Source: an uncultured Bdellovibrionales bacterium (GTDB lineage Bacteria; Patescibacteriota; Minisyncoccia; Moranbacterales; UBA1568). From it: a stretch of 64,000 nucleotides of DNA. The stretch covers positions 22,792-86,791 of the forward strand of contig CAYLJX010000001.1 in NCBI GenBank assembly GCA_964384235.1. The letters run 5' to 3'. Position 1 is the stretch's first letter, and the number at the start of each line of letters is the position of its first letter. The translations under genes and the position numbers were made by a program. This document shows positions 1-64,000 of this stretch, one piece after another. The notes beneath the pieces were generated by a model, which saw only the letters and a program-made list of their open reading frames with translations, did not search any database and was not told the origin of the DNA.

Positions 1-341
1 ATGAATCCGCTCTCATCAGCCTGATCGCACTGGTCGCTTCCCATGAATTCAAGTTCCCCGATCGGCTCAATACCGAAATGACGGAGAAGATCCAGGTAGT
101 TGTCATTCGACGGGTCTTCTTCGTCGGCGCTTGGTTGGAACGTGACCGCGTCTTTCTTGAAACGGGGCTCGAACGTCACGCCTCTTGTCATGTGGAGATA
201 TGCGCCGAGTCCGTTCAGAATGAATGCACGGTGGTGCCGATTGAGCAGGGTCGCGAAGTGCAGGTGTACTGACGCCGGGCCAGGTTCTTCGCCCCGACGC
301 GTCACGAGAAATACGTGACGTACAGCGGGCAGGGTAGACAT
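1..341 (-). CDS. hypothetical protein, N-terminal part only (gene runs off window start)
   Basis: Reverse-strand ATG at 341-339 opens a stop-free frame to position 1 (MSTLPAVRHVFLVTRRGEEPGP...). Not in the ORF track because it is truncated. No recognisable motif. Confidence 0.35.
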   Translation of the reverse strand, partial: MSTLPAVRHVFLVTRRGEEPGPASVHLHFATLLNRHHRAFILNGLGAYLHMTRGVTFEPRFKKDAVTFQPSADEEDPSNDNYLDLLRHFGIEPIGELEFMGSDQCDQADESGF

Positions 342-460
342 GGATCTCTCCTAAGTTGGGTTGACCGGGTTCTTGCTGTTTTGCTGTTAAAGGGCGATGC
401 CACTATAAATGGAAAAACCACTTTTGTCAATGGCGTCTGAAAGCTGTTTTTTCGACAACG

Positions 461-1348
461 ATGCTCTTCTTTGCTACCATAAGCCATAATCGTATGGATA
501 CTTTGCATTCGTCACCCTCTCCTCTTTGCTACGCGAACGGATCATATCTGTCGCGAGACGAGATCCGGCTTGATCCGTATGATCTCGGCTTTCTGCGCGG
601 GTATGTGATTTTTGATGTGATGCCGGTGGAGAACGGCAAGCCCTTCCTCTGGGAGCGGCACTTCAGGCGTCTGGAGGATTCGGCGCGGGCGCTCCATATG
701 GAACTTCCGGTCTCGGCAGAGGAATACCAGGAGATACTGACGAAGCTTGTCGGAGAGAATCCGTTCGAGGAAACTTCCCTTCGGACCGTTTTTTCCGGTG
801 GGCCGAGCGAGAACGGCTTCACGCCGACCCCGGGCAACGAGACCTTTCTCGTCCTGGTCGAGGCATTGCACTGTCCGAAAGCGGAAACGTACATGAACGG
901 GGTGAAGACTATCACGCTCCACTACGAGCGCCCCATCCCGCAGGTCAAGCTCGGCAATCACGCGCTCGCCATCCGTGACCTGCCGCGTCGCCAGGCCGAG
1001 GGCGCCTTTGAGACGATCTATGTGAACGGCGGTACGGTCTCGGAAGCCTCACAGAGCAATCTCTTCATCGTGAAGGACGACACGCTCATCACGACCTGGG
1101 ACAACGTGCTCTGGGGGATCACGCAGGGACTCGTCCTCGAGCTCGCCGAGGGTCTCGGGGTACGGACGGAAAAAAGAGCGATGACGACAGAGGAACTTTT
1201 TTCAGCTGATGAGGTCTTTATCACCGGTTCGAGCAAGCGCATCGTCCCGGTGGTTCAGATCGACGAGACCATCATCGGCGACGGCCACCCAGGCGAGACG
1301 ACCAAACACCTCATACAGGCGTTTGATGAATACGTGAAGGAATATTAA
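461..1348 (+). CDS. class IV PLP-dependent aminotransferase (branched-chain / D-amino acid aminotransferase or aminodeoxychorismate lyase family)
   Basis: 295-aa ORF. Segments such as LDPYDLGFLRGYVIFDVMPVENGKP and FITGSSKRIVPVVQID are typical of the IlvE/Dat/PabC fold. The real start may be the ATG at 494 (MDTLHS...). Confidence 0.7.
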   Translation: MLFFATISHNRMDTLHSSPSPLCYANGSYLSRDEIRLDPYDLGFLRGYVIFDVMPVENGKPFLWERHFRRLEDSARALHMELPVSAEEYQEILTKLVGENPFEETSLRTVFSGGPSENGFTPTPGNETFLVLVEALHCPKAETYMNGVKTITLHYERPIPQVKLGNHALAIRDLPRRQAEGAFETIYVNGGTVSEASQSNLFIVKDDTLITTWDNVLWGITQGLVLELAEGLGVRTEKRAMTTEELFSADEVFITGSSKRIVPVVQIDETIIGDGHPGETTKHLIQAFDEYVKEY

Positions 1349-1511
1349 AAATAACGGGTATTTACCGCGGGGCAAGCCCCGCTCCCGATCCCCACGCGGC
1401 AAGCCGCGGGGTATCGACCCGATTTTACCTGCGCTTCGCTCGGAAACGAGAGTACACTTTCGTTTCGCTCGCTACGCTTGGTAATGACGCCATGAAGGTA
1501 TCATTTTGCTT

Positions 1512-1601
1512 TGGCGGAGGCGGAAGGATTCGAACCTTCGAGACCGTTTCCGGCCTAACAGTTTTCAAGACTGTCTGTTTCAACCACTCACACACGCCTC
1601 C
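1512..1601 (-). tRNA. tRNA-Ser (anticodon TGA), class II with long variable arm, CCA encoded
   Basis: Reverse complement folds as acceptor GGAGGCG/CGCCTCC, anticodon stem ACAGT/ACTGT with loop CTTGAAA (TGA), long variable arm, T-arm GAAGG-TTCGAAT-CCTTC, then GCCA. Confidence 0.85.
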
Positions 1602-1770
1602 ATATTTATCAGCTATCGCTGATACAAAAAACTGATGTCCTCGTGCTTCCGGGGTTTCCATCGAAACCCGCCCAGTACTCGCTTGCTCGTACCGGGCCCA
1701 CTCACACACGCCTCCATTCACCCCATCCTAACAAGAGGTTTGTCATTTGTGAAGTGATGGAATATACTTT

Positions 1771-2364
1771 TTGAAAGGAGATTCTTCGTCTTTTTGTTTG
1801 CTTATGGAATTCAGGCCACGCTATCAGAACGCCTTTCGGGAACATCGTCCCGAGTCCGAGAATGAGTCTATGGGGCACGAGCACCACCTCAACCCCGCCT
1901 ACGGCGAGATCTTGCTCCACTGGCAGGAACCGGAGCACGACCCCCTGGAGCTCGGGCCCCGTTCCCGGGTTGGTGTAACTATCGCCCTCATCCTTATCGT
2001 CGCCTATGCCCTCTATACCGACAGCCCGCTCATGGCGATCACCTTCATCCTGATCGGGGTCATTGGGTACCTCTCGCTTCATCACGAGCCAAGAGTCCTC
2101 GACTATTTCGTCACCTCCAAGGGAATCGTGGCCGGCGACCAGTTCTATGAGTACGACAGCCTGCAGTCATTCTGGATCTATACCGAACCGCCGCTCGAGA
2201 ACGTCTTGAGCCTGCAGACGGACGGTATGCTCGTCCCGTACGTCCATATCCCCGTCATGACCGTCAATATCCATACCCTGGCCGACACGCTCTCACAGTT
2301 CATGTCGGAAGAGCGGCACGAGCCGGGACTGGTTGACACATTGGAGAGATTGCTGCATATTTAA
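1771..2364 (+). CDS. hypothetical membrane protein
   Basis: 197-aa ORF with two hydrophobic helices (VGVTIALILIVAYALY, ITFILIGVIGYLSL). Possible later start at MEFRPRY. No family assignable by eye. Confidence 0.45.
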   Translation: MKGDSSSFCLLMEFRPRYQNAFREHRPESENESMGHEHHLNPAYGEILLHWQEPEHDPLELGPRSRVGVTIALILIVAYALYTDSPLMAITFILIGVIGYLSLHHEPRVLDYFVTSKGIVAGDQFYEYDSLQSFWIYTEPPLENVLSLQTDGMLVPYVHIPVMTVNIHTLADTLSQFMSEERHEPGLVDTLERLLHI

Positions 2365-2421
2365 TACTGCTCTTCGCTTCCAGAAAACCGCATAGTGAAG
2401 AGCTTTGTTTTTGTGATACAA

Positions 2422-2494
2422 GCGCCCGTAGCTCAGTGGATAGAGCGTCTGGTTGCGGTCCAGAAGGTCGTAGGTTCGATTCCTGCCGGGCGCA
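2422..2494 (+). tRNA. tRNA-Arg, anticodon read as GCG (unusual)
   Basis: GCGCCCGTAGCTCAGTGGATAGAGCG-TCTGG-TTGCGGT-CCAGA-AGGTC-GTAGGTTCGATTCCTGC-CGGGCGC-A. Clean cloverleaf, resembles the bacterial tRNA-Arg(ACG) body, but position 34 is G. No CCA encoded. Confidence 0.7.
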
Positions 2495-2509
2495 CATCGA
2501 TCATCTCTT

Positions 2510-2581
2510 GTCCTCGTCGTATAACGGATAAGACACCTCCCTCCGAAGGAGGAAACGTAGGTTCGACTCCTACCGAGGACA
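2510..2581 (+). tRNA. tRNA-Arg (anticodon CCG)
   Basis: Acceptor GTCCTCG/CGAGGAC, anticodon stem CCTCC/GGAGG with loop CTCCGAA (CCG), T-arm GTAGG-TTCGACT-CCTAC. Sits 15 nt after the previous tRNA. Confidence 0.75.
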
Positions 2582-2620
2582 CAAACGAAGCGAGATATAC
2601 ACCGAGGGGAAAATGATCCT

Positions 2621-3892
2621 ATGCGGAAACTTTCCCGATATTGCTTTCTGGCGTTTCTTTTCCTGCTGCCGGTGCAGACGGTGTGGTTGTTGTCGGTGCC
2701 GATGGTTGGCGGTGAGGTATTCCAGTACGGGGTGATCGGACTGTACGAGACGGATCTCCTGCTTCTCGGGGCGGCAATGCTCGCGTTTTTGGAGAAGGGT
2801 AAGTGGAGAGAAATTTTTTGCAGAAGGGGAGCGACGGAAAGAATATTGTTCTTATTTTTTGCTTTCGCAGCGCTGTCGGTACTATGGGCGGATGATCGGT
2901 TGATCGCAGGGTTCTTCGTGTGGAAACTCGCACTCGCTACCTTAGCTTTCTTTCTCGCCCGTTCTCTTTCTCAATATGAAAGAAACCAAGCGGTCGTCGT
3001 CCTCCTGTCGGGAGCGGTGATCCAAAGCTTGCTTGCCTTGTGGCAGTTCCTTTCGCAGGGTACGTTTGCTTCGACGTTTCTTGGGATGAGCTTTTACGAC
3101 GCGTGGCAGCCGGGTGTGTCGGTGCTCAAGAACGAATTGGGGAGATGGCTTCGTGCCTACGGCAGTCTGCCGCACCCGAATATTCTCGGTGGATTTCTCG
3201 CAACGACGCTCGTTATCGGTATCGTGTATCGTGTATCAGGTATCAAGTATGAAGAGCGGATTCGGAAGATGTTTGTATCGATAGGGCTTGTTGTCATACT
3301 TTTTGGTCTTCTGCTCACGTTCTCGCGCTCGGCGTGGCTCGGGGCAGTGCTGGGTATAGCGGCGTTGTCTTTCTTCGTTTGGAGAAGCGGGGAGAAGAGG
3401 CTTCGGAAAAATCTTTTGGTACTTTTCGGCGTGCTCGGGGTCGCTTCGATAGCGTTTGTCTCCGTATTGCACGAGACCGTGTTTCCGCGGTTCGATCAGG
3501 CGACGATCGCCCGGGAAGGATCGGTGGTCGACCGGGCCGCGACTATGCGTGAAGGATGGACCGTCATACGGGAGCATCCGCTCATCGGTGTCGGTGTGGG
3601 CAATTATCCACAGGCGCTGCTTGACGCCTTTCCGGAGCGGCCGACGTGGAGTATCCAACCGATACACAAGGTGCCGCTTTTGATCTGGGCGGAGCTCGGC
3701 CTTGTCGGCGTGATACTATTTGTCGCCTTCATGGTTTCAACGGTCCGAAAGGACATCTCTGTCGTCGGGCTCTTGGCGCTTGTCCCCGCTCTCTTGCTCG
3801 ATCACTATCTCTGGACGTCGCATTTCGGACTTTTATTCCTTTTTGTCCTCTTGGGACTTGTGTCTCGTCGTGACGAGGAGAAGAGGGTATAA
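2621..3892 (+). CDS. O-antigen ligase (Wzy_C/WaaL) family membrane protein
   Basis: 423 aa, about 10-12 TM helices and a periplasmic loop with SRSAWLG...HNxxL-type signature (TFSRSAWLGAVLGIAALSFFVW; GVGVGNYPQAL). Confidence 0.6.
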   Translation: MRKLSRYCFLAFLFLLPVQTVWLLSVPMVGGEVFQYGVIGLYETDLLLLGAAMLAFLEKGKWREIFCRRGATERILFLFFAFAALSVLWADDRLIAGFFVWKLALATLAFFLARSLSQYERNQAVVVLLSGAVIQSLLALWQFLSQGTFASTFLGMSFYDAWQPGVSVLKNELGRWLRAYGSLPHPNILGGFLATTLVIGIVYRVSGIKYEERIRKMFVSIGLVVILFGLLLTFSRSAWLGAVLGIAALSFFVWRSGEKRLRKNLLVLFGVLGVASIAFVSVLHETVFPRFDQATIAREGSVVDRAATMREGWTVIREHPLIGVGVGNYPQALLDAFPERPTWSIQPIHKVPLLIWAELGLVGVILFVAFMVSTVRKDISVVGLLALVPALLLDHYLWTSHFGLLFLFVLLGLVSRRDEEKRV

Positions 3893-3913
3893 TGGAGAAG
3901 AAAAACAAACACA

Positions 3914-4852
3914 ATGGCGCATTACCTCTCCCACCGGGCGCATGACTCTTATATCAACGTGCTTCTCCTGGCGCTCGCACTCGGTTTTTTGTTTCCTTCA
4001 GTTTTTACACCACTCTCCGCTTACGCGTCGTTTCTCCTGCAGTCGATCTTTTTCCTGAGCAGTCTCAAGATCGACTTGCGAAGCGTTTCCACGGAGCTTC
4101 GTGATTGGAAAGCCGTGACGCTCGTCACGTTTTTCATGCTCCTTCTCTTACCGGCGGCGACTTACGTGCTGTTCCGACCGCTTTTTCCCGATCTCGCGCT
4201 CCCGTTTCTCCTGCTTGCCGCTATGCCGGCAGGGATGACGTCGCCGTTGTTTGCCGAGATGCTCAGGGGCAATGTGTCGCTCGCACTGGTTCTCACGGTG
4301 TTTACGTCGCTCTTCGCACCGTTCACGATTCCCTTCGTGGTGACGGTGTTCGGAGGCGAGACGGTGACGCTCGATACGTTGTCCATGTTCTCGACACTCT
4401 TCAGCGTCATCTTCCTGCCGTTCGTCTTGGCACAGGGGGTGCGGATTTTCGTCGGTCAGGAGCGGATCGGCAAGGCGAAGAAGGGTCTCGCGGTTTCTTC
4501 TGTAGTGCTGGTCTGTCTCCTCCTTGCTTCGATCACGGCCAAGTACAGCGACTCGATGATCGGGAGGTTCCATGCGGATGCCATAGTACAGCTTCTTGGA
4601 ATGTTCTTTTTCTTCGCGTTGGTGCACGTCGCGGCGTACCTGCTCGTCTGGTGGCGAAACGTCCGGGACCGGCTGACCGTCACGCTCTGCATCGTCTACA
4701 TGAACTTCACGCTTGCGATCTTCATCGCACAGGAGTTTTTCCCCGATCCGGATGTCGTGTTTTTCACTATGCTCTCCATCATCCCGTGGAATATCGGCAT
4801 CATCCTCTTCCGTTCGGTGAGCGAGCGATGGCTGAGAAAAGGGGAGGTTTGA
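3914..4852 (+). CDS. bile acid:sodium symporter (BASS/SBF) family transporter
   Basis: 312-aa polytopic membrane protein. AAMPAGMTSPLFAEMLRGNVSLALVLTVFTSL matches the BASS core motif (xPGGxxSN...GNxxLS). Confidence 0.5.
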   Translation: MAHYLSHRAHDSYINVLLLALALGFLFPSVFTPLSAYASFLLQSIFFLSSLKIDLRSVSTELRDWKAVTLVTFFMLLLLPAATYVLFRPLFPDLALPFLLLAAMPAGMTSPLFAEMLRGNVSLALVLTVFTSLFAPFTIPFVVTVFGGETVTLDTLSMFSTLFSVIFLPFVLAQGVRIFVGQERIGKAKKGLAVSSVVLVCLLLASITAKYSDSMIGRFHADAIVQLLGMFFFFALVHVAAYLLVWWRNVRDRLTVTLCIVYMNFTLAIFIAQEFFPDPDVVFFTMLSIIPWNIGIILFRSVSERWLRKGEV

Positions 4853-4906
4853 GTTTTTCAGGGAAGAGATGTAGAATGATGGACTGTTCTCTTTCGTATT
4901 TTTCCT

Positions 4907-5833
4907 ATGGCCAAAGCACTCAGCATCAAAGATCTCCGGAAAACCTACCAGAACGGCGTGCACGCCCTCAAGGGGGTGAGTCTCGATGTGGAGCAGGGTG
5001 ATTTCTATGCGCTCCTCGGTCCCAATGGAGCGGGCAAGAGCACCCTCATCAATATCATCGTGGGTCTCGTCAACAAGACCGGGGGCATGGTGGAAATAGC
5101 GGGCCTCTCTATCGATGACGACTACCAGAAGGCCAAGATGCATGTCGGCATCGTTCCGCAGGAATTCAACTTCGGTATCTTCGACAAGGTGCTTGACATC
5201 GTGCTCGACCAAGCGGGGTACTATGGCATCCCGCGAAGAGAGGCATTGCCCCGGGCCAACGAACTCCTCCGACAGCTCGGACTCTACGACAAGCGAAACG
5301 ACCAGTCACGGATGCTCTCCGGCGGTATGAAGCGCCGCCTCATGATCGCGCGGGCCCTGGTACACCGGCCCAGGCTCCTCATCCTCGACGAACCGACAGC
5401 GGGCGTGGATATTGAACTTCGCCGCGGCATGTGGGACTTTCTCACCGAGCTCAACAGGCAGGGGACGACCATCATCCTCACGACGCACTACCTGGAGGAA
5501 GCCGAGCAGCTCTGCAAGCACATCTCCATCATCAACCAGGGCGAGATCGTCGCGCAGGGTGAGATCAAGAAACTTCTCTCGGAGATGGACGAGGAGACGT
5601 TCGTGTTTCATCTCGCGGCCGCCGTCCCGGAAGAGGCGCTCCCGCCACTCGCACCGTTTTCACCGGTCGTCACGGACCATCAGTTGGAACTCACCATCTC
5701 GCGTGAACACGACATCAACGCGGCTTTCGAGAAGCTTAATGCCCTCGGAATCCGGGCCCTCTCGATGCGCAACAAGACCAACCGTCTGGAAGAATTTTTT
5801 GTCCAGAAGATCAAAGAAAGCAAAAGCGTATGA
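4907..5833 (+). CDS. ABC transporter ATP-binding protein
   Basis: Walker A GPNGAGKST, ABC signature LSGGMKRR, Walker B LLILDEPT, H-loop. Confidence 0.9.
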   Translation: MAKALSIKDLRKTYQNGVHALKGVSLDVEQGDFYALLGPNGAGKSTLINIIVGLVNKTGGMVEIAGLSIDDDYQKAKMHVGIVPQEFNFGIFDKVLDIVLDQAGYYGIPRREALPRANELLRQLGLYDKRNDQSRMLSGGMKRRLMIARALVHRPRLLILDEPTAGVDIELRRGMWDFLTELNRQGTTIILTTHYLEEAEQLCKHISIINQGEIVAQGEIKKLLSEMDEETFVFHLAAAVPEEALPPLAPFSPVVTDHQLELTISREHDINAAFEKLNALGIRALSMRNKTNRLEEFFVQKIKESKSV

Positions 5834-6603
5834 ATTTTGAACAGATGTGGGCTGCCTATATGACGATCGTACGGAAGGAATTCTTCCGCCTGTTCCGCGT
5901 GTGGATACAAACCCTTCTGCCGCCGGTGGTCACGACGGTGCTCTACTTCCTCGTCTTCGGCAAGTTCATCGGGTCGCAGGTGGCGCCGGTGGGCGGCGTG
6001 CCGTACATAGACTTCATCGTTCCGGGAGTCATCATGATCTCGGTCATCACCCAGTCGTTCATGCACTCGGCCTTCGGATACTATCTGGCCAAGTTCCAGC
6101 GGAACCTTGAGGAGATCCTTGTTTCCCCGACGCCGTACTCGGTGATGATCCTCGGGTATGTGACGGGCGGAGTGCTCCGCGGCCTCGTCACGGGCCTCCT
6201 TTTGCTTGTCGTCTCGCTCTTCTTCGTGCCGCTTGCCATCTCGCATGTCGTGCACCTCTTTCTCTTTATCTTCCTCTCCTCGGTGCTCTTCTCGCTTGCC
6301 GGTCTCATCAACGCCATCTTCGCCGGGGACTTCGATACCATCTCGATCTTCCCGACGTTCATCCTGACGCCGCTCACGTACCTTGCCGGGACGTTCTATT
6401 CCCTCTCGATGCTTCCGAAGTTCTGGAGCGATCTCTCGCTCTGGAACCCTATCCTCTACATGATCAATGGATTCCGGTACGGCCTCATCGGTGTCACGGA
6501 TGTGAATATCGGGACGGCCTATGGGATCCTTATCGCCTTCATCGCCGTGCTTGCCGGCACGGTCTGGTATCTCTTCTACACCGGCCGCGGCGTCCGAACG
6601 TAA
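5830..6603 (+). CDS. ABC-2 type transporter permease
   Basis: 257 aa with 6 TM helices. Start overlaps the upstream ATPase stop by 4 nt (coupled). ABC-2 permease topology. Confidence 0.8.
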   Translation: MNFEQMWAAYMTIVRKEFFRLFRVWIQTLLPPVVTTVLYFLVFGKFIGSQVAPVGGVPYIDFIVPGVIMISVITQSFMHSAFGYYLAKFQRNLEEILVSPTPYSVMILGYVTGGVLRGLVTGLLLLVVSLFFVPLAISHVVHLFLFIFLSSVLFSLAGLINAIFAGDFDTISIFPTFILTPLTYLAGTFYSLSMLPKFWSDLSLWNPILYMINGFRYGLIGVTDVNIGTAYGILIAFIAVLAGTVWYLFYTGRGVRT

Positions 6604-6698
6604 GGGGTGTATCTTGTATCCGGTATTTAGTATTTTGGTATCCAAAAATGATTCAAGGCAGCGGACGCGTATGCGTTGCTGCCTTGCAACCGAAAACT

Positions 6699-6989
6699 TC
6701 AGACAATCCTGATGACGAGCTCGCTTCCGTTAAGAGGAAACTCAGTCATGCTGTTTGAGAAGAGAATGACGGCACAATACCTGGGTTCACCATCCTCCCC
6801 AGCCAACGCAGGCATCTTTTGGAAAAGCGTCGGGAGCGTATTCCCCCCGAGATGTTCGACGAGAATGAACTTCTCCCCGATAGCAACGCGATGAGATTGC
6901 TCCACTATTCCATCTTGTATCGATAATTGCATGACAGTCTCCATGAGAAGCCGCTGAACGGCAAGGTTGAAGTAGTTTGGAACGAACAA
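6699..6989 (-). CDS. hypothetical small protein (doubtful)
   Basis: 96-aa ORF in a lower-GC gap between the ABC permease and msrA. Translation is protein-like (AIGEKFILVEHLGGNTLPTLF) but has no motif. Could be a gene fragment. Confidence 0.25.
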   Translation of the reverse strand: MFVPNYFNLAVQRLLMETVMQLSIQDGIVEQSHRVAIGEKFILVEHLGGNTLPTLFQKMPALAGEDGEPRYCAVILFSNSMTEFPLNGSELVIRIV

Positions 6990-7013
6990 TGAAACATACT
7001 AGCATAAAATCTT

Positions 7014-7532
7014 ATGGGTGTCAATGGTATGATGTGTAATCTAGGCTTTTCAGAAAAACTTCAAAAAGCTACTTTCGCAGCGGGGTGCTTCTGGGGTGTG
7101 GAAAGCGTCTTTCGGAAAGTGGAAGGCGTCATGGATGTGACGGTCGGCTATACGGGCGGGTATATGGAAGATCCCACGTATGAAGATGTCTGTACCGATA
7201 CGACGGGTCATGCCGAGGCGGTAGAGGTGACGTACGATCCGGACCAGGTGGGTTATGAGCGACTCCTCGAAGTTTTCTGGATGAATCATAATCCGACCAC
7301 ACCCAATCGTCAGGGATCGGATATCGGGACGCAGTATCGCTCCGTTATTTTCTATCACGACGAGGAGCAGAAAAGGCTTGCGGAAGCCTCGAAATACGAA
7401 CTGGATCAGTCCGGGAAATGGCCCCGGCCGATCGTGACGGAGATCATCCCGGCAGGGGAGTTTTACCCTGCGGAGGAGTACCACCAGCGGTATTTTGAGA
7501 AACAGGGTATCGAACCGACCTGCCACCTGTAA
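7014..7532 (+). CDS. msrA: peptide-methionine (S)-S-oxide reductase MsrA
   Basis: [12 protein letters not shown] catalytic motif and a downstream YHQxYxxK-like motif. 172 aa. Start may be 7029 or 7032. Confidence 0.9.
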
Positions 7533-7684
7533 AAACTTGCATTTTAAGGGGTTTTGTGCTACTTTGATGGTGATGTAAGTTTTTCTCTCTGGAGTTCCGC
7601 TGACAAGAAGGGTTGCCAAACTCGAATCGGTCATGCACCACGAGGTGAAGGTCGCCTTACAGGTAATCAAGAAACAGGTTCGAT

Positions 7685-8005
7685 ATGGCAACAAAATTGT
7701 ACGTCGGTGGCGTGTCTTACAACACGACCGAAGAGGGTCTCCAGGCCGCGTTCGCCCAGGCGGGTAACGTCGTGTCCGCGAAGATCATCATGGACAAGAT
7801 GACCGGTCGTTCCCGTGGTTTCGGATTCGTCGAGATGGCCACCGATGAGGAGGCTCAGAAGGCTATCGCCATGTGGCATGGCAAGGAACTCGACGGTCGG
7901 ACGCTCACGGTCAATGAGGCTCGCCCGCTCGAAGAGCGCGCTCCTCGTACCGGCGGCTACCGCGGCAACGATTTCGGCGGCAACCAGGGCGGCAACCGCT
8001 GGTAA
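7685..8005 (+). CDS. RNA-binding protein, RRM domain with Gly-rich C-terminal tail
   Basis: RNP2 LYVGGVSY and RNP1 RGFGFVEM motifs, followed by GGYRGNDFGGNQGGNRW. Confidence 0.85.
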   Translation: MATKLYVGGVSYNTTEEGLQAAFAQAGNVVSAKIIMDKMTGRSRGFGFVEMATDEEAQKAIAMWHGKELDGRTLTVNEARPLEERAPRTGGYRGNDFGGNQGGNRW

Positions 8006-8021
8006 GCTCCGAAACGAAAAC

Positions 8022-8060
8022 ACCTCGACTTTTGTCGGGGTGTTTTTGTTTTGGATTTGA
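8022..8060 (+). terminator. intrinsic terminator after the RRM gene
   Basis: ACACCTCGAC-tttt-GTCGGGGTGT hairpin followed by TTTTGTTTT. Confidence 0.5.
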
Positions 8061-8233
8061 CAGAAATGAAAAAGAGCTCCTCCTCGAGGTGTATAATGAA
8101 ACAAAGGAAAGAACGGGAAAAATGGGACAGTAGGTACTTTGACAACCTCGGTTGAGCCTGGTATTCGTAAGCGCTCAAGGTCGATCCGAAAAGTTTTTCG
8201 CATCCATTAATTTTTTTGCTTTTCATACGTTTT

Positions 8234-8602
8234 ATGGAAAAAAGTATCGTGACCATTCTCGGTATCGTTTTCTTGGCTATCGGAGTGTTGGGGTTTTTCA
8301 GTTCGCCGTACCTTCTCGGATTTTTCGAGGTCGATACGATGCATAACATCGTCCACCTCCTCTCCGGTGTGGTGGCGCTTGCGGCTGTCGGGATGGGTCT
8401 CGGGGCGGTACGCACCTATGCCAAGGTTTTCGGCGTGGTATATGGCGTGGTGGCGCTCGTCGGATTCTTCATGCCGGGCGACATGATTCTCGGACTCTTC
8501 GCGGCCAACACGGCTGATGACGTGCTGCACCTCGTCCTGGCCGTGGTATTCCTCTACGTCGGTTTCGGACCATCTTCGGAGTCCATGGAACCGGCAGTGT
8601 AA
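8234..8602 (+). CDS. DUF4383-like small membrane protein
   Basis: Four TM helices (ILGIVFLAIGVLGF; LLSGVVALAAV; VVYGVVALVGFF; HLVLAVVFLYVGF). An alternative start exists at 8216. Confidence 0.55.
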   Translation: MEKSIVTILGIVFLAIGVLGFFSSPYLLGFFEVDTMHNIVHLLSGVVALAAVGMGLGAVRTYAKVFGVVYGVVALVGFFMPGDMILGLFAANTADDVLHLVLAVVFLYVGFGPSSESMEPAV

Positions 8603-8611
8603 GTTTCTTCC

Positions 8612-8650
8612 AAAAAATCCCGCCCCTTGAGGGGAGCGGGATTTTTTTTC
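8612..8650. terminator. bidirectional intrinsic terminator between convergent genes
   Basis: CCCGCCCC-ttga-GGGGAGCGGG hairpin flanked by an A-run on the left and a T-run on the right, so it is functional for both strands. Confidence 0.7.
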
Positions 8651-8665
8651 TTTGCTTGTCCGGAT

Positions 8666-9361
8666 CTAGTAATTCACGAAGTACTGGATGTCAGCCTTGG
8701 TTCTGAGTTCTTCCACCCACTGGCCCGCCTCCTGGTTGAATTTCTGCTGTTTGAGGCCTTCCTTGGTCTGGTTGAAGAGGTCTTCCGAGCTCATCCCTTC
8801 TGTCGGGGGAGCTTTCCGGGTGCTCAGGAACTGGTTGACTTCCTCGTCGGTGACTTGAGTCTTTTCAGCAAGAAGCTTCTCCAGCTGCTTGCGGATCATG
8901 ATCTGCTCGCGCACGTCCTTTTCGGTGAGTCCCTGCTCCTTGAGCATGTCGGTGAACGTCACGCCTCCCTGCTTGGCGACCTGCTCCTCGATCTTCTTGA
9001 TCTCCGCGTCGATCTCTTCCTTGTTTACCGAGATACCTTTCGCTTTGGCTTCATCGGCGATGAGTTTCTTGGTGATGATCTCGTCGAGGGCCGATTTGCC
9101 CGAGCGCTTCTCGAGTTCCTTCACGACCGTGAGTCGGCTGACCGGGGAGCCGTTCACCGTGGCCGCGATGAAGACGGACCGGAACTGATAGAGGGTCGCG
9201 AGAATGATGAGGACAATGAGAATGAGACCGGCAGCTGTTGTGGCACGTTTGCTCGGTTTGAATTTCCTTTTGGGAGACGGAGTCGTTTCGGAAGGGGTGC
9301 TTTCCGTCTTTGTCTCCTCTTTTGTCGCTTCCTGGGAAGCCTGGTGTTCCATGTGTTCCAT
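8666..9361 (-). CDS. SurA N-terminal domain-like periplasmic chaperone / PPIase-like protein
   Basis: N-terminal TM anchor followed by a charged helical region with SurA_N-like segments (ATVNGSPVSRLTVVKELE...). No clear parvulin motif seen. Confidence 0.55.
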   Translation of the reverse strand: MEHMEHQASQEATKEETKTESTPSETTPSPKRKFKPSKRATTAAGLILIVLIILATLYQFRSVFIAATVNGSPVSRLTVVKELEKRSGKSALDEIITKKLIADEAKAKGISVNKEEIDAEIKKIEEQVAKQGGVTFTDMLKEQGLTEKDVREQIMIRKQLEKLLAEKTQVTDEEVNQFLSTRKAPPTEGMSSEDLFNQTKEGLKQQKFNQEAGQWVEELRTKADIQYFVNY

Positions 9362-9433
9362 ACTGGAATTTCAAGAATTATGCTGGTTATCGGTATGGTA
9401 AGTGTACCACGAATGCCGAAACGGAGCCATTCT

Positions 9434-9790
9434 TTACCCCAGGAACCGGTCGGCGTAGTCCTTGATTTTCACAAGCACCGGGAGCATATGCCGGCCCTTT
9501 TCGGAGAGAGAATAGCTCACGGAAACCTTGTCGACGGTCTCCTCCCGGCGCTCGATAAGATGAAGCGCTTCGAGTTTTTTGAGCCGTTTGGCGAGGGTGG
9601 TGGGGTTCATGTTACCGACCGCGCGCTGAAGCTCGCAGTAGCGTTTCCCGCCCTCCGAGAGGGAGTGGATGATGAAAAGGGTCTGGGCATCGCCGAAAAT
9701 GGCGAGAGCCTCCTCGAAGCGGCCGAGGCGCTCCTGGCACTGTGAGGAATCGCAGGTATCCGACTGGTTTTTTTGGGCTTGACGAGGCAT
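9434..9790 (-). CDS. HxlR-family transcriptional regulator
   Basis: CDSSQCQERLGRFEEALAIFGDAQTLFIIHSL..GGKRYCELQRAV...TLAKRLKKLEALHLIER is a typical HxlR winged-HTH. Confidence 0.8.
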   Translation of the reverse strand: MPRQAQKNQSDTCDSSQCQERLGRFEEALAIFGDAQTLFIIHSLSEGGKRYCELQRAVGNMNPTTLAKRLKKLEALHLIERREETVDKVSVSYSLSEKGRHMLPVLVKIKDYADRFLG

Positions 9791-9797
9791 GTCTTTT

Positions 9798-9836
9798 TAT
9801 ACTATAAAAAATATAGTACTATATTTAGTATAGTAT
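9798..9836. promoter_or_regulatory. putative HxlR operator in divergent promoter region
   Basis: Two 7-5-7 inverted repeats, TACTATA-aaaaa-TATAGTA (9800-9818) and TACTATA-tttag-TATAGTA (9817-9835), lie between the HxlR regulator and nitroreductase starts. Confidence 0.4.
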
Positions 9837-9873
9837 CTAGGGGAATAATCAATATAATACAAGTATACAGCAT

Positions 9874-10509
9874 ATGCAAGAAAATATCGTCATGGCGCTC
9901 CGGTGGCGCTACGCGGTCAATGGATTCGATCCGTCGAAGAAGGTAAGCGAAGCGGATCTCGAGACCATTCTCGAGAGCGGTCGGCTCGCGCCGAGCAGTC
10001 TGGGACTCGAGCCGTGGAAGTTCATTGTGGTGGAAAACCCCGAGCTTCGTGGGAAAATCAGGGGAGCGAGTTATGATCAGGCCAAGGTGAGCGAGGCCTC
10101 GCACCTCGTCGTCATTGCGAGGCGGACCGATGTGCGCGAGAATATCGCCCGTGAACGCCTGGAACGCACCGCCGAAATCCAGAAGCAGGACATAAGCGAG
10201 CTCGGCGGCCTCAAACAGATGGTCGAGGGAAGTATCGCCATGCGTGACGACGCGACGCTCGACGCCTGGACCTCGCGCCAGGCCTATATACCCCTCGGCA
10301 TGATGGTGGAGACGGCCTCGCTTCTCGGTATCGATTCGGCGCCGATGGAAGGGTTCGACCCGAATGCGGTTGACGAGGTCCTCGGTCTCACGGAAAAACA
10401 CCTCGCGGCGACGGCTCTGCTCGCTCTCGGGTACCGTGGCAGTGATCCGTCGGCCGATCGCCCCAAGGTCCGCCGCGCCTTCACCGACGTCGTCGAATTC
10501 GCGAAATGA
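9874..10509 (+). CDS. NAD(P)H nitroreductase family oxidoreductase
   Basis: 211 aa. RWRYAVNGFDPSKKV...LAPSSLGLEPWKFIVV is a classic nitroreductase N-terminus. Divergent from the HxlR regulator. Confidence 0.85.
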   Translation: MQENIVMALRWRYAVNGFDPSKKVSEADLETILESGRLAPSSLGLEPWKFIVVENPELRGKIRGASYDQAKVSEASHLVVIARRTDVRENIARERLERTAEIQKQDISELGGLKQMVEGSIAMRDDATLDAWTSRQAYIPLGMMVETASLLGIDSAPMEGFDPNAVDEVLGLTEKHLAATALLALGYRGSDPSADRPKVRRAFTDVVEFAK

Positions 10510-10620
10510 GAAAGGGTGGAAAAGGGATTAAGGGGATTTCTGAGAAAGGGTACCTGTAAGGCGCCCTTTCTTGATTTTAGGCTGGAAAGTTGGTAGGGTT
10601 GATAGGTATCGAAATATCTT

Positions 10621-10709
10621 GGAGAGGTGCCTGAGCGGCTGAAAGGGGCACACTGCTAATGTGTTAACCGGGTAAAACCGGTTCGAGGGTTCGAATCCCT
10701 CCCTCTCCG
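10621..10709 (+). tRNA. tRNA-Ser (anticodon GCT), class II
   Basis: Acceptor GGAGAGG/CCTCTCC, anticodon loop CTGCTAA, long variable arm, T-arm GAGGG-TTCGAAT-CCCTC. The AT-rich island begins directly downstream. Confidence 0.85.
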
Positions 10710-10756
10710 CATCAAGCTTGTTTTATCGAGGGTGACCCGAGAGCCTCAAAACGAGC

Positions 10757-10787
10757 AAAAGAAAACCGCCTTTATTCGGCGGTTTTC
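10757..10787. terminator. bidirectional terminator hairpin
   Basis: AAAACCGCC-tttattc-GGCGGTTTT with T/A runs on both sides. Confidence 0.5.
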
Positions 10788-10802
10788 GTTTGTCTTAACT
10801 TT

Positions 10803-11348
10803 CTACTTTACCCAGCAATCTTTGAGCATCGGTGAACCGATAGTTGCGCTGTTTCCTGTCCCAATCAGGGTGACTGTTTGATCTTTTTTCATAGCAAGCG
10901 CCTTATCCCGCTCACTCTCCTTCATGTAACACTGAGATCCATTGAAGTCATACTCTCCATCAGAAAGTTTCACGATAATTTCGTCATCGAAAGTACCATT
11001 AGTGACCCCAGTAATTTTCCCAGTAATTTCAATTAACTTTCCCTTGTATTTAGAATCTGCGGCTACTTCATTCTCTTTGTACTCCTTTGCCAGGACGGCA
11101 CTAGTTACCGTCACATCAGGTATCGACTTTTCTGGGGCTACAGTTTGTGTATCTGCAGTCTTGTTTTCTTCTGCTGGAGCTCCTGCTATGTCATCAGAGA
11201 CTTTTTGTTTTGTATCTTCTACAGCACTATTACCAATGGCGTAGAGGATAGCAATGATTGCGATGGTGACGACCCACCATTTCTTGTACCACGCTTTCTT
11301 TTCTGGGACATTTTGAGCCTGTCCCGAAGGCTGAAGCTGTTGCTCCAT
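10803..11348 (-). CDS. hypothetical membrane-anchored protein (island)
   Basis: 181 aa with N-terminal TM (WWVVTIAIIAILYAI) and a Lys/Glu-rich extracellular part. No motif. Confidence 0.5.
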   Translation of the reverse strand: MEQQLQPSGQAQNVPEKKAWYKKWWVVTIAIIAILYAIGNSAVEDTKQKVSDDIAGAPAEENKTADTQTVAPEKSIPDVTVTSAVLAKEYKENEVAADSKYKGKLIEITGKITGVTNGTFDDEIIVKLSDGEYDFNGSQCYMKESERDKALAMKKDQTVTLIGTGNSATIGSPMLKDCWVK

Positions 11349-11584
11349 ATTATTGTTGCTAAGGAATTATTAAATTTGAGAATCCAGTTCTGAGAACACA
11401 AAAGGCCCTACGAACCGGTGGCAATCCTTTCGGACTGTCTCGGCGCTCTTTCGAACGTCGACCTTAGCAACAAGTACCGGCCATAGGGCCGTTTCTGTTG
11501 CTAAGGGTTTTATTGCGCCATGCCCGTATTGCTACGAGTTTAGGCATTATTGTACCTCAATTATAGCTTTTTAAGGGACGAAAA

Positions 11585-12940
11585 TCAACTTTCCGATTTT
11601 ATGGTGGTTTCATACTTCCTGAGGGTTAATTTCTTATCCTTTCCCAATACCAATCGGCTTTTGAGACTCGCCAGGAGCTCTCTTTTCTCGATCATCCGAC
11701 CTTCTCGTAGGATGTACTTGGCGTATGTCCGGATATCGAACTCTTGCTTCTTCTCCATCTCCGCTTCCTGGCCATGCATCCGGAGCACGGTGTGCTGGAA
11801 TTTGTTGTAGCGCTCGACTTCGTCCTCGAACTGACGCTTCAGCCCGATCTCGTTGATATCGATCACGTCGATCATCTTCGCCATCTGATCGATCAACTCT
11901 TCTTCTCGGAGATATCCCAGCTTGCAAGAGAGATCTCGTGATCGAGTGCAACCATAGTAGATGTATGTTGCCGTGTCTCCGCTTTTCAGTTTCTTGTACT
12001 TTTCATCGGCGGTGATGCCAGATCCGCAGAGTCCGCAAGTAATGAGCTTGGTAAAGGCAAACTCCTTGTTGTCCCGAGTGATCCGGTCTCGCTTCAGTTG
12101 TTCCTGAGTGAGGTCAAAGAGTTCTTTCGTGATAATCGGTTCATGTTTGCCCTCGTACCACTTGCCACTCTCTCTCGGAAACTCAAATGGGCCGTAGTAA
12201 AAAGAAGTTTGGAGAATGCGGTATATATTACTGAGGGAAAGATTCTTGTTGCCTTTGGACTTAAAGTTAAGGTCGAATTTGAGCCAATGGTAGAGTTTCC
12301 GTCCACTCCAGCGCTCGTAGGCGACTTTCTCAAACATCTTACGAACAATCGGACCGCGTTCCGGATCAATAATTACCTGCCCCTTTCGATCAGGAGAAGT
12401 AACATTTAAGTACCCTGTTGGAGCGCAGGTTGGCCACATGCCCATCTCGCAGCGCATCCTGAGTCCTCGCTTCACATTCACGCCTCGATTGTCATTTTCA
12501 AGCTTGGCTTGGGAACCGAGAATCATGAGGAGAAACTTCTCATTGGGTGAATTAGTGAAACACTGTCCGTAAGTACGGATCTCCATGAGAAGTTTTTCAT
12601 CCATGAGATCGACGAGTGAACCAAGGTCACCTGCATTGCGACTCAATCGATCAGGAGCCCAGGTGAGAATCCCGTTGAATCTTCCTTTCCGAATGTCTTC
12701 GATAAGTTCGTTGTACACCGGGCGTCCGCCTGAGGTTTTAGCCGAGTGACTTTCTCTCCGAATCTCAACTATTTCCAATCCATCCCGCTCGGCAATTTGA
12801 AGCATCTCTTTGACCTGCGAATCGATCGAAAGCACCTGACGTTCTTCGGACTCGGTGCTCTTCCGAGCATAGAGGCAATACCGAGTTTTGGTCGGTACTT
12901 GGGTCTCTGTGACCGCTTGATTGGTTGGGCTGGTATTCAT
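11585..12940 (-). CDS. large serine recombinase (resolvase/integrase family)
   Basis: N-terminal resolvase catalytic domain (YARKSTESEERQ with catalytic Ser; LDRLSRN), recombinase domain and C-terminal zinc ribbon (CGLCGS...YYGC). Confidence 0.85.
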   Translation of the reverse strand: MNTSPTNQAVTETQVPTKTRYCLYARKSTESEERQVLSIDSQVKEMLQIAERDGLEIVEIRRESHSAKTSGGRPVYNELIEDIRKGRFNGILTWAPDRLSRNAGDLGSLVDLMDEKLLMEIRTYGQCFTNSPNEKFLLMILGSQAKLENDNRGVNVKRGLRMRCEMGMWPTCAPTGYLNVTSPDRKGQVIIDPERGPIVRKMFEKVAYERWSGRKLYHWLKFDLNFKSKGNKNLSLSNIYRILQTSFYYGPFEFPRESGKWYEGKHEPIITKELFDLTQEQLKRDRITRDNKEFAFTKLITCGLCGSGITADEKYKKLKSGDTATYIYYGCTRSRDLSCKLGYLREEELIDQMAKMIDVIDINEIGLKRQFEDEVERYNKFQHTVLRMHGQEAEMEKKQEFDIRTYAKYILREGRMIEKRELLASLKSRLVLGKDKKLTLRKYETTIKSES

Positions 12941-13024
12941 AGGATCAAGCCAATGAATGACGCAGACCCGAATCCTTGTCTAGACCCTCTCAAAAACCCC
13001 TCAAAGCCTTGTTAAAACCCTCTC

Positions 13025-14464
13025 CTAGAACCAGACGATCTCTTGCCTCCCATGATCCGCCTCGATAATTTTCAGAAGCAAAATAGCGAAAGCATCGGCT
13101 AAATCATCGTGCTTTTCTACCCCAAAACCCACCAACTGCCGGATCAAGTCCTCAGCCCCTTCTTTTGGGAAAAGCACTTTACCGGATTCAATGAGGGGAG
13201 TTGTTAAGGCCAGCCGGGCTCGCTTGTCCTGTCCATGAACCTTCACACCCTGAACAAAGGGTAATCCTCCACGCTGAAGCTCCTCAATGAGCACTCTTTG
13301 GTAAGCGACGTCCTCGACGTAGATATGCGGATAGTCATTATGAACGGTAGTCAAAGCCTTCGCTCTAATGAGAGTTTTGGTTTCGTAAAAGCTTAATCGT
13401 TTATTGACCGGATGAGGCTGAATGTAGATGCGGAGGTCTGGGCCATAGCCGTAAATATGAGCGGTCACCATCGCGGTGCAGTCTGCCGTGTTATTGGAAG
13501 AAATAGCGAGGTCAATACCAATAGCCGAGTAGCGAAATTCACCTTCATTCCACCCAGGAGGGCGATCATAGTAACGGATCTTCTCTGGGAAAATAAGCTG
13601 ACCTTCACTCGGGACAATCTTTAGGAGAAATTCTCTTTGCCAGGCGATATCGTTGCCTACTTTCCGCTCTTCTCGAATCAAATCTTCTTTTGCTGAATAT
13701 TTCCCGGGCCACAGGCATACTCCATCTTTATCAATGAGCGGATACTCCTTAAACACTCCATCAACTTTTCCGTTCTCAATATCTTGCTTCAGTCGCATAA
13801 GAAGAGAATCCTCATGGAGAAGATTTCCGACAAGTACCAGTCGAGTGTTCTGGTCTCCGGCTGGAATGACTTCGCTCGTAAGCCACTGGTAGGTTTTATC
13901 CCGGCTTTCTTTGGTTCGAGTCGAATCCATGTCTTCGAGATCGTCTCCAATAATAAGACTCGGCCGGTACTGATTATGTCGCAGTCCTCGAATACTTTGC
14001 TCACGCGAGGCAATACTGATCCGAGCATTGAGCTTGGTGAAAACAAGAGTAGCCGTACCCCATTCATCCGAATCTTCCTGAAACGGTCCAAGGTCATTCT
14101 TCAAAAGCTCATTGCTTTCAAGCTCTCGCTTAATGTTTACCATGTGCTGTTTGGCCTGGGTCCTCGTCTGGCAGAGAATCAGGATAAACTTATGGGCTTG
14201 TTTTCCAAGAATCGCCCAGAGCGTATACGAGAGCGTAATAATCGTTGACTTGGCCGAGCCACGGAAAGAAACAACGAGCAGGAATTTAATACCCTCGTCT
14301 TCGGTCAAAGCAAAAATATCTTTCTGGAACTCTGCCGTCTCATACTTCACGTAGTGGGCAAAGTAGAAATGGAAGAAGAGTAGATGGTTTTGTCTGACGA
14401 TTTCTCTTCGAACCTCTCGGTCACGAAGCATGTGCTGGAAAACTTTTTGAGAAAGGACGGACAT
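13025..14464 (-). CDS. phage terminase large subunit (TerL)
   Basis: ATPase Walker A VVSFRGSAKST and Walker B LIIGDDLEDM, plus a C-terminal RNaseH-like nuclease with acidic residues (IGIDLA, VEDVAYQ, HDDLADA). Confidence 0.85.
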   Translation of the reverse strand: MSVLSQKVFQHMLRDREVRREIVRQNHLLFFHFYFAHYVKYETAEFQKDIFALTEDEGIKFLLVVSFRGSAKSTIITLSYTLWAILGKQAHKFILILCQTRTQAKQHMVNIKRELESNELLKNDLGPFQEDSDEWGTATLVFTKLNARISIASREQSIRGLRHNQYRPSLIIGDDLEDMDSTRTKESRDKTYQWLTSEVIPAGDQNTRLVLVGNLLHEDSLLMRLKQDIENGKVDGVFKEYPLIDKDGVCLWPGKYSAKEDLIREERKVGNDIAWQREFLLKIVPSEGQLIFPEKIRYYDRPPGWNEGEFRYSAIGIDLAISSNNTADCTAMVTAHIYGYGPDLRIYIQPHPVNKRLSFYETKTLIRAKALTTVHNDYPHIYVEDVAYQRVLIEELQRGGLPFVQGVKVHGQDKRARLALTTPLIESGKVLFPKEGAEDLIRQLVGFGVEKHDDLADAFAILLLKIIEADHGRQEIVWF

Positions 14465-14466
14465 AG

Positions 14467-14856
14467 CTATTTTCCCCCTTTCTTATTCAGTCCAGCGAGC
14501 TTCAAAGCCTGCGTTACAACCGCTTTCTGTTCTCTACTCAGTTCTTTATTTTGGTCTGGCACCGTTGTTACCTCAATACGATCGCGAAATTTCTGGTGTC
14601 GGTGCCGCAGCCAGAAACTAATCGCCGGATAGTTCCTGTCACGAATGAGAGAGATGAGTTGAGACTCGCCCATATCGTTAATGAGAGCTTCACCTTCGAT
14701 CAGAGCCTCTTCCATCGCGTGGCGGAACTTCGAACTTTCTTTCCGCCAGCGATAGACCGTCGCTCGGGCAACCCCGGCTTTCTCGCAGGCGATCTGGATA
14801 ATGGGAATCTTTCTCAAATGATCGAGAAAGATTTGTTTCGTGCGGTTTGCTTTCAT
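14467..14856 (-). CDS. terminase small subunit-like HTH DNA-binding protein
   Basis: 129 aa immediately upstream of TerL with a 4-nt overlap to the MTase. HTH segment IACEKAGVARATVYRWRK. Confidence 0.5.
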   Translation of the reverse strand: MKANRTKQIFLDHLRKIPIIQIACEKAGVARATVYRWRKESSKFRHAMEEALIEGEALINDMGESQLISLIRDRNYPAISFWLRHRHQKFRDRIEVTTVPDQNKELSREQKAVVTQALKLAGLNKKGGK

Positions 14857-16238
14857 ACGCGTACTGCTTTCTTACCAGTCAGTTTTTCCCAGCGTTTCCG
14901 GATCACCTCGGCGTAGATAGGTGACTTTTCCATGAGGTAACAACGCCGCTTCATCTTTTCGCAGGCCATGAGGGTAGAACCGCTTCCACCGAAGGGTTCA
15001 ACAACGAGATCGCCCCGCCGGGTGAGAACCTTGAGGTAAGGAATGAGGATTTCCAATGGCTTGGTGCCGAAGATAATCCCTTGCCCCGAACTCTTCTTGT
15101 CAGCGGCTTTGTACTCGATGAAGTCGGTCGGACAAATCTTCTTCCCTTTCTCATACGATTCCCAGTGCGGCTTTCCACCAATGGCGTAGAGCGCAGTCTC
15201 ATACTCGTTCTGGAGCGGCTCTTCTTCGGGATCAATGTTATACGGCACTTCGCCTCCGCTACCGACCATGGCGATATCGTGCTTGTTGAAGAATTTGTAC
15301 TTGGCCGAGAATCCCTGGACTCGATTCGGGAGATGCCACACGATCATATTCTTCACCCGCCAATACTTCTCCATCTCGTCCCAGATGGTCCGAATATTCT
15401 TCCAGTTTTCGTACACAATGATGGAGAAGTCATCAGAAGCTACTTTCGAAATATTACCCATCCACTTTTCGGTGAAGTCGTCCGGCAAGGCATCAGTTTC
15501 GAGATAGCGACGGTTACGTTTCGCACCAAAGCCTTCAGTCGCCTCGCCGTTCTTTTTCTTGCCCCTGAGATAATCGAGGATGTAGGGCGGATCAGTGAAA
15601 CACATACTAGCCTTCTCATTGCCCATGAGCTTCCACATATCGGCTTCAACCGTTGAGTCACCACACATGAGCTTCGAATCTCCAAGCATCCAGACATCGC
15701 CTTTCTTAATTTCAATATTTTGGATATTGAGGCTCTTGAGTTCTTTCTCGAGGTCAAACATTTCGGGTGTATCTTCCATGGCAAAAATCTCATCGAGGTC
15801 TTCGCTCGAAAATCCGACATCGGCCAAGAACTCTTCACCGAAACTTTTGAGGAGGTCCCAATCGAACTCACCGACATTCTTGTTCAGGCGAATGTTGAGT
15901 TCTTTCTCCTTCGCGATATCTGGGATGGAGAGGTAGACCACGGGCATCTCCTTAATTCCAAGCTTCTTGGCCATGGCAAGACGGAAGTGGCCACCGATGA
16001 CAATGTTCATGCGCTCCGGTGCGCTGTTCACTACCAAGGGATCGATCATCCCAAAGCGCCGGAGACTCTCTTGGAGTTCTTCCTCTGCTTCTTTGCTCCA
16101 TTTCCTCGGGTTATATTCCGATGCCTTCAGCGCTGAGGCATCAACGTACTCGACCTGCAACCGACTGTCTTCATGCTTTGTCATATGTATGACCCTTAAT
16201 GAATTAGGGCAGGAGGCTTTCGCAAACAAAAAACCCAC
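14853..16238 (-). CDS. ParB-like nuclease domain fused to DNA methyltransferase (N6-adenine/N4-cytosine, beta class)
   Basis: N-terminal ParB motif (VIGGHFRLAMAKKLG). MTase motif IV DPPY (MCFTDPPY) and a C-terminal motif I FGGSGST. Typical phage orphan MTase architecture. Confidence 0.85.
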   Translation of the reverse strand: MGFLFAKASCPNSLRVIHMTKHEDSRLQVEYVDASALKASEYNPRKWSKEAEEELQESLRRFGMIDPLVVNSAPERMNIVIGGHFRLAMAKKLGIKEMPVVYLSIPDIAKEKELNIRLNKNVGEFDWDLLKSFGEEFLADVGFSSEDLDEIFAMEDTPEMFDLEKELKSLNIQNIEIKKGDVWMLGDSKLMCGDSTVEADMWKLMGNEKASMCFTDPPYILDYLRGKKKNGEATEGFGAKRNRRYLETDALPDDFTEKWMGNISKVASDDFSIIVYENWKNIRTIWDEMEKYWRVKNMIVWHLPNRVQGFSAKYKFFNKHDIAMVGSGGEVPYNIDPEEEPLQNEYETALYAIGGKPHWESYEKGKKICPTDFIEYKAADKKSSGQGIIFGTKPLEILIPYLKVLTRRGDLVVEPFGGSGSTLMACEKMKRRCYLMEKSPIYAEVIRKRWEKLTGKKAVRV

Positions 16239-16473
16239 TCTGCGTGAAACACAAAAAAACGAACTGCTTCATTTTTTTATGTCTCCTACAGAATGGGCAT
16301 GATTGAGAGCGGACGCTCTCTTTGGCGAAGAGGCTTCAATCCTTCGCGCTTATCGGCCAAGCCGAGATACATACTCTTTCGAGTGGGAAACTAGATTGTT
16401 TAAGTTTGCTAGTTCAAAGTATATTCTCTCTTGAAAAATCGTCAAGCTGGTCAAAAAGACCAGTATCTGATTC

Positions 16474-16502
16474 TTTACTTACACTGAAAAGCATTGTATA
16501 AT
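16474..16502 (+). promoter_or_regulatory. putative sigma70-type promoter for the island plus-strand operon
   Basis: TTTACT, a 17-nt spacer, then TATAAT (16497-16502) 14 nt upstream of the ATG at 16516. Small inverted repeats (CTGGTC-aaaaa-GACCAG at 16447-16463) lie just upstream. Confidence 0.35.
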
Positions 16503-16515
16503 AGCCGGAAAGCGT

Positions 16516-17307
16516 ATGGATTTTACCCCTTTGATAAACCATTGGAATGGTATCTCCGTGGAACAACGGAGCATTTTGTTGTTCGGCGGACTGATCTCGC
16601 TTGTCACTTTATTCATCGGCTTTATTTTTCGAGAACTTATATGGAAAGCCATTATATGGGTCTTTAGAAAGCTCTTTCATCCAAAGAAGCAATCCGCTGA
16701 ACCAATGAGCACTACTGAGGAAGCAATCTTTGCTTCTGAGGCTGTCGGTTTATCAGAAATCGGTACGCATATCATTGGCTCACGAGTAAATGGAGGTGTT
16801 CAACCGGTTTCAATTCAGATAGTGGGAGCAAATAGTGGACCAATTAATATTTCTCAACCGTTAAACCCAGATCCTAGGGCCACTTTACCGCCGACTAACC
16901 CGGAAACTTCATTGGCAACCCCTGAGGATGCCCTTTCTATTCCACCCAGAAGGAACATTACCGTAGAACTGGAAGAAAAATCTCTTTCAATATGTGGCGA
17001 CATCGAAAGGTATTTCCCAGGAAATGGTGACAGTATCCGAACTGAATATATCGCAGCTCAGAGAGCCAAGACTGACGGAAAAATGGCAATGGCAGCTGGA
17101 AAATATACCAAGATCTTTAATAATATTCTTCGACTTCTCGGAAGTTCACCTCACTGTTCTACTCAAGAACTCAAAGATCTTTTGTCCGAACTAGGCGGTA
17201 ATATTCAAGTCATGGATGAATCATTGAAAATGGGTCACTTAGAGCAGTCAGAGCTCGATAGCTGCGAACTTCATATCATGCGCATTTTCACCAAGTTCCC
17301 CGTATGA
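16516..17307 (+). CDS. hypothetical membrane-anchored protein (island operon gene 1)
   Basis: 263 aa with one N-terminal TM (LLFGGLISLVTLFIGFIF). Stop overlaps the next gene start (ATGA). Confidence 0.5.
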   Translation: MDFTPLINHWNGISVEQRSILLFGGLISLVTLFIGFIFRELIWKAIIWVFRKLFHPKKQSAEPMSTTEEAIFASEAVGLSEIGTHIIGSRVNGGVQPVSIQIVGANSGPINISQPLNPDPRATLPPTNPETSLATPEDALSIPPRRNITVELEEKSLSICGDIERYFPGNGDSIRTEYIAAQRAKTDGKMAMAAGKYTKIFNNILRLLGSSPHCSTQELKDLLSELGGNIQVMDESLKMGHLEQSELDSCELHIMRIFTKFPV

Positions 17308-20300
17308 ATAAAATCAACGTATATAAAAAAATTGATGAAGTAGTGAAAGCTGGTCCTTCTCATACCAAAAGGGAGGAACTTTTACTTTTGACAAGCGAAG
17401 AGGATTCTCGAAACTATTTTTATTCTGGAGCAGGTGAAATGTGGCTTTCATGGCTTTGGGAAAATCATTTTCTTGATCCGATAAAGGAAAAAGTCAACGA
17501 TCAAAACATTCCCACTAACCAACTTCCAGAGTTATTTTATCTTTCCCGAATTAGCGAAAAAGCTCCGGAAGTAGTTGCAAAGATTCTATTAGACATACCC
17601 GTCTCATCAAACTCTAATCAGATGGTAGTTGCTCAGTTCTTCAGAATAATAAGTGAGATGCCCGCAAAAGAACTACCTCCGCTGATTCAGAAGATGTCTC
17701 AGGAGAACTGGCTCCCTGTCATTAGTAGATATGGTCATATCGGATTTGACTTCGAGCGGATGTTTAGAGTTTTGGTAGAAGTAAGCGATTGGGAAAGCGT
17801 CCTTTCTCTTAGCCAGATGCTGTTGTTGGTAAAGGAGAAGCCGTCCAATGATGACTCATCATCGTGGGCTGACAACCCATTCTACTGTACCGATCTTGAA
17901 TACTCCGGCGTGTTTAATATTTTGTGCAACATTGAAGATGCTCACCTTGAACAATCTCTCGCTCTAGTGTCAGAAACCATGGGCAGCGTAGTGCACTATA
18001 ACGCAGACAAAAGGGAGCCGAGAGAGGCCTTCAAGGTTGGTGACGGATTTGCGTTTTATGAGATAGACTTTTTCACTCTCGAAACGAGTCAAAAAAGACA
18101 CACTTCTTATCGGGACGACGTTCGAAACTTAGCGGCAACTCTCAAGAAACTCTGTCAAAGAGTCTTTGAAAAAAATAAGGAAAACGAAAAAGAAGTTCGC
18201 CGGATATATAGTCAATACATTGAAACATTACCTGATAGTCAGGCAATGTGGCGGTTTCGTCTTTTCGTTCGAAGTCTGAATTCGGAGATTTTTCATCAAG
18301 AAATCAAAGACGCTATTTTCAGAATTGGAAAAGTGGCACGACCACATGACCTCACATCGCCAGAATACAAACGGCTTCTTCAACAGAACCTCAAGATCTT
18401 TTCTGAAAAAGAGAAACAAGATTACAAAAGTACTATTTTCAAGCTCATAGAAGATGAAAATGAGGGTCTTTCAAAATATGATGCTTACAGTATCTGCTCA
18501 TCGATTTTTGAGTGGCTTACTGACGAAGAAAAAGGGATTGCTGCAAACTATTCGAAACATGAGTTGGATCCTACCTATGTTCCGGAAACCACGATCCACT
18601 CACCGAAAGGTGGGACGGTAAGGAGTCTCTCTCCTATCTCTGATAATGAACTTCAAAAATCAGTAAGCGAAATAGCAAAGAGTCTTCGTAATGAGTGGGC
18701 TCCACAAAACCTGGGAAGAAAGGATGATTATAAAGAGGATTCTATAGACGAGTACGGCCCAGAAGGACTTGCTAACAAAATCAAAGAGAAGATTTCCGAA
18801 AGGCTGCAAGAATTTATTGATCATGCCCAAGAGTTCTTTGAGCCAGGTACTCTTGATGAGCATTACACCTATACATTTATAGGCGGTGTTCGTGATGCGT
18901 TTGGTGCTGGGAAGTTTGAATCTACCACCAATTGGGATGGGTTAATGAAGCTTTTTTCATTGATTGTTAACCAAGGTCGTTTACAAAATGGGAAATGGAG
19001 ACGAGAGGAATTCCTTGAATCTCTTGCTGGATGGACGGCTACTTATAGCGTTCTCGCAGAACTTATCAACGAGCTTGTTAAAGTCCGTAAAGACAAGACT
19101 CGGTCTTTTGACTTCACGAATAACAGAGATCAAGTTCTGGAAGTGATAAGGTATCTTCTTGCTCATCCAGATCCTACTGTAGAAAGTGAGGTATGCACCC
19201 CTAAAATTAAAAATGCCTCTGATACAGAGGATGAGGTGAAGTATGATTGCTCTGATCCTTTTACTCATGCCATTAACTCAGTGCGAGGTAAGGCATTTGA
19301 GGCTCTGATTAACTTTATGTACCGTGATGGCGAGAAACTCTCGAAAGAAAATACTGTATTAATCAGTGACGACGTAAAGAAGGTATACGAGGAACTTCTG
19401 GAACATGAAGATACGCGCGCAGTGAGATTTCTTTTTGGCCACTACCTTCCATCTGTGTATTTTCGTGATAAAGCATGGGCCGACAAGGTTGTTATCCCAA
19501 GGCTTTTTGACTTTGAAAACAACAAGGATCTATCCTTGGCTTCCTGGGAAGGATACCTGGCAAATAATGTATATCGCGATCTCTTCCTAAGGCTTGAGTT
19601 GTATTACCTCAAGAATATTCAATTGAAGCGAGAGGAATACACTCCTCGTGAGTATTTCAAGAATCTCGATGAGGGTATGGCGACCCATATAGCAATAGCC
19701 TTTATGCATTTTCCTGAAATTGCCCTTGAGTCAAATGTATTCAAGACCTTTTGGAAAGAGAAGAATGTAAAACGACAAAGCGAATTCATTTCATTTGTCG
19801 GTCGTTATGCTATATCTCGTGATAATGCAGCAGAGTGGATAAAGACAAATGGAGTGGATAAAGACAAGGTTGAGGCCTTCTGGGATTGGCTTTTATCGAA
19901 CACTGAAATTGACCAAAAAGTTTTTGAAGCGTTTGGATTCTGGATGGACGCAGAATGGAAAGTTTTTGATCCAAGTTGGCAAGCTGAGTATGCAAGAAGA
20001 ACTCTTGAAAAAACTCGGGGTGTTATCGATTGGGACTATAATCTCCAACAGTCACTCCCTGTATTTGTCAAAGTAGCTCCACAAGACACTCTGGCGATAC
20101 TGAGGCTATACTTACTTGATTATCTTTCTCAGAAAATGGAGCATCAGGGTTACTTCCACTTGGATGACGAGATTACCGAGGTATTTGAAGCGCTCTATAA
20201 TAATCCTGATACAAAACAAGGTGTCTATGATCTTATAGACGCTTTACTTCCTCGTGGGAATGGCGCTTTTTGGAAATTAAAAGACGTACTGAAAGATTAA
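17304..20300 (+). CDS. large hypothetical protein, 998 aa, predominantly alpha-helical (island operon gene 2)
   Basis: Long uninterrupted ORF with consistent AT-rich codon usage. No catalytic motif recognisable. Helical-repeat-like composition. Confidence 0.55.
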   Translation: MNKINVYKKIDEVVKAGPSHTKREELLLLTSEEDSRNYFYSGAGEMWLSWLWENHFLDPIKEKVNDQNIPTNQLPELFYLSRISEKAPEVVAKILLDIPVSSNSNQMVVAQFFRIISEMPAKELPPLIQKMSQENWLPVISRYGHIGFDFERMFRVLVEVSDWESVLSLSQMLLLVKEKPSNDDSSSWADNPFYCTDLEYSGVFNILCNIEDAHLEQSLALVSETMGSVVHYNADKREPREAFKVGDGFAFYEIDFFTLETSQKRHTSYRDDVRNLAATLKKLCQRVFEKNKENEKEVRRIYSQYIETLPDSQAMWRFRLFVRSLNSEIFHQEIKDAIFRIGKVARPHDLTSPEYKRLLQQNLKIFSEKEKQDYKSTIFKLIEDENEGLSKYDAYSICSSIFEWLTDEEKGIAANYSKHELDPTYVPETTIHSPKGGTVRSLSPISDNELQKSVSEIAKSLRNEWAPQNLGRKDDYKEDSIDEYGPEGLANKIKEKISERLQEFIDHAQEFFEPGTLDEHYTYTFIGGVRDAFGAGKFESTTNWDGLMKLFSLIVNQGRLQNGKWRREEFLESLAGWTATYSVLAELINELVKVRKDKTRSFDFTNNRDQVLEVIRYLLAHPDPTVESEVCTPKIKNASDTEDEVKYDCSDPFTHAINSVRGKAFEALINFMYRDGEKLSKENTVLISDDVKKVYEELLEHEDTRAVRFLFGHYLPSVYFRDKAWADKVVIPRLFDFENNKDLSLASWEGYLANNVYRDLFLRLELYYLKNIQLKREEYTPREYFKNLDEGMATHIAIAFMHFPEIALESNVFKTFWKEKNVKRQSEFISFVGRYAISRDNAAEWIKTNGVDKDKVEAFWDWLLSNTEIDQKVFEAFGFWMDAEWKVFDPSWQAEYARRTLEKTRGVIDWDYNLQQSLPVFVKVAPQDTLAILRLYLLDYLSQKMEHQGYFHLDDEITEVFEALYNNPDTKQGVYDLIDALLPRGNGAFWKLKDVLKD

Positions 20301-20306
20301 ATTCGT

Positions 20307-21350
20307 ATGGGATTTGAAAGCACAGAAGAGTATAAGAAAATCTTTAAATTTAGCAATAATAAGAGTTTACGACTTCTTACACGAGAAAGTAGTACTATTG
20401 AATTTAAAGTTTCTTTCAACTGGAGGTCGAAGGATGAGTACGCGAAGAGTGTTGCTGCTTTTGCAAATAAACAAGGAGGTTTCCTCATCTTTGGGGTCAA
20501 GGATAAACCAAGGGAGTTAGTTGGCCTTCAATCAGATAAATTCGAGGAGATAGATGAGGCAGTAATTTCTGAATATTTAAATAGCTTGTTTTCTCCTGAG
20601 ATAGAGTTTGAAAAGTTTGTAGTGAAGGTTCGAGATAAGGATGTAGGGGTAATAAAAGTCCATTCTGTAGGTCAGAAGCCTGTCGTAGCAACAAAGAATG
20701 ATGGTTCTGTAAGAGAGGGTGAAATCTATTATCGGTACAATGCAAAAAAGGAGAAAATAAAGTTTCCTGAACTTAGAGAGTTACTGGACAAGATTCGAGA
20801 AGAAGAGCGCAAGGAATGGATGTCTCTGTTTTCAAGAATCTCTAGCATAGGGCCAGAGAATGCAGCGCTTCTAGATATGGCCAGTGGCAGAATAGAGGGG
20901 AAGACAGGTACATTGGTTATAGATAGAAAATTAATTTCTAAACTGAAATTTATTCAGGAAGGAAGGTTTCACGAGACTGGATCTCCTACGCTTAAACTGG
21001 TTGGCGAAGTAAGGCCTATCACAGTAGTGAAATCTAGAAGATCCTCAGCTGGTGGTAAGTTAAAGATTACCAACGATCCATCCGCTCCAGAAGTTAGAGT
21101 TAAAGAAGAGGACTTGTTAAATGAATATTCCCTAGATTACAAAGCTCTTACAAAAGAGCTTGTAAAAAGGTACCAGGATTTCAAACCAAATAAAAAATAC
21201 CACGAGGTCCGTAAATTTCTAATGAAGAAGGAAGGGAACTCATTTACTCGGACACTAAATCCAAAAAATGCTAAGAGTGTAAAGCAGGACTTTTATAGCC
21301 CTAGGATAATTAAGGCGTTCGGTAAGTTTTACAAAAAGAAAACGAGTTAG
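20307..21350 (+). CDS. AlbA_2 (Schlafen-like putative DNA/RNA-binding) domain protein
   Basis: N-terminal region IEFKVSFNWRS...AKSVAAFANKQGGFLIFGVKDKPRELVGL matches the PF04326 AlbA_2 signature (EFK...AFAN..GG.lxxGV.D). Confidence 0.6.
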   Translation: MGFESTEEYKKIFKFSNNKSLRLLTRESSTIEFKVSFNWRSKDEYAKSVAAFANKQGGFLIFGVKDKPRELVGLQSDKFEEIDEAVISEYLNSLFSPEIEFEKFVVKVRDKDVGVIKVHSVGQKPVVATKNDGSVREGEIYYRYNAKKEKIKFPELRELLDKIREEERKEWMSLFSRISSIGPENAALLDMASGRIEGKTGTLVIDRKLISKLKFIQEGRFHETGSPTLKLVGEVRPITVVKSRRSSAGGKLKITNDPSAPEVRVKEEDLLNEYSLDYKALTKELVKRYQDFKPNKKYHEVRKFLMKKEGNSFTRTLNPKNAKSVKQDFYSPRIIKAFGKFYKKKTS

Positions 21351-21353
21351 TTT

Positions 21354-22424
21354 GTGATTTCTTCATATAAATATCTCAAAGACTATACATACTACTCTGA
21401 CCTCTATGATCGCTTCACCATAGAGGAGTGCCAGCGTTGGGAAGACAAGGAATATCCTGTACCACCTGAAGAATCCGACAAGGAAGCAAAACTGAGAAAA
21501 GTAAAAGAAGAATTCCTTCAAAAAGTGGTTACTCCTCTCGGACTCTACTTTCTCACTGCTGACCGCGCTGCAAAGAAACCTGAAACCATTCAGGAATGGA
21601 TGAGGCGAGACCAAGAAAAGGACGAGCGAGTCACCAACGCTGAAGAACCGAGAAGTATCCGCTGTCTGGGGTGCAGTGCGTTTTTGACAAACTGCATCTC
21701 GCGAGATCTCATGGATAATCACCAAGGACGAGAAGAGGTCCTTTTTATGTTTGAATGTGGCCAGTGTCACAAACGCCGAGCCTTTTGGGAAGATGGCAGA
21801 GAGTGGGAATACAAACCGAAGTGTATAAAGTGCCAGTCAGAAGTGGCGTCGGAAACGACTAAAAAAGATGCTCTCCTTACCACTCGATACACCTGCTCCC
21901 ATTGTGGTCATGTGGAGATAGATACTATGGATCTCAGTAAGAAAGAAGAGGAAAAGATTGATCCTAATTTTGAGGCTAACCGGAAGAAATACTGTATCTC
22001 AGAGCTCGAAGGACAGCGGATTATCCGTGAATCGGAAGAGATGAAGGAGTTTGTTGATAAATGGAAAGAGAGGGATAAGAACAAAGACCTTTATGATGCC
22101 ATAGGAAAGATACAGAAGCTCACCATTGTTGAGCTCCAAGCTCTCCTTGACCCACTTCTTGAAAAAGCTAGCTATACCAAACTCGAGTTCGAGAAGCCCG
22201 TTCTGGAGAAAGATGTTATCCTCGAATTCGGGCTCCAAGATGCCAAATCTGGCCGAGGAGACTATGATAGCCGTCATGATCTTCAAAAGCTCTTCAAAGA
22301 GGCTCTAAGCCCTACAAATTGGCGCCTGATGAGCGATGGAGTCACTTATCGTCTTGGATTCCTCCAAGGGCGCCTAAAGGGCGTAGAAGGCGAGGAAAAG
22401 TTCAAAGAGCTCCTCGAATCCTAA
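21354..22424 (+). CDS. zinc-ribbon protein, hypothetical
   Basis: Four CxxC pairs (CLGC, CGQC, CIKC, CSHC) forming two predicted zinc ribbons. Otherwise charged and helical. Confidence 0.5.
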   Translation: MISSYKYLKDYTYYSDLYDRFTIEECQRWEDKEYPVPPEESDKEAKLRKVKEEFLQKVVTPLGLYFLTADRAAKKPETIQEWMRRDQEKDERVTNAEEPRSIRCLGCSAFLTNCISRDLMDNHQGREEVLFMFECGQCHKRRAFWEDGREWEYKPKCIKCQSEVASETTKKDALLTTRYTCSHCGHVEIDTMDLSKKEEEKIDPNFEANRKKYCISELEGQRIIRESEEMKEFVDKWKERDKNKDLYDAIGKIQKLTIVELQALLDPLLEKASYTKLEFEKPVLEKDVILEFGLQDAKSGRGDYDSRHDLQKLFKEALSPTNWRLMSDGVTYRLGFLQGRLKGVEGEEKFKELLES

Positions 22425-22497
22425 CAAAAGAAAAAAGGTCTTGGTAAATAAGGTTTTACAGGAGACAATACAACTAGTTCTTCTGGGAGTCTTATCG

Positions 22498-22526
22498 TGG
22501 ACAAAACGTGTTTTTTGATGTATAAT
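22498..22526 (+). promoter_or_regulatory. putative internal promoter
   Basis: TGGACA, a 17-nt spacer, then TATAAT (22521-22526) in the 142-nt gap before the kinase gene. Confidence 0.4.
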
Positions 22527-22566
22527 TCACTCAATTTTTAACTCCGATAAAGGTAATCAAAAGAAG

Positions 22567-23178
22567 ATGTCATTCGAAAGCTACAAGCAAGATTCTCGGG
22601 ATATGCATCTCAACCCTGCCGAAGGTAGGGAGTATGCGGAGGCGCTAGAATCATTATTGGAAAAATACAAGGATAAGAGAGTGCTTGTACTTGCGCCACC
22701 AAGTGTTGGGAAGAGTACCATTCTTCAGCATATTAAGGAGGGCGTTGATTTGGATGTGGTGTTTGATGATATGCCAGAAGAATTTAAAAGACATGTGCTG
22801 CACCACGAACACCCGTTTATGTTTATTGATGGTGATAAGAAAACGGTAAAATACACTGAAAAAGAATTTGATCCAATGAGTGATGAGCATCAGGACCACC
22901 TAAAAAAGACAACGGAATCATTGACAGAATATACTCAGAACAAGGTAAATATTGAAGCAGGGCATCCCGCTTTCGGGAGTACACTCATAGATGCGGATGT
23001 CGTTATTTATCTTAAGATTTCTGACGAGGAGCTCAAGAAAAGAATTGAGGCACGGAATACCAAGACTTATCGACTTGCTCAGCTCGAAAGGGTAAAAGCG
23101 ATAAAGAAAAACCTTGAAGCTGATTTGGAGAGATTGAGATCGGAAGGAAAGATTGTCGAGGAGCTGGCAATCTCATAA
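22567..23178 (+). CDS. P-loop NTPase / nucleotide or polynucleotide kinase-like protein
   Basis: Walker A LAPPSVGKST and Walker B-like VVFDD. 203 aa. Confidence 0.6.
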   Translation: MSFESYKQDSRDMHLNPAEGREYAEALESLLEKYKDKRVLVLAPPSVGKSTILQHIKEGVDLDVVFDDMPEEFKRHVLHHEHPFMFIDGDKKTVKYTEKEFDPMSDEHQDHLKKTTESLTEYTQNKVNIEAGHPAFGSTLIDADVVIYLKISDEELKKRIEARNTKTYRLAQLERVKAIKKNLEADLERLRSEGKIVEELAIS

Positions 23179-23201
23179 ATTACCTAAAACAACGTAAACA
23201 T

Positions 23202-23744
23202 ATGAAAATGCAGAAGAAGATAGTCTTTTTGGATGGCGACGGGACGCTCTGGTATCCCAAAGCGACGAAGCGTACGCAAAAACCTCACTGGATTTACCAT
23301 GATCCAGCAACGAAAGATAACTACCTTGAACATCTGGAGTTGACACCTCGGACCAAGGAAACCCTCGAAGCTCTACGAGAAAAGGGAGTCTACCTCGTAG
23401 TGCTTTCAGCCAACCCTTACGCTGAAGAAATAGCTATCAAAGAGATTAAAGAACGACTCGAACACTTTGGACTCAGTAGTTTGTTCTATGCACACAGATC
23501 TTCGAGTGGAGATGATCCAAATGGTAAAGCAACCATTATGGTGGAAATTCTCTCTTCTCTAGGTCTCCGTAAAGAGGACGCGCTGATGGTTGGAGATAGC
23601 TACTTCTATGACTATCTTGCAGCCAAGAATGTTGGTATAGATGCTCTGTTTATTGAAAATGGCGTTTCAAAAATGCCAGAGGAAATCCCTCAGGATTTGC
23701 AGTCAATCAAAGAGGTCCACGAATTGCTTGATATATTGGCCTGA
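23202..23744 (+). CDS. HAD-superfamily phosphatase
   Basis: Motif I FLDGDGTLW (DxDxT), motif II S (VVLSANP), motif III K, and motif IV GDSYFYD. Confidence 0.7.
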   Translation: MKMQKKIVFLDGDGTLWYPKATKRTQKPHWIYHDPATKDNYLEHLELTPRTKETLEALREKGVYLVVLSANPYAEEIAIKEIKERLEHFGLSSLFYAHRSSSGDDPNGKATIMVEILSSLGLRKEDALMVGDSYFYDYLAAKNVGIDALFIENGVSKMPEEIPQDLQSIKEVHELLDILA

Positions 23745-23751
23745 GGTTTCT

Positions 23752-26700
23752 ATGAATGCAGATACCGCAAGAGAAAAGCTCTTAGAATTTAACCAGAAGG
23801 GCGATGCCAGTATACTGGTTGGCTTGCTGGGTATTGCTGAGCATGATGTCGAAAGTGCCATACGTTTTATTAATGCACATGCTGACAAGAATCAGCTAGA
23901 GACATTAGTATTTCAACCACTGAAGGTCAATGAAAAGCATCTCGTATTTGTTGATCCATCGCTTGAGATCAAGGCGGTTAGTACGGATATTGTTCATCTG
24001 AAAAAGACGCTGGAGCAGATTAAGATGTATGATAATGAGAATCCTGTAAGTGTAACTTCCAGTGTTGACTTGAGATGCTTACTCCTCTCGTTAGCAAAGT
24101 CAGAACTCAAATCTTATGATGTTTTTACGAATTTCAATACCGATAACTTAGGTAAAGCCACTCTAAGAAAGTGCCTCGAAGATGAAAAGAACTGGATTAA
24201 AGAAAGAGTTCAAATTCAAAAAGAGCTCATAAATCGCAGCTATAGAAGCGCGGTAGCCTTGGCACGAAAAGTAGCGCGATCCAAAAAGCTCGGGAGAGGT
24301 ATTTACTGCGTGAGAGGGTCTGTGGCTTCAGGAAAGTCTTCATTTATTGAAGGTATCCTTCGCCAGAATATACGGGTATTTGAGAACTCTGGTGGAGTTT
24401 TAAATACTGACGCTCTGAAAAGACAGCTCCTAGTCAATACCCTAAATGTGACTGGTCACGCGCTTTCCGGGTATCTCTTTCACGAGGAAGCTTCAGTCAT
24501 CAGTGAAAAAGTCCTCAAGCTAATTAAAAAATCAACCTCTGGCTACGTAGTTGATAGGAGAATGCAAGATGCTACTGACCTTGATGAATTATTAGTAGAT
24601 GCTGCCGAGAGAAAATTGCCAGTTACCATCTTTGACCTGAAAGTAGATTTCATAACATCAGCTCTGCGTGTTCTTGAGAGAACAGGCGTATATCCAAGCG
24701 ATCCTACGCCAGACTTTTTAGCCTTGTACAAAAGCTATAGAACCATAGAGGAAGGTCGCCTATCCTTCTTAGAAAAATCACTTCGTGCAAAGTCCGTAAA
24801 AAATTACTCTGTTGTTCGAGTGAATAGTAATGGGCATCCGGTCATTGTTAATCTCAAGAAGGACTATAGGGTTAATAAGAAGAGTACGGAACAGGAGTCG
24901 GAAGTGCGATATATAGCAAGTGCTGATAGTTTGCGCGATACAGTGCTCTCTAATGGAAAAACACTCCAGCATACCCTTGATGAGCACTCATACAAGAACT
25001 ACAACATGCGCTATTCTCGGCAAGAGTATTTGGATAGTCTTTTGCATAATATCGAAAAGACTAGCAGAACATTTGCTGGTGAGTTAAATGTCTCTGCATC
25101 AAAAGATAAGTCTCGGCTAGTCAATTTGTTCATGCCGAAGAACGATCTGGCTGATACAACAAGGAATAATATCACTCAAGCATTTGATTTTGTATATGAG
25201 AATAAAAACCTGCCTCTGATATCACCGCAGGTACTCCGAGATTTTATTGATCAAATAGCAAGGATTGTTAATCAAGGGATCGTAAGCGACGAGAATCTGA
25301 TTCTTCGGAGTGGGAGTAATTCCCATAAGTATTTTTATGTAGATACTCGATACATAGAAAGGTTCTATCAATCATTCGTGAATCAGTTTTTCGAAAAGCT
25401 CAATGATCCGGTGATTACATCAGTGGATCTTGCTGCATGGGTTGAATGGAATATCGACTTCTGCGGACATATTTTTGTCGACGGCTGTGGCAGAATAGCC
25501 AAGGTTGTAAGCGCCTGGTTGTTAATGAGAGATAATAGCGACTTACCAGATTATAGTATTGGTCAGGATGGGTTTGAAACAGTCCGAGAATCCTATCGAA
25601 GAAGGTTTGCTCTGAAAGCTAGAGTTCGTCTTCAAATACCAGCTGATACAAAGAGTTATCGTAGCTTTTTGGCCTACTATAGGAGATTGTTCAACCCTAA
25701 GGAAACCTATAAAGTTCTTGCTTCAGGAGGTTTAATATACAATTCATCAGGGCAATTTTTGATACTCCAGACCAGTAAAGGTAAAGATTATGGAAAATGG
25801 GTCGTACCAGGTGGTAAACTTGGCGTTCAAGAGACTCCTGTCGCAGCTTTTGTTCGTGAGGTTTTCGAAGAAACGGGACTGAAGATTGATCACATCATGC
25901 TGATGGGAGTACGAGACTATACGGCAAAAAGTGGTAACCACTATCATTTTTACGACTATACCTCCACTGTTGTAGAAGAGAAAGAAATCAGGATCAATGA
26001 GGAATCACTTTCCTTCAAGTGGATTACGAAGGACCAGATACCAAATTATAAATTTACAGACTCTATTGCTAACTTTGTCAATAAGTACTTTGCATTGGAA
26101 CGCTTGGATATCTATAGCAAGGTAGTTACGGTTCCTGATAAGAACTTTGATTCCCCATACCTAGATGATCACACGATGACTGTTTCATTGGAAAAGTATG
26201 TTCAATCCAAACTACCAGTAGAGCTGATAACGACTAAAGTTAAGACAATAGATAGGGTAGAAGTCCACGGTATATATCCAGATCTTAAGGTTTTAAATGA
26301 TCTTAACCTTGGATTTAATATCCTGGAGGTAATTCACTTCAGTAAACAAAAAAGTGACAACAGCAACAGTTTGAGGCCGATGTTCTTATTAGCTGAAAAA
26401 GACTCTAAGAAACTCCTTGTTTGCTGTGTAACCCCGGGCCGGGATTTATTGATCCACTACGCTTCTATGTTGAAGTATTATTTCAGAAACTCATCAACTC
26501 CTGTATTGGCTTATGCTTATCCGTTCGCCGAAAAGAAAATCGATAAATGGACTGGGTTGGATAACAAGATGATTATAAAAAACGATATCGTTATCCTTGG
26601 TTACAGTACTTTCTTTAGGAATCAGTTTGAGAAAGACCCTGATTTTTCCGTACTCAGCACCTATCAGAACAAGTATTACTCTGCTACGAGATTTATTGCT

Positions 26701-27285
26701 AAAAATGGCAAGATAGTAAATTGTCTTGAAGCAAACTATGGACATTGGGGTGACATAAGTGACTTTTTGGCGCAGAAGATATGTCAGTTACATGCATCAG
26801 AAATTCTACACATAGGTAAGGTTGGTACTTTGAAGTCTCCGAGCGAAGTGTATAAGCGAATCTATATACCGAAATCTTTCGTCATAGGAAGAAGGAATGA
26901 GATTATGAGTATTGGCTCCAGAATCAGTAACTCGATGGAGTACATAAAGGAACATTCTTCCTTGGCACACGTTTCAGTATCTACAACAATGGAAGAAACA
27001 TTTGCTCAACGGAAAAACTTATCTCAAAAAAAGGTCGACACTATAGATATTGAATCTTCAAAGATTGCCCGTGCGGTTGCCCTATACAACTTAGCAAATA
27101 AGGCAAAAGTGAAGTTTGGAGCAATACACTTCTCTTCTGATTATTTGAAAAAGCCAGATGAGGTCGGTAATGGTGCAGATTTGGATTTGGCAACCAATAG
27201 AGAGGAATTGGAATACAGAAAGAAAAGTATCCTGATTGAAATTTCGTCTGTTATAAAAAAACATCTTCTAAAGACAAGTTCTTAG
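23752..27285 (+). CDS. 1177-aa multidomain protein: P-loop (zeta-toxin/AAA-like) kinase, Fic/Fido motif, Nudix hydrolase, nucleoside phosphorylase (PNP_UDP_1)-like
   Basis: Start taken at ATG 23752 (MNADTAR); the tracked ORF start at 23641 would overlap the HAD gene. Walker A GSVASGKSS (res 189-197). Fido motif HIFVDGCGR (res 573-581). Nudix box GGKLGVQETPVAAFVREVFEETGL (res 686-709). C-terminal VSVSTTMEETF...DIESSKIARAVALYNLANKAKVKFGAIHFSSDY resembles the DeoD/MTAN active-site region. Confidence 0.75.
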   Translation: MNADTAREKLLEFNQKGDASILVGLLGIAEHDVESAIRFINAHADKNQLETLVFQPLKVNEKHLVFVDPSLEIKAVSTDIVHLKKTLEQIKMYDNENPVSVTSSVDLRCLLLSLAKSELKSYDVFTNFNTDNLGKATLRKCLEDEKNWIKERVQIQKELINRSYRSAVALARKVARSKKLGRGIYCVRGSVASGKSSFIEGILRQNIRVFENSGGVLNTDALKRQLLVNTLNVTGHALSGYLFHEEASVISEKVLKLIKKSTSGYVVDRRMQDATDLDELLVDAAERKLPVTIFDLKVDFITSALRVLERTGVYPSDPTPDFLALYKSYRTIEEGRLSFLEKSLRAKSVKNYSVVRVNSNGHPVIVNLKKDYRVNKKSTEQESEVRYIASADSLRDTVLSNGKTLQHTLDEHSYKNYNMRYSRQEYLDSLLHNIEKTSRTFAGELNVSASKDKSRLVNLFMPKNDLADTTRNNITQAFDFVYENKNLPLISPQVLRDFIDQIARIVNQGIVSDENLILRSGSNSHKYFYVDTRYIERFYQSFVNQFFEKLNDPVITSVDLAAWVEWNIDFCGHIFVDGCGRIAKVVSAWLLMRDNSDLPDYSIGQDGFETVRESYRRRFALKARVRLQIPADTKSYRSFLAYYRRLFNPKETYKVLASGGLIYNSSGQFLILQTSKGKDYGKWVVPGGKLGVQETPVAAFVREVFEETGLKIDHIMLMGVRDYTAKSGNHYHFYDYTSTVVEEKEIRINEESLSFKWITKDQIPNYKFTDSIANFVNKYFALERLDIYSKVVTVPDKNFDSPYLDDHTMTVSLEKYVQSKLPVELITTKVKTIDRVEVHGIYPDLKVLNDLNLGFNILEVIHFSKQKSDNSNSLRPMFLLAEKDSKKLLVCCVTPGRDLLIHYASMLKYYFRNSSTPVLAYAYPFAEKKIDKWTGLDNKMIIKNDIVILGYSTFFRNQFEKDPDFSVLSTYQNKYYSATRFIAKNGKIVNCLEANYGHWGDISDFLAQKICQLHASEILHIGKVGTLKSPSEVYKRIYIPKSFVIGRRNEIMSIGSRISNSMEYIKEHSSLAHVSVSTTMEETFAQRKNLSQKKVDTIDIESSKIARAVALYNLANKAKVKFGAIHFSSDYLKKPDEVGNGADLDLATNREELEYRKKSILIEISSVIKKHLLKTSS

Positions 27286-27308
27286 TGGTTTTCTACGACT
27301 TCTGTATT

Positions 27309-27369
27309 TTGAGACAGAATATTGTCTCAATCTGGTAAAATGAGACAGGGGTTGTCTTGTGTCTCATTT
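27309..27369. repeat. cluster of perfect palindromes with TGAGACA/TGTCTCA core (candidate recombinase or operator site)
   Basis: TTGAGACA-gaatat-TGTCTCAA (27309-27330) and AAATGAGACA-ggggttgtcttg-TGTCTCATTT (27338-27369). Additional TGTCT(T) copies follow. Confidence 0.5.
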
Positions 27370-27492
27370 GTCTTGTTTTATCCCTGAAACCGCGACCCGA
27401 CCTCTTTAATTCACTCGTTGGCCAAGACTCTCAAGAAATCCCTCAACGGCTTGATTTCTCAAAGTTCTAGACCGATGACGCCCGCACTGAAA

Positions 27493-27533
27493 CTCAAAAG
27501 GATACTCGTCCGAGTATCCTTTTGAGTTTTTTT
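27493..27533 (+). terminator. strong intrinsic terminator
   Basis: 16-bp perfect stem CTCAAAAGGATACTCG / CGAGTATCCTTTTGAG followed by TTTTTTT. Confidence 0.7.
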
Positions 27534-27779
27534 GATGAAGGGAGGGATGAGAAGGGTACTTCAGAAAAGCAAACTGCTTTGCTTTTCTGAAGACCCAGGC
27601 TCTGGAGGAGAAGCGGAGGCTCTGCCGAAGCGACGGAGGAAGAGGAATCCCTCCCTTCCCGCCGTAACAAAAATCTCCAGGCTTTATGGCCTGGAGATTT
27701 TTGTTGTATAGTGGGGGTAGAGGAGCTAACTATTTGGCTTCCGTAGGGATGAGAAAAACGGAGTTACAAAAGAATAACT

Positions 27780-28115
27780 ATGGCGACGATAGACGATTTT
27801 CAAAAACTGGATATAAGGGTCGGAAAGATCGTCGAGGCTGATGATTTTCCTGAGGCCAAAAAACCTGCTTACAAACTCAAAATTGATTTCGGTTCCGAAG
27901 TCGGCATAAAAAGCTCATCGGTACAGATTGTCGCACTGTATTCAAAAGACGAACTCATCGGAAAATTAGTTCTGGGAGTAGTCAATTTTCCGCCAAGAAA
28001 AATCGGACCTTTCGAGTCGGAAGTTTTGACTCTCGGAGTACCAGATGAAGACGGCAAGGTTATTTTGATAACTCCCGATAAAGCCGAGCCGATTATCGGT
28101 GGGAAATTATTTTAG
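27780..28115 (+). CDS. csaA: tRNA-binding protein CsaA family
   Basis: DIRVGKIVEAEDFPEAKKPAYKLKIDFG, a classic CsaA/Trbp111 OB-fold. 111 aa. Confidence 0.85.
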   Translation: MATIDDFQKLDIRVGKIVEADDFPEAKKPAYKLKIDFGSEVGIKSSSVQIVALYSKDELIGKLVLGVVNFPPRKIGPFESEVLTLGVPDEDGKVILITPDKAEPIIGGKLF

Positions 28116-28280
28116 GAGGAGCGAAGCGACGCACTTAATCCCTCTCTTTCCGTACAATGAAACTTCCTAATCCTGATATTGAAATATGACAAGAGTGGCG
28201 AGGTATCCGAACGATCACGGACAATATCGAAAATACAAGGATGAATGGATGAATGATCTCAAGTCGCGAATCAACAGAGT

Positions 28281-28724
28281 ATGAATGACCTGAAAAAAGG
28301 TATAGATTATATCGGGACGTGTGTCGTCTTCTTCTGCCATGACGGGGAAGGAAACTTCGTGATGGCCAAGCGTGGCAGGAATGCCCGAAACGAGCACGGT
28401 CGGTGGGATATCGGCGGAGGCAGTATCGAGTTCGGCGACACGGCCGAAGAGACGCTTCGCAAGGAAATCCGGGAGGAATACGGTACCGATGTCCTGGATT
28501 TCGAATTCTTGGGCTATCGTGACGTACTTCTTGAATCCGGCGGACAACCGACGCACTGGCTTGCCCTGGATTTCAAGGTGCATGTCGATCCTGAAAAAGT
28601 GAAAAACGGTGAACCGCACATCTTCGACGATATCGGGTGGTTCACGTTTGACACGATTCCGGAGCAGGCTCATTCGCAGCTTCCGAAATTTCTTGATTTG
28701 TATCGGGAGAGACTCGGCGTTTGA
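28281..28724 (+). CDS. Nudix hydrolase
   Basis: Nudix box GGGSIEFGDTAEETLRKEIREEYG. Confidence 0.85.
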   Translation: MNDLKKGIDYIGTCVVFFCHDGEGNFVMAKRGRNARNEHGRWDIGGGSIEFGDTAEETLRKEIREEYGTDVLDFEFLGYRDVLLESGGQPTHWLALDFKVHVDPEKVKNGEPHIFDDIGWFTFDTIPEQAHSQLPKFLDLYRERLGV

Positions 28725-28754
28725 ATAGTATGCGTTCTGGAGGCCGGACGATGG

Positions 28755-29573
28755 CTATTCTTCCCTGAATTCCACGGGGATCCAGGCCTGTTGCCAGGAG
28801 AAGAGGACGAAGTATTTCTTCGCCTCGTCTTCCTTGTGATAGAACACGCTCATGGGGTCGAAGAAGGTCACTTTCTTCTGTTCCCCGTGCAGTCCGGAGA
28901 CGGTCTCGATGTCGAGAACGTAGTACTTGCGGTGGTCGGTGACATGCTTCTCGAGTTCCGTCCGGGCGAGCTCGGCGAGGTGCTTCCGTTCTGCGACGTT
29001 CTTTTCCGTGTCGATGAAGAGCGTCATCACATAATCTTCTTTTCTGATCTCTTGCATCGTGACCGGATAGGGGAAGAGGTCTGCGGCGTATATGATAGAG
29101 TCGCCGATGCGGAGGATGTTTCCGCTTCCGGGGCGGGCGTCTTTTTCCGAGGGGATGCGGTAGAATGTCCGGTTGCCGCCCTGGATATGGAGTTCCTCCT
29201 GAACGGTCTGTCCTGGGAGTATCGCCTCGACGGTGACAGTTGCCCAGCCGGCGATCTCACAGAGGACTCCGATGGGACAACGGGTGTCCCTCGTCACGTC
29301 GATGAATCGGATCGCAAAGCCAGGTATTCCGGATACTTCTTTCGTCTCGCCGTATCCGATCCGCACCCGCTGTGCGCGGACGTATTCCGGGTTGGTGTTG
29401 ATGATTTTTTCTTCTGATGGCATAGTACGAGGAGAGGATGTTATCGGAGTATCCTGACGGTCGTCGGAGGTCGGAGTCTGCGGTGGAGCCGGCGGTCGGC
29501 CGGTCCGGTATGATGCGTATGCCAGTATGCCTGTGACGGACAGAACCGCGATGACGAGAGCGAGTTTCTTCAT
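28755..29573 (-). CDS. hypothetical secreted/membrane-anchored protein
   Basis: 272 aa with N-terminal signal anchor MKKLALVIAVLSVTGILAYA followed by a Pro/Thr-rich linker. Confidence 0.5.
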   Translation of the reverse strand: MKKLALVIAVLSVTGILAYASYRTGRPPAPPQTPTSDDRQDTPITSSPRTMPSEEKIINTNPEYVRAQRVRIGYGETKEVSGIPGFAIRFIDVTRDTRCPIGVLCEIAGWATVTVEAILPGQTVQEELHIQGGNRTFYRIPSEKDARPGSGNILRIGDSIIYAADLFPYPVTMQEIRKEDYVMTLFIDTEKNVAERKHLAELARTELEKHVTDHRKYYVLDIETVSGLHGEQKKVTFFDPMSVFYHKEDEAKKYFVLFSWQQAWIPVEFREE

Positions 29574-29597
29574 GGATACAAGTATATCACTTTTCGT

Positions 29598-29798
29598 GTG
29601 AAAAAAACTATCGAAATTTTTTTAACGATTCTTTGTCTCGCGGTCCAGGTGTTCGGGCTGGTGTATCTCCTGAACGGTTCCGCGGAGATGTTTCCGACGG
29701 AGGAACGGCAGGAGGCGGTGCGGATCACGGCGATACTCCTCATCGTTTTTCCGCTCTTCGTCGAACTCTTCCTGTGGCGGCGGATGAAAACGGATTAG
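29598..29798 (+). CDS. small hypothetical membrane protein
   Basis: 66 aa with two hydrophobic helices. Weak support. Confidence 0.3.
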   Translation: MKKTIEIFLTILCLAVQVFGLVYLLNGSAEMFPTEERQEAVRITAILLIVFPLFVELFLWRRMKTD

Positions 29799-29813
29799 AA
29801 TATATCTCGCCCT

Positions 29814-31160
29814 ATGAATCCCGATCACGATCTCACGTCGAAACCGATACCGGAACTCATCAGGCAGGTTTCCCTGCCGGTGGTGGTGGGATTTTTCTTC
29901 AACACCATGTTCAACGTGGTGGACACCTACTACGGCGGGCAGGTCTCCACGCAGGCGCTCGCCGCGCTGTCGTTCTCGTTCCCGGTGTTCTTCCTCGTCA
30001 TCATCTTCGACGCCGGGATGTCGACCGGTATCACGGCCATCATCGCCAACCTGCTCGGTGCCAGGAAGACCGATCTCATGCATCATTACGCCGCCCAGTC
30101 GGTGTCCTTTGCGCTCGTCTTGTCGTTTCTTCTGACGCTTTCAGGCCTGGCTTTTTCTCCGGCCCTGTTCCGCTGGCTGGGAGCCGATGAGGGGACACTC
30201 GCGCTCTCGCTCCAGTACATGGACGTGATCTTCTACGGGTCGGTGCTCTTTATGCTCCTCAGTGTCTTCAATGCGTTCCTGCAGGCGGCCGGGGATACCC
30301 GGACCTACCGGAATTTCCTTGTCGCGGGATTTTTCCTCAACGTCATCCTGGATCCCTGGTTCCTCTACGGCGGATTCGGCCTGCCCGCGCTCGGTTTCCG
30401 CGGTATTGCCCTTGCGACCATTCTCATCCAGCTTGTCGGGGCCATCTACCTCTACCGGCGGGTGGCACAGGTCGACTTCATCGCGCGGGTGTCCCTTCGT
30501 GACTTCGTGCCGGACATCCGCATCTTCGGGGAAATCATCCGACAGGCGCTGCCGGCCGGTCTCAATCTGGCGACCATCGGTATCGGAGTCTTCATCATCA
30601 CGTCCTTTGTCGGACGGTTCGGGGAGGACGCGGTGGCGGCCTACGGTATCGCGACACGTATCGAGCAGATCGCGCTTCTGCCGACTATCGGTCTCACTAT
30701 AGCCTGTCTCACGCTCGCCGGTCAGAACAACGGCGCGAAAAAATTTGACCGCGTGCGGGAGGCGTTTCATTTGTGTCTCAAATACGGCCTCGTCGTCATG
30801 GCGGTCGGCGGCATCCTCACCTTTATTTTCTCCAGACCGCTGATGGCATTTTTCACGGAAAACAGCGCGGTGGCGGCCGTGGGAAGCCACTATCTGCGTA
30901 TCGCGGCTCTCATCTTCCTCGCGTATGCGGTCCTGTTTGTCGCGGTCTCGCTCCTGCAGGGGATGAAGCGTCCGCTCTATCCGGTATTCATCGGTCTCTA
31001 TCGTCAGATCGCGGCACCGCTCGTCGTGTTCCCGCTGCTTTCGACGGTGTTCGGATGGGGAATCGATGGTATTTGGTTGGGGATTTTCGGAGTGACGTGG
31101 TCGGCAGCGGTCGTCACGTACGGTTATGCCCGATATGTCCTGAGGACGGCGGAGCGTTAG
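29814..31160 (+). CDS. MATE family efflux transporter
   Basis: 448 aa with 12 TM helices and a MATE N-terminus (PELIRQVSLPVVVGFFFNTMFNVVDTYYGGQVSTQALAAL). Confidence 0.9.
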   Translation: MNPDHDLTSKPIPELIRQVSLPVVVGFFFNTMFNVVDTYYGGQVSTQALAALSFSFPVFFLVIIFDAGMSTGITAIIANLLGARKTDLMHHYAAQSVSFALVLSFLLTLSGLAFSPALFRWLGADEGTLALSLQYMDVIFYGSVLFMLLSVFNAFLQAAGDTRTYRNFLVAGFFLNVILDPWFLYGGFGLPALGFRGIALATILIQLVGAIYLYRRVAQVDFIARVSLRDFVPDIRIFGEIIRQALPAGLNLATIGIGVFIITSFVGRFGEDAVAAYGIATRIEQIALLPTIGLTIACLTLAGQNNGAKKFDRVREAFHLCLKYGLVVMAVGGILTFIFSRPLMAFFTENSAVAAVGSHYLRIAALIFLAYAVLFVAVSLLQGMKRPLYPVFIGLYRQIAAPLVVFPLLSTVFGWGIDGIWLGIFGVTWSAAVVTYGYARYVLRTAER

Positions 31161-31885
31161 CGGGCGAGGACGACGCCGAAGACGGACACGGCGCCGGCAT
31201 CTTTGAGCACCGTGGCGCATTCCTCGAGCGTCGTACTGGTGGTGACGACATCGTCGACGAGCCAGAAGGATTTTCCTCGGATATCGGAAGCATCTTTTTT
31301 CGAAAGAGCGAAGGCGCCTTTGAGATTCTTGAGGCGTTCTTCTTTGGATTCGGTCTTCATCTGGGGCATCGTGTAGCGGGTGCGAAGCAGAAGTGTTTCC
31401 ACCGGAAGGATACGATCAGGAAGGATCGAAGCGCCGAGTTTCCGAGCGAGGAGTTCGGACTGATTGAAGCCGCGGAAACGCAGGCGCCGCGGGTGGAGTG
31501 GGACCGGGACGAGGGCGTCAGGTAGCGGCAGGTCGCTTTGTCGGACGGCCTCTGTGAGCAGGTCTCCCAACGGTTCGGAGAGCGCTTCCACGAAGCGGTA
31601 CTTGTAGGTGTGGATGGCGCGCGAGAGGAGCGGGACGGAATAGCGCGAGGCGACGAAAATGCCGTCAAGCGACGTGTCTCCCTGGCAGGAGAAACAGGTT
31701 TCTCCGGAGGGCGTGACGCGTTTCCGGCAGACCGGACACTGCTGTTCTGTGCGCAAAGGAATCCTGCGGAGGCAGCTGTCACACAGCCACGTTCCTTCCT
31801 TGTCGCAACCGAGACACCTGATGGGAAAGAAAAAATCGAGAAGGTTTTTTCCGGCAGTGTGGAGCAGGGTTGAATCTAGGCGCAC
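31157..31885 (-). CDS. comF: ComF family protein (phosphoribosyltransferase-like, competence)
   Basis: N-terminal zinc finger CxxC...CxxC (CLGCD...CPVCRK...CFSC) and a C-terminal PRTase motif LVDDVVTTSTTL. Confidence 0.85.
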   Translation of the reverse strand: MRLDSTLLHTAGKNLLDFFFPIRCLGCDKEGTWLCDSCLRRIPLRTEQQCPVCRKRVTPSGETCFSCQGDTSLDGIFVASRYSVPLLSRAIHTYKYRFVEALSEPLGDLLTEAVRQSDLPLPDALVPVPLHPRRLRFRGFNQSELLARKLGASILPDRILPVETLLLRTRYTMPQMKTESKEERLKNLKGAFALSKKDASDIRGKSFWLVDDVVTTSTTLEECATVLKDAGAVSVFGVVLAR

Positions 31886-34356
31886 ACGATCGTGTTATTT
31901 CGGACGGAAAGGCGAAGCGTTTTCTTCGGTTTTTTGATGAGCGTTTCGGCGACGGCGCGTTCGACCATGTCCTGGATGTTCTTGCGGACCAGGCGGGCGC
32001 CCTGCTCCGGGGCGAAGCTTTTCTCCGCGAGGAAGGTGATGACGGATTTCGGGGCGGTGAGCATGACGTCTTTTTCTTTGAGGCGCTTCTTGAGGCGGTC
32101 GAGTTCGAGCGAAACGATGGCGGCGATATCCTTTTTCTCGAGGGCGTTCATGACGAGAACATGGTCGAGGCGGGCAAGGAGTTCCGGACGGAGCTCTTTC
32201 TTGAGTTCCTCGAGGACCTGGCGCTTGATGGCCTCGAAGTCGTCCTTGAGGTCGGCGGAATGGAGGTGCTTGCCGAAGCCGATGCGGGCGGTCTGGGTGA
32301 AGGCGGCGGTACCGATGTTCGAGGTGAGGATGATGAGCGTGTTCTTGAAGCTCACTTTTCTTCCTTCGGCATCGGTCAATACGCCTTCGTCCAGTATCTG
32401 AAGGAGGATATTGAAGACGTCCGGATGGGCCTTTTCGATCTCGTCGAAAAGGATGACCGCGTGGGGGCGCCGACGGACCTTTTCGGTGAGTTTGCCGCCT
32501 TCGCCGTAGCCGATGTAGCCGGCCGGGGCACCGATGATCTGGGCGACGGAGTGACGTTCCATGAACTCGCTCATGTCGAGACGAATGAGAGCGTTCTTGT
32601 CGCCGAAATATTCCTCGGCTAGGATCTTGGCGGCAAGCGTTTTGCCGACGCCGGTCGGACCGAGGAGGAGAAAGGAACCCAAGGGCCGGTCCGGATCGCC
32701 GATGTTGCTCAGGGAGCGGAGCAGGGTCCGTTCGAGTGTCTGGGCGGCCTCTCCTTGTCCGATGAGGCGCTTGCCAAGGGCGAGACGCAGGCGGGAGAGT
32801 TTTTCGGAAGGTTGTTCCTTGGAGAGTTTGGCGAAGGGGATGCCGGTCATCTGGGAGACGGTGCGGAGGATGTCGCTTGTGGTGACGACGGGACGTTCCT
32901 CGTTGTCTTTCTTTCCGGACTTTTCCTTGAAGGCCTCGATTTTTTTGGCCAAGGCCCGTTCCTGGAGGTGCCATGTGGCGGCTTCGTCGTAACGTTCGTT
33001 CTGGATGAGAGAACGTTTCATGTCGAGGGCCTGGCGTTTTTCCGCTTCCCACTTGAAGAGGGTGCGGGAGGAGCGGTCCTGATGGAGACGCTGTTTGGCG
33101 AGAGCGCAGGCTTCGTCGATGATGTCGAGGGCCTTGTCCGGGAGGAAGCGGTCGGGGAGGTAGCGGATGCCGAGATCCACGGCCTGATCGGCACTTTCTT
33201 TCGGGAGAGTGACGATATGGAAACGTTCGTAGTCTTCCTTGAGATGTCCGAGCATCGTCTTCGTTTCTTCCGGTGTCGGTTCGCTCACGAGGATGGATTG
33301 GAAGCGGCGTTCCAAGGCGGCATCTTTCTCGAGATGACGTTTGTATTCGGAGAGGGTGGTGGCGCCGATCACCTGGATATCGCCGCGGGAGAGGGCGGGC
33401 TTGAGGATGTTGGCCGCGTCGAGACCGCCGGAGGTGTTGCCGGCGCCGACGATGGTATGGAGCTCGTCTATGAAAAGGATGACATCGGGGTTGACCGAGG
33501 CTTCCTTGATGATTTCCTTGAGGCGGGCCTCGAATTCGCCACGGAAGTTGGTACCGGCGACGACCAGGGTGAGGTCGAGAGAAAGGATGCGCTTGCCGAA
33601 GAAGGCCGCAGGCACGTCACCCTCCGCGATACGCCTCGCGAGAGCGGAGACGAGCGCGGTCTTGCCGACGCCGGGCTCACCGATGAGGAGGGGATTGTTC
33701 TTGTTTTTGCGGGCGAGGATCTGCATCAGGCGATCCAGCTCGTGTTCGCGGCCGACGAGGACCTCGGAGCGCCGTCTGGCATCCTCGCCCATGTCGATGG
33801 TGTACTGGTCGAGGGAGGGGCTGATCTGTTTCCCGGGAGCCTTCTGTTTCGTCGCGGGATGATTGTCCGAGAAATCGAACATTTTTGCCATGTGAGGGAA
33901 GTGATCGAAGTGTATGTGGGTATCGAGGACCGAATCGATCTTGGCCTCGTCGATCTTGAGCGTGAGGAAGATGTTGTCGATGGCTTCGGTCTCGGTCTCT
34001 ACCAGGGAATAGACGAGGTGTTCCGTCCCGACATAGGGGTAGTGGAACTCGCTCGCGATGGCATAGGCGCGCCGCAGGACGCCTTTGAGATCGGGTGAAA
34101 GCGGGAGGGGAGTCGCGGTCAGGCCTCTTTTCGCTCCCACTTTCTTTTTCAGGCAGAGCTTGGCGAGGCTTTCTTTTTCGAAACCCATGTTTTCGAGGAG
34201 CATGCTCCCGAGGCTGCCCTGCTCGAGAAGAATGGCAAGGAGAAGGTGTTCCGGTTCGATGGTCGGGTGCTTGGTATAGCGGGCGATATCCCGGGCTTCC
34301 TTGAAGCTGTGGCGGGCGTGGAGGGTCAGTTTCTGGTTGAACGCTGTTTCGAGCAT
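31876..34356 (-). CDS. clpC: ATP-dependent Clp protease ATP-binding subunit ClpC (Clp/Hsp100 AAA+)
   Basis: Clp_N repeats and two AAA+ modules (GEPGVGKT...; GPTGVGKT...). 826 aa. Confidence 0.9.
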   Translation of the reverse strand: MLETAFNQKLTLHARHSFKEARDIARYTKHPTIEPEHLLLAILLEQGSLGSMLLENMGFEKESLAKLCLKKKVGAKRGLTATPLPLSPDLKGVLRRAYAIASEFHYPYVGTEHLVYSLVETETEAIDNIFLTLKIDEAKIDSVLDTHIHFDHFPHMAKMFDFSDNHPATKQKAPGKQISPSLDQYTIDMGEDARRRSEVLVGREHELDRLMQILARKNKNNPLLIGEPGVGKTALVSALARRIAEGDVPAAFFGKRILSLDLTLVVAGTNFRGEFEARLKEIIKEASVNPDVILFIDELHTIVGAGNTSGGLDAANILKPALSRGDIQVIGATTLSEYKRHLEKDAALERRFQSILVSEPTPEETKTMLGHLKEDYERFHIVTLPKESADQAVDLGIRYLPDRFLPDKALDIIDEACALAKQRLHQDRSSRTLFKWEAEKRQALDMKRSLIQNERYDEAATWHLQERALAKKIEAFKEKSGKKDNEERPVVTTSDILRTVSQMTGIPFAKLSKEQPSEKLSRLRLALGKRLIGQGEAAQTLERTLLRSLSNIGDPDRPLGSFLLLGPTGVGKTLAAKILAEEYFGDKNALIRLDMSEFMERHSVAQIIGAPAGYIGYGEGGKLTEKVRRRPHAVILFDEIEKAHPDVFNILLQILDEGVLTDAEGRKVSFKNTLIILTSNIGTAAFTQTARIGFGKHLHSADLKDDFEAIKRQVLEELKKELRPELLARLDHVLVMNALEKKDIAAIVSLELDRLKKRLKEKDVMLTAPKSVITFLAEKSFAPEQGARLVRKNIQDMVERAVAETLIKKPKKTLRLSVRNNTIVCA

Positions 34357-34552
34357 ATCCCTCTTCTATCTATAGTATAAGGCATACTCCATTGTATTTT
34401 TTTCCGGCCGCGATGTCAATGCGCAAAGACGAGAAGTTATGAGTCTTGAGACCAGAGGTTACGAAACCGGATTTTCCAGACTCCAGACTCATACGCTCCT
34501 TGCCTAAGATTGACAATGGCGTTGGAGGAGGCGTGAAGTTATGATATAGTAA

Positions 34553-35662
34553 ATGCATCATACCTTCGGATACAAACACACAAACATGCTTTTTCGTTTT
34601 GGAAAATCTTATTTTCTCGGTGTCGATTTCGGCACGTCTTCCATCAAGGCGGTGGAACTCACCGTCGAGGGTGGTCGACCGATGCTCTCCAACTACGGAC
34701 AGGTGAGTCTGGAGATCCTGGAAAAGGGTATCCGCGAAGGGCGGACCTATGACGATGAGATCACTCTGCACTTGCGGGCGCTGCTTCAGAAGTTCCATCC
34801 GAAGGGGAACACGGTTTCCGTCGCCATGCCGGCCTTCATCGGACTCATTTCGCTCGTCGAGCTTCCGAAGATGGAAGAGCGTGAGCTCAAGGAGGCTATC
34901 CAGTTTGAGGCGCACAAGTATATCCCGACACCGCTTGACGAGGTGGCCTTGAGCTGGGAGGTCGTCGGGACGACCGGCACGGATGACCTGAAAGGAGGGG
35001 CGTCCGGACAAAAGATGGAAGTACTCCTCGTCGCGGCGCTCAACAAGGAAGTGGGCCGGTATGAGAAGTATGTCCAGGAGACCGGGTTGAAGATGGACCT
35101 TCTGGAACTGGAAACGTTTTCGTTGGTCCGTTCCCTGGTGGACAAGACACTGGGATTGGTGCTCATCATCGATATCGGGGCGCGCGCGACCAACCTGGTG
35201 CTCGCCGAGGATGGTATGGTCAAGGTGAGCCGCAATCTGGACGTCGGTGGTCGGGATATCACGCGTACCCTGATGGAGGGACTGAGTATCACCCAGGATC
35301 GCGCGGAGACTCTCAAGAAGAGCGGCAAGGATTTCCTCAATACCCCGGAATCGGCGCTGGTTTTCCCGGTGCTCCAGATGGTGGCGAGCGAGGGAAAGCG
35401 GATCCTGGAGGCGTACGGTGTGAAACACCCGGGAGTCGTCTGTGATACCGTCATCCTTTCCGGAGGAACAGCCCAGTTTACCGGACTCACTGAATACTTT
35501 TCGAAGATCTTTTCGCTCCCGGTCCGTGTCGGTGAGCCCTGGAAGCGCGTTTCCTACGGCGAGGAGCTGCAGCCCATGATCGATCGTCTGGGGACGTCCT
35601 TTTCGGTGGCATTAGGACTGGCGCTTTCCGGAGCCGAAGCGGGACTGAAAAAGAAGAAATGA
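34553..35662 (+). CDS. pilM: type IV pilus assembly protein PilM
   Basis: Actin-like fold N-terminus (LGVDFGTSSIKAVEL). First gene of a pilMNO-pilB set. Confidence 0.85.
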   Translation: MHHTFGYKHTNMLFRFGKSYFLGVDFGTSSIKAVELTVEGGRPMLSNYGQVSLEILEKGIREGRTYDDEITLHLRALLQKFHPKGNTVSVAMPAFIGLISLVELPKMEERELKEAIQFEAHKYIPTPLDEVALSWEVVGTTGTDDLKGGASGQKMEVLLVAALNKEVGRYEKYVQETGLKMDLLELETFSLVRSLVDKTLGLVLIIDIGARATNLVLAEDGMVKVSRNLDVGGRDITRTLMEGLSITQDRAETLKKSGKDFLNTPESALVFPVLQMVASEGKRILEAYGVKHPGVVCDTVILSGGTAQFTGLTEYFSKIFSLPVRVGEPWKRVSYGEELQPMIDRLGTSFSVALGLALSGAEAGLKKKK

Positions 35663-35715
35663 AGACCCGCAGAAAATCATCCGAAACAAACCCTTAAAAC
35701 ATAAAAAACAAAAAG

Positions 35716-36282
35716 ATGGCCGGTATCAATCTCTCACAATCAGCGCAGGGGCGGGACTTCGAGCGGGGAGAAATGTTCGATCAGGGGGCTCTGTGGAGTC
35801 TCGTGATATTTTTGCTCGTATTGGCAACGTGGGGAGGGCTTTCTTTCTACACGGGGACGTTGGAAAAGAAAATCGCCGATCTGGACGCCTCGCTCGTGGA
35901 GAACAATGAACGTCTCCGTGGTCCGGAAGCGTCGCGGGTGGCGGATTTCGATACGCGCCTCGCGCTTCTCGATAAGAACATGGGTCTCGGGGTCGAACCG
36001 GCGGAACTGTTCTCACAGCTGGAGAAGCTCACGGTTCCTTCCGTGACCCTTACCAAGTATGAATACAGCCGGGGTGAAAAGAGACTCAGCATCATAGGCT
36101 CTACGGACAATTTCAAGTATCTGGCACAGCAGATCACCAGTCTCAAGTCGGAAGATCCGTTTACGGATATCAGGGTCGAATCCGTGGGCCGGACGAAAGA
36201 GGGGAGGATCGTATTCACTCTCCAGGCCGATTTGACCGAGGCGGCTTTGCCTCAGCAGAGCCCTGCCGGAGTGATCCAATAA
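35716..36282 (+). CDS. pilN: PilN-like pilus assembly protein
   Basis: Single N-terminal TM followed by a coiled-coil. Positioned after pilM. Confidence 0.55.
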   Translation: MAGINLSQSAQGRDFERGEMFDQGALWSLVIFLLVLATWGGLSFYTGTLEKKIADLDASLVENNERLRGPEASRVADFDTRLALLDKNMGLGVEPAELFSQLEKLTVPSVTLTKYEYSRGEKRLSIIGSTDNFKYLAQQITSLKSEDPFTDIRVESVGRTKEGRIVFTLQADLTEAALPQQSPAGVIQ

Positions 36283-36303
36283 TTTCTTGTACAGTCTTCA
36301 CGT

Positions 36304-37107
36304 ATGCGGTTAAAAATACTCATCGTTCCCTTTTTCGTCATCATGACGCTCATCATCGGCATCGGCTATGTCCAGCCGGAGTTCGCCTTGATGCAGGAGA
36401 GGCAGGCGCAACTTGCCGACAAGGAAATCCAGGTGTCCAAGCTGGAGACGACGCTCTCGAACATCCGAAGCATGAATGACACGCTGGATGCCAAGCCGGA
36501 TTCCGAACGGTTCGTCATGAACGCCTTGCCAGCGTCCCTCGATCAGGAGAAGACCATCGACATGCTGAACTTTCTCGCGACTCAGTCAGGGCTCCTCATG
36601 ACGGATCTCGTCGTGGCGGAGGTGTCGGACACGGCCCAGCTGAACGTTCTGCCGGAATCGTCCTATCAGGTGCCGTATCTGAGCGGTGCCGGTTCCCAGG
36701 CACTCATTCCTACCGATATCACGGTACCTCTCCTGCCATCGACCGCCGAGGCCTACACCGTCAGGGCTCAGGTCAGGGGTTCGTACGAGAATATCAAGAC
36801 GTTTCTCAGTCAGGCGGCCCATTCCAACCGTTCGTATCGGATCCGTCTCCTGGAAGTGAGCGCTGACACGCAGGCCGCGGTCGATCCCGTTACCGGGCTT
36901 CCTCTCCAGGTGGGGACGCTCGCCGGATCGTTCGAGGCGTACTTCGACTATCTCCCCAAGACATCTGTCCGCTCGGCTCTCGATATGCCGGTGTTCCAGA
37001 AAGGACAACTGGACTTCTCTCCCGCATCCAGGATGCTCGAGAGGATGCAGGGAACCGTACCCGAACTCGAGAAACCGGTCGCCGGAAAAGCCAACCCCTT
37101 TCAGTGA
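36304..37107 (+). CDS. pilO: PilO-like pilus assembly protein
   Basis: N-terminal TM and coiled-coil. Positional inference only. Confidence 0.45.
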   Translation: MRLKILIVPFFVIMTLIIGIGYVQPEFALMQERQAQLADKEIQVSKLETTLSNIRSMNDTLDAKPDSERFVMNALPASLDQEKTIDMLNFLATQSGLLMTDLVVAEVSDTAQLNVLPESSYQVPYLSGAGSQALIPTDITVPLLPSTAEAYTVRAQVRGSYENIKTFLSQAAHSNRSYRIRLLEVSADTQAAVDPVTGLPLQVGTLAGSFEAYFDYLPKTSVRSALDMPVFQKGQLDFSPASRMLERMQGTVPELEKPVAGKANPFQ

Positions 37108-37137
37108 TAGTGGTATAAGTTTTTTGGAAAGAGCGTT

Positions 37138-38811
37138 ATGGCAGAAACAGACCGAGGGACGGCTTCCGACGGACAGTCGCCAGGCGAGGTGGATGTGACT
37201 GATCGTGCGACCGCACTCAACATCCCTCTTTTGAGCGAGGTTCCCCGCGAACTCGACAAAACCGTTCTCTCGGTCATCCCCGAGGAATCGGCGAGGAAGT
37301 ACCGGATGGTCGCCTTCAAGAAAGAAGGGGAGACGCTTCATGTTGCCATGGTGGATCCCCAGGACTTCGAGGCGCTCAATGTCCTACGGTTCCTGGCTGA
37401 GAAGGAACGTCTAGGTATCGAGGTCTATCTGACGACCGAAAAGGTGTTCTCCGATGTCGCCAAGAATTACACCGGAACGGACCAGGCCCTCAAGGATGCG
37501 ATCCTCTCCCTGAAGAAGGAGGAGAACATCACGCTGGAAATCAAGGAGGAAAAGAAGGCGCAGGGCAAAGACGCGGAGATATTTCAGGACGCACCGATCG
37601 CCAAGTTGGTGGAGGTCATTGTCAAGCATGCCATGGACGGCCGGGCGAGCGATATCCATATCGAGCCGGTGGAGGGGAGTTACCGGGTGCGGTTCCGTAT
37701 CGACGGACTGCTCCGCTCGCAGCTCGTCTTTCCGATAGAGGTCGGCCGGGCGGTCATCTCGCGTATCAAGATCCTCTCCAATCTCAAGATCGATGAGAAG
37801 CGCAAACCTCAGGACGGCCGCTTCCGTTTCGAGGGGGAGGACGAAGCTGTCGACCTGCGCGTCTCCAGTCTGCCGGTGATCGATGGTGAGAAGATCGTGA
37901 TGCGCGTCCTGGACAAGAGTCACAACGTGAGCGATCTGGAGAAGCTCGGACTGTGGGGGAGGAACCGGTCGGTGCTGGAGCGACGGATCCGCGAACCGTT
38001 CGGTATCATCCTCATCACCGGACCGACCGGCTCGGGTAAGTCCACCACGCTTTACGCGTTCCTGCAGATCCTCAACCAGGAAGAGCGCAACATCATCACG
38101 CTCGAGGACCCGGTCGAGTACTATGTCGAGGGTATCAATCAGAGTCAGATCAAGCCGGAGATCGGATATACCTTCGCGAGCGGACTGCGCTCCATCCTGC
38201 GCCAGGACCCCAATGTCATCATGGTCGGTGAGATCCGTGACAGCGAGACGGCGGAGCTTGCCATCCATGCGGCGCTCACCGGACACCTCGTCCTCTCGAC
38301 TTTGCATACCAATGATGCCATCGGCGCGGTGCCGCGTCTCATCGATATGGGGATCGAACCGTTTCTCCTGGCTTCGTCACTGCAGGTGATGGCGGCGCAA
38401 CGTCTGGTACGGCGTATCTGCGACCAGTGCAAGGAGCCTCTGGAACTCTCGTCCGTGCAGCGTTCCCGGCTTCAGGAGTTCTTCAAGAGTATTCCTGAGG
38501 AAGAAGTCCGCGCTTATGATCTCGATCCAAAGCGGGAACTCGTCTTTTACCACGGCAAGGGATGCGACGAGTGTGGCAATACCGGATACAAGGGACGGAT
38601 CGCAGTCTACGAAGTGTTGGAAGTCGATGAGGGAGTGCACGAGATCATCGCCGACAAGAACGGGAACGAAGTGGAACTCCGTAAGGCCGCCGACAATCAG
38701 AAGATGCTTTCCATGAAACAGGATGGCTTGCTCAAGGTGCTCAAAGGTATCACGACGCTCGCGGAAATGGAACGCGTGACGGAAGGGAAGATCCTTGTCG
38801 ATGAGGAGTGA
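37138..38811 (+). CDS. pilB: type IV pilus assembly ATPase PilB (GspE family)
   Basis: GSPII_E N-domain, Walker A GPTGSGKST, Asp box, His box, and a tetracysteine motif (CDQC...CDEC). Confidence 0.9.
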   Translation: MAETDRGTASDGQSPGEVDVTDRATALNIPLLSEVPRELDKTVLSVIPEESARKYRMVAFKKEGETLHVAMVDPQDFEALNVLRFLAEKERLGIEVYLTTEKVFSDVAKNYTGTDQALKDAILSLKKEENITLEIKEEKKAQGKDAEIFQDAPIAKLVEVIVKHAMDGRASDIHIEPVEGSYRVRFRIDGLLRSQLVFPIEVGRAVISRIKILSNLKIDEKRKPQDGRFRFEGEDEAVDLRVSSLPVIDGEKIVMRVLDKSHNVSDLEKLGLWGRNRSVLERRIREPFGIILITGPTGSGKSTTLYAFLQILNQEERNIITLEDPVEYYVEGINQSQIKPEIGYTFASGLRSILRQDPNVIMVGEIRDSETAELAIHAALTGHLVLSTLHTNDAIGAVPRLIDMGIEPFLLASSLQVMAAQRLVRRICDQCKEPLELSSVQRSRLQEFFKSIPEEEVRAYDLDPKRELVFYHGKGCDECGNTGYKGRIAVYEVLEVDEGVHEIIADKNGNEVELRKAADNQKMLSMKQDGLLKVLKGITTLAEMERVTEGKILVDEE

Positions 38812-39001
38812 ATGATGAATGAGGAGATAGGAATAACGAATAAGGAATAGCGAATGATGAAAATAGGAGGAAGAGAATTTTTTTGATATACTTTCAGTAA
38901 AGACAACCCATGAATGAGTGGAGAATTCCGAGGAAGAAACAAGCCTGAGAGAATCCTTGCATCATAATTCATCATTCATATCTCATCATTCATAATTCCA
39001 A
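38810..39001. repeat. inverted pair of heptanucleotide-periodic arrays (GAATNNN x about 10 on the left, ATTCATN x about 6 on the right)
   Basis: Left array GAATGAT GAATGAG GAGATAG GAATAAC GAATAAG GAATAGC GAATGAT GAAAATA... (38810-38879). Right array CATCATA ATTCATC ATTCATA TCTCATC ATTCATA (38960-38994), the reverse complement of the left unit. They are separated by about 80 nt in the pilB-pilT intergenic gap. Confidence 0.6.
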
Positions 39002-39005
39002 ACCG

Positions 39006-40088
39006 ATGGAAGCTCTGCACGCGGAACAACGTCTGAAGAATCTCCTGCTCCTGGTCGGGCAGCAGGGGGCGTCCGATCTCCATCTGGTGGTCGGCCGGTA
39101 TCCGATGCTCCGTATCGACGGCAAACTTCATCCGATCACGCAGGAGCAGGTGCTCACGCCGGCCGATACCAAGGCGCTTTCCGATGTGCTCCTGACCGAT
39201 GAGAAGAAGCAGGAACTCCTCTCCTCCGGTCAGACGGACTTCTCCTACAATTTTGAGGATCGGGTACGCTTCCGTACCAACGTCTTTTTCCAGAAAGGGT
39301 ATGTGAGCGTGACGATGCGTTTCGTCATGGACCGCCTGCGTACTCTCGACGAGCTTAATATCCCCAACTCCCTCTACACCTTCGCGAACTATTCCCAGGG
39401 GCTGGTGCTGGTGACCGGGCCGGTCGGTCACGGCAAGTCGACCACCTTGGCCGCCATCATCGACTACATCAATCACAACCAGGAGAAGCATATCGTTACC
39501 ATCGAGGACCCGATCGAGTTCGTCTACAATCAGGACCGCTGCATCATCAACCAGCGTGAGATCGGCCGTGATGCCAAGAACTTTCCCGACGCGCTCCGCG
39601 CCGTCTTCCGCGAGGACGTGAACGTCGTGCTCCTCGGTGAGCTCCGCGACCTCGAGACCATCAGTACGGCCATGACAGCGGCCGAGACGGGACACCTCAT
39701 CTTCGCGACCTTGCATACCAACGACTCCGCCCAAACCATCGACCGCATCATCGACGTCTTTCCGGCCCATCAGCAGAACCAGGTGCGCTCCCAGCTTGCG
39801 AGCGTCATCCTCGGGGTCATCTCGCAGCGCCTCCTGCCGCAGACCGGCGGAGGCCGCATTCCGGCGACGGAAATCATGTTCAAGAACCATGCGGTGGAAA
39901 ACCTGATCCGCGAGAACAAGGTCCATCAGCTCGACTCCGTCATCGAGACGAGCCTCAAGGATGGTATGATCTCACTGGATCGGGCGCTTGCCGACCTGGT
40001 CCGTCGCGGACTGGTCTCGGTCAATGACGCGTTCACCTTCGCCAAGAATCAGGAGTATCTTCAGATGCTTATCGGTAAAGGTGACTGA
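39006..40088 (+). CDS. pilT: twitching motility ATPase PilT
   Basis: Walker A GPVGHGKST and PilT signature AHLIFATLHTN. 360 aa. Confidence 0.9.
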   Translation: MEALHAEQRLKNLLLLVGQQGASDLHLVVGRYPMLRIDGKLHPITQEQVLTPADTKALSDVLLTDEKKQELLSSGQTDFSYNFEDRVRFRTNVFFQKGYVSVTMRFVMDRLRTLDELNIPNSLYTFANYSQGLVLVTGPVGHGKSTTLAAIIDYINHNQEKHIVTIEDPIEFVYNQDRCIINQREIGRDAKNFPDALRAVFREDVNVVLLGELRDLETISTAMTAAETGHLIFATLHTNDSAQTIDRIIDVFPAHQQNQVRSQLASVILGVISQRLLPQTGGGRIPATEIMFKNHAVENLIRENKVHQLDSVIETSLKDGMISLDRALADLVRRGLVSVNDAFTFAKNQEYLQMLIGKGD

Positions 40089-40129
40089 CCTCTGTAGAAA
40101 AAAAACGAGAAAAACAAACAACCGATGTT

Positions 40130-41338
40130 ATGAAATTCCTTTTCAAGGCGAAAAATGAGGCCGGACATGTCCGGGAAGGACTGGTCGAGGCGATCAGTAA
40201 GGAAGCGGCCAGTCAGATCCTCCAGAAGAACGGTCTGGTTCCGATTTCCGTCCGGGAAGAACAGAAGTCGCTCACCTTGGTGAAGTCGATTTCCAAGTTC
40301 TGGGAGGGGGTCAGCCAGAAGGAGCAGATGGTGTTCTTCCGACAGCTTGCCACACTCATCGAGGCGCGTGTCCCGATCGTCTCGTCGCTTGACACGATCG
40401 GAGAGCAGTCCGAAAACCACTATCTGCGGCTCATCGTCAAGGAAATGAGCGACGATATCGGCGATGGTATGCCGTTTTCCGACGCGTTGGAAAAGCACCC
40501 GGACGTCTTCTCTCCGCTCACCATCAACATGATCCGGGCGGGTGAGGTCTCGGGAAGTCTCCAGAAGTCCATCACGTTCGTCGCGGACAACATCGAGAAG
40601 AACTACCAGCTCACCGCCAAGATCAAGGGCGCCCTGTACTATCCGACCTTCGTCCTCTTGGTCGCGTTCATCATCGGGTTCCTGGTCGTGACGTTCATTC
40701 TTCCCAAGATCACGATCCTCATCAAGGATCTCAATGTTCCGGTCCCGTGGTATACATCGGTGCTCATCGCCACCGGGGACTTTATGAATGCCTACTGGTG
40801 GGCGGTACTCATGATGCTTTTCGCCGGAGCGACCGGTTTCGCCTACTATATCCGCACCGAATCAGGCAAGCGCGAATTCGAAGAAGTCGTCCTCAAGATC
40901 CCGGTCATCGGGACGCTCGCTCAGAACGTCTATATCACGCGTTTCTCGGAGAATCTCTCCGCGCTCCTCAATGGCGGTATCCCGGTGGTGCGTGCCCTCA
41001 TCATCGTGAGCGAGGTGATCGGCAACCAGGTCTTCAAGCGGATCGTGCTCAAGGCGGCGGAAGAGGTGAAGGCCGGCGGAACCATGAGCACGGTGCTCAT
41101 CCGCTACCGCGAGATGCCGCCCATCGTCTCACAGATGATCCGTATCGGCGAGGAGACCGGGACGCTCTCCCGGGTACTTAAGAGCGTCGGGGTGTTCTAC
41201 AATCAGGAAGTGGACAACATGACCAAGAACCTCACGGCTCTCATCGAACCGATCCTCATCGTCGCGCTCGGTATCGGTGTGGGTATCCTGGTGGTGGGTG
41301 TGCTCATGCCGATTTACAATATCGCCGGACAGTTGTAG
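40130..41338 (+). CDS. pilC: type IV pilus platform protein PilC (GspF family)
   Basis: 402 aa with two T2SSF repeats and 3+ TM helices. Confidence 0.9.
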   Translation: MKFLFKAKNEAGHVREGLVEAISKEAASQILQKNGLVPISVREEQKSLTLVKSISKFWEGVSQKEQMVFFRQLATLIEARVPIVSSLDTIGEQSENHYLRLIVKEMSDDIGDGMPFSDALEKHPDVFSPLTINMIRAGEVSGSLQKSITFVADNIEKNYQLTAKIKGALYYPTFVLLVAFIIGFLVVTFILPKITILIKDLNVPVPWYTSVLIATGDFMNAYWWAVLMMLFAGATGFAYYIRTESGKREFEEVVLKIPVIGTLAQNVYITRFSENLSALLNGGIPVVRALIIVSEVIGNQVFKRIVLKAAEEVKAGGTMSTVLIRYREMPPIVSQMIRIGEETGTLSRVLKSVGVFYNQEVDNMTKNLTALIEPILIVALGIGVGILVVGVLMPIYNIAGQL

Positions 41339-41412
41339 AATAAGAATGAGGTTCGGATGAATTTCTCGAACTCGTAAAAAATAAAAATCAAAAATAGAAA
41401 GGTGGTGAGAAT

Positions 41413-41772
41413 ATGAAAAAAACATTGAAAGGCTTTACCCTTATCGAGCTCCTCATCGTCATCGCGATCATCGGTATTCTCGCCTCGATCGTGCTCGTGA
41501 GTCTCTCCAACGCCCGGACGAAGGCGCAGGTCGCATCGTTCAAGTCGGAGACGTCCGGATCGGTTGCCGGACTTCTGTCCCAGTGTGACTCGGGAAACAT
41601 CACGCTTCCCAACAATACCAATACGACGACCTGGGCTTCGGTTGACGCCGAAGACTGCGGTGCTGCCGGATCAGGCACGTTCGAGATAACCGCAAGTCCG
41701 GTGAACACGGCTATCAACTGCACGGCGAACGTCACGAACACAGGTGTTCTCTATAGCGGTGGCGGCTGTTAG
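41413..41772 (+). CDS. pilA: type IV major pilin (prepilin N-terminal methylation domain)
   Basis: MKKTLKG|[20 protein letters not shown] class III signal, with a C-terminal disulfide pair. Confidence 0.85.
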
Positions 41773-41813
41773 TATCGACGGATCGTCTAAAAGTTAAAGA
41801 AGAGGGTATAATT

Positions 41814-42173
41814 ATGAAAAAAGTACAGAAGGGTTTCACCCTTATCGAGCTCCTCATCGTCATCGCGATCATCGGTATTCTCGCCTCGATCGTGCTCGTG
41901 AGTCTCTCCAACGCCCGGACGAAGGCGCAGGTCGCATCGTTCAAGTCGGAGACATCAGGTGCGGTAGCAGGACTTCTCCTGCAGTGTGACTCGGGAAACA
42001 TCACGCTTCCTGCGGACACCAATACCACGAACTACCCGACGACTGCGACGCAGAGCTGCGGCGCTTCGGGAAGCGGCACGTTCAACTTTACCGCTACACC
42101 GGTGAACACGGCTGTCAACTGCACGGCGACCGTGACGAATACTGGGGCGACCTACGTCGGAGGCGGTTGCTAA
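41814..42173 (+). CDS. type IV pilin paralog (tandem duplicate)
   Basis: Same leader and first about 45 residues as 41413..41772, encoded by identical DNA over about 130 nt. Divergent C-terminal half. Confidence 0.85.
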
Positions 42174-42191
42174 AGCGCCATCAGGTTTAAA

Positions 42192-42224
42192 AAAACAAAG
42201 CAATTACATTGCTTTGTTTTTTTG
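42192..42224 (+). terminator. intrinsic terminator after the pilin pair
   Basis: AACAAAGCAA-ttacat-TTGCTTTGTT followed by TTTTT. Confidence 0.5.
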
Positions 42225-42288
42225 TCGGTGATATCCTTTCTTAAGGAGATATTCCTTTTATGATGGGAAAAACGGTATTTTCTCTGCT

Positions 42289-43953
42289 ATGAAAAAAAAG
42301 TCATTGCTGGTGATCGAAAGAATCCGGGAGACCTTCGAAAGGAACCTTCCTCTCAGGGTGGCGGGCGTTTTTATCCTGTATTTCCTGTTGTTTTCTTTTT
42401 ATTTTTTCCTCGGGACGTTCACTTCCACGGATGATCAGTTCTTCAATATCCGATTCTCCGCCATGATCCGTGAAGAGGGCTTTTCCGTTCTTCGGGAATT
42501 CGACTGGTTCGCCTTCATGTCCCCATCCCCGTGGATCTCCAATCTGTTGTTTTACGTTTTCCTTATCCCGTTCACCGCGGTTTCCCCGTTGGAGATCGGC
42601 ATCAAGCTATACGGAGTCATGGCGATCGCGGGTACGTTCGGCATGCTCTATTACTTTTTTTCGACCGTCCGTACCCGGTATCCGTTCCTGTATACCCTGC
42701 TTGCTTCCGCGCTGTTTCTTTCCGCGGCCCTTTTCTGGCGCCTCTTGAACGCGAGAGCCTTCGTCCTGGCGCCGGCGTTTCTTCTTTTGGAACTGGTTTT
42801 CCTCTTGAGGGGTCGTTATGTGGCGGCCGGAACTGTTTCTTTCCTGTACTTCTTTTGGCATACGGGGACATTCTTTTTTCCGCTGATCGTAGCTTTCGCT
42901 CATTTCCTTTTCTTGTCCCGAGAACGCGGAAAACCTCACTATGAGAGTCTCGCGGCGCCGATACTCGGGATGTTAGGAGCGTTGGGGACGGGCATCCTGC
43001 TCATCCCTGGATTTTTTTCGGCTCTTGTACAGGGTGTCGCGACGGTAGTAAAGATCGTTTTTTCAACGGGCATCGCGAGCCGCGTCAGTATCGATGAAGG
43101 TGTCGAGGTGTACCCTACCAACATATTCGATCTTTACCGGGATACTCCGATTCTCATGGTGATCCTGGTCGTCTGTTTCGTTTTTTGGATATCGGCCTTT
43201 CTGCGGAAGGCTCGGCAAGGGGAAACGGAAGCGTCGTCCCTTGATACCGTTCCGGGTGGGACGCTTTTTCTCTTGAGCAGTCTTTTTCTCCTGGGATCGT
43301 TCGTAACGAAGCGCATGCTTGATTTTTTTGCCGTGTTTTCCGTTGTGTTCACGGTCTATTCGCTGAGCGTTCTTTCCGAACGGTTCCGATGGAAGTCACG
43401 ACCGCTCTTCGTGGGGCTTGTATTCGCCGGCCTCATAGGGCTCTCCACGCACCTTCTGCTGCTTGCGGACAGTATCGGTTCCCAAAGACAGCATACCCGT
43501 ATTCAGGGGGCGGCCGAATGGCTGTCCGGACATACGGACAAAGGCGAGATCGTCTTCAATCCGACGATAAACTTTTTCCCGACCTTCTTCTTTTTCAACA
43601 AAGGCCATAACCGGGTCATCGTGGGCGCCGAGCCGAGGGGTCTGTATGAGTTCGATCAGAAAAGATATTGGTTATGGTATAACTTTTCCAATAAGGGGAT
43701 AGTCTGTGATGACGAACGGTGTCCCGAAGAGCTGGCGGAAGCCGACAGTACTCTCCGAACCGATCCTGACAGGTGGTACGCAGAAACAGGGGAGAGGGCA
43801 TCTCGGATGATACGGGAGGATTTTTCTTCGCGCTATGTCATCGTGTCGAAGGATTTCGAGCGCTTGAGCGACGTTCTGGAAAATTCAGGCAGTTTCGAGA
43901 AGGTGTATGAGGATTCCGTTCCGGTTTTCTACTCCGTGTATAGGGTGAAGTGA
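42289..43953 (+). CDS. polytopic membrane protein, possibly ArnT/PMT-like glycosyltransferase (family 39/83)
   Basis: 554 aa, at least 12 TM helices and a large C-terminal soluble domain. Located between pilin genes. Confidence 0.4.
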   Translation: MKKKSLLVIERIRETFERNLPLRVAGVFILYFLLFSFYFFLGTFTSTDDQFFNIRFSAMIREEGFSVLREFDWFAFMSPSPWISNLLFYVFLIPFTAVSPLEIGIKLYGVMAIAGTFGMLYYFFSTVRTRYPFLYTLLASALFLSAALFWRLLNARAFVLAPAFLLLELVFLLRGRYVAAGTVSFLYFFWHTGTFFFPLIVAFAHFLFLSRERGKPHYESLAAPILGMLGALGTGILLIPGFFSALVQGVATVVKIVFSTGIASRVSIDEGVEVYPTNIFDLYRDTPILMVILVVCFVFWISAFLRKARQGETEASSLDTVPGGTLFLLSSLFLLGSFVTKRMLDFFAVFSVVFTVYSLSVLSERFRWKSRPLFVGLVFAGLIGLSTHLLLLADSIGSQRQHTRIQGAAEWLSGHTDKGEIVFNPTINFFPTFFFFNKGHNRVIVGAEPRGLYEFDQKRYWLWYNFSNKGIVCDDERCPEELAEADSTLRTDPDRWYAETGERASRMIREDFSSRYVIVSKDFERLSDVLENSGSFEKVYEDSVPVFYSVYRVK

Positions 43954-44024
43954 TGAGATGTTCACTCGAATTGTTTTCTGGTACACTGAGAACAGTTTTC
44001 TGATCTTTCTGTAAAAATAAAAAT

Positions 44025-44477
44025 ATGCATAAAAAAACAAAAAGACTCTTTTCAAAGAGTGATCTCGGTTTCACCCTCATCGAGCTCCTCATCGTCATCG
44101 CGATTATCGGTATTCTCGCGTCCGTCGTGCTCGTGAGTCTTTCCGTTTCCCGGACCAAGGCCCAGTTATCCGCTTTCAAGGGAGAGGTCGCCGGAGCGGC
44201 TGCCGGATTTACGCTTGCCTGTGAAAACAGTTTCGCCGCCCTGCAGACGGCCATAGTGGCTGCTAATACGGCGAGCAAAAACGTGGAGTATGTGAACGTC
44301 AACCCTGGAAACGGGACGACTCCCAGAACGGCGAGCTGTGGCACTGCCGGATCCGTACGGTTCAATATCACGGCGAACACGAGTGCTGATTCTTTGAACG
44401 CTCTCTGTGAATCCTCTACTGATCCCACTACCTCTGTCACGGAGAGCGGTGCATGGTTTTTGCCGACTTGCCGCTAA
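44025..44477 (+). CDS. type IV pilin (third paralog)
   Basis: ...SDLG|[25 protein letters not shown] prepilin signal. Confidence 0.8.
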   Translation: MHKKTKRLFSKSDLGFTLIELLIVIAIIGILASVVLVSLSVSRTKAQLSAFKGEVAGAAAGFTLACENSFAALQTAIVAANTASKNVEYVNVNPGNGTTPRTASCGTAGSVRFNITANTSADSLNALCESSTDPTTSVTESGAWFLPTCR

Positions 44478-44501
44478 TTTCTCCGTCACACTGCTTTTTG
44501 T

Positions 44502-45293
44502 ATGCTCCTGATCACCTTCTTTATCTTCGGGCTCATCGTCGGGAGCTTTCTCAATGTCGTGATCATACGGTTGGAAACCGCTGAGACGCTTCTGGGACGG
44601 TCCTTTTGTCGTCACTGCAAGAGGCAGATCGCCTGGTATGACAACATCCCGCTCCTGTCCTTCGTGCTCCTTCGCGGGGAGTGTCGAGGTTGCGAGACCA
44701 AGATTTCGTGGCAGTATCCGATCGTAGAGTTCCTGACGGGTGTCACGTTTCTCCTCATCGCTTCCCTATTCATCGTTCCTGGGTCGCTTGCGAGCTACTA
44801 CGAGACGGTCTGGCTTATCGGTCTCGTCTCGGCGCTCATCGTGATCGGCGCATATGACTTCCGTACCATGGAGATACCGGTGAGCGCCCTGTATTTCGCG
44901 GCGCTCTGGACCGGATGGTGGCTCGTCGTGCTCGAGGGGGACCTCGTCTGGATGGATTTCTTCGCCTCGCGTCTGGGGGAAGGTTTTATCGGGGCGGTGC
45001 TCATCGGCGGACTCTTCTTCGCGCTCGTGTTCTTTTCCAAGGAAACCTGGATGGGGTGGGGTGACGTGTGGCTCGGAGCCGTCGCCGGATTGGTGGTCGG
45101 ATGGAAGCTCGCTCTGCCCTTTTTGACCTTGTCTTTCGGTGCCGGCGCGCTCTTCGGTCTCTTGCTTCTTCTCAAGCACAAGAAACATCTCAAGAGCCCC
45201 ATCCCGTTCGGGCCATTCCTTTGTCTCGGGACAATTGGTATACTGATACTGGAAAAAACAATACCGAATTTTCATGCGTACTTCCTTTTCTAG
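44502..45293 (+). CDS. pilD: prepilin peptidase PilD (A24 family)
   Basis: N-terminal CxxC...CxxC zinc motif (CRHCKR...CRGCE) and a TM core. Confidence 0.9.
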   Translation: MLLITFFIFGLIVGSFLNVVIIRLETAETLLGRSFCRHCKRQIAWYDNIPLLSFVLLRGECRGCETKISWQYPIVEFLTGVTFLLIASLFIVPGSLASYYETVWLIGLVSALIVIGAYDFRTMEIPVSALYFAALWTGWWLVVLEGDLVWMDFFASRLGEGFIGAVLIGGLFFALVFFSKETWMGWGDVWLGAVAGLVVGWKLALPFLTLSFGAGALFGLLLLLKHKKHLKSPIPFGPFLCLGTIGILILEKTIPNFHAYFLF

Positions 45294-45810
45294 ATGCCGG
45301 GCTATTCGGAGGGATCCCGCGGGCATGACTCTCATCGAGCTCTTGGTCGCCATGGCGATCGTCGTCATCGGGGCGAGCATCATGATCGTGTCTCTGTCCG
45401 GAGCCCGTACCACACGGGCATTGGAGGGGGCCACACTCCAGATTTCATCCGCTATCCGCGAGGCACAAAACAACGCGCTCACCGGCAAGTTCAGCACGTC
45501 GTCCAATACCGTGTGCCGGCACCGCGTGTGGATCGTCGAGGGCGAGAGCGTCGTACATACTTCTATCGTGTCCGGATCCGGCTGTGCCACGGAGACTGCT
45601 CGGCAGTACGACTTATCAAACGGCGTGAAGGCTGCCAACTCGCAGGCGCTTTTCTTCACGCTTCCGCACGCCCGTGTTTTCGATGGTTCCGGCACCGAGC
45701 TTACGAGCGGTCGGATCGACCTGCAGATTTCCAAGGAATCCCTCACATACCACGTCTGTGTCTATCCCGGCGGTCGGGTGGAGGAGGCGGGAGCGGCGGG
45801 GTGTCCATAG
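45274..45810 (+). CDS. minor pilin / pseudopilin (prepilin-type N-terminal domain)
   Basis: ...RRDPAG|MTLIELLVAMAIVVIGASIM. A long leader overlaps the pilD end. The alternative start at 45325 would leave no leader. Confidence 0.65.
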   Translation: MRTSFSRCRAIRRDPAGMTLIELLVAMAIVVIGASIMIVSLSGARTTRALEGATLQISSAIREAQNNALTGKFSTSSNTVCRHRVWIVEGESVVHTSIVSGSGCATETARQYDLSNGVKAANSQALFFTLPHARVFDGSGTELTSGRIDLQISKESLTYHVCVYPGGRVEEAGAAGCP

Positions 45811-45816
45811 TCCGAT

Positions 45817-46395
45817 ATGATCTCAAAACAGACAAAAAAACAACAACCGGGACTGAAGGGCTTTTCAATCGGAGAGACGCTTCTCTCTATCACGATATTG
45901 ACGGTCGGGATCCTCGCGACCATGCAGCTTCTGGTGGGCAACATGCGGGATGCTCAGCTCAGTCGCGATATCGTCATCGCTTCCGGACTGGTCCAGGAGG
46001 GTATCGAACTGGTGCGCAATGTCCGTGACAACGATTTCGCTGACGGAGGGGACGGATTCACGTTCGCTCGGACAGGATTCATGGCCGGTTGGAGTCATTG
46101 CCGTATCCAGTACGACGACACGCGGGTCACCTGTCTTCCTGTCAGGGCCTCCGACAATCAGTACGAGCTGGGATTCGATGGAAACGGATTCTATCGTCAC
46201 AACGGCGGTACGGATACCAAATTCAAGCGCTACATCTATATCAATCAACAGACACCGGCGGCGGGACCGTATGCTGACGTCATAAGCTTTGTCTATTGGG
46301 GAACATTCACTCCACCGAGCGACGGGACAGTAGGGAACTGCACTCTCGTCAACCGCTGTATCTTTTCCCGTGACCGTCTGACAAGTTGGAAATGA
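45817..46395 (+). CDS. pseudopilin
   Basis: ...PGLKG|FSIGETLLSITILTVGILA signal. Confidence 0.65.
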   Translation: MISKQTKKQQPGLKGFSIGETLLSITILTVGILATMQLLVGNMRDAQLSRDIVIASGLVQEGIELVRNVRDNDFADGGDGFTFARTGFMAGWSHCRIQYDDTRVTCLPVRASDNQYELGFDGNGFYRHNGGTDTKFKRYIYINQQTPAAGPYADVISFVYWGTFTPPSDGTVGNCTLVNRCIFSRDRLTSWK

Positions 46396-46979
46396 TCTAT
46401 CTCGCTATGCGATCGAAGAATACAAAAAAAGGGTTCACTCTCATCGAAGTCGTTGTTACCATGGCCATTTTCGGTATCATGATGGTGGCTCTTTCCGGTA
46501 TCTTCGTTTCCTTGTTCTCGGCCTACAAGGATTCCAAGGCCCTGACGCGCGATATCGAGACGGCGGAACATGCGCTCAATATCATGGGGAAAGAATTGCG
46601 GACCAGCACGATCGTCTGTGCCAACGGTTCCACCTGTCCGGTCACGGCTCCGCAGAACGCTACGGATGTGATTTTTTTCGACCAATCGCAGAGCCGTTGT
46701 CTGCGCTACCGTATCGCCGGGAATGCCCTGGTCAAGGGTGTGAGCGGCGTGACGACGCTTGCGAGCTGCACATCAGGGACGACGTTCAGCTCGGAGGAAC
46801 TTACCACGGGCTCTGTCACTGGGAACTTTTATCTCGTCTCGTCCGGATCCGGTGCCTCATCGCAGGTGGGAAGGTTCACGGCTACGTTGGAAATCAGTCG
46901 TAACGCGACTTCGACCATGAAGGAACGGGTGCAGACGTCCGTCTCGCTCCGTGATTACAGCCGGTCGATCCTCCCGTGA
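46386..46979 (+). CDS. pseudopilin
   Basis: ...KNTKKG|FTLIEVVVTMAIFGIMM signal. Confidence 0.65.
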   Translation: MEMIYLAMRSKNTKKGFTLIEVVVTMAIFGIMMVALSGIFVSLFSAYKDSKALTRDIETAEHALNIMGKELRTSTIVCANGSTCPVTAPQNATDVIFFDQSQSRCLRYRIAGNALVKGVSGVTTLASCTSGTTFSSEELTTGSVTGNFYLVSSGSGASSQVGRFTATLEISRNATSTMKERVQTSVSLRDYSRSILP

Positions 46980-47039
46980 GGAATTGTGAATTTCGCAGTA
47001 TATGGTATTCTTTAAGGAGAAGGTAAAATCATATTTTCT

Positions 47040-47681
47040 ATGAAAAACAAAAAAGCCTCGGTCCTGGTCTATTCGCTCATCATTCTCTCCATCGCGCTCA
47101 TTTCGGCGCTCTCCATCAGTGCGGTGACCTTGAGTAATCGCAAGAGCTCGCTCTCTACCTCCAAGTCGACGCAGTCGTTCCAGATCGCCGATACCGGAGT
47201 GGAACTCGTTCTCCGGGAAATCTACAAGGGGAGCCATACGGATCTCGAAAGCCTCGCGAGCGCGATCAGCGCGAATTGTGATAATGGAGTCATAACGGGA
47301 ACGTATGGAGGCAATACGTACCGGGTGACCTTTCTCAATGCGGCCGGCACGCAGCTCAGTAATTGTGGTGCGGCGACCTGGCGCGACGAGGTGGCAAGCA
47401 TCAAGTCCGAAGGGATCGCTGGCAACACCTCGCGCGTCATCGAGACCGCCATCGCCGCGGCGGGGGGGAGCGGAATAGCAGGTGGGTGCACGGTGTGTTA
47501 TAACAATTGCAGCAGTTATTCCGTTCCCTTTGGAAATATTGACGGTCGCTGGGGAGTCGGTTGTAAAACGAGTGGTGTCAGTTCGGCAGGGAACTGTTCA
47601 GGAGCAAATGATACGGGATACTCATGCGGCATAGCGTCGAGAACATCGGATTTGAATTTCTGTATGTGTGTTTCGAACTGA
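47040..47681 (+). CDS. pilus-associated hypothetical protein (PilX-like?)
   Basis: N-terminal hydrophobic segment (VLVYSLIILSIALISALSISAV) and a Cys-rich C-terminal part. Last gene of the pilin set. Confidence 0.45.
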   Translation: MKNKKASVLVYSLIILSIALISALSISAVTLSNRKSSLSTSKSTQSFQIADTGVELVLREIYKGSHTDLESLASAISANCDNGVITGTYGGNTYRVTFLNAAGTQLSNCGAATWRDEVASIKSEGIAGNTSRVIETAIAAAGGSGIAGGCTVCYNNCSSYSVPFGNIDGRWGVGCKTSGVSSAGNCSGANDTGYSCGIASRTSDLNFCMCVSN

Positions 47682-47703
47682 TATTTTTTCGATAAGGTCT
47701 TTG

Positions 47704-49882
<2,179 letters not shown>

Positions 49883-49885
49883 AGT

Positions 49886-50173
49886 ATGTTGAGTGAAGAC
49901 GAAGTGAAACATATCGCCCTCCTGGCCCGTGTCGGGCTCAAGGACGAGGAAATCCCGAAGTATCAGAAAGATCTGTCGGCGGTTTTGGATTTCTTCGAGG
50001 AACTGAAACGTCTGCCTACGGACGATGTCGAGCCGATCGGCCATATTACCGGAATGACAGGTGTTGGCCGGACCGACCGTCACGAAGAGTTCAACCCGGG
50101 AGGCAAGGAGACTTTGAAAAAGAATTTTCCGGACAGTAAGGATGGGTTTCTCAAGGTAAAGTCTGTGTTTTGA
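49886..50173 (+). CDS. gatC: Asp/Glu-tRNA amidotransferase subunit C
   Basis: 95 aa. VKHIALLARVGLKDEE...LDFFEEL is classic GatC. Confidence 0.9.
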   Translation: MLSEDEVKHIALLARVGLKDEEIPKYQKDLSAVLDFFEELKRLPTDDVEPIGHITGMTGVGRTDRHEEFNPGGKETLKKNFPDSKDGFLKVKSVF

Positions 50174-51666
50174 CTTTTTGTGAAAATGAAAAACAATTGT
50201 ACTTTTCTATGATAAGAGGGCTGCACGACAAATTACTGAACGGAGAAACGACTGCGGTCGCGTTGACGGAACGGTATCTCCAGGCTATCGGGGAGAAGGA
50301 TCCGGATCTTCTCGCGTATCTCACCGTTACCAAGGAGTCCGCTCTGGAGCAGGCCTCGTTCGTCGACGAGCAGCTGAAGCGCGGCGAGCCGATCGATCTG
50401 CTTGCGGGCATCCCGGGCGCCATCAAGGACAATATCTGTGTCGCTGGCGTGCGTGCGACGGCTTCTTCCAAGATCCTCGACAACTACATCGCTCCGTATG
50501 ATGCGACGGTCATCGAGAGACTGAAGTCCGTCGGCGGGGTCTTCCTGGGCAAGACCAACATGGACGAGTTCGCCATGGGATCGTCCACGGAATCGAGCGC
50601 TTATCAGAAGACGAAAAATCCCATCGACACCGATCGTGTTCCGGGCGGATCGTCTGGCGGTTCGGCCGTGGCTGTGGCGGGGGATATGGCGGTGTGGTCC
50701 CTGGGATCGGATACGGGCGGTTCCATCCGTCAGCCTGCATCCTTTTGCGGCGTGGTGGGACTCAAGCCCACCTATGGACGGGTATCGCGTTACGGTCTCA
50801 TGGCCATGGCATCGAGTCTCGATCAGATCGGTCCCTTCGGCAAGAGTGTCGAGGACGTCGCAATCGTCTTTTCCCGGATCAGCGGTCCTGATCCCTCTGA
50901 TGTGACCACCGCTTCGGGAGGTATCGGGAAACCGTTCGAGGAATATCTCACCGGCGAGGTGGCCGGTTTGACGGTCGGTGTCCCGGAGGAATATTTTTCC
51001 AAGGATCTCGACGAACGGGTGAGGACGCTGGCCGAGGCCGCTCTGGATCGTTTCAAGTCTCTCGGTATGACCGTGAAGCCGATCAAACTCCCGCACAGCT
51101 CCTACGCGCTCCCGGTCTACTATATCCTCATGCCGTCGGAAGTGAGTTCCAACCTGGCGCGCTTCGATGGGATCAAGTACGGGCTTTCGGTGAATGACCA
51201 GCAGGATTCCGCAAAAGGAACGAGCGGTCTTCTGGAGACCTATCTCGACACGCGGCGCATCGGTTTCGGTCCGGAGGTCAAGCGCCGCATCATGCTCGGT
51301 ACCTATGCGCTTTCCTCGGGCTACTACGATGCCTATTATCGCAAGGCGCAGAAGGTGCGTGCGCTCATCCGGAAAGATTTCGAGGAAGCGTTCAAGGAGG
51401 TCGATCTCATTTTCTCGCCGACGACACCCGAGGCCGCTTTCCGTTTCGGGGCCAAGACCGACGATCCGCTCAGGATGTACCTCTCCGACATCTATACCGT
51501 GACAGCCAACCTCGCCGGTGTGCCCGCGATCTCCTTTCCGATGGGAACGATCGAAGAGGAAGGGAAACGATTGCCGGTCGGAGGGCAGCTCATGGGTAAG
51601 TGGTTTGATGAGGAGACGATGTTGTGCGCGGCGGACGCACTTGAAAAGAGCATCGGAAAACAGTGA
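50170..51666 (+). CDS. gatA: Asp/Glu-tRNA amidotransferase subunit A (amidase)
   Basis: Amidase signature GGSSGGSAVAVA with Ser-cisSer-Lys triad context. Confidence 0.95.
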   Translation: MTFCENEKQLYFSMIRGLHDKLLNGETTAVALTERYLQAIGEKDPDLLAYLTVTKESALEQASFVDEQLKRGEPIDLLAGIPGAIKDNICVAGVRATASSKILDNYIAPYDATVIERLKSVGGVFLGKTNMDEFAMGSSTESSAYQKTKNPIDTDRVPGGSSGGSAVAVAGDMAVWSLGSDTGGSIRQPASFCGVVGLKPTYGRVSRYGLMAMASSLDQIGPFGKSVEDVAIVFSRISGPDPSDVTTASGGIGKPFEEYLTGEVAGLTVGVPEEYFSKDLDERVRTLAEAALDRFKSLGMTVKPIKLPHSSYALPVYYILMPSEVSSNLARFDGIKYGLSVNDQQDSAKGTSGLLETYLDTRRIGFGPEVKRRIMLGTYALSSGYYDAYYRKAQKVRALIRKDFEEAFKEVDLIFSPTTPEAAFRFGAKTDDPLRMYLSDIYTVTANLAGVPAISFPMGTIEEEGKRLPVGGQLMGKWFDEETMLCAADALEKSIGKQ

Positions 51667-51673
51667 TACAAAA

Positions 51674-52204
51674 ATGGAAATCGATTTTCTCAATCTCGTT
51701 TTCGGGGGAGGGCAGGACGTGGCGGAGTTTTTCTCCTCGTCGTTCCTGGTCGCAGCGCTCAAGTTCTTTTTCTTCGTCTATGTCGCGGTGCTCTTTGTCG
51801 ATATCGTGCTCCTCTTGATATTGCGGGGTCTCGGGATGGATCTCAAGAAGGTCCTCTATGGTACGGAGCGGCCGATCATCAGTCGGACGTCCTCGATCAA
51901 TCGCTGGGAAAAGATCCTCTCGCGCCTGGAAAGTCACAACGCTTCCCAGTACAAGGTGGCCGTCCTGGAGGCGGATGCCTGGGCGGAGGAACTCCTCGGC
52001 GGTATCGGATACAAGGGTGCGACGATGTCGGAACGCTTGGAGCAGGTCCGGGCCGGCCAGCTCGAGACCAAGGATATCCTCGCGGAGGCGCATGCCGTGC
52101 GCAATCGCATCGTCCATCAAAAAGATTTCGTTCTTTCCCGCGAGGAGGCGGAACGAAGTCTTATGGAATACAAGAAGTTTTTCGACGAATTGGAGCTGTT
52201 TTAA
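51674..52204 (+). CDS. hypothetical small membrane protein
   Basis: ATG at 51674 (MEIDFLN...); the tracked ORF start at 51518 would overlap gatA. N-terminal TM (LKFFFFVYVAVLFVDIVLLLIL). Confidence 0.45.
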   Translation: MEIDFLNLVFGGGQDVAEFFSSSFLVAALKFFFFVYVAVLFVDIVLLLILRGLGMDLKKVLYGTERPIISRTSSINRWEKILSRLESHNASQYKVAVLEADAWAEELLGGIGYKGATMSERLEQVRAGQLETKDILAEAHAVRNRIVHQKDFVLSREEAERSLMEYKKFFDELELF

Positions 52205-52243
52205 CCGGTTGACAGGTGGACGTATTTCTGATACGCTGATTCT

Positions 52244-52267
52244 ACAAAGCCCTCGGGGCTTTTTTTA
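52244..52267 (+). terminator. intrinsic terminator
   Basis: AAAGCCC-tcg-GGGCTTT followed by TTTT. Confidence 0.45.
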
Positions 52268-52291
52268 GACCAAGAAATACAGACGGAAAAT

Positions 52292-52480
52292 ATGAACAGC
52301 GTGCTGACATTTTTGCGTGAGGCCAAAGTCGAGCTCCTGCGTGTTAATTGGCCCTCCCGCAAGCAGATTACGCAGTATACGGTCCTCGTCATCGTGATCA
52401 GTCTGGCGACGGCTTTGTTTCTCGGAGGACTGGATTATCTGTTCAGCTTTCTCGTCGAGCGGTATCTGCTCGTGTACTAA
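52292..52480 (+). CDS. secE: preprotein translocase subunit SecE
   Basis: 62 aa with a single TM. Immediately upstream of nusG (conserved synteny). Confidence 0.8.
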   Translation: MNSVLTFLREAKVELLRVNWPSRKQITQYTVLVIVISLATALFLGGLDYLFSFLVERYLLVY

Positions 52481-52508
52481 ACGTAACTCATTTTCTTACT
52501 CATTATTT

Positions 52509-53054
52509 ATGGCCAAGCAGACCCAACACCACGGACGCGCCTGGTACGTGCTCCACACCTATTCCGGTTACGAGGACAACGTCTCGCGCAACCTCAAGCA
52601 GCGTATCGAGTCGATGGATATGCAGGATCATATCTTCGACGTGCTCGTTCCCAAGGAGAAGAAGATCAAGATCAAGGGCGGCAAGCGCGTGGTGGTGGAG
52701 GAGCGCATCTATCCCGGCTATGTCCTCGTGGATATGGTCGTGACGGACGCCTCCTGGTACGTGGTGCGCAACACTCCGAACGTCACCGGCTTCATCGGCC
52801 TTGGTACCACGCCGACCCCGATCGATCCCAAGGAGATCGAGACGCTCAAGAAGCGCATGGGTGTGGCTGAGCCGAAGTACAAGATCGACGTGCGTGTGAA
52901 TGACGCGATCAAGATCGTCGACGGACCCTTCAAGAATTTCGATGGCAAGATCCAGGAAGTGGACGAGGAGAAAGGCAAGATCAAGGTGCTCGTGTCCATT
53001 TTCGGTCGCGAGACTCCCGTAGAGTTGGACTTTTTGCAGGTGAAAAAAGTATAA
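52509..53054 (+). CDS. nusG: transcription termination/antitermination factor NusG
   Basis: NGN domain (WYVLHTYSGYE) and a C-terminal KOW domain. Confidence 0.9.
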   Translation: MAKQTQHHGRAWYVLHTYSGYEDNVSRNLKQRIESMDMQDHIFDVLVPKEKKIKIKGGKRVVVEERIYPGYVLVDMVVTDASWYVVRNTPNVTGFIGLGTTPTPIDPKEIETLKKRMGVAEPKYKIDVRVNDAIKIVDGPFKNFDGKIQEVDEEKGKIKVLVSIFGRETPVELDFLQVKKV

Positions 53055-53117
53055 GGTATTTAACGAACAAGCGGGTGGCGTTTATCGCAGCTTCTCATCC
53101 CGCTTCAAGAAACGTTT

Positions 53118-53543
53118 ATGGCGAAGGCAATCAAGACCGTTATCAAATTGCAGATTCCGGCGGGAAAGGCCAATCCGGCCCCTCCGGTCGGTCCGGCTCT
53201 CGGTCAGCACGGTCTCAACATCCAGGACTTCTGCACGAAGTTCAACGAGGCGAGCAAGGACCGCATGGGGGACATCGTCCCGGCGGAAATCACTGTCTAC
53301 GAGGACCGTACGTTCACGTTCGTCCTTAAGACTTCTCCGGCCTCCGACCTTCTCAAGAAGGCGGCCGGCATCGCCAAGGCCGCAGCCAATCCGCTCAAGG
53401 ACAAGGCCGGTCAGGTGACCAAGGCACAGGTGCGCGAGATCGCCGAGAAGAAGATGGCCGACCTCAACGCCAACGACGTGGACGCCGCGATGAAGATCAT
53501 CGAAGGCTCCGCCCGCTCGATGGGGATAAAGGTGACTAAATAA
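53118..53543 (+). CDS. rplK: 50S ribosomal protein L11
   Basis: [23 protein letters not shown] is the L11 signature. Confidence 0.95.
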
Positions 53544-53653
53544 AGCGTAGCGTATTCAGTCATCCCGGGCTCGACCCGGGATCCAGTCAGATTTATTCAT
53601 TAATTTGTGGGACTCTGAGCATAGTCGAAGAGGTTTGTACCACGAACAACCAT

Positions 53654-54343
53654 ATGAAGCACGGAAAGAACTACCGCAACGTAGCGGAGAAGCTTACGGA
53701 GGAAAAGGAATATACCCCTGAGGAGGCGTTCGCTTTCCTCAAGGAGAACAAGGCCGCCAAGTTCGACGAGTCGGTCGAGGTGCACGTCCGCCTCGGCATC
53801 AACGCCAAGAAGACCGACGAGATGGTGCGTGCCACAGTGGCGTTGCCGCACGGGACCGGCCGTTCCAAGAAGGTCGCTGTCGTGACAAGCACCAAGGAAA
53901 AGGAAGCGACTGACGCCAAGGCGGATCTCGTCGGCGGACAGGAGCTCATCGACGACATCAAGAACGGCAAGACGGTACCGGGTGTGGCTTTCGACGTCCT
54001 TCTCGCGACGCCGGAGATGATGCCCAAGCTCGCGGTCGTCGCCAAAGTCCTCGGACCCAAGGGTATGATGCCCTCGCCCAAGACCGAGACCGTGACGGTC
54101 AAGATCACCGAGGCGGTCGAGATGCTCAAGCTCGGAAAGAAGGTCAGCTTCAAGAATGACGACTCGGGAAACGTCCATCAGGTCATCGGCAAGCTCTCTT
54201 TCGCTCCTGAAGCGCTTCTTGAGAACTACCGCGTCTTCCGCGAGACTCTCGACAAATCCAAGCCGGAGGCCATGAAGGGCAAGCTCATCCGCTCCATCAC
54301 GGTCTGCACCACGATGGGCCCCAGCCTCATGGTCAAAATCTAG
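53654..54343 (+). CDS. rplA: 50S ribosomal protein L1
   Basis: 229 aa with the L1 fold motifs (FDESVEVHVRLGI...). Confidence 0.95.
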   Translation: MKHGKNYRNVAEKLTEEKEYTPEEAFAFLKENKAAKFDESVEVHVRLGINAKKTDEMVRATVALPHGTGRSKKVAVVTSTKEKEATDAKADLVGGQELIDDIKNGKTVPGVAFDVLLATPEMMPKLAVVAKVLGPKGMMPSPKTETVTVKITEAVEMLKLGKKVSFKNDDSGNVHQVIGKLSFAPEALLENYRVFRETLDKSKPEAMKGKLIRSITVCTTMGPSLMVKI

Positions 54344-54354
54344 TCAAAAACATC

Positions 54355-54384
54355 AAAAAAGCCCCTTTGACGGGGCTTTTTTTG
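54355..54384 (+). terminator. intrinsic terminator after rplA
   Basis: AAAAGCCCC-tttgac-GGGGCTTTT followed by TTT. Confidence 0.7.
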
Positions 54385-54405
54385 TAGCGTAAAATGGAAT
54401 GTATG

Positions 54406-55086
54406 AACCACATAGAAATAGAAGTGAAGAGTCTTTTGGGAACGCAGGAGGCGGCGGATGTCCTCAAGGGAAAAATTCTTGCCGAGCCATACCAGGCTGT
54501 CTTGAAAGGCAGGAACGCCCAGCTCAATCACTACTTCGTCGGGGATACGGAGAAGCTTTTCGAGGTACTTGGTTCTCGTTTCGACGAGGAGAAGCGAAAG
54601 AAACTTGAACACATCCTCAAGGAAGGAAAGAATCATTCCATCCGGACACGTTCCTATCAGGACGGTTCACCGGTACTCCTGGTCGTGAAGGCGTCCATCG
54701 GGGACGATACGAGCGCCAATGGTGTCTCGCGGATCGAATTCGAAGAGCGGGTGGGGGGTCTCGATATCGCCGCGCTCGATCAGTTGCTCCTCGACGCGGG
54801 ACTTTCCTATCAGGCCAAGTGGTCGCGCGAGCGGGAAGAATACGCGCTTGCCGATGGGACGGTCGTCTGTCTCGACAAGAACGCCGGCTACGGTTACCTC
54901 GCGGAGTTCGAACGGATCGCCGAGGACGCGGCGGAGATAGCTTCGGTGCAGGAGAGCATCAGGGAACTGATGAACGGACTCGGTGTCGAAGAGCTCCCGC
55001 AGGACCGGCTCGAGCGGATGTTCGTCCACTACAACGCCCACTGGCCGGAGTATTATGGGACAGAGAAAATATTCGTCGTTGAGTAA
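54406..55086 (+). CDS. CYTH-domain protein (class IV adenylyl cyclase / triphosphatase family)
   Basis: Starts MNHIEIEVKSLL, matching the CYTH EiExKf opening, with downstream acidic clusters. Confidence 0.55.
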   Translation, partial: NHIEIEVKSLLGTQEAADVLKGKILAEPYQAVLKGRNAQLNHYFVGDTEKLFEVLGSRFDEEKRKKLEHILKEGKNHSIRTRSYQDGSPVLLVVKASIGDDTSANGVSRIEFEERVGGLDIAALDQLLLDAGLSYQAKWSREREEYALADGTVVCLDKNAGYGYLAEFERIAEDAAEIASVQESIRELMNGLGVEELPQDRLERMFVHYNAHWPEYYGTEKIFVVE

Positions 55087-55132
55087 CTTTTCTTTTTATC
55101 GGATTTTTCTACTGCCTACTGCCTAATGTCTA

Positions 55133-55759
55133 TTGACTTTTCACCCTATGTTTTTGTCTGATCACGATATCAAGCGGGCTGTCAAAGATGGATTGATTAC
55201 GATAAAAGGATTCGACGAGACTCGTCTCAATCCGGCGAGCTATGACGTCTGTCTCGGCAACAAGTTCATCATCACCGACCCGCACTCTATTGAGGCCATC
55301 GATCCTTCGAAAAAGGTTTTCCCCAAGACACGGGAAGTGGAGATCGCCGACGGGGAGATGTTCGTCCTTCATCCCGGTGCGATGGTCCTTGGAACGCTCA
55401 AGGACTACGTCGGGTCCGACGAGTACCTTATCCAGATTTCCGGGAAGAGCTCGCTCGCCCGTGTCGGGCTCGTCGTGCACAACACGGCCGGTATCATCAA
55501 TCCCGGACACTATCTCCACATCACCCTCGAACTCGCCAACTTCAACATCGTGCCGATCATCCTGCGTCCCGGGATGAAGATCGCCCAACTCACGTTTTCC
55601 CGGCTCTCCTCTCCGGTGGAGCGCAACTACACGCAGGTCGGCCGCTACAACGGCGACAACTGGAAGAAGAACTTCGCTTCCGAAAAGGAACAAAAGAAGG
55701 AACAGAAAAAGAAGCAGCAAGTAAAAAAGAAGAAGGCTGTCGTGAAAAAGAGGAAGTAG
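55133..55759 (+). CDS. dcd: dCTP deaminase with Lys/Glu-rich C-terminal extension
   Basis: LNPASYDVCLGNKFII...GLVVHNTAGIINPGH core. About 30-aa KKEQKKKQQVKKKK tail. Confidence 0.85.
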   Translation: MTFHPMFLSDHDIKRAVKDGLITIKGFDETRLNPASYDVCLGNKFIITDPHSIEAIDPSKKVFPKTREVEIADGEMFVLHPGAMVLGTLKDYVGSDEYLIQISGKSSLARVGLVVHNTAGIINPGHYLHITLELANFNIVPIILRPGMKIAQLTFSRLSSPVERNYTQVGRYNGDNWKKNFASEKEQKKEQKKKQQVKKKKAVVKKRK

Positions 55760-55849
55760 AGAAATATTTCTTGTCTTCATCGAACTCGTTAACGCGCCTG
55801 CCTGCCGGTAGGCAGGTTAACCTGTTAATCGACTAACACACTCATTCAT

Positions 55850-56884
55850 ATGGACAAGCGTCATCCGGAGTATCAGTACCTCGATTTGTTGCAGGATATT
55901 CTTGAGAACGGTTCGGACAAGGAAGTCTTCTTTACGCCCGAGGTGCGCAAGCAGTACGAGGAACGGGGATTGCAGCCACCCTTCATCCGTTCGGTGTTCG
56001 GACGATCGATGCGATTCGATCTCTCACAGGGGTTTCCTTTGCTTACGACGAAGAAGGTCTTCATCCGTGGTATCATCGTAGAGCTCCTGTGGTTTCTCAA
56101 GGGCGATACGAACATCAAGTTCCTCGTCGACAACGATGTGCACATCTGGGACGAGTGGGCCTGGAAACGTTACAACAAGCTTTGCGGTGCGAAAGGGTTG
56201 CCGGAAATGGCACAGGACGAATTCATCGCGAAGCTCAAGGAAGAACCGGTTGAGAGCGCTTTCGTGAAGGAGTGGGGAGACCTCATCATGGTCTACGGTC
56301 GGATGTGGCGGCGCTGGCCCGCGAGCGACGGCCGGGAAATCGACCAGCTTGCCTGGGTGATCGACGGTCTCAAGGAGCAGCCTTTCCGCAAATCCTACGT
56401 CGTCTCGGCCTGGAACCCGGATTTCATCTATGCCATGGCTTCCAAGGGGAATGCCAACGAGGTGCCGCCGTTCTGTCATACGACGTTCCAGTTTCAGGTG
56501 ACTGAGGGGAAGAAACTCAATCTCGCGCTTTTCCAGCGGAGCGCCGATTCCCTTCTTGGGGTACCCTTCAACATTGCCTCCTACGCGCTTCTTCTTAAGA
56601 TGGTGGCGCAGGTGACCGGTCTAGAAGAAGGGGAATTCGTTCACTTTTTCGGTGATGCGCACATCTATTCCAATCATTTCGACCAGGTGAAGGAACAGAT
56701 TTCCCGCGAGCCGCGACCGTTCCCCACGATGAAGCTCAACCCTGAGGTGAAAAACATCGACGACTTCACATACGAAGACTTTACCCTGGAAGGCTACGAC
56801 CCGCATCCGGCCATCAAGGCTGAGATCGCCAACATCGGTGGTTTCAACGTCAAGGACCCGAAACAGTTCACGCTCAAGAAGTAA
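55850..56884 (+). CDS. thyA: thymidylate synthase ThyA (long form)
   Basis: [15 protein letters not shown] motif and a PCH-containing active-site region ([10 protein letters not shown]). Confidence 0.9.
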
Positions 56885-56888
56885 TATT

Positions 56889-57368
56889 ATGCGCATTTCC
56901 ATGATCGCGGCGGTGGCGAGGAAGAACCGTGCCATCGGCAAGGACAATCACCTTCTCTGGCACATCCCGGAGGATTTCAAGCACTTCAAGGACACGACGT
57001 CCGGCCACGCCATTATCATGGGGGAGAATACCTTCCACTCCATCGGCAAACCGCTTCCCAATCGCACCAATATCGTCCTCTCGCAGACGGACGGGTTCGC
57101 GCCCGAGGGAGTGGTGGTGGTCCGTTCCATCGACGAGGCACTTGAGGCAGCCAAAGAGTTCGAAGCGGAAGAAGTCTTCGTCTGCGGCGGTGCGAGCGTG
57201 TACAAGCAGTTTCTTCCGATGGTCGACCGCTTGTACCTCACGCTCGTCGAAGGCGACTTCGAAGCGGACACGTTTTTCCCGGACTACGGCGAGTTTACGA
57301 AGACGGTGAGCGAGACGAAGGGCGGGAACGATGAACATGATTTCAGTTTCGTGGTATTGGAGAAGTAA
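56889..57368 (+). CDS. folA: dihydrofolate reductase
   Basis: MRISMIAAVARNRAIGKDNHLLWHIPEDFKHFKDTT. ATG at 56889 rather than the tracked 56838. Confidence 0.9.
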   Translation: MRISMIAAVARKNRAIGKDNHLLWHIPEDFKHFKDTTSGHAIIMGENTFHSIGKPLPNRTNIVLSQTDGFAPEGVVVVRSIDEALEAAKEFEAEEVFVCGGASVYKQFLPMVDRLYLTLVEGDFEADTFFPDYGEFTKTVSETKGGNDEHDFSFVVLEK

Positions 57369-57389
57369 TGGAGTAATGTTGTAATTGAT

Positions 57390-57935
57390 ATGCAAAAAAT
57401 AGTTGCGGTACTAGGGATGCCGGGAAGTGGAAAGTCGGAGGCGATCGAATACCTCGTGAAGAAATACGGGTGGCCGAAGATTTATTTTGCCCAGCCGACA
57501 TTCGATGAGATGGAGCGGCGCGGACTGGAGCGCAATCAGGCGAATGAGCGACTTGTGCGGGAAGACCTGCGCAACCTCCATGGCGATGATTATTATGCCC
57601 AGGAAGCAGTGAAGAAAGTCGAGGCAATGTCGGAAGCGCCGATTATTCTACTCGAAAGCTTTTACAGTGCGCCGGAGTACCGCGTTTTCAAGGAGCGTTT
57701 CGGTGATGCCTTTACGACTATCGCGATCCATGCCCGGCCAAGCGTCCGTCATACCCGTCTTGCTACGCGTCCCGAGCGGCCGCTCAATGCGACCGAATCC
57801 ATCGAACGCGATTGGGCGCAACTGAATCGGCTTACCCAAGGGACCCCGATCGCTCTTTCGGATTTCATGATCATCAACGAAGGTTCGAAAGAAGAGCTGC
57901 AGCAGAAGCTCGATGAGGTCATTTCGAAATTGTAG
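57390..57935 (+). CDS. P-loop nucleotide kinase family protein (possible dNMP kinase)
   Basis: Walker A GMPGSGKSE. Sits in the dcd-thyA-folA neighbourhood. Confidence 0.5.
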   Translation: MQKIVAVLGMPGSGKSEAIEYLVKKYGWPKIYFAQPTFDEMERRGLERNQANERLVREDLRNLHGDDYYAQEAVKKVEAMSEAPIILLESFYSAPEYRVFKERFGDAFTTIAIHARPSVRHTRLATRPERPLNATESIERDWAQLNRLTQGTPIALSDFMIINEGSKEELQQKLDEVISKL

Positions 57936-57941
57936 TGTCTT

Positions 57942-59411
57942 ATGAAATATTTTCCCGTCATCGGAATGGAAGTACATGCGGAACTCAAGACCAGTTCCAA
58001 GATGTTTTGTCGCTGCAAGAACGGTCTCGGTCTGGAGAAGGAACCGAATGTCCATATCTGCCCGGTCTGTACCGGCCAGCCGGGAACGCTTCCCGTCCCG
58101 AACCGAGAGGCCATCGAAGCCGTGCAGAAAGCGGGTCTCGCGCTCAACTGTGGGCTTCGCCTCAAGTCGAAATTCGACCGCAAGAACTATTTCTATCCCG
58201 ACCTTCCGAAGGGGTACCAGATTTCCCAGTACGATGAGCCGTTCTGCGAGAAAGGGACGATCGAGATTGAGGGAAGAACATTCCGTATCACCCGTATCCA
58301 CCTCGAGGAGGACACGGGCAAATCGATGCACCCGACTGATGCGAACTACACGCAAGTCGACTTTAATCGTGCCGGCGTGCCCTTGATGGAGCTCGTCACC
58401 GAGCCGGACTTCTCGACGGGTAAGGAGGCGCGGGCGTTCTGTCAGAAGCTCCAGCAGATCCTCCGCTATCTCGAAGTCTCCGACGCGGACATGGAGAAGG
58501 GGCAGATGCGCTGTGAGGTGAACATCTCCCTTTACAAGGAGGGCGAGGAGCGCCTCTCCGGAACCAAAGTCGAGATCAAGAACCTCAACTCGTTCAAGGT
58601 GGTGGAGCGCGCCATCGATTACGAGATCAAGCGCCAGACGGAAGCGCTGGAAAACGGTGAGAAGATCGTCCAGGAGACGCGGGGCTGGGACGAGAACCGG
58701 GGCGCGACGGTTTCCCAGCGCAAGAAGGAATCCGCTCACGACTACCGGTATTTCCCCGAGCCGGATATCCCGCCTTTCGAATTCGACGAGGCGTATGTGG
58801 AGGGACTTCGGCAGACGCTCCCAGAACTGCCCGATGCCAAGGCGAAGCGCTTCGTCTCGGAGTACGCCTTGCCGGAAGCCGACGCGGCGACACTGACCCT
58901 TGAGAAGGATTTCGCGGCGTATTTCGAATCAGTCGTGAGCGAGCTTTCGGAAAAAGTGAAATCAAAAGAAGTGAACGCGCCCTTGGAGCGTGTGGCGAAG
59001 CTTGCGGCCAACTATATGCTCACGGAACTTCGCAAGTATCTCACCGAAGAAGGGAAGACCGTGGCGGAACTTCCCATCACGCCGGAAAATTTCGCGGAAC
59101 TCATCGGGATCGTGGCCGACGGCAAGATCAACTCGAGTGCGGCGCAGACCGTGCTCGCGGAAATGTACCGGGGCGGTGACAACGATCCCACGCACATCAT
59201 CGAGCGGCTCGACCTCGGGCAGGTCTCCGATACGGGAGCTCTCGAAGGAATGGTCGATGCAGTCCTTGCCGCCAATGAGAAATCCGTCACTGATTACAAA
59301 GCCGGCAAGGAAAATGCCCTCAAGTACCTCATGGGCCAGGTGATGAAGGAAACGAAGGGAAAAGCCAACCCCCAAGTGGTGTCAGAAATACTCCGAAAGA
59401 AATTGAGCTAA
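57942..59411 (+). CDS. gatB: Asp/Glu-tRNA amidotransferase subunit B
   Basis: MKYFPVIGMEVHAELKTSSKMFC is a classic GatB start. 489 aa. Confidence 0.95.
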   Translation: MKYFPVIGMEVHAELKTSSKMFCRCKNGLGLEKEPNVHICPVCTGQPGTLPVPNREAIEAVQKAGLALNCGLRLKSKFDRKNYFYPDLPKGYQISQYDEPFCEKGTIEIEGRTFRITRIHLEEDTGKSMHPTDANYTQVDFNRAGVPLMELVTEPDFSTGKEARAFCQKLQQILRYLEVSDADMEKGQMRCEVNISLYKEGEERLSGTKVEIKNLNSFKVVERAIDYEIKRQTEALENGEKIVQETRGWDENRGATVSQRKKESAHDYRYFPEPDIPPFEFDEAYVEGLRQTLPELPDAKAKRFVSEYALPEADAATLTLEKDFAAYFESVVSELSEKVKSKEVNAPLERVAKLAANYMLTELRKYLTEEGKTVAELPITPENFAELIGIVADGKINSSAAQTVLAEMYRGGDNDPTHIIERLDLGQVSDTGALEGMVDAVLAANEKSVTDYKAGKENALKYLMGQVMKETKGKANPQVVSEILRKKLS

Positions 59412-60358
59412 AGGAGTTTTTCAGCTTTGTTTGGGTTTTCTATCCAGTGGATAGAAGCGCCTTGCTTTTCCCACCGTCTAAGCCACGTGAGCTGACGCTT
59501 GGCATAGTGCCAGATTTCGTGCAAGAGTTTTTCGATCATCTCTTCGCGGGAAATTTTCTTTTGAAGGAAGAACGCGACGTATCGGTATTCGAGGCCGAAG
59601 CTTTCCAATCGTTTCCAGCTCAAACCTTCTTTCCGCAACCGTTCCACCTCCTCGATCATGCCTTCCCTAAGCCTCTTTTCAAGGCGTGTTTTGATGTTTT
59701 TTTGTAATGCTTCTTTCGGAGGGTTGAGGCAGATGATGACGGTATTTTTGTATCTTGTATCTTGTTTCTTGTATCTTGTGCTCGGGATTTTTCCGAGTGT
59801 TTCGACAATTTCCAACGCTCGTATCAATCGTACTTTGTTGTGTTGATCTATCGAGGCGGCTCGTTCAGGATCTTTCTTCTCAAGCATTTCAAAAAGTTCC
59901 AAAGCGGAAAGCTTGTTGAGTTTTTTTCGAAGCACCGGATCAGGTTTGACTGTGGGGAAGACACTGCCTTCGATGAGGGTCTGCGCCCAGAAACCGGTCC
60001 CGCCGCAGATGATGACTGTTTTTCCGCGTTTGCGGATATCCTGGATCGCCTTCTTGGCATCACGGACGAAGTGCGTCACGTTGTATGTCCGTTTGGGTGA
60101 CGCAACATCGAGGAGATGATGACGGATGCTATCGGAATAGAATTCATTTTTGTATCTTGTATCTTGTATCTTGTATCTTGTGGCAGGGTCTCGTGTCACC
60201 TTGCCGCTACCGATATCCATTCCGTGATAGACTTGCCGGCTGTCGGCGGAGATGATCTCACCGTCGTATTTCTTTGCTAGGGCAATGGCTAAATCCGACT
60301 TGCCGGAAGCCGTCGGTCCAACAATGATTATTATTTTGTTTTGATCGAGCTCCTTCAT
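59408..60358 (-). CDS. miaA: tRNA dimethylallyltransferase MiaA, with two repeat-encoded insertions
   Basis: P-loop GPTASGKS and ISADSRQVY. Contains TRYKIQDTRYKN and TRYKKQDTRYKN insertions encoded by TATCTTG heptamer arrays. Confidence 0.9.
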   Translation of the reverse strand: MKELDQNKIIIIVGPTASGKSDLAIALAKKYDGEIISADSRQVYHGMDIGSGKVTRDPATRYKIQDTRYKNEFYSDSIRHHLLDVASPKRTYNVTHFVRDAKKAIQDIRKRGKTVIICGGTGFWAQTLIEGSVFPTVKPDPVLRKKLNKLSALELFEMLEKKDPERAASIDQHNKVRLIRALEIVETLGKIPSTRYKKQDTRYKNTVIICLNPPKEALQKNIKTRLEKRLREGMIEEVERLRKEGLSWKRLESFGLEYRYVAFFLQKKISREEMIEKLLHEIWHYAKRQLTWLRRWEKQGASIHWIENPNKAEKLL

Positions 60359-60464
60359 TTCTTGATATTAATCCGTTTCAGTCGACAATAGAGAAGTATA
60401 GTGGGACTCGTATAAAGTATCTAGGAAAAGGACCATTCAAATACTTAATACTCAATACAAGATA

Positions 60465-63400
60465 CTAGATACGGGTTCCCGTCACTCCTTCGAGGGCCTG
60501 TATCCGTTCGAGGTGTTCCGGGGCGAGGGCGACGGAGAAAGTGGTCTCGATGACGGAGCCCTGGATCTTGACCGCGACCTTGATCGGACCGGCGGGCACG
60601 GTCTTGAGGAAATGCGAGAGATCGTTTACGATCTTGGGATTCTTTTCCGGAGCGAGACTGATGAGGAGTTTTCCGGAAGAGGAAGGAATGGAGGTAGAAA
60701 GGGAAGCCGCCGCCGCTTCGTTCTGTTCACGGAGGACCTGATTCTTTTCCCGGGTCGCCTCGATGCGGGCGAACTGATGAAGCGTATCGGGGGAGACACG
60801 CTCCAGGCTCTCGGCGACGCACTTGAGCATGCCGTCCTTGTGCGAGACGCGGGCGTCGACGATGACGACCTCGTCCGGGATCCACGATCCGTCAGTCTGT
60901 TCGGCGGTGCGGCCGAAGACAAGGAGTTCGATGCGTCCGGTCATGTCTTCGAGCGAGACGAAGAACATGGTACTGCCGTTCTTGGTGAGGACCTTGCGGA
61001 CGGCCGTGATGACTCCGCCAATACGGACCCGCGCGCTGTCAGGTTTCTTCTCGAGGTCATGGATGGGGACGGCGGTCTTGCCGAAGTAGGCCTGGTATTC
61101 GCTCGCGGGGTGGTCGCTCACGTACAATCCAAGGAGTTCCTTTTCCCAGCCGAGGCGCGTCTTCTTGTCGGCGGGGACGGCGGGGGAGAGCTGGATCTTG
61201 CTCTCCGGCATGGCCATGCCTCCGAAGAGGCTCGCGTGGTGCGTGTCGGCGATGGTCTTGAGGTTCTTGGCGTGGCGGAGGATGTCGTCGAGGCTTTCGA
61301 GGAGCTGGTTGCGCTCGCCGAAGTCTTCCAGGGCGCCGACTTTGGCGAGGGATTCGAGGGAGCGCTTGTTGAGATCCTTGGTCTGGACGCGTTCGATGAA
61401 GTCCTCGAGGCTTTTGAATTTCCCGCTTTCCTTGCGAACCTTCACGATCTCTTCGGCGCAGACAGAGCCGACGTTTTTGATGGCGTTCAATCCGAAACGG
61501 ATGCGCTCTTTTCCATCGTCGCCAATAATGACAGCAAATTCCTCGAAGCTTTCGTTGACGTTCGGTGGCAGGACCTCGAGACCGATCTCCCGGGCCTCGT
61601 GCACTTCGATGGCGATACGGTCGGTGTCGTGCTGGTCGGAAGTAAGGAGGGCGGCCATGAACTCGGCAGGATAATGCGCCTTGAGGTAGGCGGTCTGGTA
61701 GCCGATGAGGGCGTAGCAGGCGGCGTGGGAGCGGTTGAAACCGTAGCCGGCGAACGGTTCGATGAAGGCGAAGACCTGTTCGCCGATCTTTTTGCCGACA
61801 CCGGTTTTCACACAGCCCTCGATGAACTTTTCGCGCTGCTCGGCGACGAGTTCCTTGATTTTCTTGCCGACCGCTTTGCGGAGCACGTCCGCTTCACCCA
61901 GGGTGAAACCGGCCAAGTCACGGGCGATCTGCATGAGCTGTTCCTGATAGACGGCCACGCCGTAAGTGTTCTTGAGGATCGGTTCGAGCGTGGGGTGGAG
62001 GTACTCGACCTGCTTGGTGCCGTGCTTGCCGCCGATGAAGTCGGGAATGTATTCCATCGGACCCGGACGGTAGAGGGCGACCATGGCGATGATGTCCTCG
62101 AAGACGGTGGGTTTGAGTTGTTTCAAGTAGCGTTTCATGCCGCTCGATTCCAACTGGAAGACGCCGGTGGTGTGGGCATCCTGCAGGACCTTGAAGGCGG
62201 CCTCGTCGTCGAGGGGGAGGCGGCTCATGATGTCGGCGACGGTCGCGGTCTCGGCGTCCAACCCGAGTCTTTCCGTGAGCGGAGGAAGTTTCTTGAGGGC
62301 GCGCACGATGCGCAGGGTATTCTGGATGATGGTGAGGTTCTTGAGACCGAGGAAGTCCATCTTGAGGAGGCCGATTTTCTCAACGGCGTTGGCCTTGGTG
62401 CTGGCGGCGTACTGGGTGACGACGCCCTCACGGGATCCGGAGACGCGCTGCAAGGGCGTGTATTCAGTGACCGGGTCCTTGGTGATGACGACACCACAGG
62501 CGTGCATCGAGGCGTGGCGGGCCAGTCCTTCGATGGTCTGGGCCGCGTCGATGAGTTTCTTGGCGTCAGGATTCTTTTCGTAGTGCTGTTTGAATTCCGG
62601 GACTTCCTCGAGAGCCTTCTTGATCGAGGTGAACATCGGGATCATCTTGGCGGTCTGATCGCAGAGCGCCAAAGGGATGCCGAGCGCGCGGCCGACGTCG
62701 CGGATGGCGGCGCGGGCGGCCATCGTCCCGAAGGTGATGATCTGTGCGACGTGGTCGCTTCCGTATTTGCGTCGCACGTAGTCGAGCACCGCTTCGCGGC
62801 GATCGTCGGCGAAGTCCATATCGACATCGGGCATGGAGATACGTTCGGGATTGAGGAAGCGCTCGAAGAGGAGATCGTACTTGATCGGGTCGAGGTCGGT
62901 GATGCCGGTGAGATAGGCGACGAACGAGCCGGCGGCCGAACCGCGGCCCGGACCCACGATGACGCCGTTGTCCTTGGCCCAGTTGACGAAGTCCTGGACG
63001 ATCAAGAAGTATGAGGCGAAGCCGGTCTTTTCGATGACGGAGAGTTCGTAGTCGAGACGAGTATGCTGTTCGTCGGTGATGGTCTGTCCGGGGAAACGCT
63101 TGGCGAGGCCCTGTTCGCAGAGTTCACGGAGGTATCCGTCGGCTGTCTTGCCATCGGGCAGGGGGAAGGAGGGGAGGTGGTTCTCACCCATCTGGATCTT
63201 GACGTTACAGGCATCGGCGATTTTTTGGGTGTTTTCGATGGCTTCCGGGACGTCCTTGAAAATTTCCGCCATCTCTTCGGGGGAGCGAAGCGACAAGTCG
63301 AGGGCCTTCATGCTGAAACGCTCGGTATCGGTGACTTTCTTGTTGTCACGGATGCAGAGGAGAATATCCTGGACTTCCGCATCCTCTTTTTTGACATAGT

Positions 63401-64000
63401 GCACGTCGACCGCGGCGACGACCGGGATGCCGGTCTCACGGGAAAGCTGGATGAGGCCTTGGTTGGCGGCGACCTGGTTCTCGTTGTGGGTGTGCGGACC
63501 GAGCTCAAGATAAAAGTTCCCTTCGCCGAAGATGTCTTGGTATTCGAGAGCGACGTCCTTGGCGCGCTCGTAGTTGCCGTAGATCATCTCGGACGGCACC
63601 TCGCCCTGCATCGATCCGGAGAGCGCGATGAGGCCGTCGCGGTATTGCCGGAGGAGCGCCTTGTCCGCGCGGGCCTTGTAGTAGAAGCCTTCGAGCTGCG
63701 CGATCGAGATGATCTTCATGAGATTCTTGTAACCGGTCTCGTCTTTGGCGAGAAGGACGAGCTGGTGGCGCCGGCGGTCTTCGGTGGTATTGTTCTTGCT
63801 CCTCAGGTCCTTGGAAACGAAGATTTCGGCCCCGATGATGGCCTTGATCCCGTAGTCCTTGGCCTTGGAATAGAACTCGACCGCGCCGTACATGGCGGAG
63901 GTGTCGGTGATGGCAAGCGCGGTCATGCCGAGTTCCTGAGCGCGCTTCAAGAGGTCCTCCGGCTTGCCGAGGGCGGTGAGGAGCGAGTAGTGCGAGTGGA
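60465..64000 (-). CDS. dnaE: DNA polymerase III alpha subunit DnaE (5' end beyond window)
   Basis: The frame continues upstream of the tracked TTG at 63950 as ...HSHYSLLDGLTALGKPEDLLKRAQELGMTALAITD (PHP domain), so the gene is truncated by the window edge. Confidence 0.9.
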   Translation of the reverse strand, partial: HSHYSLLTALGKPEDLLKRAQELGMTALAITDTSAMYGAVEFYSKAKDYGIKAIIGAEIFVSKDLRSKNNTTEDRRRHQLVLLAKDETGYKNLMKIISIAQLEGFYYKARADKALLRQYRDGLIALSGSMQGEVPSEMIYGNYERAKDVALEYQDIFGEGNFYLELGPHTHNENQVAANQGLIQLSRETGIPVVAAVDVHYVKKEDAEVQDILLCIRDNKKVTDTERFSMKALDLSLRSPEEMAEIFKDVPEAIENTQKIADACNVKIQMGENHLPSFPLPDGKTADGYLRELCEQGLAKRFPGQTITDEQHTRLDYELSVIEKTGFASYFLIVQDFVNWAKDNGVIVGPGRGSAAGSFVAYLTGITDLDPIKYDLLFERFLNPERISMPDVDMDFADDRREAVLDYVRRKYGSDHVAQIITFGTMAARAAIRDVGRALGIPLALCDQTAKMIPMFTSIKKALEEVPEFKQHYEKNPDAKKLIDAAQTIEGLARHASMHACGVVITKDPVTEYTPLQRVSGSREGVVTQYAASTKANAVEKIGLLKMDFLGLKNLTIIQNTLRIVRALKKLPPLTERLGLDAETATVADIMSRLPLDDEAAFKVLQDAHTTGVFQLESSGMKRYLKQLKPTVFEDIIAMVALYRPGPMEYIPDFIGGKHGTKQVEYLHPTLEPILKNTYGVAVYQEQLMQIARDLAGFTLGEADVLRKAVGKKIKELVAEQREKFIEGCVKTGVGKKIGEQVFAFIEPFAGYGFNRSHAACYALIGYQTAYLKAHYPAEFMAALLTSDQHDTDRIAIEVHEAREIGLEVLPPNVNESFEEFAVIIGDDGKERIRFGLNAIKNVGSVCAEEIVKVRKESGKFKSLEDFIERVQTKDLNKRSLESLAKVGALEDFGERNQLLESLDDILRHAKNLKTIADTHHASLFGGMAMPESKIQLSPAVPADKKTRLGWEKELLGLYVSDHPASEYQAYFGKTAVPIHDLEKKPDSARVRIGGVITAVRKVLTKNGSTMFFVSLEDMTGRIELLVFGRTAEQTDGSWIPDEVVIVDARVSHKDGMLKCVAESLERVSPDTLHQFARIEATREKNQVLREQNEAAAASLSTSIPSSSGKLLISLAPEKNPKIVNDLSHFLKTVPAGPIKVAVKIQGSVIETTFSVALAPEHLERIQALEGVTGTRI

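What the first reader, a model, noticed from the sequence alone, without database searches (positions are those of the whole stretch)
38810..39001. Inverted pair of heptamer-periodic arrays between pilB and pilT
Starting at the pilB stop codon, about 10 consecutive 7-nt units share a GAAT core (GAATGAT GAATGAG GAGATAG GAATAAC GAATAAG GAATAGC GAATGAT ...). After an about 80-nt spacer, 5-6 units of the reverse complement follow (ATTCATC ATTCATA TCTCATC ATTCATA) and end 5 nt before the pilT ATG. The structure resembles a miniature inverted-repeat element, or cyanobacterial STRR/HIP-like heptamer repeats. It could form a very long stem-loop in the pilB-pilT transcript.
Basis: seen in the sequence. 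Interest (0 to 1): 0.6.

Follow-up and report, generated by a model that had tools for sequence, protein, structure and literature searches.

The report
Inverted heptamer-repeat hairpin before pilT
The gap between two pilus motor genes of an uncultured Moranbacteria (CPR) bacterium is filled by two mirror-image runs of 7-base repeats that can zip into a long imperfect RNA hairpin ending just before the pilT start codon. It is one example of a 7-base-repeat habit found throughout this lineage, and it probably tunes pilT expression.

Summary
A GAATNNN array (38810-38866) starts inside the pilB stop codon. Its reverse complement (TCATNNT x5 + TCC, 38962-38999) ends 6 nt before the pilT ATG.

Period 7 is the only periodicity in the window: 9 segments, against 0 for most other lags (2 and 4 at lags 12 and 14) and 0 in shuffles. 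In about 1 Mb of related CPR loci there are 34 arrays, against 0-4 at other lags.

The organism is a Candidatus Moranbacteria. At least three other species carry the same GAAT/ATTC inverted arms between a conserved TGnTATACT promoter-like box and pilT, with TTCATAATTCC-N6-ATG invariant. Other lineages have inverted heptamer arms with different units at the same place.

The arrays are identical in 8 independent records, so the locus is not hypervariable. I found no dispersed copies, Rfam hit, terminator or recombinase, so MITE, HIP and inverton readings are not supported.

Best reading: slippage-born heptanucleotide microsatellites arranged as a mismatch-laddered stem-loop that acts in cis on pilT mRNA. 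In this genome the strong stem forms only in pilB-pilT read-through RNA. Function is inferred, not shown.

This is a new variant of known heptamer-repeat phenomena (Mrazek 2007; TAACTGA repeats, MacGregor 2015). Heptamer arrays also sit in frame inside LigA, MiaA and a Wzy-like gene.

The parts
37138..38811 (+). pilB-like type IV pilus assembly ATPase gene. Its stop codon TGA (38809-38811) overlaps the first repeat unit.
   Evidence: Pfam T2SSE 7.7e-132 plus MshEN. NCBIfam PilB/GspE models score about 550 bits, below the equivalog cut-offs.
38810..38866 (+). Left heptamer array, GAATNNN x 8 in register. A degenerate tail runs to 38879.
   Evidence: Sequence. Lag-7 identity 0.64. TRF rows 38810-38855 and 38831-38855. 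Inverted-repeat arm I1.
38884..38892 (+). Promoter-like extended -10 box TGATATACT, lying between the two arrays.
   Evidence: It aligns with TGTGGTATACT / TGTGTTATACT / TGTGATATACT, which is conserved upstream of pilT in L002-L004, L006, L008, L009, L011-L013, L021, L051 and L064. The strict -35/-10 scan found nothing, so promoter function is inferred from conservation only.
38910..38929 (+). Decayed inner left arm, ATGAATGAGTGGAGAATTCC. It is the positional counterpart of the GAATCAG GAATCAT arm of relatives, downstream of the promoter-like box.
   Evidence: Alignment A1. It pairs only weakly with the right array: per-base P 0.34, fold z = +0.08 and +0.41.
38962..38999 (+). Right heptamer array, TCATNNT x 5 + TCC, the reverse complement of the GAAT units. 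Its 3' part TTCATAATTCC is invariant in four species.
   Evidence: Conservation.
39000..39005 (+). 6-nt spacer (AAACCG) between the array and the start codon. The length is constant in four species but the sequence is not.
   Evidence: the spacers are AAACCG, TTTTTG, TCTCCA and TTTCCC.
39006..40088 (+). pilT (type IV pilus retraction ATPase) gene.
   Evidence: TIGR01420 429.7 bits, cut-off 319.1. 62-90% identical orthologues in the 80 metagenome loci kept.

Best explanation
The feature is a pair of heptanucleotide microsatellite-type arrays in inverted orientation that occupy the pilB-pilT intergenic region of a Candidatus Moranbacteria (CPR/Patescibacteria) genome.

Origin (inferred): in this lineage 7-nt units are preferentially amplified, presumably by replication slippage. 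Complementary arms co-evolve because they form a hairpin.

Action (inferred): in RNA the arms zip into a long imperfect 'ladder' stem, with 4-6 bp helices interrupted by a mismatch every 7 nt. The 3' side of the stem ends 6 nt before the pilT AUG. It replaces the A-rich unstructured leader that array-free relatives have there. The stem therefore acts in cis on pilT mRNA. It would limit or gate ribosome access to a start site that lacks a Shine-Dalgarno sequence, and possibly set mRNA stability.

In relatives both arms lie downstream of the conserved promoter-like box, so the hairpin is the pilT 5' leader. In this genome that inner arm has decayed. The good partner array abuts the pilB stop codon, upstream of the promoter-like box. 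The strong stem therefore forms only in pilB-pilT read-through RNA. There it juxtaposes the pilB stop and the pilT start, so a ribosome terminating on pilB would open the stem base. That would couple pilT translation to pilB translation. Promoter-initiated transcripts would escape most of the structure.
For: Shown:
- Period 7 is specific and far above chance in the window.
- In about 970 kb of non-redundant related loci there are 34 arrays at lag 7 and 0-4 at lags 4-6 and 8-12.
- The arms are complementary: 37 nt at 81%. The read-through fold has z = -2.35, and right-to-left pairing probability is 0.66-0.70 with the AUG mostly unpaired.
- Orthologous pilT leaders in L002, L006 and L021 carry the same GAAT/ATTC arms between TGnTATACT and the ATG, with TTCATAATTCC-N6-ATG invariant.
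- The right arm is 73-88% identical between species whose pilT four-fold sites are only 42-65% identical, and the adjacent spacer matches at only 1-4 of 6 positions.
- Other lineages have inverted heptamer arms with different units at the same place: AAAATGN/CATTTTN in L007, L054 and L057; TAACTGA-like/AAGTTRN in L077 and L086. Their fold z-scores run from -3.4 to -5.1. So complementarity is kept while the sequence turns over.
- Across 40 intergenic heptamer arrays, pairing with the flanks is better than for reversed or unit-permuted versions (Wilcoxon p = 5e-4 and 3e-4). Seven in-ORF arrays show no such effect.
- Arrays sit against the flanking stop or start codons: 10 and 11 of 27 respectively, KS p = 0.003.
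- SD-like tetramers are not enriched upstream of starts in this lineage, whereas A-rich words are.
- The arrays are identical in 8 independent records of this organism, so they are not an assembly artefact.
Against: - No expression, transcription-start or structure-probing data exist. The promoter is inferred from conservation only, and the strict promoter scan found nothing.
- In this very genome the promoter-proximal transcript folds no better than shuffles (z = +0.08 and +0.41). L002 and L021 hairpins are also weak (z = -0.6 and -1.35).
- As a group, pilT upstream regions are not more structured than other intergenic regions of at least 70 nt (p = 0.41).
- Many close relatives lack the element altogether, with 22-60 nt spacers. 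Sister taxa carry non-homologous cassettes. The element is therefore dispensable and turns over.
- Conservation of a repeated unit can be inflated by concerted evolution within arrays.
- Each heptamer keeps an uncompensated mismatch, for example left GAATCAT against right ATAATTC in L006. That fits sequence constraint at least as well as pairing constraint.
- My gene calls for the statistics are crude longest-ORF calls, and the loci are biased towards pilus gene neighbourhoods.
Confidence: 0.45

Rival explanations
1. Neutral by-product. The arrays are mutational debris of a lineage-specific bias towards 7-nt replication slippage. Quasi-palindrome template switching keeps the two arms alike. 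The arrays inflate an originally short spacer, persist because they are harmless, and do nothing for pilT.
For: - Heptamer arrays with many unrelated units occur everywhere in this lineage, including as in-frame insertions in surface loops of LigA and MiaA.
- Many relatives have a 22-60 nt pilB-pilT spacer without arrays, and sister taxa differ completely.
- pilT leaders are not unusually structured as a group.
- The arrays lie at the ends of intergenic regions, as expected if the regions are largely made of them.
- Over-representation of heptanucleotide long SSRs in many bacteria, with a polymerase-slippage explanation, is attributed to Mrazek et al. 2007 in PMC4679880 and PMC4692102.
Against: - The right arm is much better conserved than synonymous sites and than the adjacent spacer across four species. 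The 11-nt 3' end is invariant and the 6-nt distance to the ATG is fixed.
- The same architecture recurs with different units at the same position in separate lineages.
- Arrays at this locus are degenerate and show no copy-number change among strains, so they are not currently slipping.
Confidence: 0.3
2. Sequence-specific binding sites. The repeated units (AUUCAUA in RNA, or GAAT/ATTC in DNA) are read by a trans-acting factor. Candidates are an RNA-binding protein such as S1, Csp or CsrA-like proteins, the ribosome, or a DNA-binding regulator. This is what was proposed for TAACTGA repeats just upstream of start codons in Beggiatoaceae. The inverted copy would be a decoy or a second site rather than a pairing partner.
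For: - The sequence, not only the pairing, is conserved. TTCATAATTCC is invariant, and each unit keeps an uncompensated C-A mismatch in L002 and L006 and in most units of L021.
- The array ends at the position where a ribosome-binding site would lie, in a lineage without SD enrichment.
- The exact 19-mer ATTCATAATTCATAATTCC occurs in 18 IMG/VR contigs (13 distinct), against 2 and 4 for permuted-unit controls. In L134, L137, L139 and L144 it lies 3-20 nt upstream of a co-oriented ORF start.
- MacGregor 2015 (PMC4679880) provides the precedent.
Against: - One genome carries many different units: GAATNNN, TTGTATC, ACTCACT, AAGTCAA, CTACTGC, GAGTCTN. Sister species swap units at the same locus. 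No single sequence-specific reader can account for the class.
- TTCC and ATTC are not enriched upstream of starts in general.
- Only two control patterns were run for the viral enrichment.
Confidence: 0.15
3. Mobile or exchangeable cassette. This would be a MITE-like element or a recombining promoter-plus-leader module, with the inverted arrays as its terminal inverted repeats.
For: - The element has inverted termini and is about 190 bp long.
- Whole-spacer replacement has occurred between sister taxa, with breakpoints at the pilB stop and about 12 nt before the pilT ATG. Meanwhile the AAAATG-type leader is alignable between taxa whose pilB is only 73% identical.
- Similar arrays occur in viral contigs.
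Against: - There is no second copy in the 64-kb window or elsewhere in the 156 related loci.
- No target-site duplication is visible, and no transposase or recombinase lies nearby.
- The 'termini' are degenerate tandem arrays of variable length rather than defined ends.
Confidence: 0.06
4. DNA switch. Either the inverted repeats flank an invertible promoter (an inverton), or the arrays form a phase-variable contingency locus whose copy number changes pilT expression.
For: - In this genome the arms flank the promoter-like box (38884-38892).
- Pilus genes are classic targets of phase variation.
- Tandem repeats are slippage-prone.
Against: - Eight independent records from different samples have the identical 194-nt spacer in the same orientation.
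- Five strains of the L006 lineage (0.1-0.3% SNPs) and three records of L002 have no indel in the arrays.
- The arrays are imperfect.
- In orthologues the promoter-like box lies outside the arms.
- No recombinase gene was found near the cluster.
Confidence: 0.04

Closest known systems
Heptanucleotide long simple sequence repeats of bacteria (Mrazek, Guo & Shah 2007, as summarised in PMC4679880 and PMC4692102), including cyanobacterial STRR and Xanthomonas/Nostoc GGGAATC-type repeats
   Same: Tandem 7-nt units, mostly intergenic, and far more frequent than other unit lengths in the same genome. The unit sequence varies between loci. The presumed origin is polymerase slippage.
   Different: The host is a CPR bacterium, for which I found no report. 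The arrays come as inverted pairs that span an intergenic region from stop codon to start codon. The arrays here are degenerate and evolutionarily conserved at an orthologous site. The units are not STRR or G-quadruplex types.
TAACTGA direct repeats upstream of start codons in marine Beggiatoaceae, cyanobacteria and Bacteroidetes (MacGregor 2015, PMC4679880)
   Same: [quoted passage not shown] A role in translation was proposed for them. The left arms in L077 and L086 even contain TAACTGA units.
   Different: In that system one unit dominates a genome and only one inverted pair was noted. Here the units differ from locus to locus, and inverted partners are statistically enriched. No perfect TAACTGA tandem was found in any fetched locus.
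Start-site-masking leader stem-loops and structure-mediated translational coupling between adjacent genes (general knowledge)
   Same: A stem whose 3' arm lies next to the start codon of the downstream gene and whose 5' arm lies at the end of the upstream gene. A terminating ribosome would open it.
   Different: Here the stem is built from periodic repeats with a regular mismatch every 7 nt, and its loop of about 115 nt contains a promoter-like box. Nothing has been tested experimentally.
Repeat elements inserted in frame in proteins (Rickettsia palindromic elements, from memory; tandem repeats in Borg elements, PMC9879509)
   Same: Short repeats create in-frame insertions in otherwise conserved proteins. 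In this window that applies to LigA, MiaA and a Wzy-like protein.
   Different: This applies to the in-CDS arrays of the window, not to the pilB-pilT element itself. The units are 7 nt, so only multiples of three units are tolerated, which gives 7-residue peptide periods.

Membership tests
Heptanucleotide long SSR (STRR-like tandem repeats in the broad sense) | Head-to-tail copies of a 7-nt unit, longer than chance allows | tested here: met
   There are 8 and 5.4 units. Lag-7 identity is 0.64-0.65. Shuffles give 0 segments.
Heptanucleotide long SSR (STRR-like tandem repeats in the broad sense) | Period 7 predominates over other unit lengths in the genome or lineage | tested here: met
   Window: 9 segments at lag 7 and none at lags 3-6, 8-11, 13 or 15. 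About 970 kb of related loci: 34 against 0-4.
Cyanobacterial STRR proper | Cyanobacterial host and the STRR consensus units (recalled from memory as CCCCAGT, TTGGTCA, CAACAGT) | tested here: not met
   The closest genomes are Candidatus Moranbacteria MAGs. The units here are GAATNNN / TCATNNT.
HIP1 | Over-represented octamer palindrome GCGATCGC | tested here: not met
   1 occurrence in 64 kb against 2.4 expected, and none at the locus.
MITE | Terminal inverted repeats bounding a short non-coding element | tested here: inconclusive
   The arms are inverted, but they are degenerate tandem arrays without defined termini.
MITE | Multiple dispersed copies in the genome | tested here: not met
   GAATNNNGAATNNNGAAT is found only at this locus in the window, and only at the orthologous pilB-pilT spacer in related loci. 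The whole genome was not available.
MITE | Target-site duplication | tested here: not met
   The flanks GGAGT|GAAT... and ...TTCC|AAACCG share no direct repeat.
Start-codon-proximal heptamer arrays (TAACTGA type, MacGregor 2015) | Direct heptamer repeats ending within a few nt of a start codon, in forward orientation | tested here: met
   The right array ends 6 nt before the pilT ATG. 11 of 27 arrays in co-directional spacers lie next to the start.
Start-codon-proximal heptamer arrays (TAACTGA type, MacGregor 2015) | The unit is TAACTGA, a single dominant unit per genome | tested here: not met
   The units differ from locus to locus. No TAACTGA tandem occurs in any locus.
Intrinsic terminator | G+C-rich stem of short loop followed by a U run | tested here: not met
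   The terminator scan found nothing between 38811 and 39006. The stems are A+T-rich with a loop of about 115 nt.
Invertible promoter (inverton) | Inverted repeats flanking a promoter, plus a site-specific recombinase, with both orientations present in populations | tested here: not met
   The arms flank the promoter-like box in this genome only. No recombinase was found. Eight records share one orientation. Read-level data were not available.
Phase-variable contingency SSR | Near-perfect repeats with copy-number polymorphism among close strains | tested here: not met
   The arrays are imperfect (73-83% matches). There are no indels among 8 records of this organism or among the strains of L006 and L002.
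Known structured RNA family (Rfam) | Match to a curated covariance model | tested here: not met
   No hit with E up to 1 in 38500-39300.

The most novel reading that the evidence does not exclude
Moranbacteria, and perhaps CPR bacteria and their phages more widely, may use 'heptad-ladder' hairpins as a general, evolvable post-transcriptional control module. These are stems built from inverted 7-nt repeat arrays that bridge the stop codon of one gene and the start codon of the next.

Because both arms are periodic, the stem can re-register in 7-nt steps, and it can lengthen or shorten by slippage. That would give a tunable rheostat for translation in a lineage that lacks Shine-Dalgarno-guided initiation. 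The same mutational engine also seeds in-frame 7-residue-periodic loops at fixed sites of essential proteins such as MiaA and LigA.
Probability: 0.15. Interest if true: 0.75.

Novelty: new variant of a known kind. Interest (0 to 1): 0.5.

Why it matters
Over-representation of heptamer repeats in bacteria has been known since 2007 but remains unexplained. The only functional proposal, for TAACTGA repeats, is untested.

This locus offers a compact, conserved and comparative test case:
- the same gene pair occurs with the hairpin, without it, and with hairpins built from different units in close relatives;
- the lineage shows no Shine-Dalgarno enrichment upstream of its start codons;
- the element sits in front of the pilus retraction motor, and type IV pili are thought to be central to the episymbiotic lifestyle and DNA uptake of CPR bacteria.

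If the ladder stems do regulate translation, they would be a new class of cis-regulatory RNA whose origin by slippage is visible in the sequence. If they do not, the locus still documents a strong period-7 mutational bias in CPR genomes. That bias reshapes intergenic regions and inserts peptide loops into essential enzymes.

Tried and rejected
- **Rfam.** A scan of the locus (E up to 1) and of the whole window found nothing at the locus.
- **Promoter and terminator scan.** The consensus scan found no -35/-10 promoter and no terminator in the spacer. The promoter-like box rests on conservation only.
- **MITE and HIP.** Both were rejected.
- **Perfect TAACTGA tandems.** None occur in any fetched locus.
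- **First test for inverted partners.** This used ungapped 28-mer matching against unit-permuted nulls. It flagged only 2 of 34 arrays (7 of 63 at the looser threshold). The null was too conservative and the window too short. A duplex-energy test was significant.
- **Are pilT leaders unusually structured?** No. z-scores do not differ from those of 318 other intergenic regions (p = 0.41).
- **Do 5'-UTR arrays generally pair with in-CDS arrays?** This looked likely for miaA in the window. It was not borne out in four other miaA loci.
- **Covariation counting within the GAAT clade.** Not attempted. There are only four distinct sequences and the arms are nearly invariant.
- **A variable spacer between L006 and L059 strains.** It turned out not to be a heptamer array.
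- **Mrazek 2007.** The paper could not be read directly. Its content is cited through two papers that summarise it.
Full report
**1. The observation**

The sequence is as described, with small corrections.
- From the pilB stop codon (TGA, 38809-38811), eight 7-nt units run in register: GAATGAT GAATGAG GAGATAG GAATAAC GAATAAG GAATAGC GAATGAT GAAAATA (38810-38865). Two degenerate units follow.
- After a spacer comes the reverse-complement array TCATAAT TCATCAT TCATATC TCATCAT TCATAAT TCC (38962-38999).
- Then come AAACCG and the pilT ATG at 39006. The gap is 6 nt, not 5.

The supporting numbers:
- Lag-7 self-identity is 0.64 and 0.65, against 0.14-0.45 at lags that are not multiples of 7.
- Tandem Repeats Finder lists both arrays.
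- The longest inverted pair is 37 nt at 81% complementarity.
- In a 35-nt sliding scan of the whole window, lag 7 gives nine segments with at least 24 matches. Lags 3-6, 8-11, 13 and 15 give none, and 50 block shuffles give none.
- The flanking genes are a PilB-like T2SSE ATPase and PilT. They lie in a pilM-pilN-(unknown)-pilB-pilT-pilC-pilin-PilD cluster.

**2. The organism and the reality of the sequence**

The closest genomes are Candidatus Moranbacteria (Moraniibacteriota, CPR/Patescibacteria) MAGs, with PilB at 66-77% identity. Seven independently assembled contigs from different sequencing runs carry the identical PilB and an identical 194-nt spacer. They show no mismatch over 3.5-5.5 kb. 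The arrays are therefore neither an assembly artefact nor variable in copy number or orientation in these populations.

**3. A lineage-wide period-7 habit**

The other period-7 segments in the window fall in three places:
- inside genes, in frame: three in NAD-dependent DNA ligase LigA, two in MiaA and one in a Wzy_C membrane protein;
- upstream of pilM (found as an inverted repeat) and upstream of miaA;
- in a convergent spacer.

The LigA and MiaA arrays coincide with insertions relative to solved homologues: 14-16 extra residues at MiaA 58-73, LigA 122-135 and LigA 567-580, and a smaller one at the third LigA array.

In about 970 kb of non-redundant related loci I counted 34 arrays at lag 7, against 0-4 at lags 4-6 and 8-12. 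Of the 34, 27 are intergenic.

This matches the known but unexplained over-representation of heptanucleotide long SSRs in many bacteria. Mrazek et al. 2007 attributed it to polymerase slippage (as summarised in PMC4679880 and PMC4692102). I found no paper that describes it in CPR bacteria.

**4. What is special about intergenic arrays here**

- Across 40 intergenic arrays, predicted duplex energy with the flanking 160 nt is better than for the reversed or unit-permuted array (Wilcoxon p = 5e-4 and 3e-4). Nine have z below -2. Seven in-ORF arrays show no such effect.
- In co-directional spacers the arrays lie at the two ends. Of 27, 11 are next to the downstream start and 10 are next to the upstream stop (KS p = 0.003). 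This is the arrangement of the pilB-pilT pair.
- The predicted stems are 'ladders': 4-6 bp helices separated by 1-3-nt symmetric mismatches every 7 nt. Examples lie upstream of pilT, pilC and miaA, and in one viral contig.

**5. The pilB-pilT spacer in relatives**

Many Moranbacteria have a short spacer of 22-60 nt. In many of these it holds a conserved TGnTATACT box (an extended -10 look-alike), and most have an A-rich leader.

Three species (L002, L006, L021) have, downstream of that box:
- a GAATCAK-type left arm;
- a non-conserved loop;
- an ATTCATA-type right arm ending in TTCATAATTCC, followed by exactly 6 nt and the ATG.

The right arm is 73-88% identical between species pairs. In the same pairs pilT four-fold sites are 42-65% identical, and the spacer matches at only 1-4 of 6 positions.

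Other lineages carry inverted heptamer arms with other units at the same place:
- AAAATGN/CATTTTN in L007, L054 and L057;
- TAACTGA-like/AAGTTRN in L077 and L086;
- a direct AGTTACT array in L093.

Hairpin z-scores are -4.4 (L006), -4.2 (L007), -3.4 (L054), -5.1 (L077) and -4.2 (L086). L002 (-0.6) and L021 (-1.35) are weak.

Sister taxa can carry non-homologous cassettes:
- L006 and L054 have flanking genes 89-91% identical, and L007 and L012 have 93%. Their spacers are nevertheless unalignable, with breakpoints at the pilB stop and about 12 nt before the ATG.
- The AAAATG leader is alignable between L007 and L054, whose pilB genes are only 73% identical.

The element is therefore dispensable and turns over, yet it is constrained where present.

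**6. This genome in particular**

- The promoter-like box TGATATACT (38884-38892) lies between the two arrays.
- The positional counterpart of the relatives' left arm (38910-38929) has decayed. A transcript starting just downstream of the box folds no better than shuffles (z = +0.08 and +0.41).
- The good partner of the right arm is the array that abuts the pilB stop codon. In read-through RNA the right array pairs with it with per-base probability 0.66-0.70, while the AUG stays mostly unpaired. The whole region folds at -46.3 kcal/mol with z = -2.35.

**7. Mechanism**

I consider it established that these are heptanucleotide microsatellite-type arrays belonging to a lineage-wide class, that they are arranged as inverted arms, and that they are orthologous to a conserved pilT-leader element. 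The rest is inference.

The arms most likely act as an RNA stem next to a start site that lacks a Shine-Dalgarno sequence. SD-like words are not enriched upstream of 788 rough gene calls, whereas A-rich words are. The stem would limit or gate initiation and perhaps affect stability.

In this genome the stem joins the pilB stop to the pilT start. A ribosome terminating on pilB would open the stem base. That predicts coupling of pilT translation to pilB in read-through RNA, with largely unstructured promoter-initiated transcripts.

**8. Rival explanations**

- **Neutral slippage debris.** This fits the patchy distribution, the turnover, the in-CDS arrays and the finding that pilT leaders are not unusually structured as a group. 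It does not explain the conservation of the right arm and its fixed distance to the ATG.
- **Sequence-specific binding sites, as proposed for TAACTGA repeats.** This fits the conserved uncompensated mismatch in each unit. It also fits the recurrence of the exact 19-mer in 13 distinct viral contigs, four times 3-20 nt upstream of an ORF start, against 2 and 4 hits for two controls. It cannot cover the many different units found within one genome.
- **MITE, inverton and contingency locus.** All three fail their defining tests.

**9. Verdict**

The finding is real, and it is more than a curiosity at one locus. I rate it a new variant of a known kind (heptamer SSRs, and heptamer arrays next to start codons), with no functional data. 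Interest is moderate at 0.5.

Caveats:
- gene calls for the statistics are crude;
- the loci are biased towards pilus neighbourhoods;
- fold z-scores are moderate;
- conservation of repeated units is not made of independent sites.

Noticed in passing
window 48102-48131, 48500-48531, 49434-49465 (inside LigA, 47735-49882 +): Three near-perfect heptamer arrays (ACTCACT, AAGGCAG/AAGGCAA, AAGTCAA; 4.3-4.6 units each) lie in frame inside NAD-dependent DNA ligase. Two coincide with 14-residue insertions relative to E. coli LigA (aa 122-135 and 567-580) and the third with a smaller one.
   Followed up: partly
window 59748-59779 and 60150-60181 (inside miaA, 59408-60358 -); 60441-60472 (dnaE-miaA spacer): Two TTGTATC arrays lie 402 nt apart inside miaA and encode TRYKKQDTRYK and TRYKIQDTRYK. 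A third array, in inverted orientation, lies in the upstream spacer and is 80-84% complementary to them. Moranbacteria MiaA orthologues carry 7-residue-periodic inserts at the same two sites with drifting units (GATACAA, GATTCAA, AATACAA, ATTCGAA...). In L153 the dnaE-miaA spacer has an inverted TTTCTAA/ATTAGRN pair that ends 6 nt before the ATG.
   Followed up: partly
window 3210-3250 (inside Wzy_C gene 2621-3892 +): A degenerate heptamer array (TATCGTG / TATCAGG type) lies in frame in an O-antigen-ligase-like membrane protein.
   Followed up: no
window 34438-34493 (upstream of pilM, 34553): A short inverted heptamer pair (GAGTCTT GAGAC ... CAGACTC CAGACTC) forms a hairpin with z = -2.8.
   Followed up: partly
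window 55109-55144: A heptamer array (CTACTGC CTACTGC CTAATGT CTATTGA) lies just after the stop of a CYTH/CyaB-like gene (a weak hit to the class IV adenylate cyclase model, below its cut-off). No inverted partner was found.
   Followed up: no
window 16500-27300: An island of about 40% G+C sits in a 52-60% G+C background. It encodes a Schlafen AlbA_2 protein, a 1214-aa protein with a NUDIX domain, a 998-aa protein with no Pfam hit and an AAA_18 protein. It may be an acquired defence-type island.
   Followed up: no
window 11420-11546 (-): Rfam match to LOOT RNA (RF03000): 63.9 bits against a gathering score of 46.4.
   Followed up: no
L006 5607-5753 vs L054; L007 4482-4661 vs L012: Sister taxa with 89-93% identical flanking genes have completely non-homologous pilB-pilT spacers (GAAT-type against AAAATG-type hairpin cassettes).
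   Followed up: partly
L129-L146 (IMG/VR contigs): The exact 19-mer ATTCATAATTCATAATTCC occurs in 13 distinct viral contigs of 33-60% G+C. It is often part of longer heptamer arrays. In L139 and L134 an inverted GAAT arm lies upstream of it. In four contigs it lies 3-20 nt upstream of an ORF start.
   Followed up: partly
window 55850-56884 (+): This thymidylate synthase is about 55 residues longer over the Pfam domain than the model (319 against 264 positions), which suggests further lineage-specific insertions.
   Followed up: no
L080 and L114 upstream of pilT; MiaA orthologues P0003, P0009, P0014, P0026, P0038, P0040, P0058: G+C-rich palindromic repeat elements occur in spacers. Similar text, translated as ...HPELVEGS..., appears inside MiaA inserts of several Moranbacteria.
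   Followed up: no

Follow-up and report, generated by a model that had tools for sequence, protein, structure and literature searches.

Why should a tRNA modification gene contain, twice and in frame, nearly the same short array of a unit whose 7-nt length is not divisible by three? The question is raised by miaA in a 64,000-nt stretch of bacterial DNA, here called the window.

Two heptamer modules within miaA

That the host gene is miaA, as a prior reading of the sequence alone (the sequence-only reading) had concluded, is confirmed. The encoded protein contains the P-loop GPTASGKS, the DSRQVY motif, and a full-length IPPT domain (PF01715, residues 42-295, E=1e-62), its invariant motifs stand in the alignment, and it can be aligned along its length to the PDB structures 3d3q, 2qgn, and 2zm5. 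Its best homologues are MiaA proteins from Candidatus Moranbacteria and, judging from these, the source is assigned to Moranbacteria (CPR).

On the strand given, site 1 (60146-60182) reads ATTTTTG (TATCTTG)4 TG and site 2 (59744-59780) reads ATTTTTG TATCTTG TATCTTG TTTCTTG TATCTTG TG. On the coding strand, this corresponds to about four units CAAGATA and a decayed unit CAAAAAT. The two modules are 402 nt apart and identical at 36 of 37 bases. Both blocks had been noticed previously, site 1 correctly so, while site 2 starts at 59744 instead of 59745 and its third unit deviates (TTTCTTG). TRF assigns period 7 and 4.6 copies to both sites, with 100% matches for site 1 and 92% for site 2; these are head-to-tail tandem repeats with at least three units, as is characteristic of simple sequence repeats (SSR) and STRR. 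The module is built of direct repeats alone and is devoid of the hairpin-forming inverted repeats of RPE-, MITE-, or REPIN-like elements. When the flanks of the two copies were compared, nothing in common was found outside the module, neither a target-site duplication nor conserved termini. Both copies are located within the miaA coding sequence and do not follow a predominantly intergenic placement near ORF ends.

The modules are translated in frame (T60-N71, TRYKIQDTRYKN, for site 1; T194-N205, TRYKKQDTRYKN, for site 2), so that, as in neuO (see below), a 7-nt unit is read within an ORF, here over codons 60-71 and 194-205. The peptides are rich in K/R and have a net charge of +3. The prior view of duplicated peptides in variable MiaA loops is thus upheld; the term "insertion", however, only applies to site 1, where 14-16 residues are gained after the DIGxGK motif (a gap in all three solved MiaA structures). 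At site 2, the module takes the place of the loop that connects helix 175-188 to strand 206-211, and there is no net length change, the PDB homologues being ungapped in this region. In the AF2 model, pLDDT is below 50 for residues 42-70 (site-1 region) and 64 for residues 191-200 (site 2).

Table 1. Heptamer arrays of the window and the genes hosting or adjoining those of the miaA region
Feature	Position	Strand	Basis
miaA CDS (tRNA dimethylallyltransferase, 316 aa), hosts both arrays	59408..60358	-	ORF, Pfam, PDB, homologues
Site-1 heptamer module, coding strand ACAAGAT x4 + ACAAAAAT	60146..60182	-	sequence, TRF, structures, AF2, L201/L202
Site-2 heptamer module, one unit ACAAGAA	59744..59780	-	sequence, TRF, structures, AF2, L203/L207
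Degenerate five-unit array (GTATY+NN)5, inverted relative to the miaA arrays	60440..60472	-	sequence, 14-mer scan, TRF
dnaE (DNA polymerase III alpha), upstream neighbour; final codons and stop within the degenerate array	60465..63950	-	ORF, synteny
(GTATCNN)n array in frame in Wzy_C (O-antigen ligase-like) membrane protein, peptide VIGIVYRVSGIKY	3213..3250	+	TRF, Pfam
Degenerate array TATCTTG TATCCGG TATTTAG TATTTTG at the end of ORF 5830-6603, family D4	6603..6639	+	sequence comparison
(ACTCACT)4.3 in frame in ligA; 14-aa insertion before the KxDG adenylation motif	48099..48131	+	TRF, LigA alignment
(AAGGCAG/AAGGCAAT) array in ligA, 14-nt higher-order period	48500..48531	+	TRF, LigA alignment
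(AAGTCAA)4.6 in frame in ligA; 14-aa insertion in the HhH region	49431..49465	+	TRF, LigA alignment
Inverted pair of (GAATNAN)n arrays, pilB-pilT spacer	38810..38998 (38810-38855 + 38962-38998)	+	TRF, fold

A third, partial copy had been placed at 60448-60467 in the miaA-dnaE intergenic region. It does exist upstream of miaA, but the string CAATACAAGATACTAGATAC is found at 60453-60472, as part of a degenerate array with the units GTATCTA GTATCTT GTATTGA GTATTAA GTATTTG (minus strand, approximately 60440-60472). Nor is this array purely intergenic: it is inverted, overlaps the dnaE stop codon (TAG, 60465-60467), and lengthens the dnaE-miaA spacer. The gene order dnaE-miaA-gatB is kept in relatives, with the Pfam domains PHP and DNA_pol3_alpha. 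The upstream array, in contrast, is missing from all four relatives that retain internal miaA arrays, their spacer having 31 nt.

Period-7 arrays in the window and in Patescibacteria

The most important correction to the sequence-only reading is that the blocks are neither a duplication specific to miaA nor a single ATTTTTG(TATCTTG)n element: the modules represent one case of heptamer arrays which occur genome-wide and lineage-wide and which are built from many units. The window carries at least nine period-7 arrays, among them three in ligA and one in the Wzy_C gene (Table 1). There are nine of at least 19 nt (0.93 expected), and among arrays of at least 25 nt, five have period 7 and none has period 5, 6, 8, or 9. 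Allowing up to two mismatches, the 14-mer TATCTTGTATCTTG has nine matches, compared to 0.27 expected. Arrays of the GTATC family number five in the 64 kb, one of them inverted; the array in the Wzy_C gene (3213-3250) belongs to family D4 and shows 68% identity to the miaA module. Compared with LigA of E. coli, two of the three ligA arrays correspond to insertions of 14 aa, and the ligA unit AAGTCAA is also found in L015 (twice) and at miaA site 1 of L035. For LigA, we rely only on the clustering of period-7 runs at the three array sites, as whole-protein run counts at lag 7 are not clean (other lags are high, too). An HPELVEG-type palindromic element, which is found in some orthologues, is absent from the window.

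In 1.34 Mb of Patescibacteria loci, 28 arrays with at least 3.5 copies have period 7, compared to 0, 1, 1, 0, 0, and 0 with periods 6 and 8-12, respectively. Window and Patescibacteria loci thus both show the over-representation of period 7 relative to neighbouring periods, in many dispersed arrays, that is typical of SSR/STRR. Array density is 38 per Mb in the Patescibacteria loci, whereas 100 kb of E. coli contained no period-7 array. Of the Patescibacteria arrays, 58% are located in the approximately 8% of DNA outside long ORFs (a ca 16-fold enrichment in intergenic DNA, lineage-wide), and approximately 40% are read in frame within conserved housekeeping enzymes. On metagenome contigs, (CAAGATA)n is in frame in GltX, GyrA, PriA, GatA, RsmA, a Mur ligase, and the CCA enzyme. 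Array lengths bunch at 29-35 nt, intergenic arrays included. The units are AT-rich (25% GC vs. 43% for the host), and the A-rich strand is the one read in coding arrays, which results in a hydrophilic peptide. The ratios of in-frame to possible-frameshift arrays, 19:3 and 54:13, are usable only as a bound because the underlying screen is crude and also flags gene junctions.

A small number of unit families recurs across unrelated genes and genomes. With orthologous copies still counted, exact units are shared by 19 pairs of Patescibacteria arrays (5.5 expected); once these copies are discounted, the excess is modest. The phase in which arrays start and end varies among 120 metagenome matches. 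A TTG/CAA anchor common to every unit was considered and rejected, CAA being present in 40% of 45 arrays with 29% expected. Nor is there support for a special preference for CAAGATA: viral contigs contain (CAAGATA)3 at 7 loci and the permuted control (CAAGAAT)3 at 20. Inverted heptamer pairs are found not only in the pilB-pilT spacer but also in L039, L068, L085/L121, and L113; an inverted partner is, however, not a general property of the arrays, as 14 of 45 have an inverted partner (at least 12/14 matches within 400 nt) and 11 of 45 a direct one.

The miaA arrays among relatives

The comparison with MiaA orthologues and structures, which the sequence-only reading had proposed as a check, revealed that both sites are hypervariable in 120 orthologues and almost always encoded by heptamers. 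Some insert is present at both loops in most of them, while short forms of MiaA (287-298 aa) have no site-1 insert. At site 2, identical residues at lag 7 add up to 237 in the 120 orthologues, compared to 25-75 at other lags, and the peptides differ between clades. Acidic or hydrophobic-leaning peptides are among them (RYEIRDTRYEK, ISNSQFLISK, QHSTFNIQHS).

The (CAAGATA)4 module is found at matching miaA sites in relatives with approximately 65% protein identity. The CAAGATA unit and its boundaries are common to the window and the loci L201, L202, L203, and L207, with conserved dnaE-miaA-gatB synteny. L201 and L202 share the site-1 array and its peptide RYKIQDTRYKN with the window, and L203 and L207 share the site-2 module with matching boundaries. 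The site-1 array shows 33/33 identity between lineages for which 4-fold sites are saturated (31-48% identity). Its copy number is four in the window, L201, and L202; the sole variant is L207, in which site 1 is shorter by exactly 21 nt (three units), leaving one unit. L203 is without the site-1 array despite 86% identity to L202, and L202 in turn has a decayed array at site 2. In L201, an A>G exchange in all four site-2 units leads to RYEIRDTRYEK, with charge reversal, and in L203, two adjacent units have a T>G exchange in common. Copy number and sequence thus vary between relatives (L207, L203, L201), with the unit-wise concerted change that is typical of SSR/STRR. Over 6.6 kb, L204 and L205 share 93.2% identity, yet their site-2 arrays differ. 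In L206, both miaA sites are occupied by a different element, a 66-nt palindrome with 66/66 identity between the copies, which is predicted to fold at -34 kcal/mol.

Both miaA modules are old, ancestral features, common to other Moranbacteria lineages as well. The same comparison shows the putative duplication between the loops to predate the divergence of at least five sampled lineages. The identity at lag 7, the difference of peptides between clades, and the unit-wide substitutions indicate that the repeat signal is at the DNA level and not at the protein level.

Origin of the arrays and known heptamer repeats

We consider it rather likely that the miaA blocks are heptanucleotide SSR arrays which are maintained by slippage or conversion and have been filtered to permissive, disordered loops, rather than being a functional protein motif. 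Arrays would arise and stay homogeneous by strand slippage, as in the proposal of Mrazek, or by out-of-register repair or conversion between units. Genic arrays are shown to be filtered for a length that is a multiple of three, a stop-free unit, an A-rich coding strand, and location in a disordered surface loop. MiaA has two such permissive loops: one comes after DIGxGK, and the other leads from the final helix of the helical domain to the core strand that follows. The copies of the 36-nt module in these loops may stem from one ancestral copy, duplicated via ectopic conversion or duplicative insertion. Later, the miaA arrays would have changed in concert, dropped units in threes, decayed, or been replaced. 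The array peptide is probably a tolerated passenger, and every array would, as a side effect, represent a built-in frameshift hazard.

If this reading is correct, much of the length variation and many of the low-complexity loops in CPR/Patescibacteria housekeeping proteins originate from DNA-level heptamers and not from protein-level adaptation. Heptamer segments should then be masked when CPR proteins are annotated, aligned, or used for phylogeny, and be treated as passengers when structure or function is inferred. In organisms whose genomes are very small, each such array would represent a latent frameshift site within an essential gene.

Some observations count against this interpretation. 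Slippage alone does not explain the clustering of array lengths, which extends to intergenic arrays, nor does it explain how a module that is identical down to its decayed end unit ACAAAAAT came to occupy two sites separated by 400 nt. The perfect identity at site 1 despite saturated 4-fold sites needs an extra argument. A plausible one is that every unit position is read as codon position 1, 2, and 3, so that no change could be silent once homogenised. That a few unit families recur in unrelated genes and genomes could reflect copy-paste spread. It is conceivable, although we consider it unlikely, that Patescibacteria have an active, sequence-aware process which writes and maintains arrays of ca 33 nt from 7-nt units, be it a dedicated slippage-prone repair or replication activity or an unrecognised copy-paste system whose modules are far smaller than any known mobile element. 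Disordered loops in essential enzymes would then be continually made and exchanged, and the discrete array length, the recurring unit families, and the perfect conservation of the miaA module at the nucleotide level, across lineages with saturated synonymous sites, would be the signatures of this process instead of resulting from passive slippage and selection.

The 36-nt module might instead be a tiny non-autonomous mobile element, or an ectopic-recombination cassette, with the miaA loops as repeated targets. That one and the same gene carries the identical module twice, non-repeat end included, is consistent with this, as are the five GTATC-family arrays, one of them inverted, the in-frame (CAAGATA)n in many unrelated metagenome housekeeping proteins, and the discrete array size. 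The palindrome in L206 indicates that the loops do receive copies of active small repeats, and the site-2 patch has been replaced between the genomes of L204 and L205. However, the two copies lack target-site duplications and terminal inverted repeats, array phase is variable, CAAGATA is no more common in viral contigs than its permuted control, no candidate transposase was identified, and the modules are vertically inherited at fixed sites, where they change in situ and unit by unit. We thus regard a mobile element as improbable. Rickettsia palindromic elements (RPE) are palindromes of 100-150 nt which are found in frame in surface loops of housekeeping proteins. The miaA modules resemble them in being small in-frame repeats in surface loops that leave the protein intact and may occur more than once per protein. 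They differ in being direct tandem repeats without hairpin potential; it is the 66-nt palindrome of L206 that is RPE-like.

A contingency switch has a precedent in neuO from the E. coli K1 prophage CUS-3, a phase-variable, highly variable accessory gene with a heptanucleotide VNTR, (AAGACTC)n, in its ORF. Only frame-keeping copy numbers result in full-length protein. By analogy, slippage by one or two units would frameshift miaA and reversibly shut off i6A37 tRNA modification. The architecture fits: the unit is not divisible by three, site 1 is only 60 codons from the start, and the heptamer, as in neuO, is read in all three frames to give a hydrophilic peptide with a period of 7 aa (RLKTQDS in neuO, TRYKIQD here). 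Copy number differs among relatives (four units vs. one), and MiaA is dispensable in model bacteria, where its loss alters translation fidelity. Nevertheless, we rate a switch as very unlikely. In contrast to neuO, the miaA copy number appears to be conserved across species: three to four lineages have four units, and the sole variant seen is off by exactly three. The arrays are not restricted to dispensable or accessory genes, like arrays being found in ligA (three), at the end of dnaE, and, on metagenome contigs, in gyrA, priA, gltX, and gatA, and for ligA, dnaE, gyrA, priA, and gltX, an OFF state would be lethal. The crude frameshift screen did not reveal convincing out-of-frame alleles.

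It is also very unlikely that selection has favoured the peptides as protein features, such as additional basic loops that help MiaA to bind tRNA. K/R-rich segments are indeed found in nucleic-acid enzymes, RYKIQDTRYKN has been kept in the window, L201, and L202, and most orthologues have some insert at both loops. Conservation is, however, at the nucleotide level, without synonymous differences while 4-fold sites elsewhere are saturated; there are orthologues with unrelated peptides or without a site-1 insert; disorder is predicted by AF2; and the units recur in unrelated proteins and in intergenic DNA.

An RNA-level role, in which the inverted upstream array sequesters the miaA start or heptamers bind an OB-fold protein (Csp/S1 type) and tune translation, appears highly improbable. 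Both the MFE and the centroid fold predicted for 60135-60480 (minus strand; -95.6 kcal/mol, z=-3.9) pair the upstream and site-1 arrays around the start codon, inverted heptamer pairs recur elsewhere, and the literature describes heptamer repeats close to start codons as well as heptamer repeats that are bound by CspB. On the other hand, this pairing is not conserved, the upstream array being absent from all four relatives with internal arrays; within 400 nt, an array is no more likely to have an inverted partner than a direct one; a search for known RNA families (Rfam) around miaA gave no match at E<=1; and the predicted fold that pairs the pilB-pilT spacer arrays does not reach significance (z=-1.4). 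That the repeats are artefacts of assembly or sequencing can be dismissed for practical purposes: reading frames are intact across the arrays, and matching arrays occur at matching sites in independent assemblies of relatives (NCBI, ENA, JGI, Logan).

Elhai and colleagues are said to have described, in 2008, small dispersed repeats in cyanobacteria that are associated with heptamer repeats. According to the survey by Mrazek, Guo & Shah (2007), as reviewed in later papers, heptamer SSRs are over-represented among unit lengths of 5-11 nt, for which polymerase slippage was proposed, and units not divisible by three are mostly located outside genes (PMC4692102, PMC4679880). The present arrays agree with such SSRs in the 7-nt tandem unit, the few to several copies, and the copy number variation between relatives; they differ in that approximately 40% are in frame in housekeeping enzymes, at orthologous loops, and in their AT-rich units and their lengths of 29-35 nt. 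Cyanobacterial STRR sequences are reported by Mazel et al. (1990) and, inside the RNase P RNA gene, by Vioque (1997), and G-rich arrays of GGGAATC or GGGGAYT occur in Xanthomonas and Nostoc (PMC4692102). These are likewise dispersed heptamer arrays, mostly with at least four units, near ORF ends and in part over stop codons; some form inverted, hairpin-capable pairs, and functional genes (RNase P RNA) tolerate them where the sequence is variable. Unlike these, with few G-rich families per genome and mostly intergenic location, the arrays reported here have many AT-rich units and frequent in-frame copies and are from Patescibacteria. The long-standing "why seven?" puzzle of bacterial heptamer repeats (STRR, Mrazek SSRs) thus reaches a new phylum, and it becomes testable because orthologous in-frame arrays record gain, three-unit steps, concerted change, and replacement with unusual clarity.

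Direct repeats of TAACTGA, for which a role in translation initiation has been proposed, are found in marine Beggiatoaceae, cyanobacteria, and Bacteroidetes (PMC4679880). They resemble the present arrays in having 2-6 heptamer copies, by start codons and in part translated, and in the occurrence of one unit in distant lineages without an evident transfer mechanism; there, one unit dominates, whereas here, units are many and their position relative to start codons is not consistent. In Borg proteins, perfect tandem repeats create disordered regions (PMC9879509). These, too, are nucleotide-level perfect repeats within ORFs which evolve fast and add disordered segments, but the unit of Borg coding repeats is divisible by three, whereas only the total length is in the heptamer arrays.

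Heptamer arrays in miaA

The two near-identical heptamer blocks that the sequence-only reading had placed in miaA are borne out by direct inspection of the sequence and by TRF. Copies A and B (corresponding to MiaA sites 2 and 1, respectively) agree in 36 of 37 positions and are separated by 402 nt. Each has a period of 7 with 4.6 copies, the matches being 92% for copy A and 100% for copy B. The corresponding two-unit 14-mer, with up to two mismatches allowed, has 9 matches in the window versus 0.27 expected. Minor corrections apply to the coordinates, which had been off by 1 base for copy A and by 5 for the third copy (CAATACAAGATACTAGATAC is located at 60453-60472). Both arrays are within the miaA ORF. 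On its coding strand they read (ACAAGAT)4 ACAAAAAT, and the products are T60-N71 (TRYKIQDTRYKN) at site 1 and T194-N205 (TRYKKQDTRYKN) at site 2.

Period-7 arrays in the window and the miaA gene
Feature	Position	Strand	Description
miaA	59408-60358	minus	316 aa; Pfam IPPT, E=1e-62; clear matches to solved MiaA structures
copy A (site 2)	59744-59780		ATTTTTG (TATCTTG)2 TTTCTTG TATCTTG TG
copy B (site 1)	60146-60182		ATTTTTG (TATCTTG)4 TG
third copy	~60440-60472	minus	degenerate five-unit array (GTATY NN)5
(ACTCACT)4.3			ligA, in frame
(AAGGCAG/AAGGCAAT)			ligA, in frame
(AAGTCAA)4.6			ligA, in frame
(GTATCNN)n			gene for Wzy_C membrane protein
TATCTTG-type array	6603-6639		degenerate
two (GAATNAN)n arrays	38810-38998		inverted pair; spacer between pilB-like and pilT-like ATPase genes

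Both peptides had been taken for duplicated insertions in MiaA loops. The loop placement holds, but when compared to three solved MiaA structures only site 1 is a net insertion (14-16 aa, directly after the DIGxGK segment). Net length is unchanged at site 2, and the heptamer-coded peptide thus substitutes for the native loop. In the AlphaFold model of MiaA (mean pLDDT 80), pLDDT is below 50 at residues 42-70 and is 64 at residues 191-200, between helix 175-188 and strand 206-211. The 7-nt periodicity of the arrays, their excess over chance, and their placement in loops are direct observations. The pair consists of ancient, paralogous heptanucleotide simple-sequence repeat (SSR) arrays, each in frame in a permissive loop of MiaA, and is part of a lineage-wide population of heptanucleotide arrays. 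The initial observation is confirmed while its interpretation is backed in part.

The related third copy upstream of miaA is present. It is a degenerate array running in the opposite direction to the two internal ones, and it covers the dnaE stop codon (60465-60467). RNA fold prediction pairs this upstream array with the site-1 array (z=-3.9). The predicted pairing is not kept in relatives and we treat it as incidental.

Period-7 arrays in Patescibacteria and metagenomes

The miaA blocks are no peculiarity of this gene. Five arrays of at least 25 nt occur in the window at period 7 versus none at periods 5, 6, 8, and 9, and there are nine period-7 arrays of at least 19 nt versus 0.93 in Markov simulations. 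The (GAATNAN)n pair base-pairs in a predicted RNA fold which is no better than that of shuffles (z=-1.4). Compared with E. coli LigA, two of the ligA arrays each insert 14 aa; one of these insertions precedes the KxDG motif, and the other is in the HhH region. In LigA orthologues, period-7 peptide runs cluster at the three array sites of the window with differing units; even an orthologue with 78% identity has the same array sites, yet different units.

The closest homologues of the MiaA and LigA proteins are from Candidatus Moranbacteria/Moraniibacteriota (Patescibacteria). A set of 80 MiaA loci from diverse patescibacterial genomes plus the window (1.34 Mb) contains 28 period-7 arrays with at least 3.5 copies; at period 6 there are none, and at periods 8-12 there are 1, 1, 0, 0, and 0. 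The period-7 arrays (38 per Mb) have 25% GC versus 43% in their hosts, and their lengths follow a bimodal distribution whose second peak is at 29-35 nt for coding and intergenic arrays alike. A small control (100 kb of E. coli K-12) had no array of at least 25 nt. The ~8% of DNA beyond long ORFs holds 58% of the arrays. In-frame arrays are far commoner than possible frameshift cases, and the sense strand of coding arrays is the A-rich strand. The encoded peptides are rich in K/N/Q/T/R/D/S/I in soluble enzymes and hydrophobic in membrane proteins. Overall, 7-nt units and array lengths of ~33 nt are preferred, and a few unit families recur.

Sites 1 and 2 are the two hypervariable indel positions among 120 Moranbacteria-type MiaA proteins. 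Residues identical at distance 7 number 237 at site 2 (25-75 at other distances) and 200 at site 1 (71-173 at other distances), which indicates a heptamer-coded peptide in nearly every orthologue. The site peptides vary in their unit (QHSTFNIQHS, NYKLQTTNY, NRESRIENRES, ISNSQFLISK, and others), the unit families being broadly clade-coherent in a neighbour-joining tree. Some short MiaA forms are devoid of the site-1 insert.

A metagenome scan for (TATCTTG)3 returned at least 120 loci. Among the matches listed, the arrays span 21-162 nt with variable end phase, and about half are in long open frames of unrelated proteins, mostly encoding TRYKIQD. Nine host proteins were assigned by Pfam: CCA/poly(A) polymerase family, GltX, POR, radical SAM, GyrA, GatA, Mur ligase, PriA, and RsmA. 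Orthologous pairs show an unchanged unit at an unchanged site (RsmA), an unchanged unit at differing sites (another pair), or differing units at one site (Mur ligase). There is one case of an in-frame inverted array pair, in O-antigen-ligase-like proteins. The same contigs contain, among the matches listed, 134 more period-7 arrays with other units (194 per Mb). In viral contigs, the unit is not enriched over a permuted control (7 vs. 20 loci). PriA from metagenome locus L183 carries three distinct heptamer-coded peptides (GIRNQESGIRN, KNYKLKTTNY, and QDTRYKIQDTN), the families of which are also present in MiaA and LigA orthologues. A 985-aa DnaG-primase-like ORF with a TRYKIQD array (locus L091) has, by eye, a candidate intein-like insertion near its N-terminus.

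Inheritance and turnover

Four related loci (L201, L202, L203, and L207; ~65% protein identity to the window) share the dnaE-miaA-gatB synteny and hold the module of the window at matching MiaA positions. At site 1, L201 and L202 have (AAGATAC)4 AAAAAC (33/33 as in the window), L207 is shorter by exactly three units (21 nt), and L203 retains only a remnant despite 86% identity to L202. At site 2, L203 has the boundaries of the window with T>G in two adjacent units, L207 deviates from the module in a single unit, all four units of L201 carry A>G (resulting in RYEIRDTRYEK), and the module of L202 is decayed. The module is kept while 4-fold degenerate sites are saturated between the window and these loci (31-48% identity), which indicates that the arrays are old and common by descent. 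Comparison of the loci thus shows that the miaA arrays are inherited vertically and change unit-wise, i.e. in concert; their length moves in three-unit steps, with loss and replacement also occurring. Selection on the peptide is probably not what maintains them. As a proposed reason for slow change, successive units put each unit position at codon positions 1, 2, and 3, so that a homogenised change would never be silent; this may account for the slow evolution of the units.

Loci L204 and L205 show 93.2% identity over 6.6 kb (dnaE-miaA-gatB), but a patch of ~90 nt at site 2 (10569-10650 vs. 4390-4480) is wholly different, with (ACATTCA)n versus (AGCAAGN)n. The patch comprises the array and 20-25 nt on either side. 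This demonstrates rapid replacement at MiaA site 2, probably by recombination.

Relation to other small repeats

According to Mrazek et al. (2007), as quoted in PMC4692102 and PMC4679880, no other class of long SSR is as abundant in many bacteria as the heptanucleotide SSRs, for which polymerase slippage was put forward as the cause. Examples of dispersed heptamer families are the STRR of cyanobacteria, GGGAATC of Xanthomonas, and GGGGAYT of Nostoc (PMC4692102) as well as TAACTGA of Beggiatoaceae (PMC4679880). Among their reported traits are arrays with at least four units, sites near ORF ends (including stop codon overlap), inverted pairs, and unknown function (PMC4692102; PMC4679880). The miaA blocks share the defining features of the heptanucleotide SSR class, but not its usual intergenic location. 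The heptanucleotide VNTR of neuO has a coding architecture like that of the miaA arrays; in contrast to it, miaA-type arrays keep their copy number and also sit in essential genes. They differ from RPE/MITE elements in being devoid of a palindrome. Our literature search retrieved no paper linking heptamer repeats to Patescibacteria. Slippage probably generated the arrays, and ectopic copying would have brought one module into both MiaA loops.

In L206, a locus of Moranbacteria MAG GCA_043785755.1, miaA (1776-2813) carries a palindromic element of 66 nt (GTCACCCTGAGCGAAGCGAAGGATCCCC...GGGATTCCTCGCGACACTCGGAGTGAC) in frame at both site 1 and site 2, the copies being 66/66 identical; the surrounding 90-nt stretch folds with -34 kcal/mol. 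Peptides akin to 'HPELVEG...IPRQARND' occur at site 1 of many MiaA orthologues and, together with this palindrome, constitute an RPE-like in-frame element family of Moranbacteria. The presence of the palindrome in both loops indicates that these are general sinks for small repeats. At the protein level, short GC-rich hairpin-like segments (LPVRQAG, PACWSGR, PARIATRSVAGG, and PACAKPACRQGRALAGRQ) occur within or beside heptamer-coded peptides in MiaA orthologues P0061, P0022, P0088, P0116, P0106, P0040, and P0097, and in GatA of locus L173. These segments suggest that very small repeats of another type insert into the arrays.

Two further regions of the window were noted. At 16500-27300, GC is low (40-43% vs. 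52-60% in the flanking regions). This island, which resembles an acquired or defence island, codes for a 998-aa protein lacking a Pfam match (17304-20300), a Schlafen AlbA_2 protein (20307-21350), and a NUDIX-domain protein of 1214 aa (23641-27285). The second region (41399-42173 and 44067-44210) has type IV pilin paralogues in tandem, which have a GFTLIELL N-terminus and stretches of 87-94% identity, and, 2.2 kb downstream, another related copy. Immediately before the first paralogue is a period-7-like tract rich in A (41375-41400).
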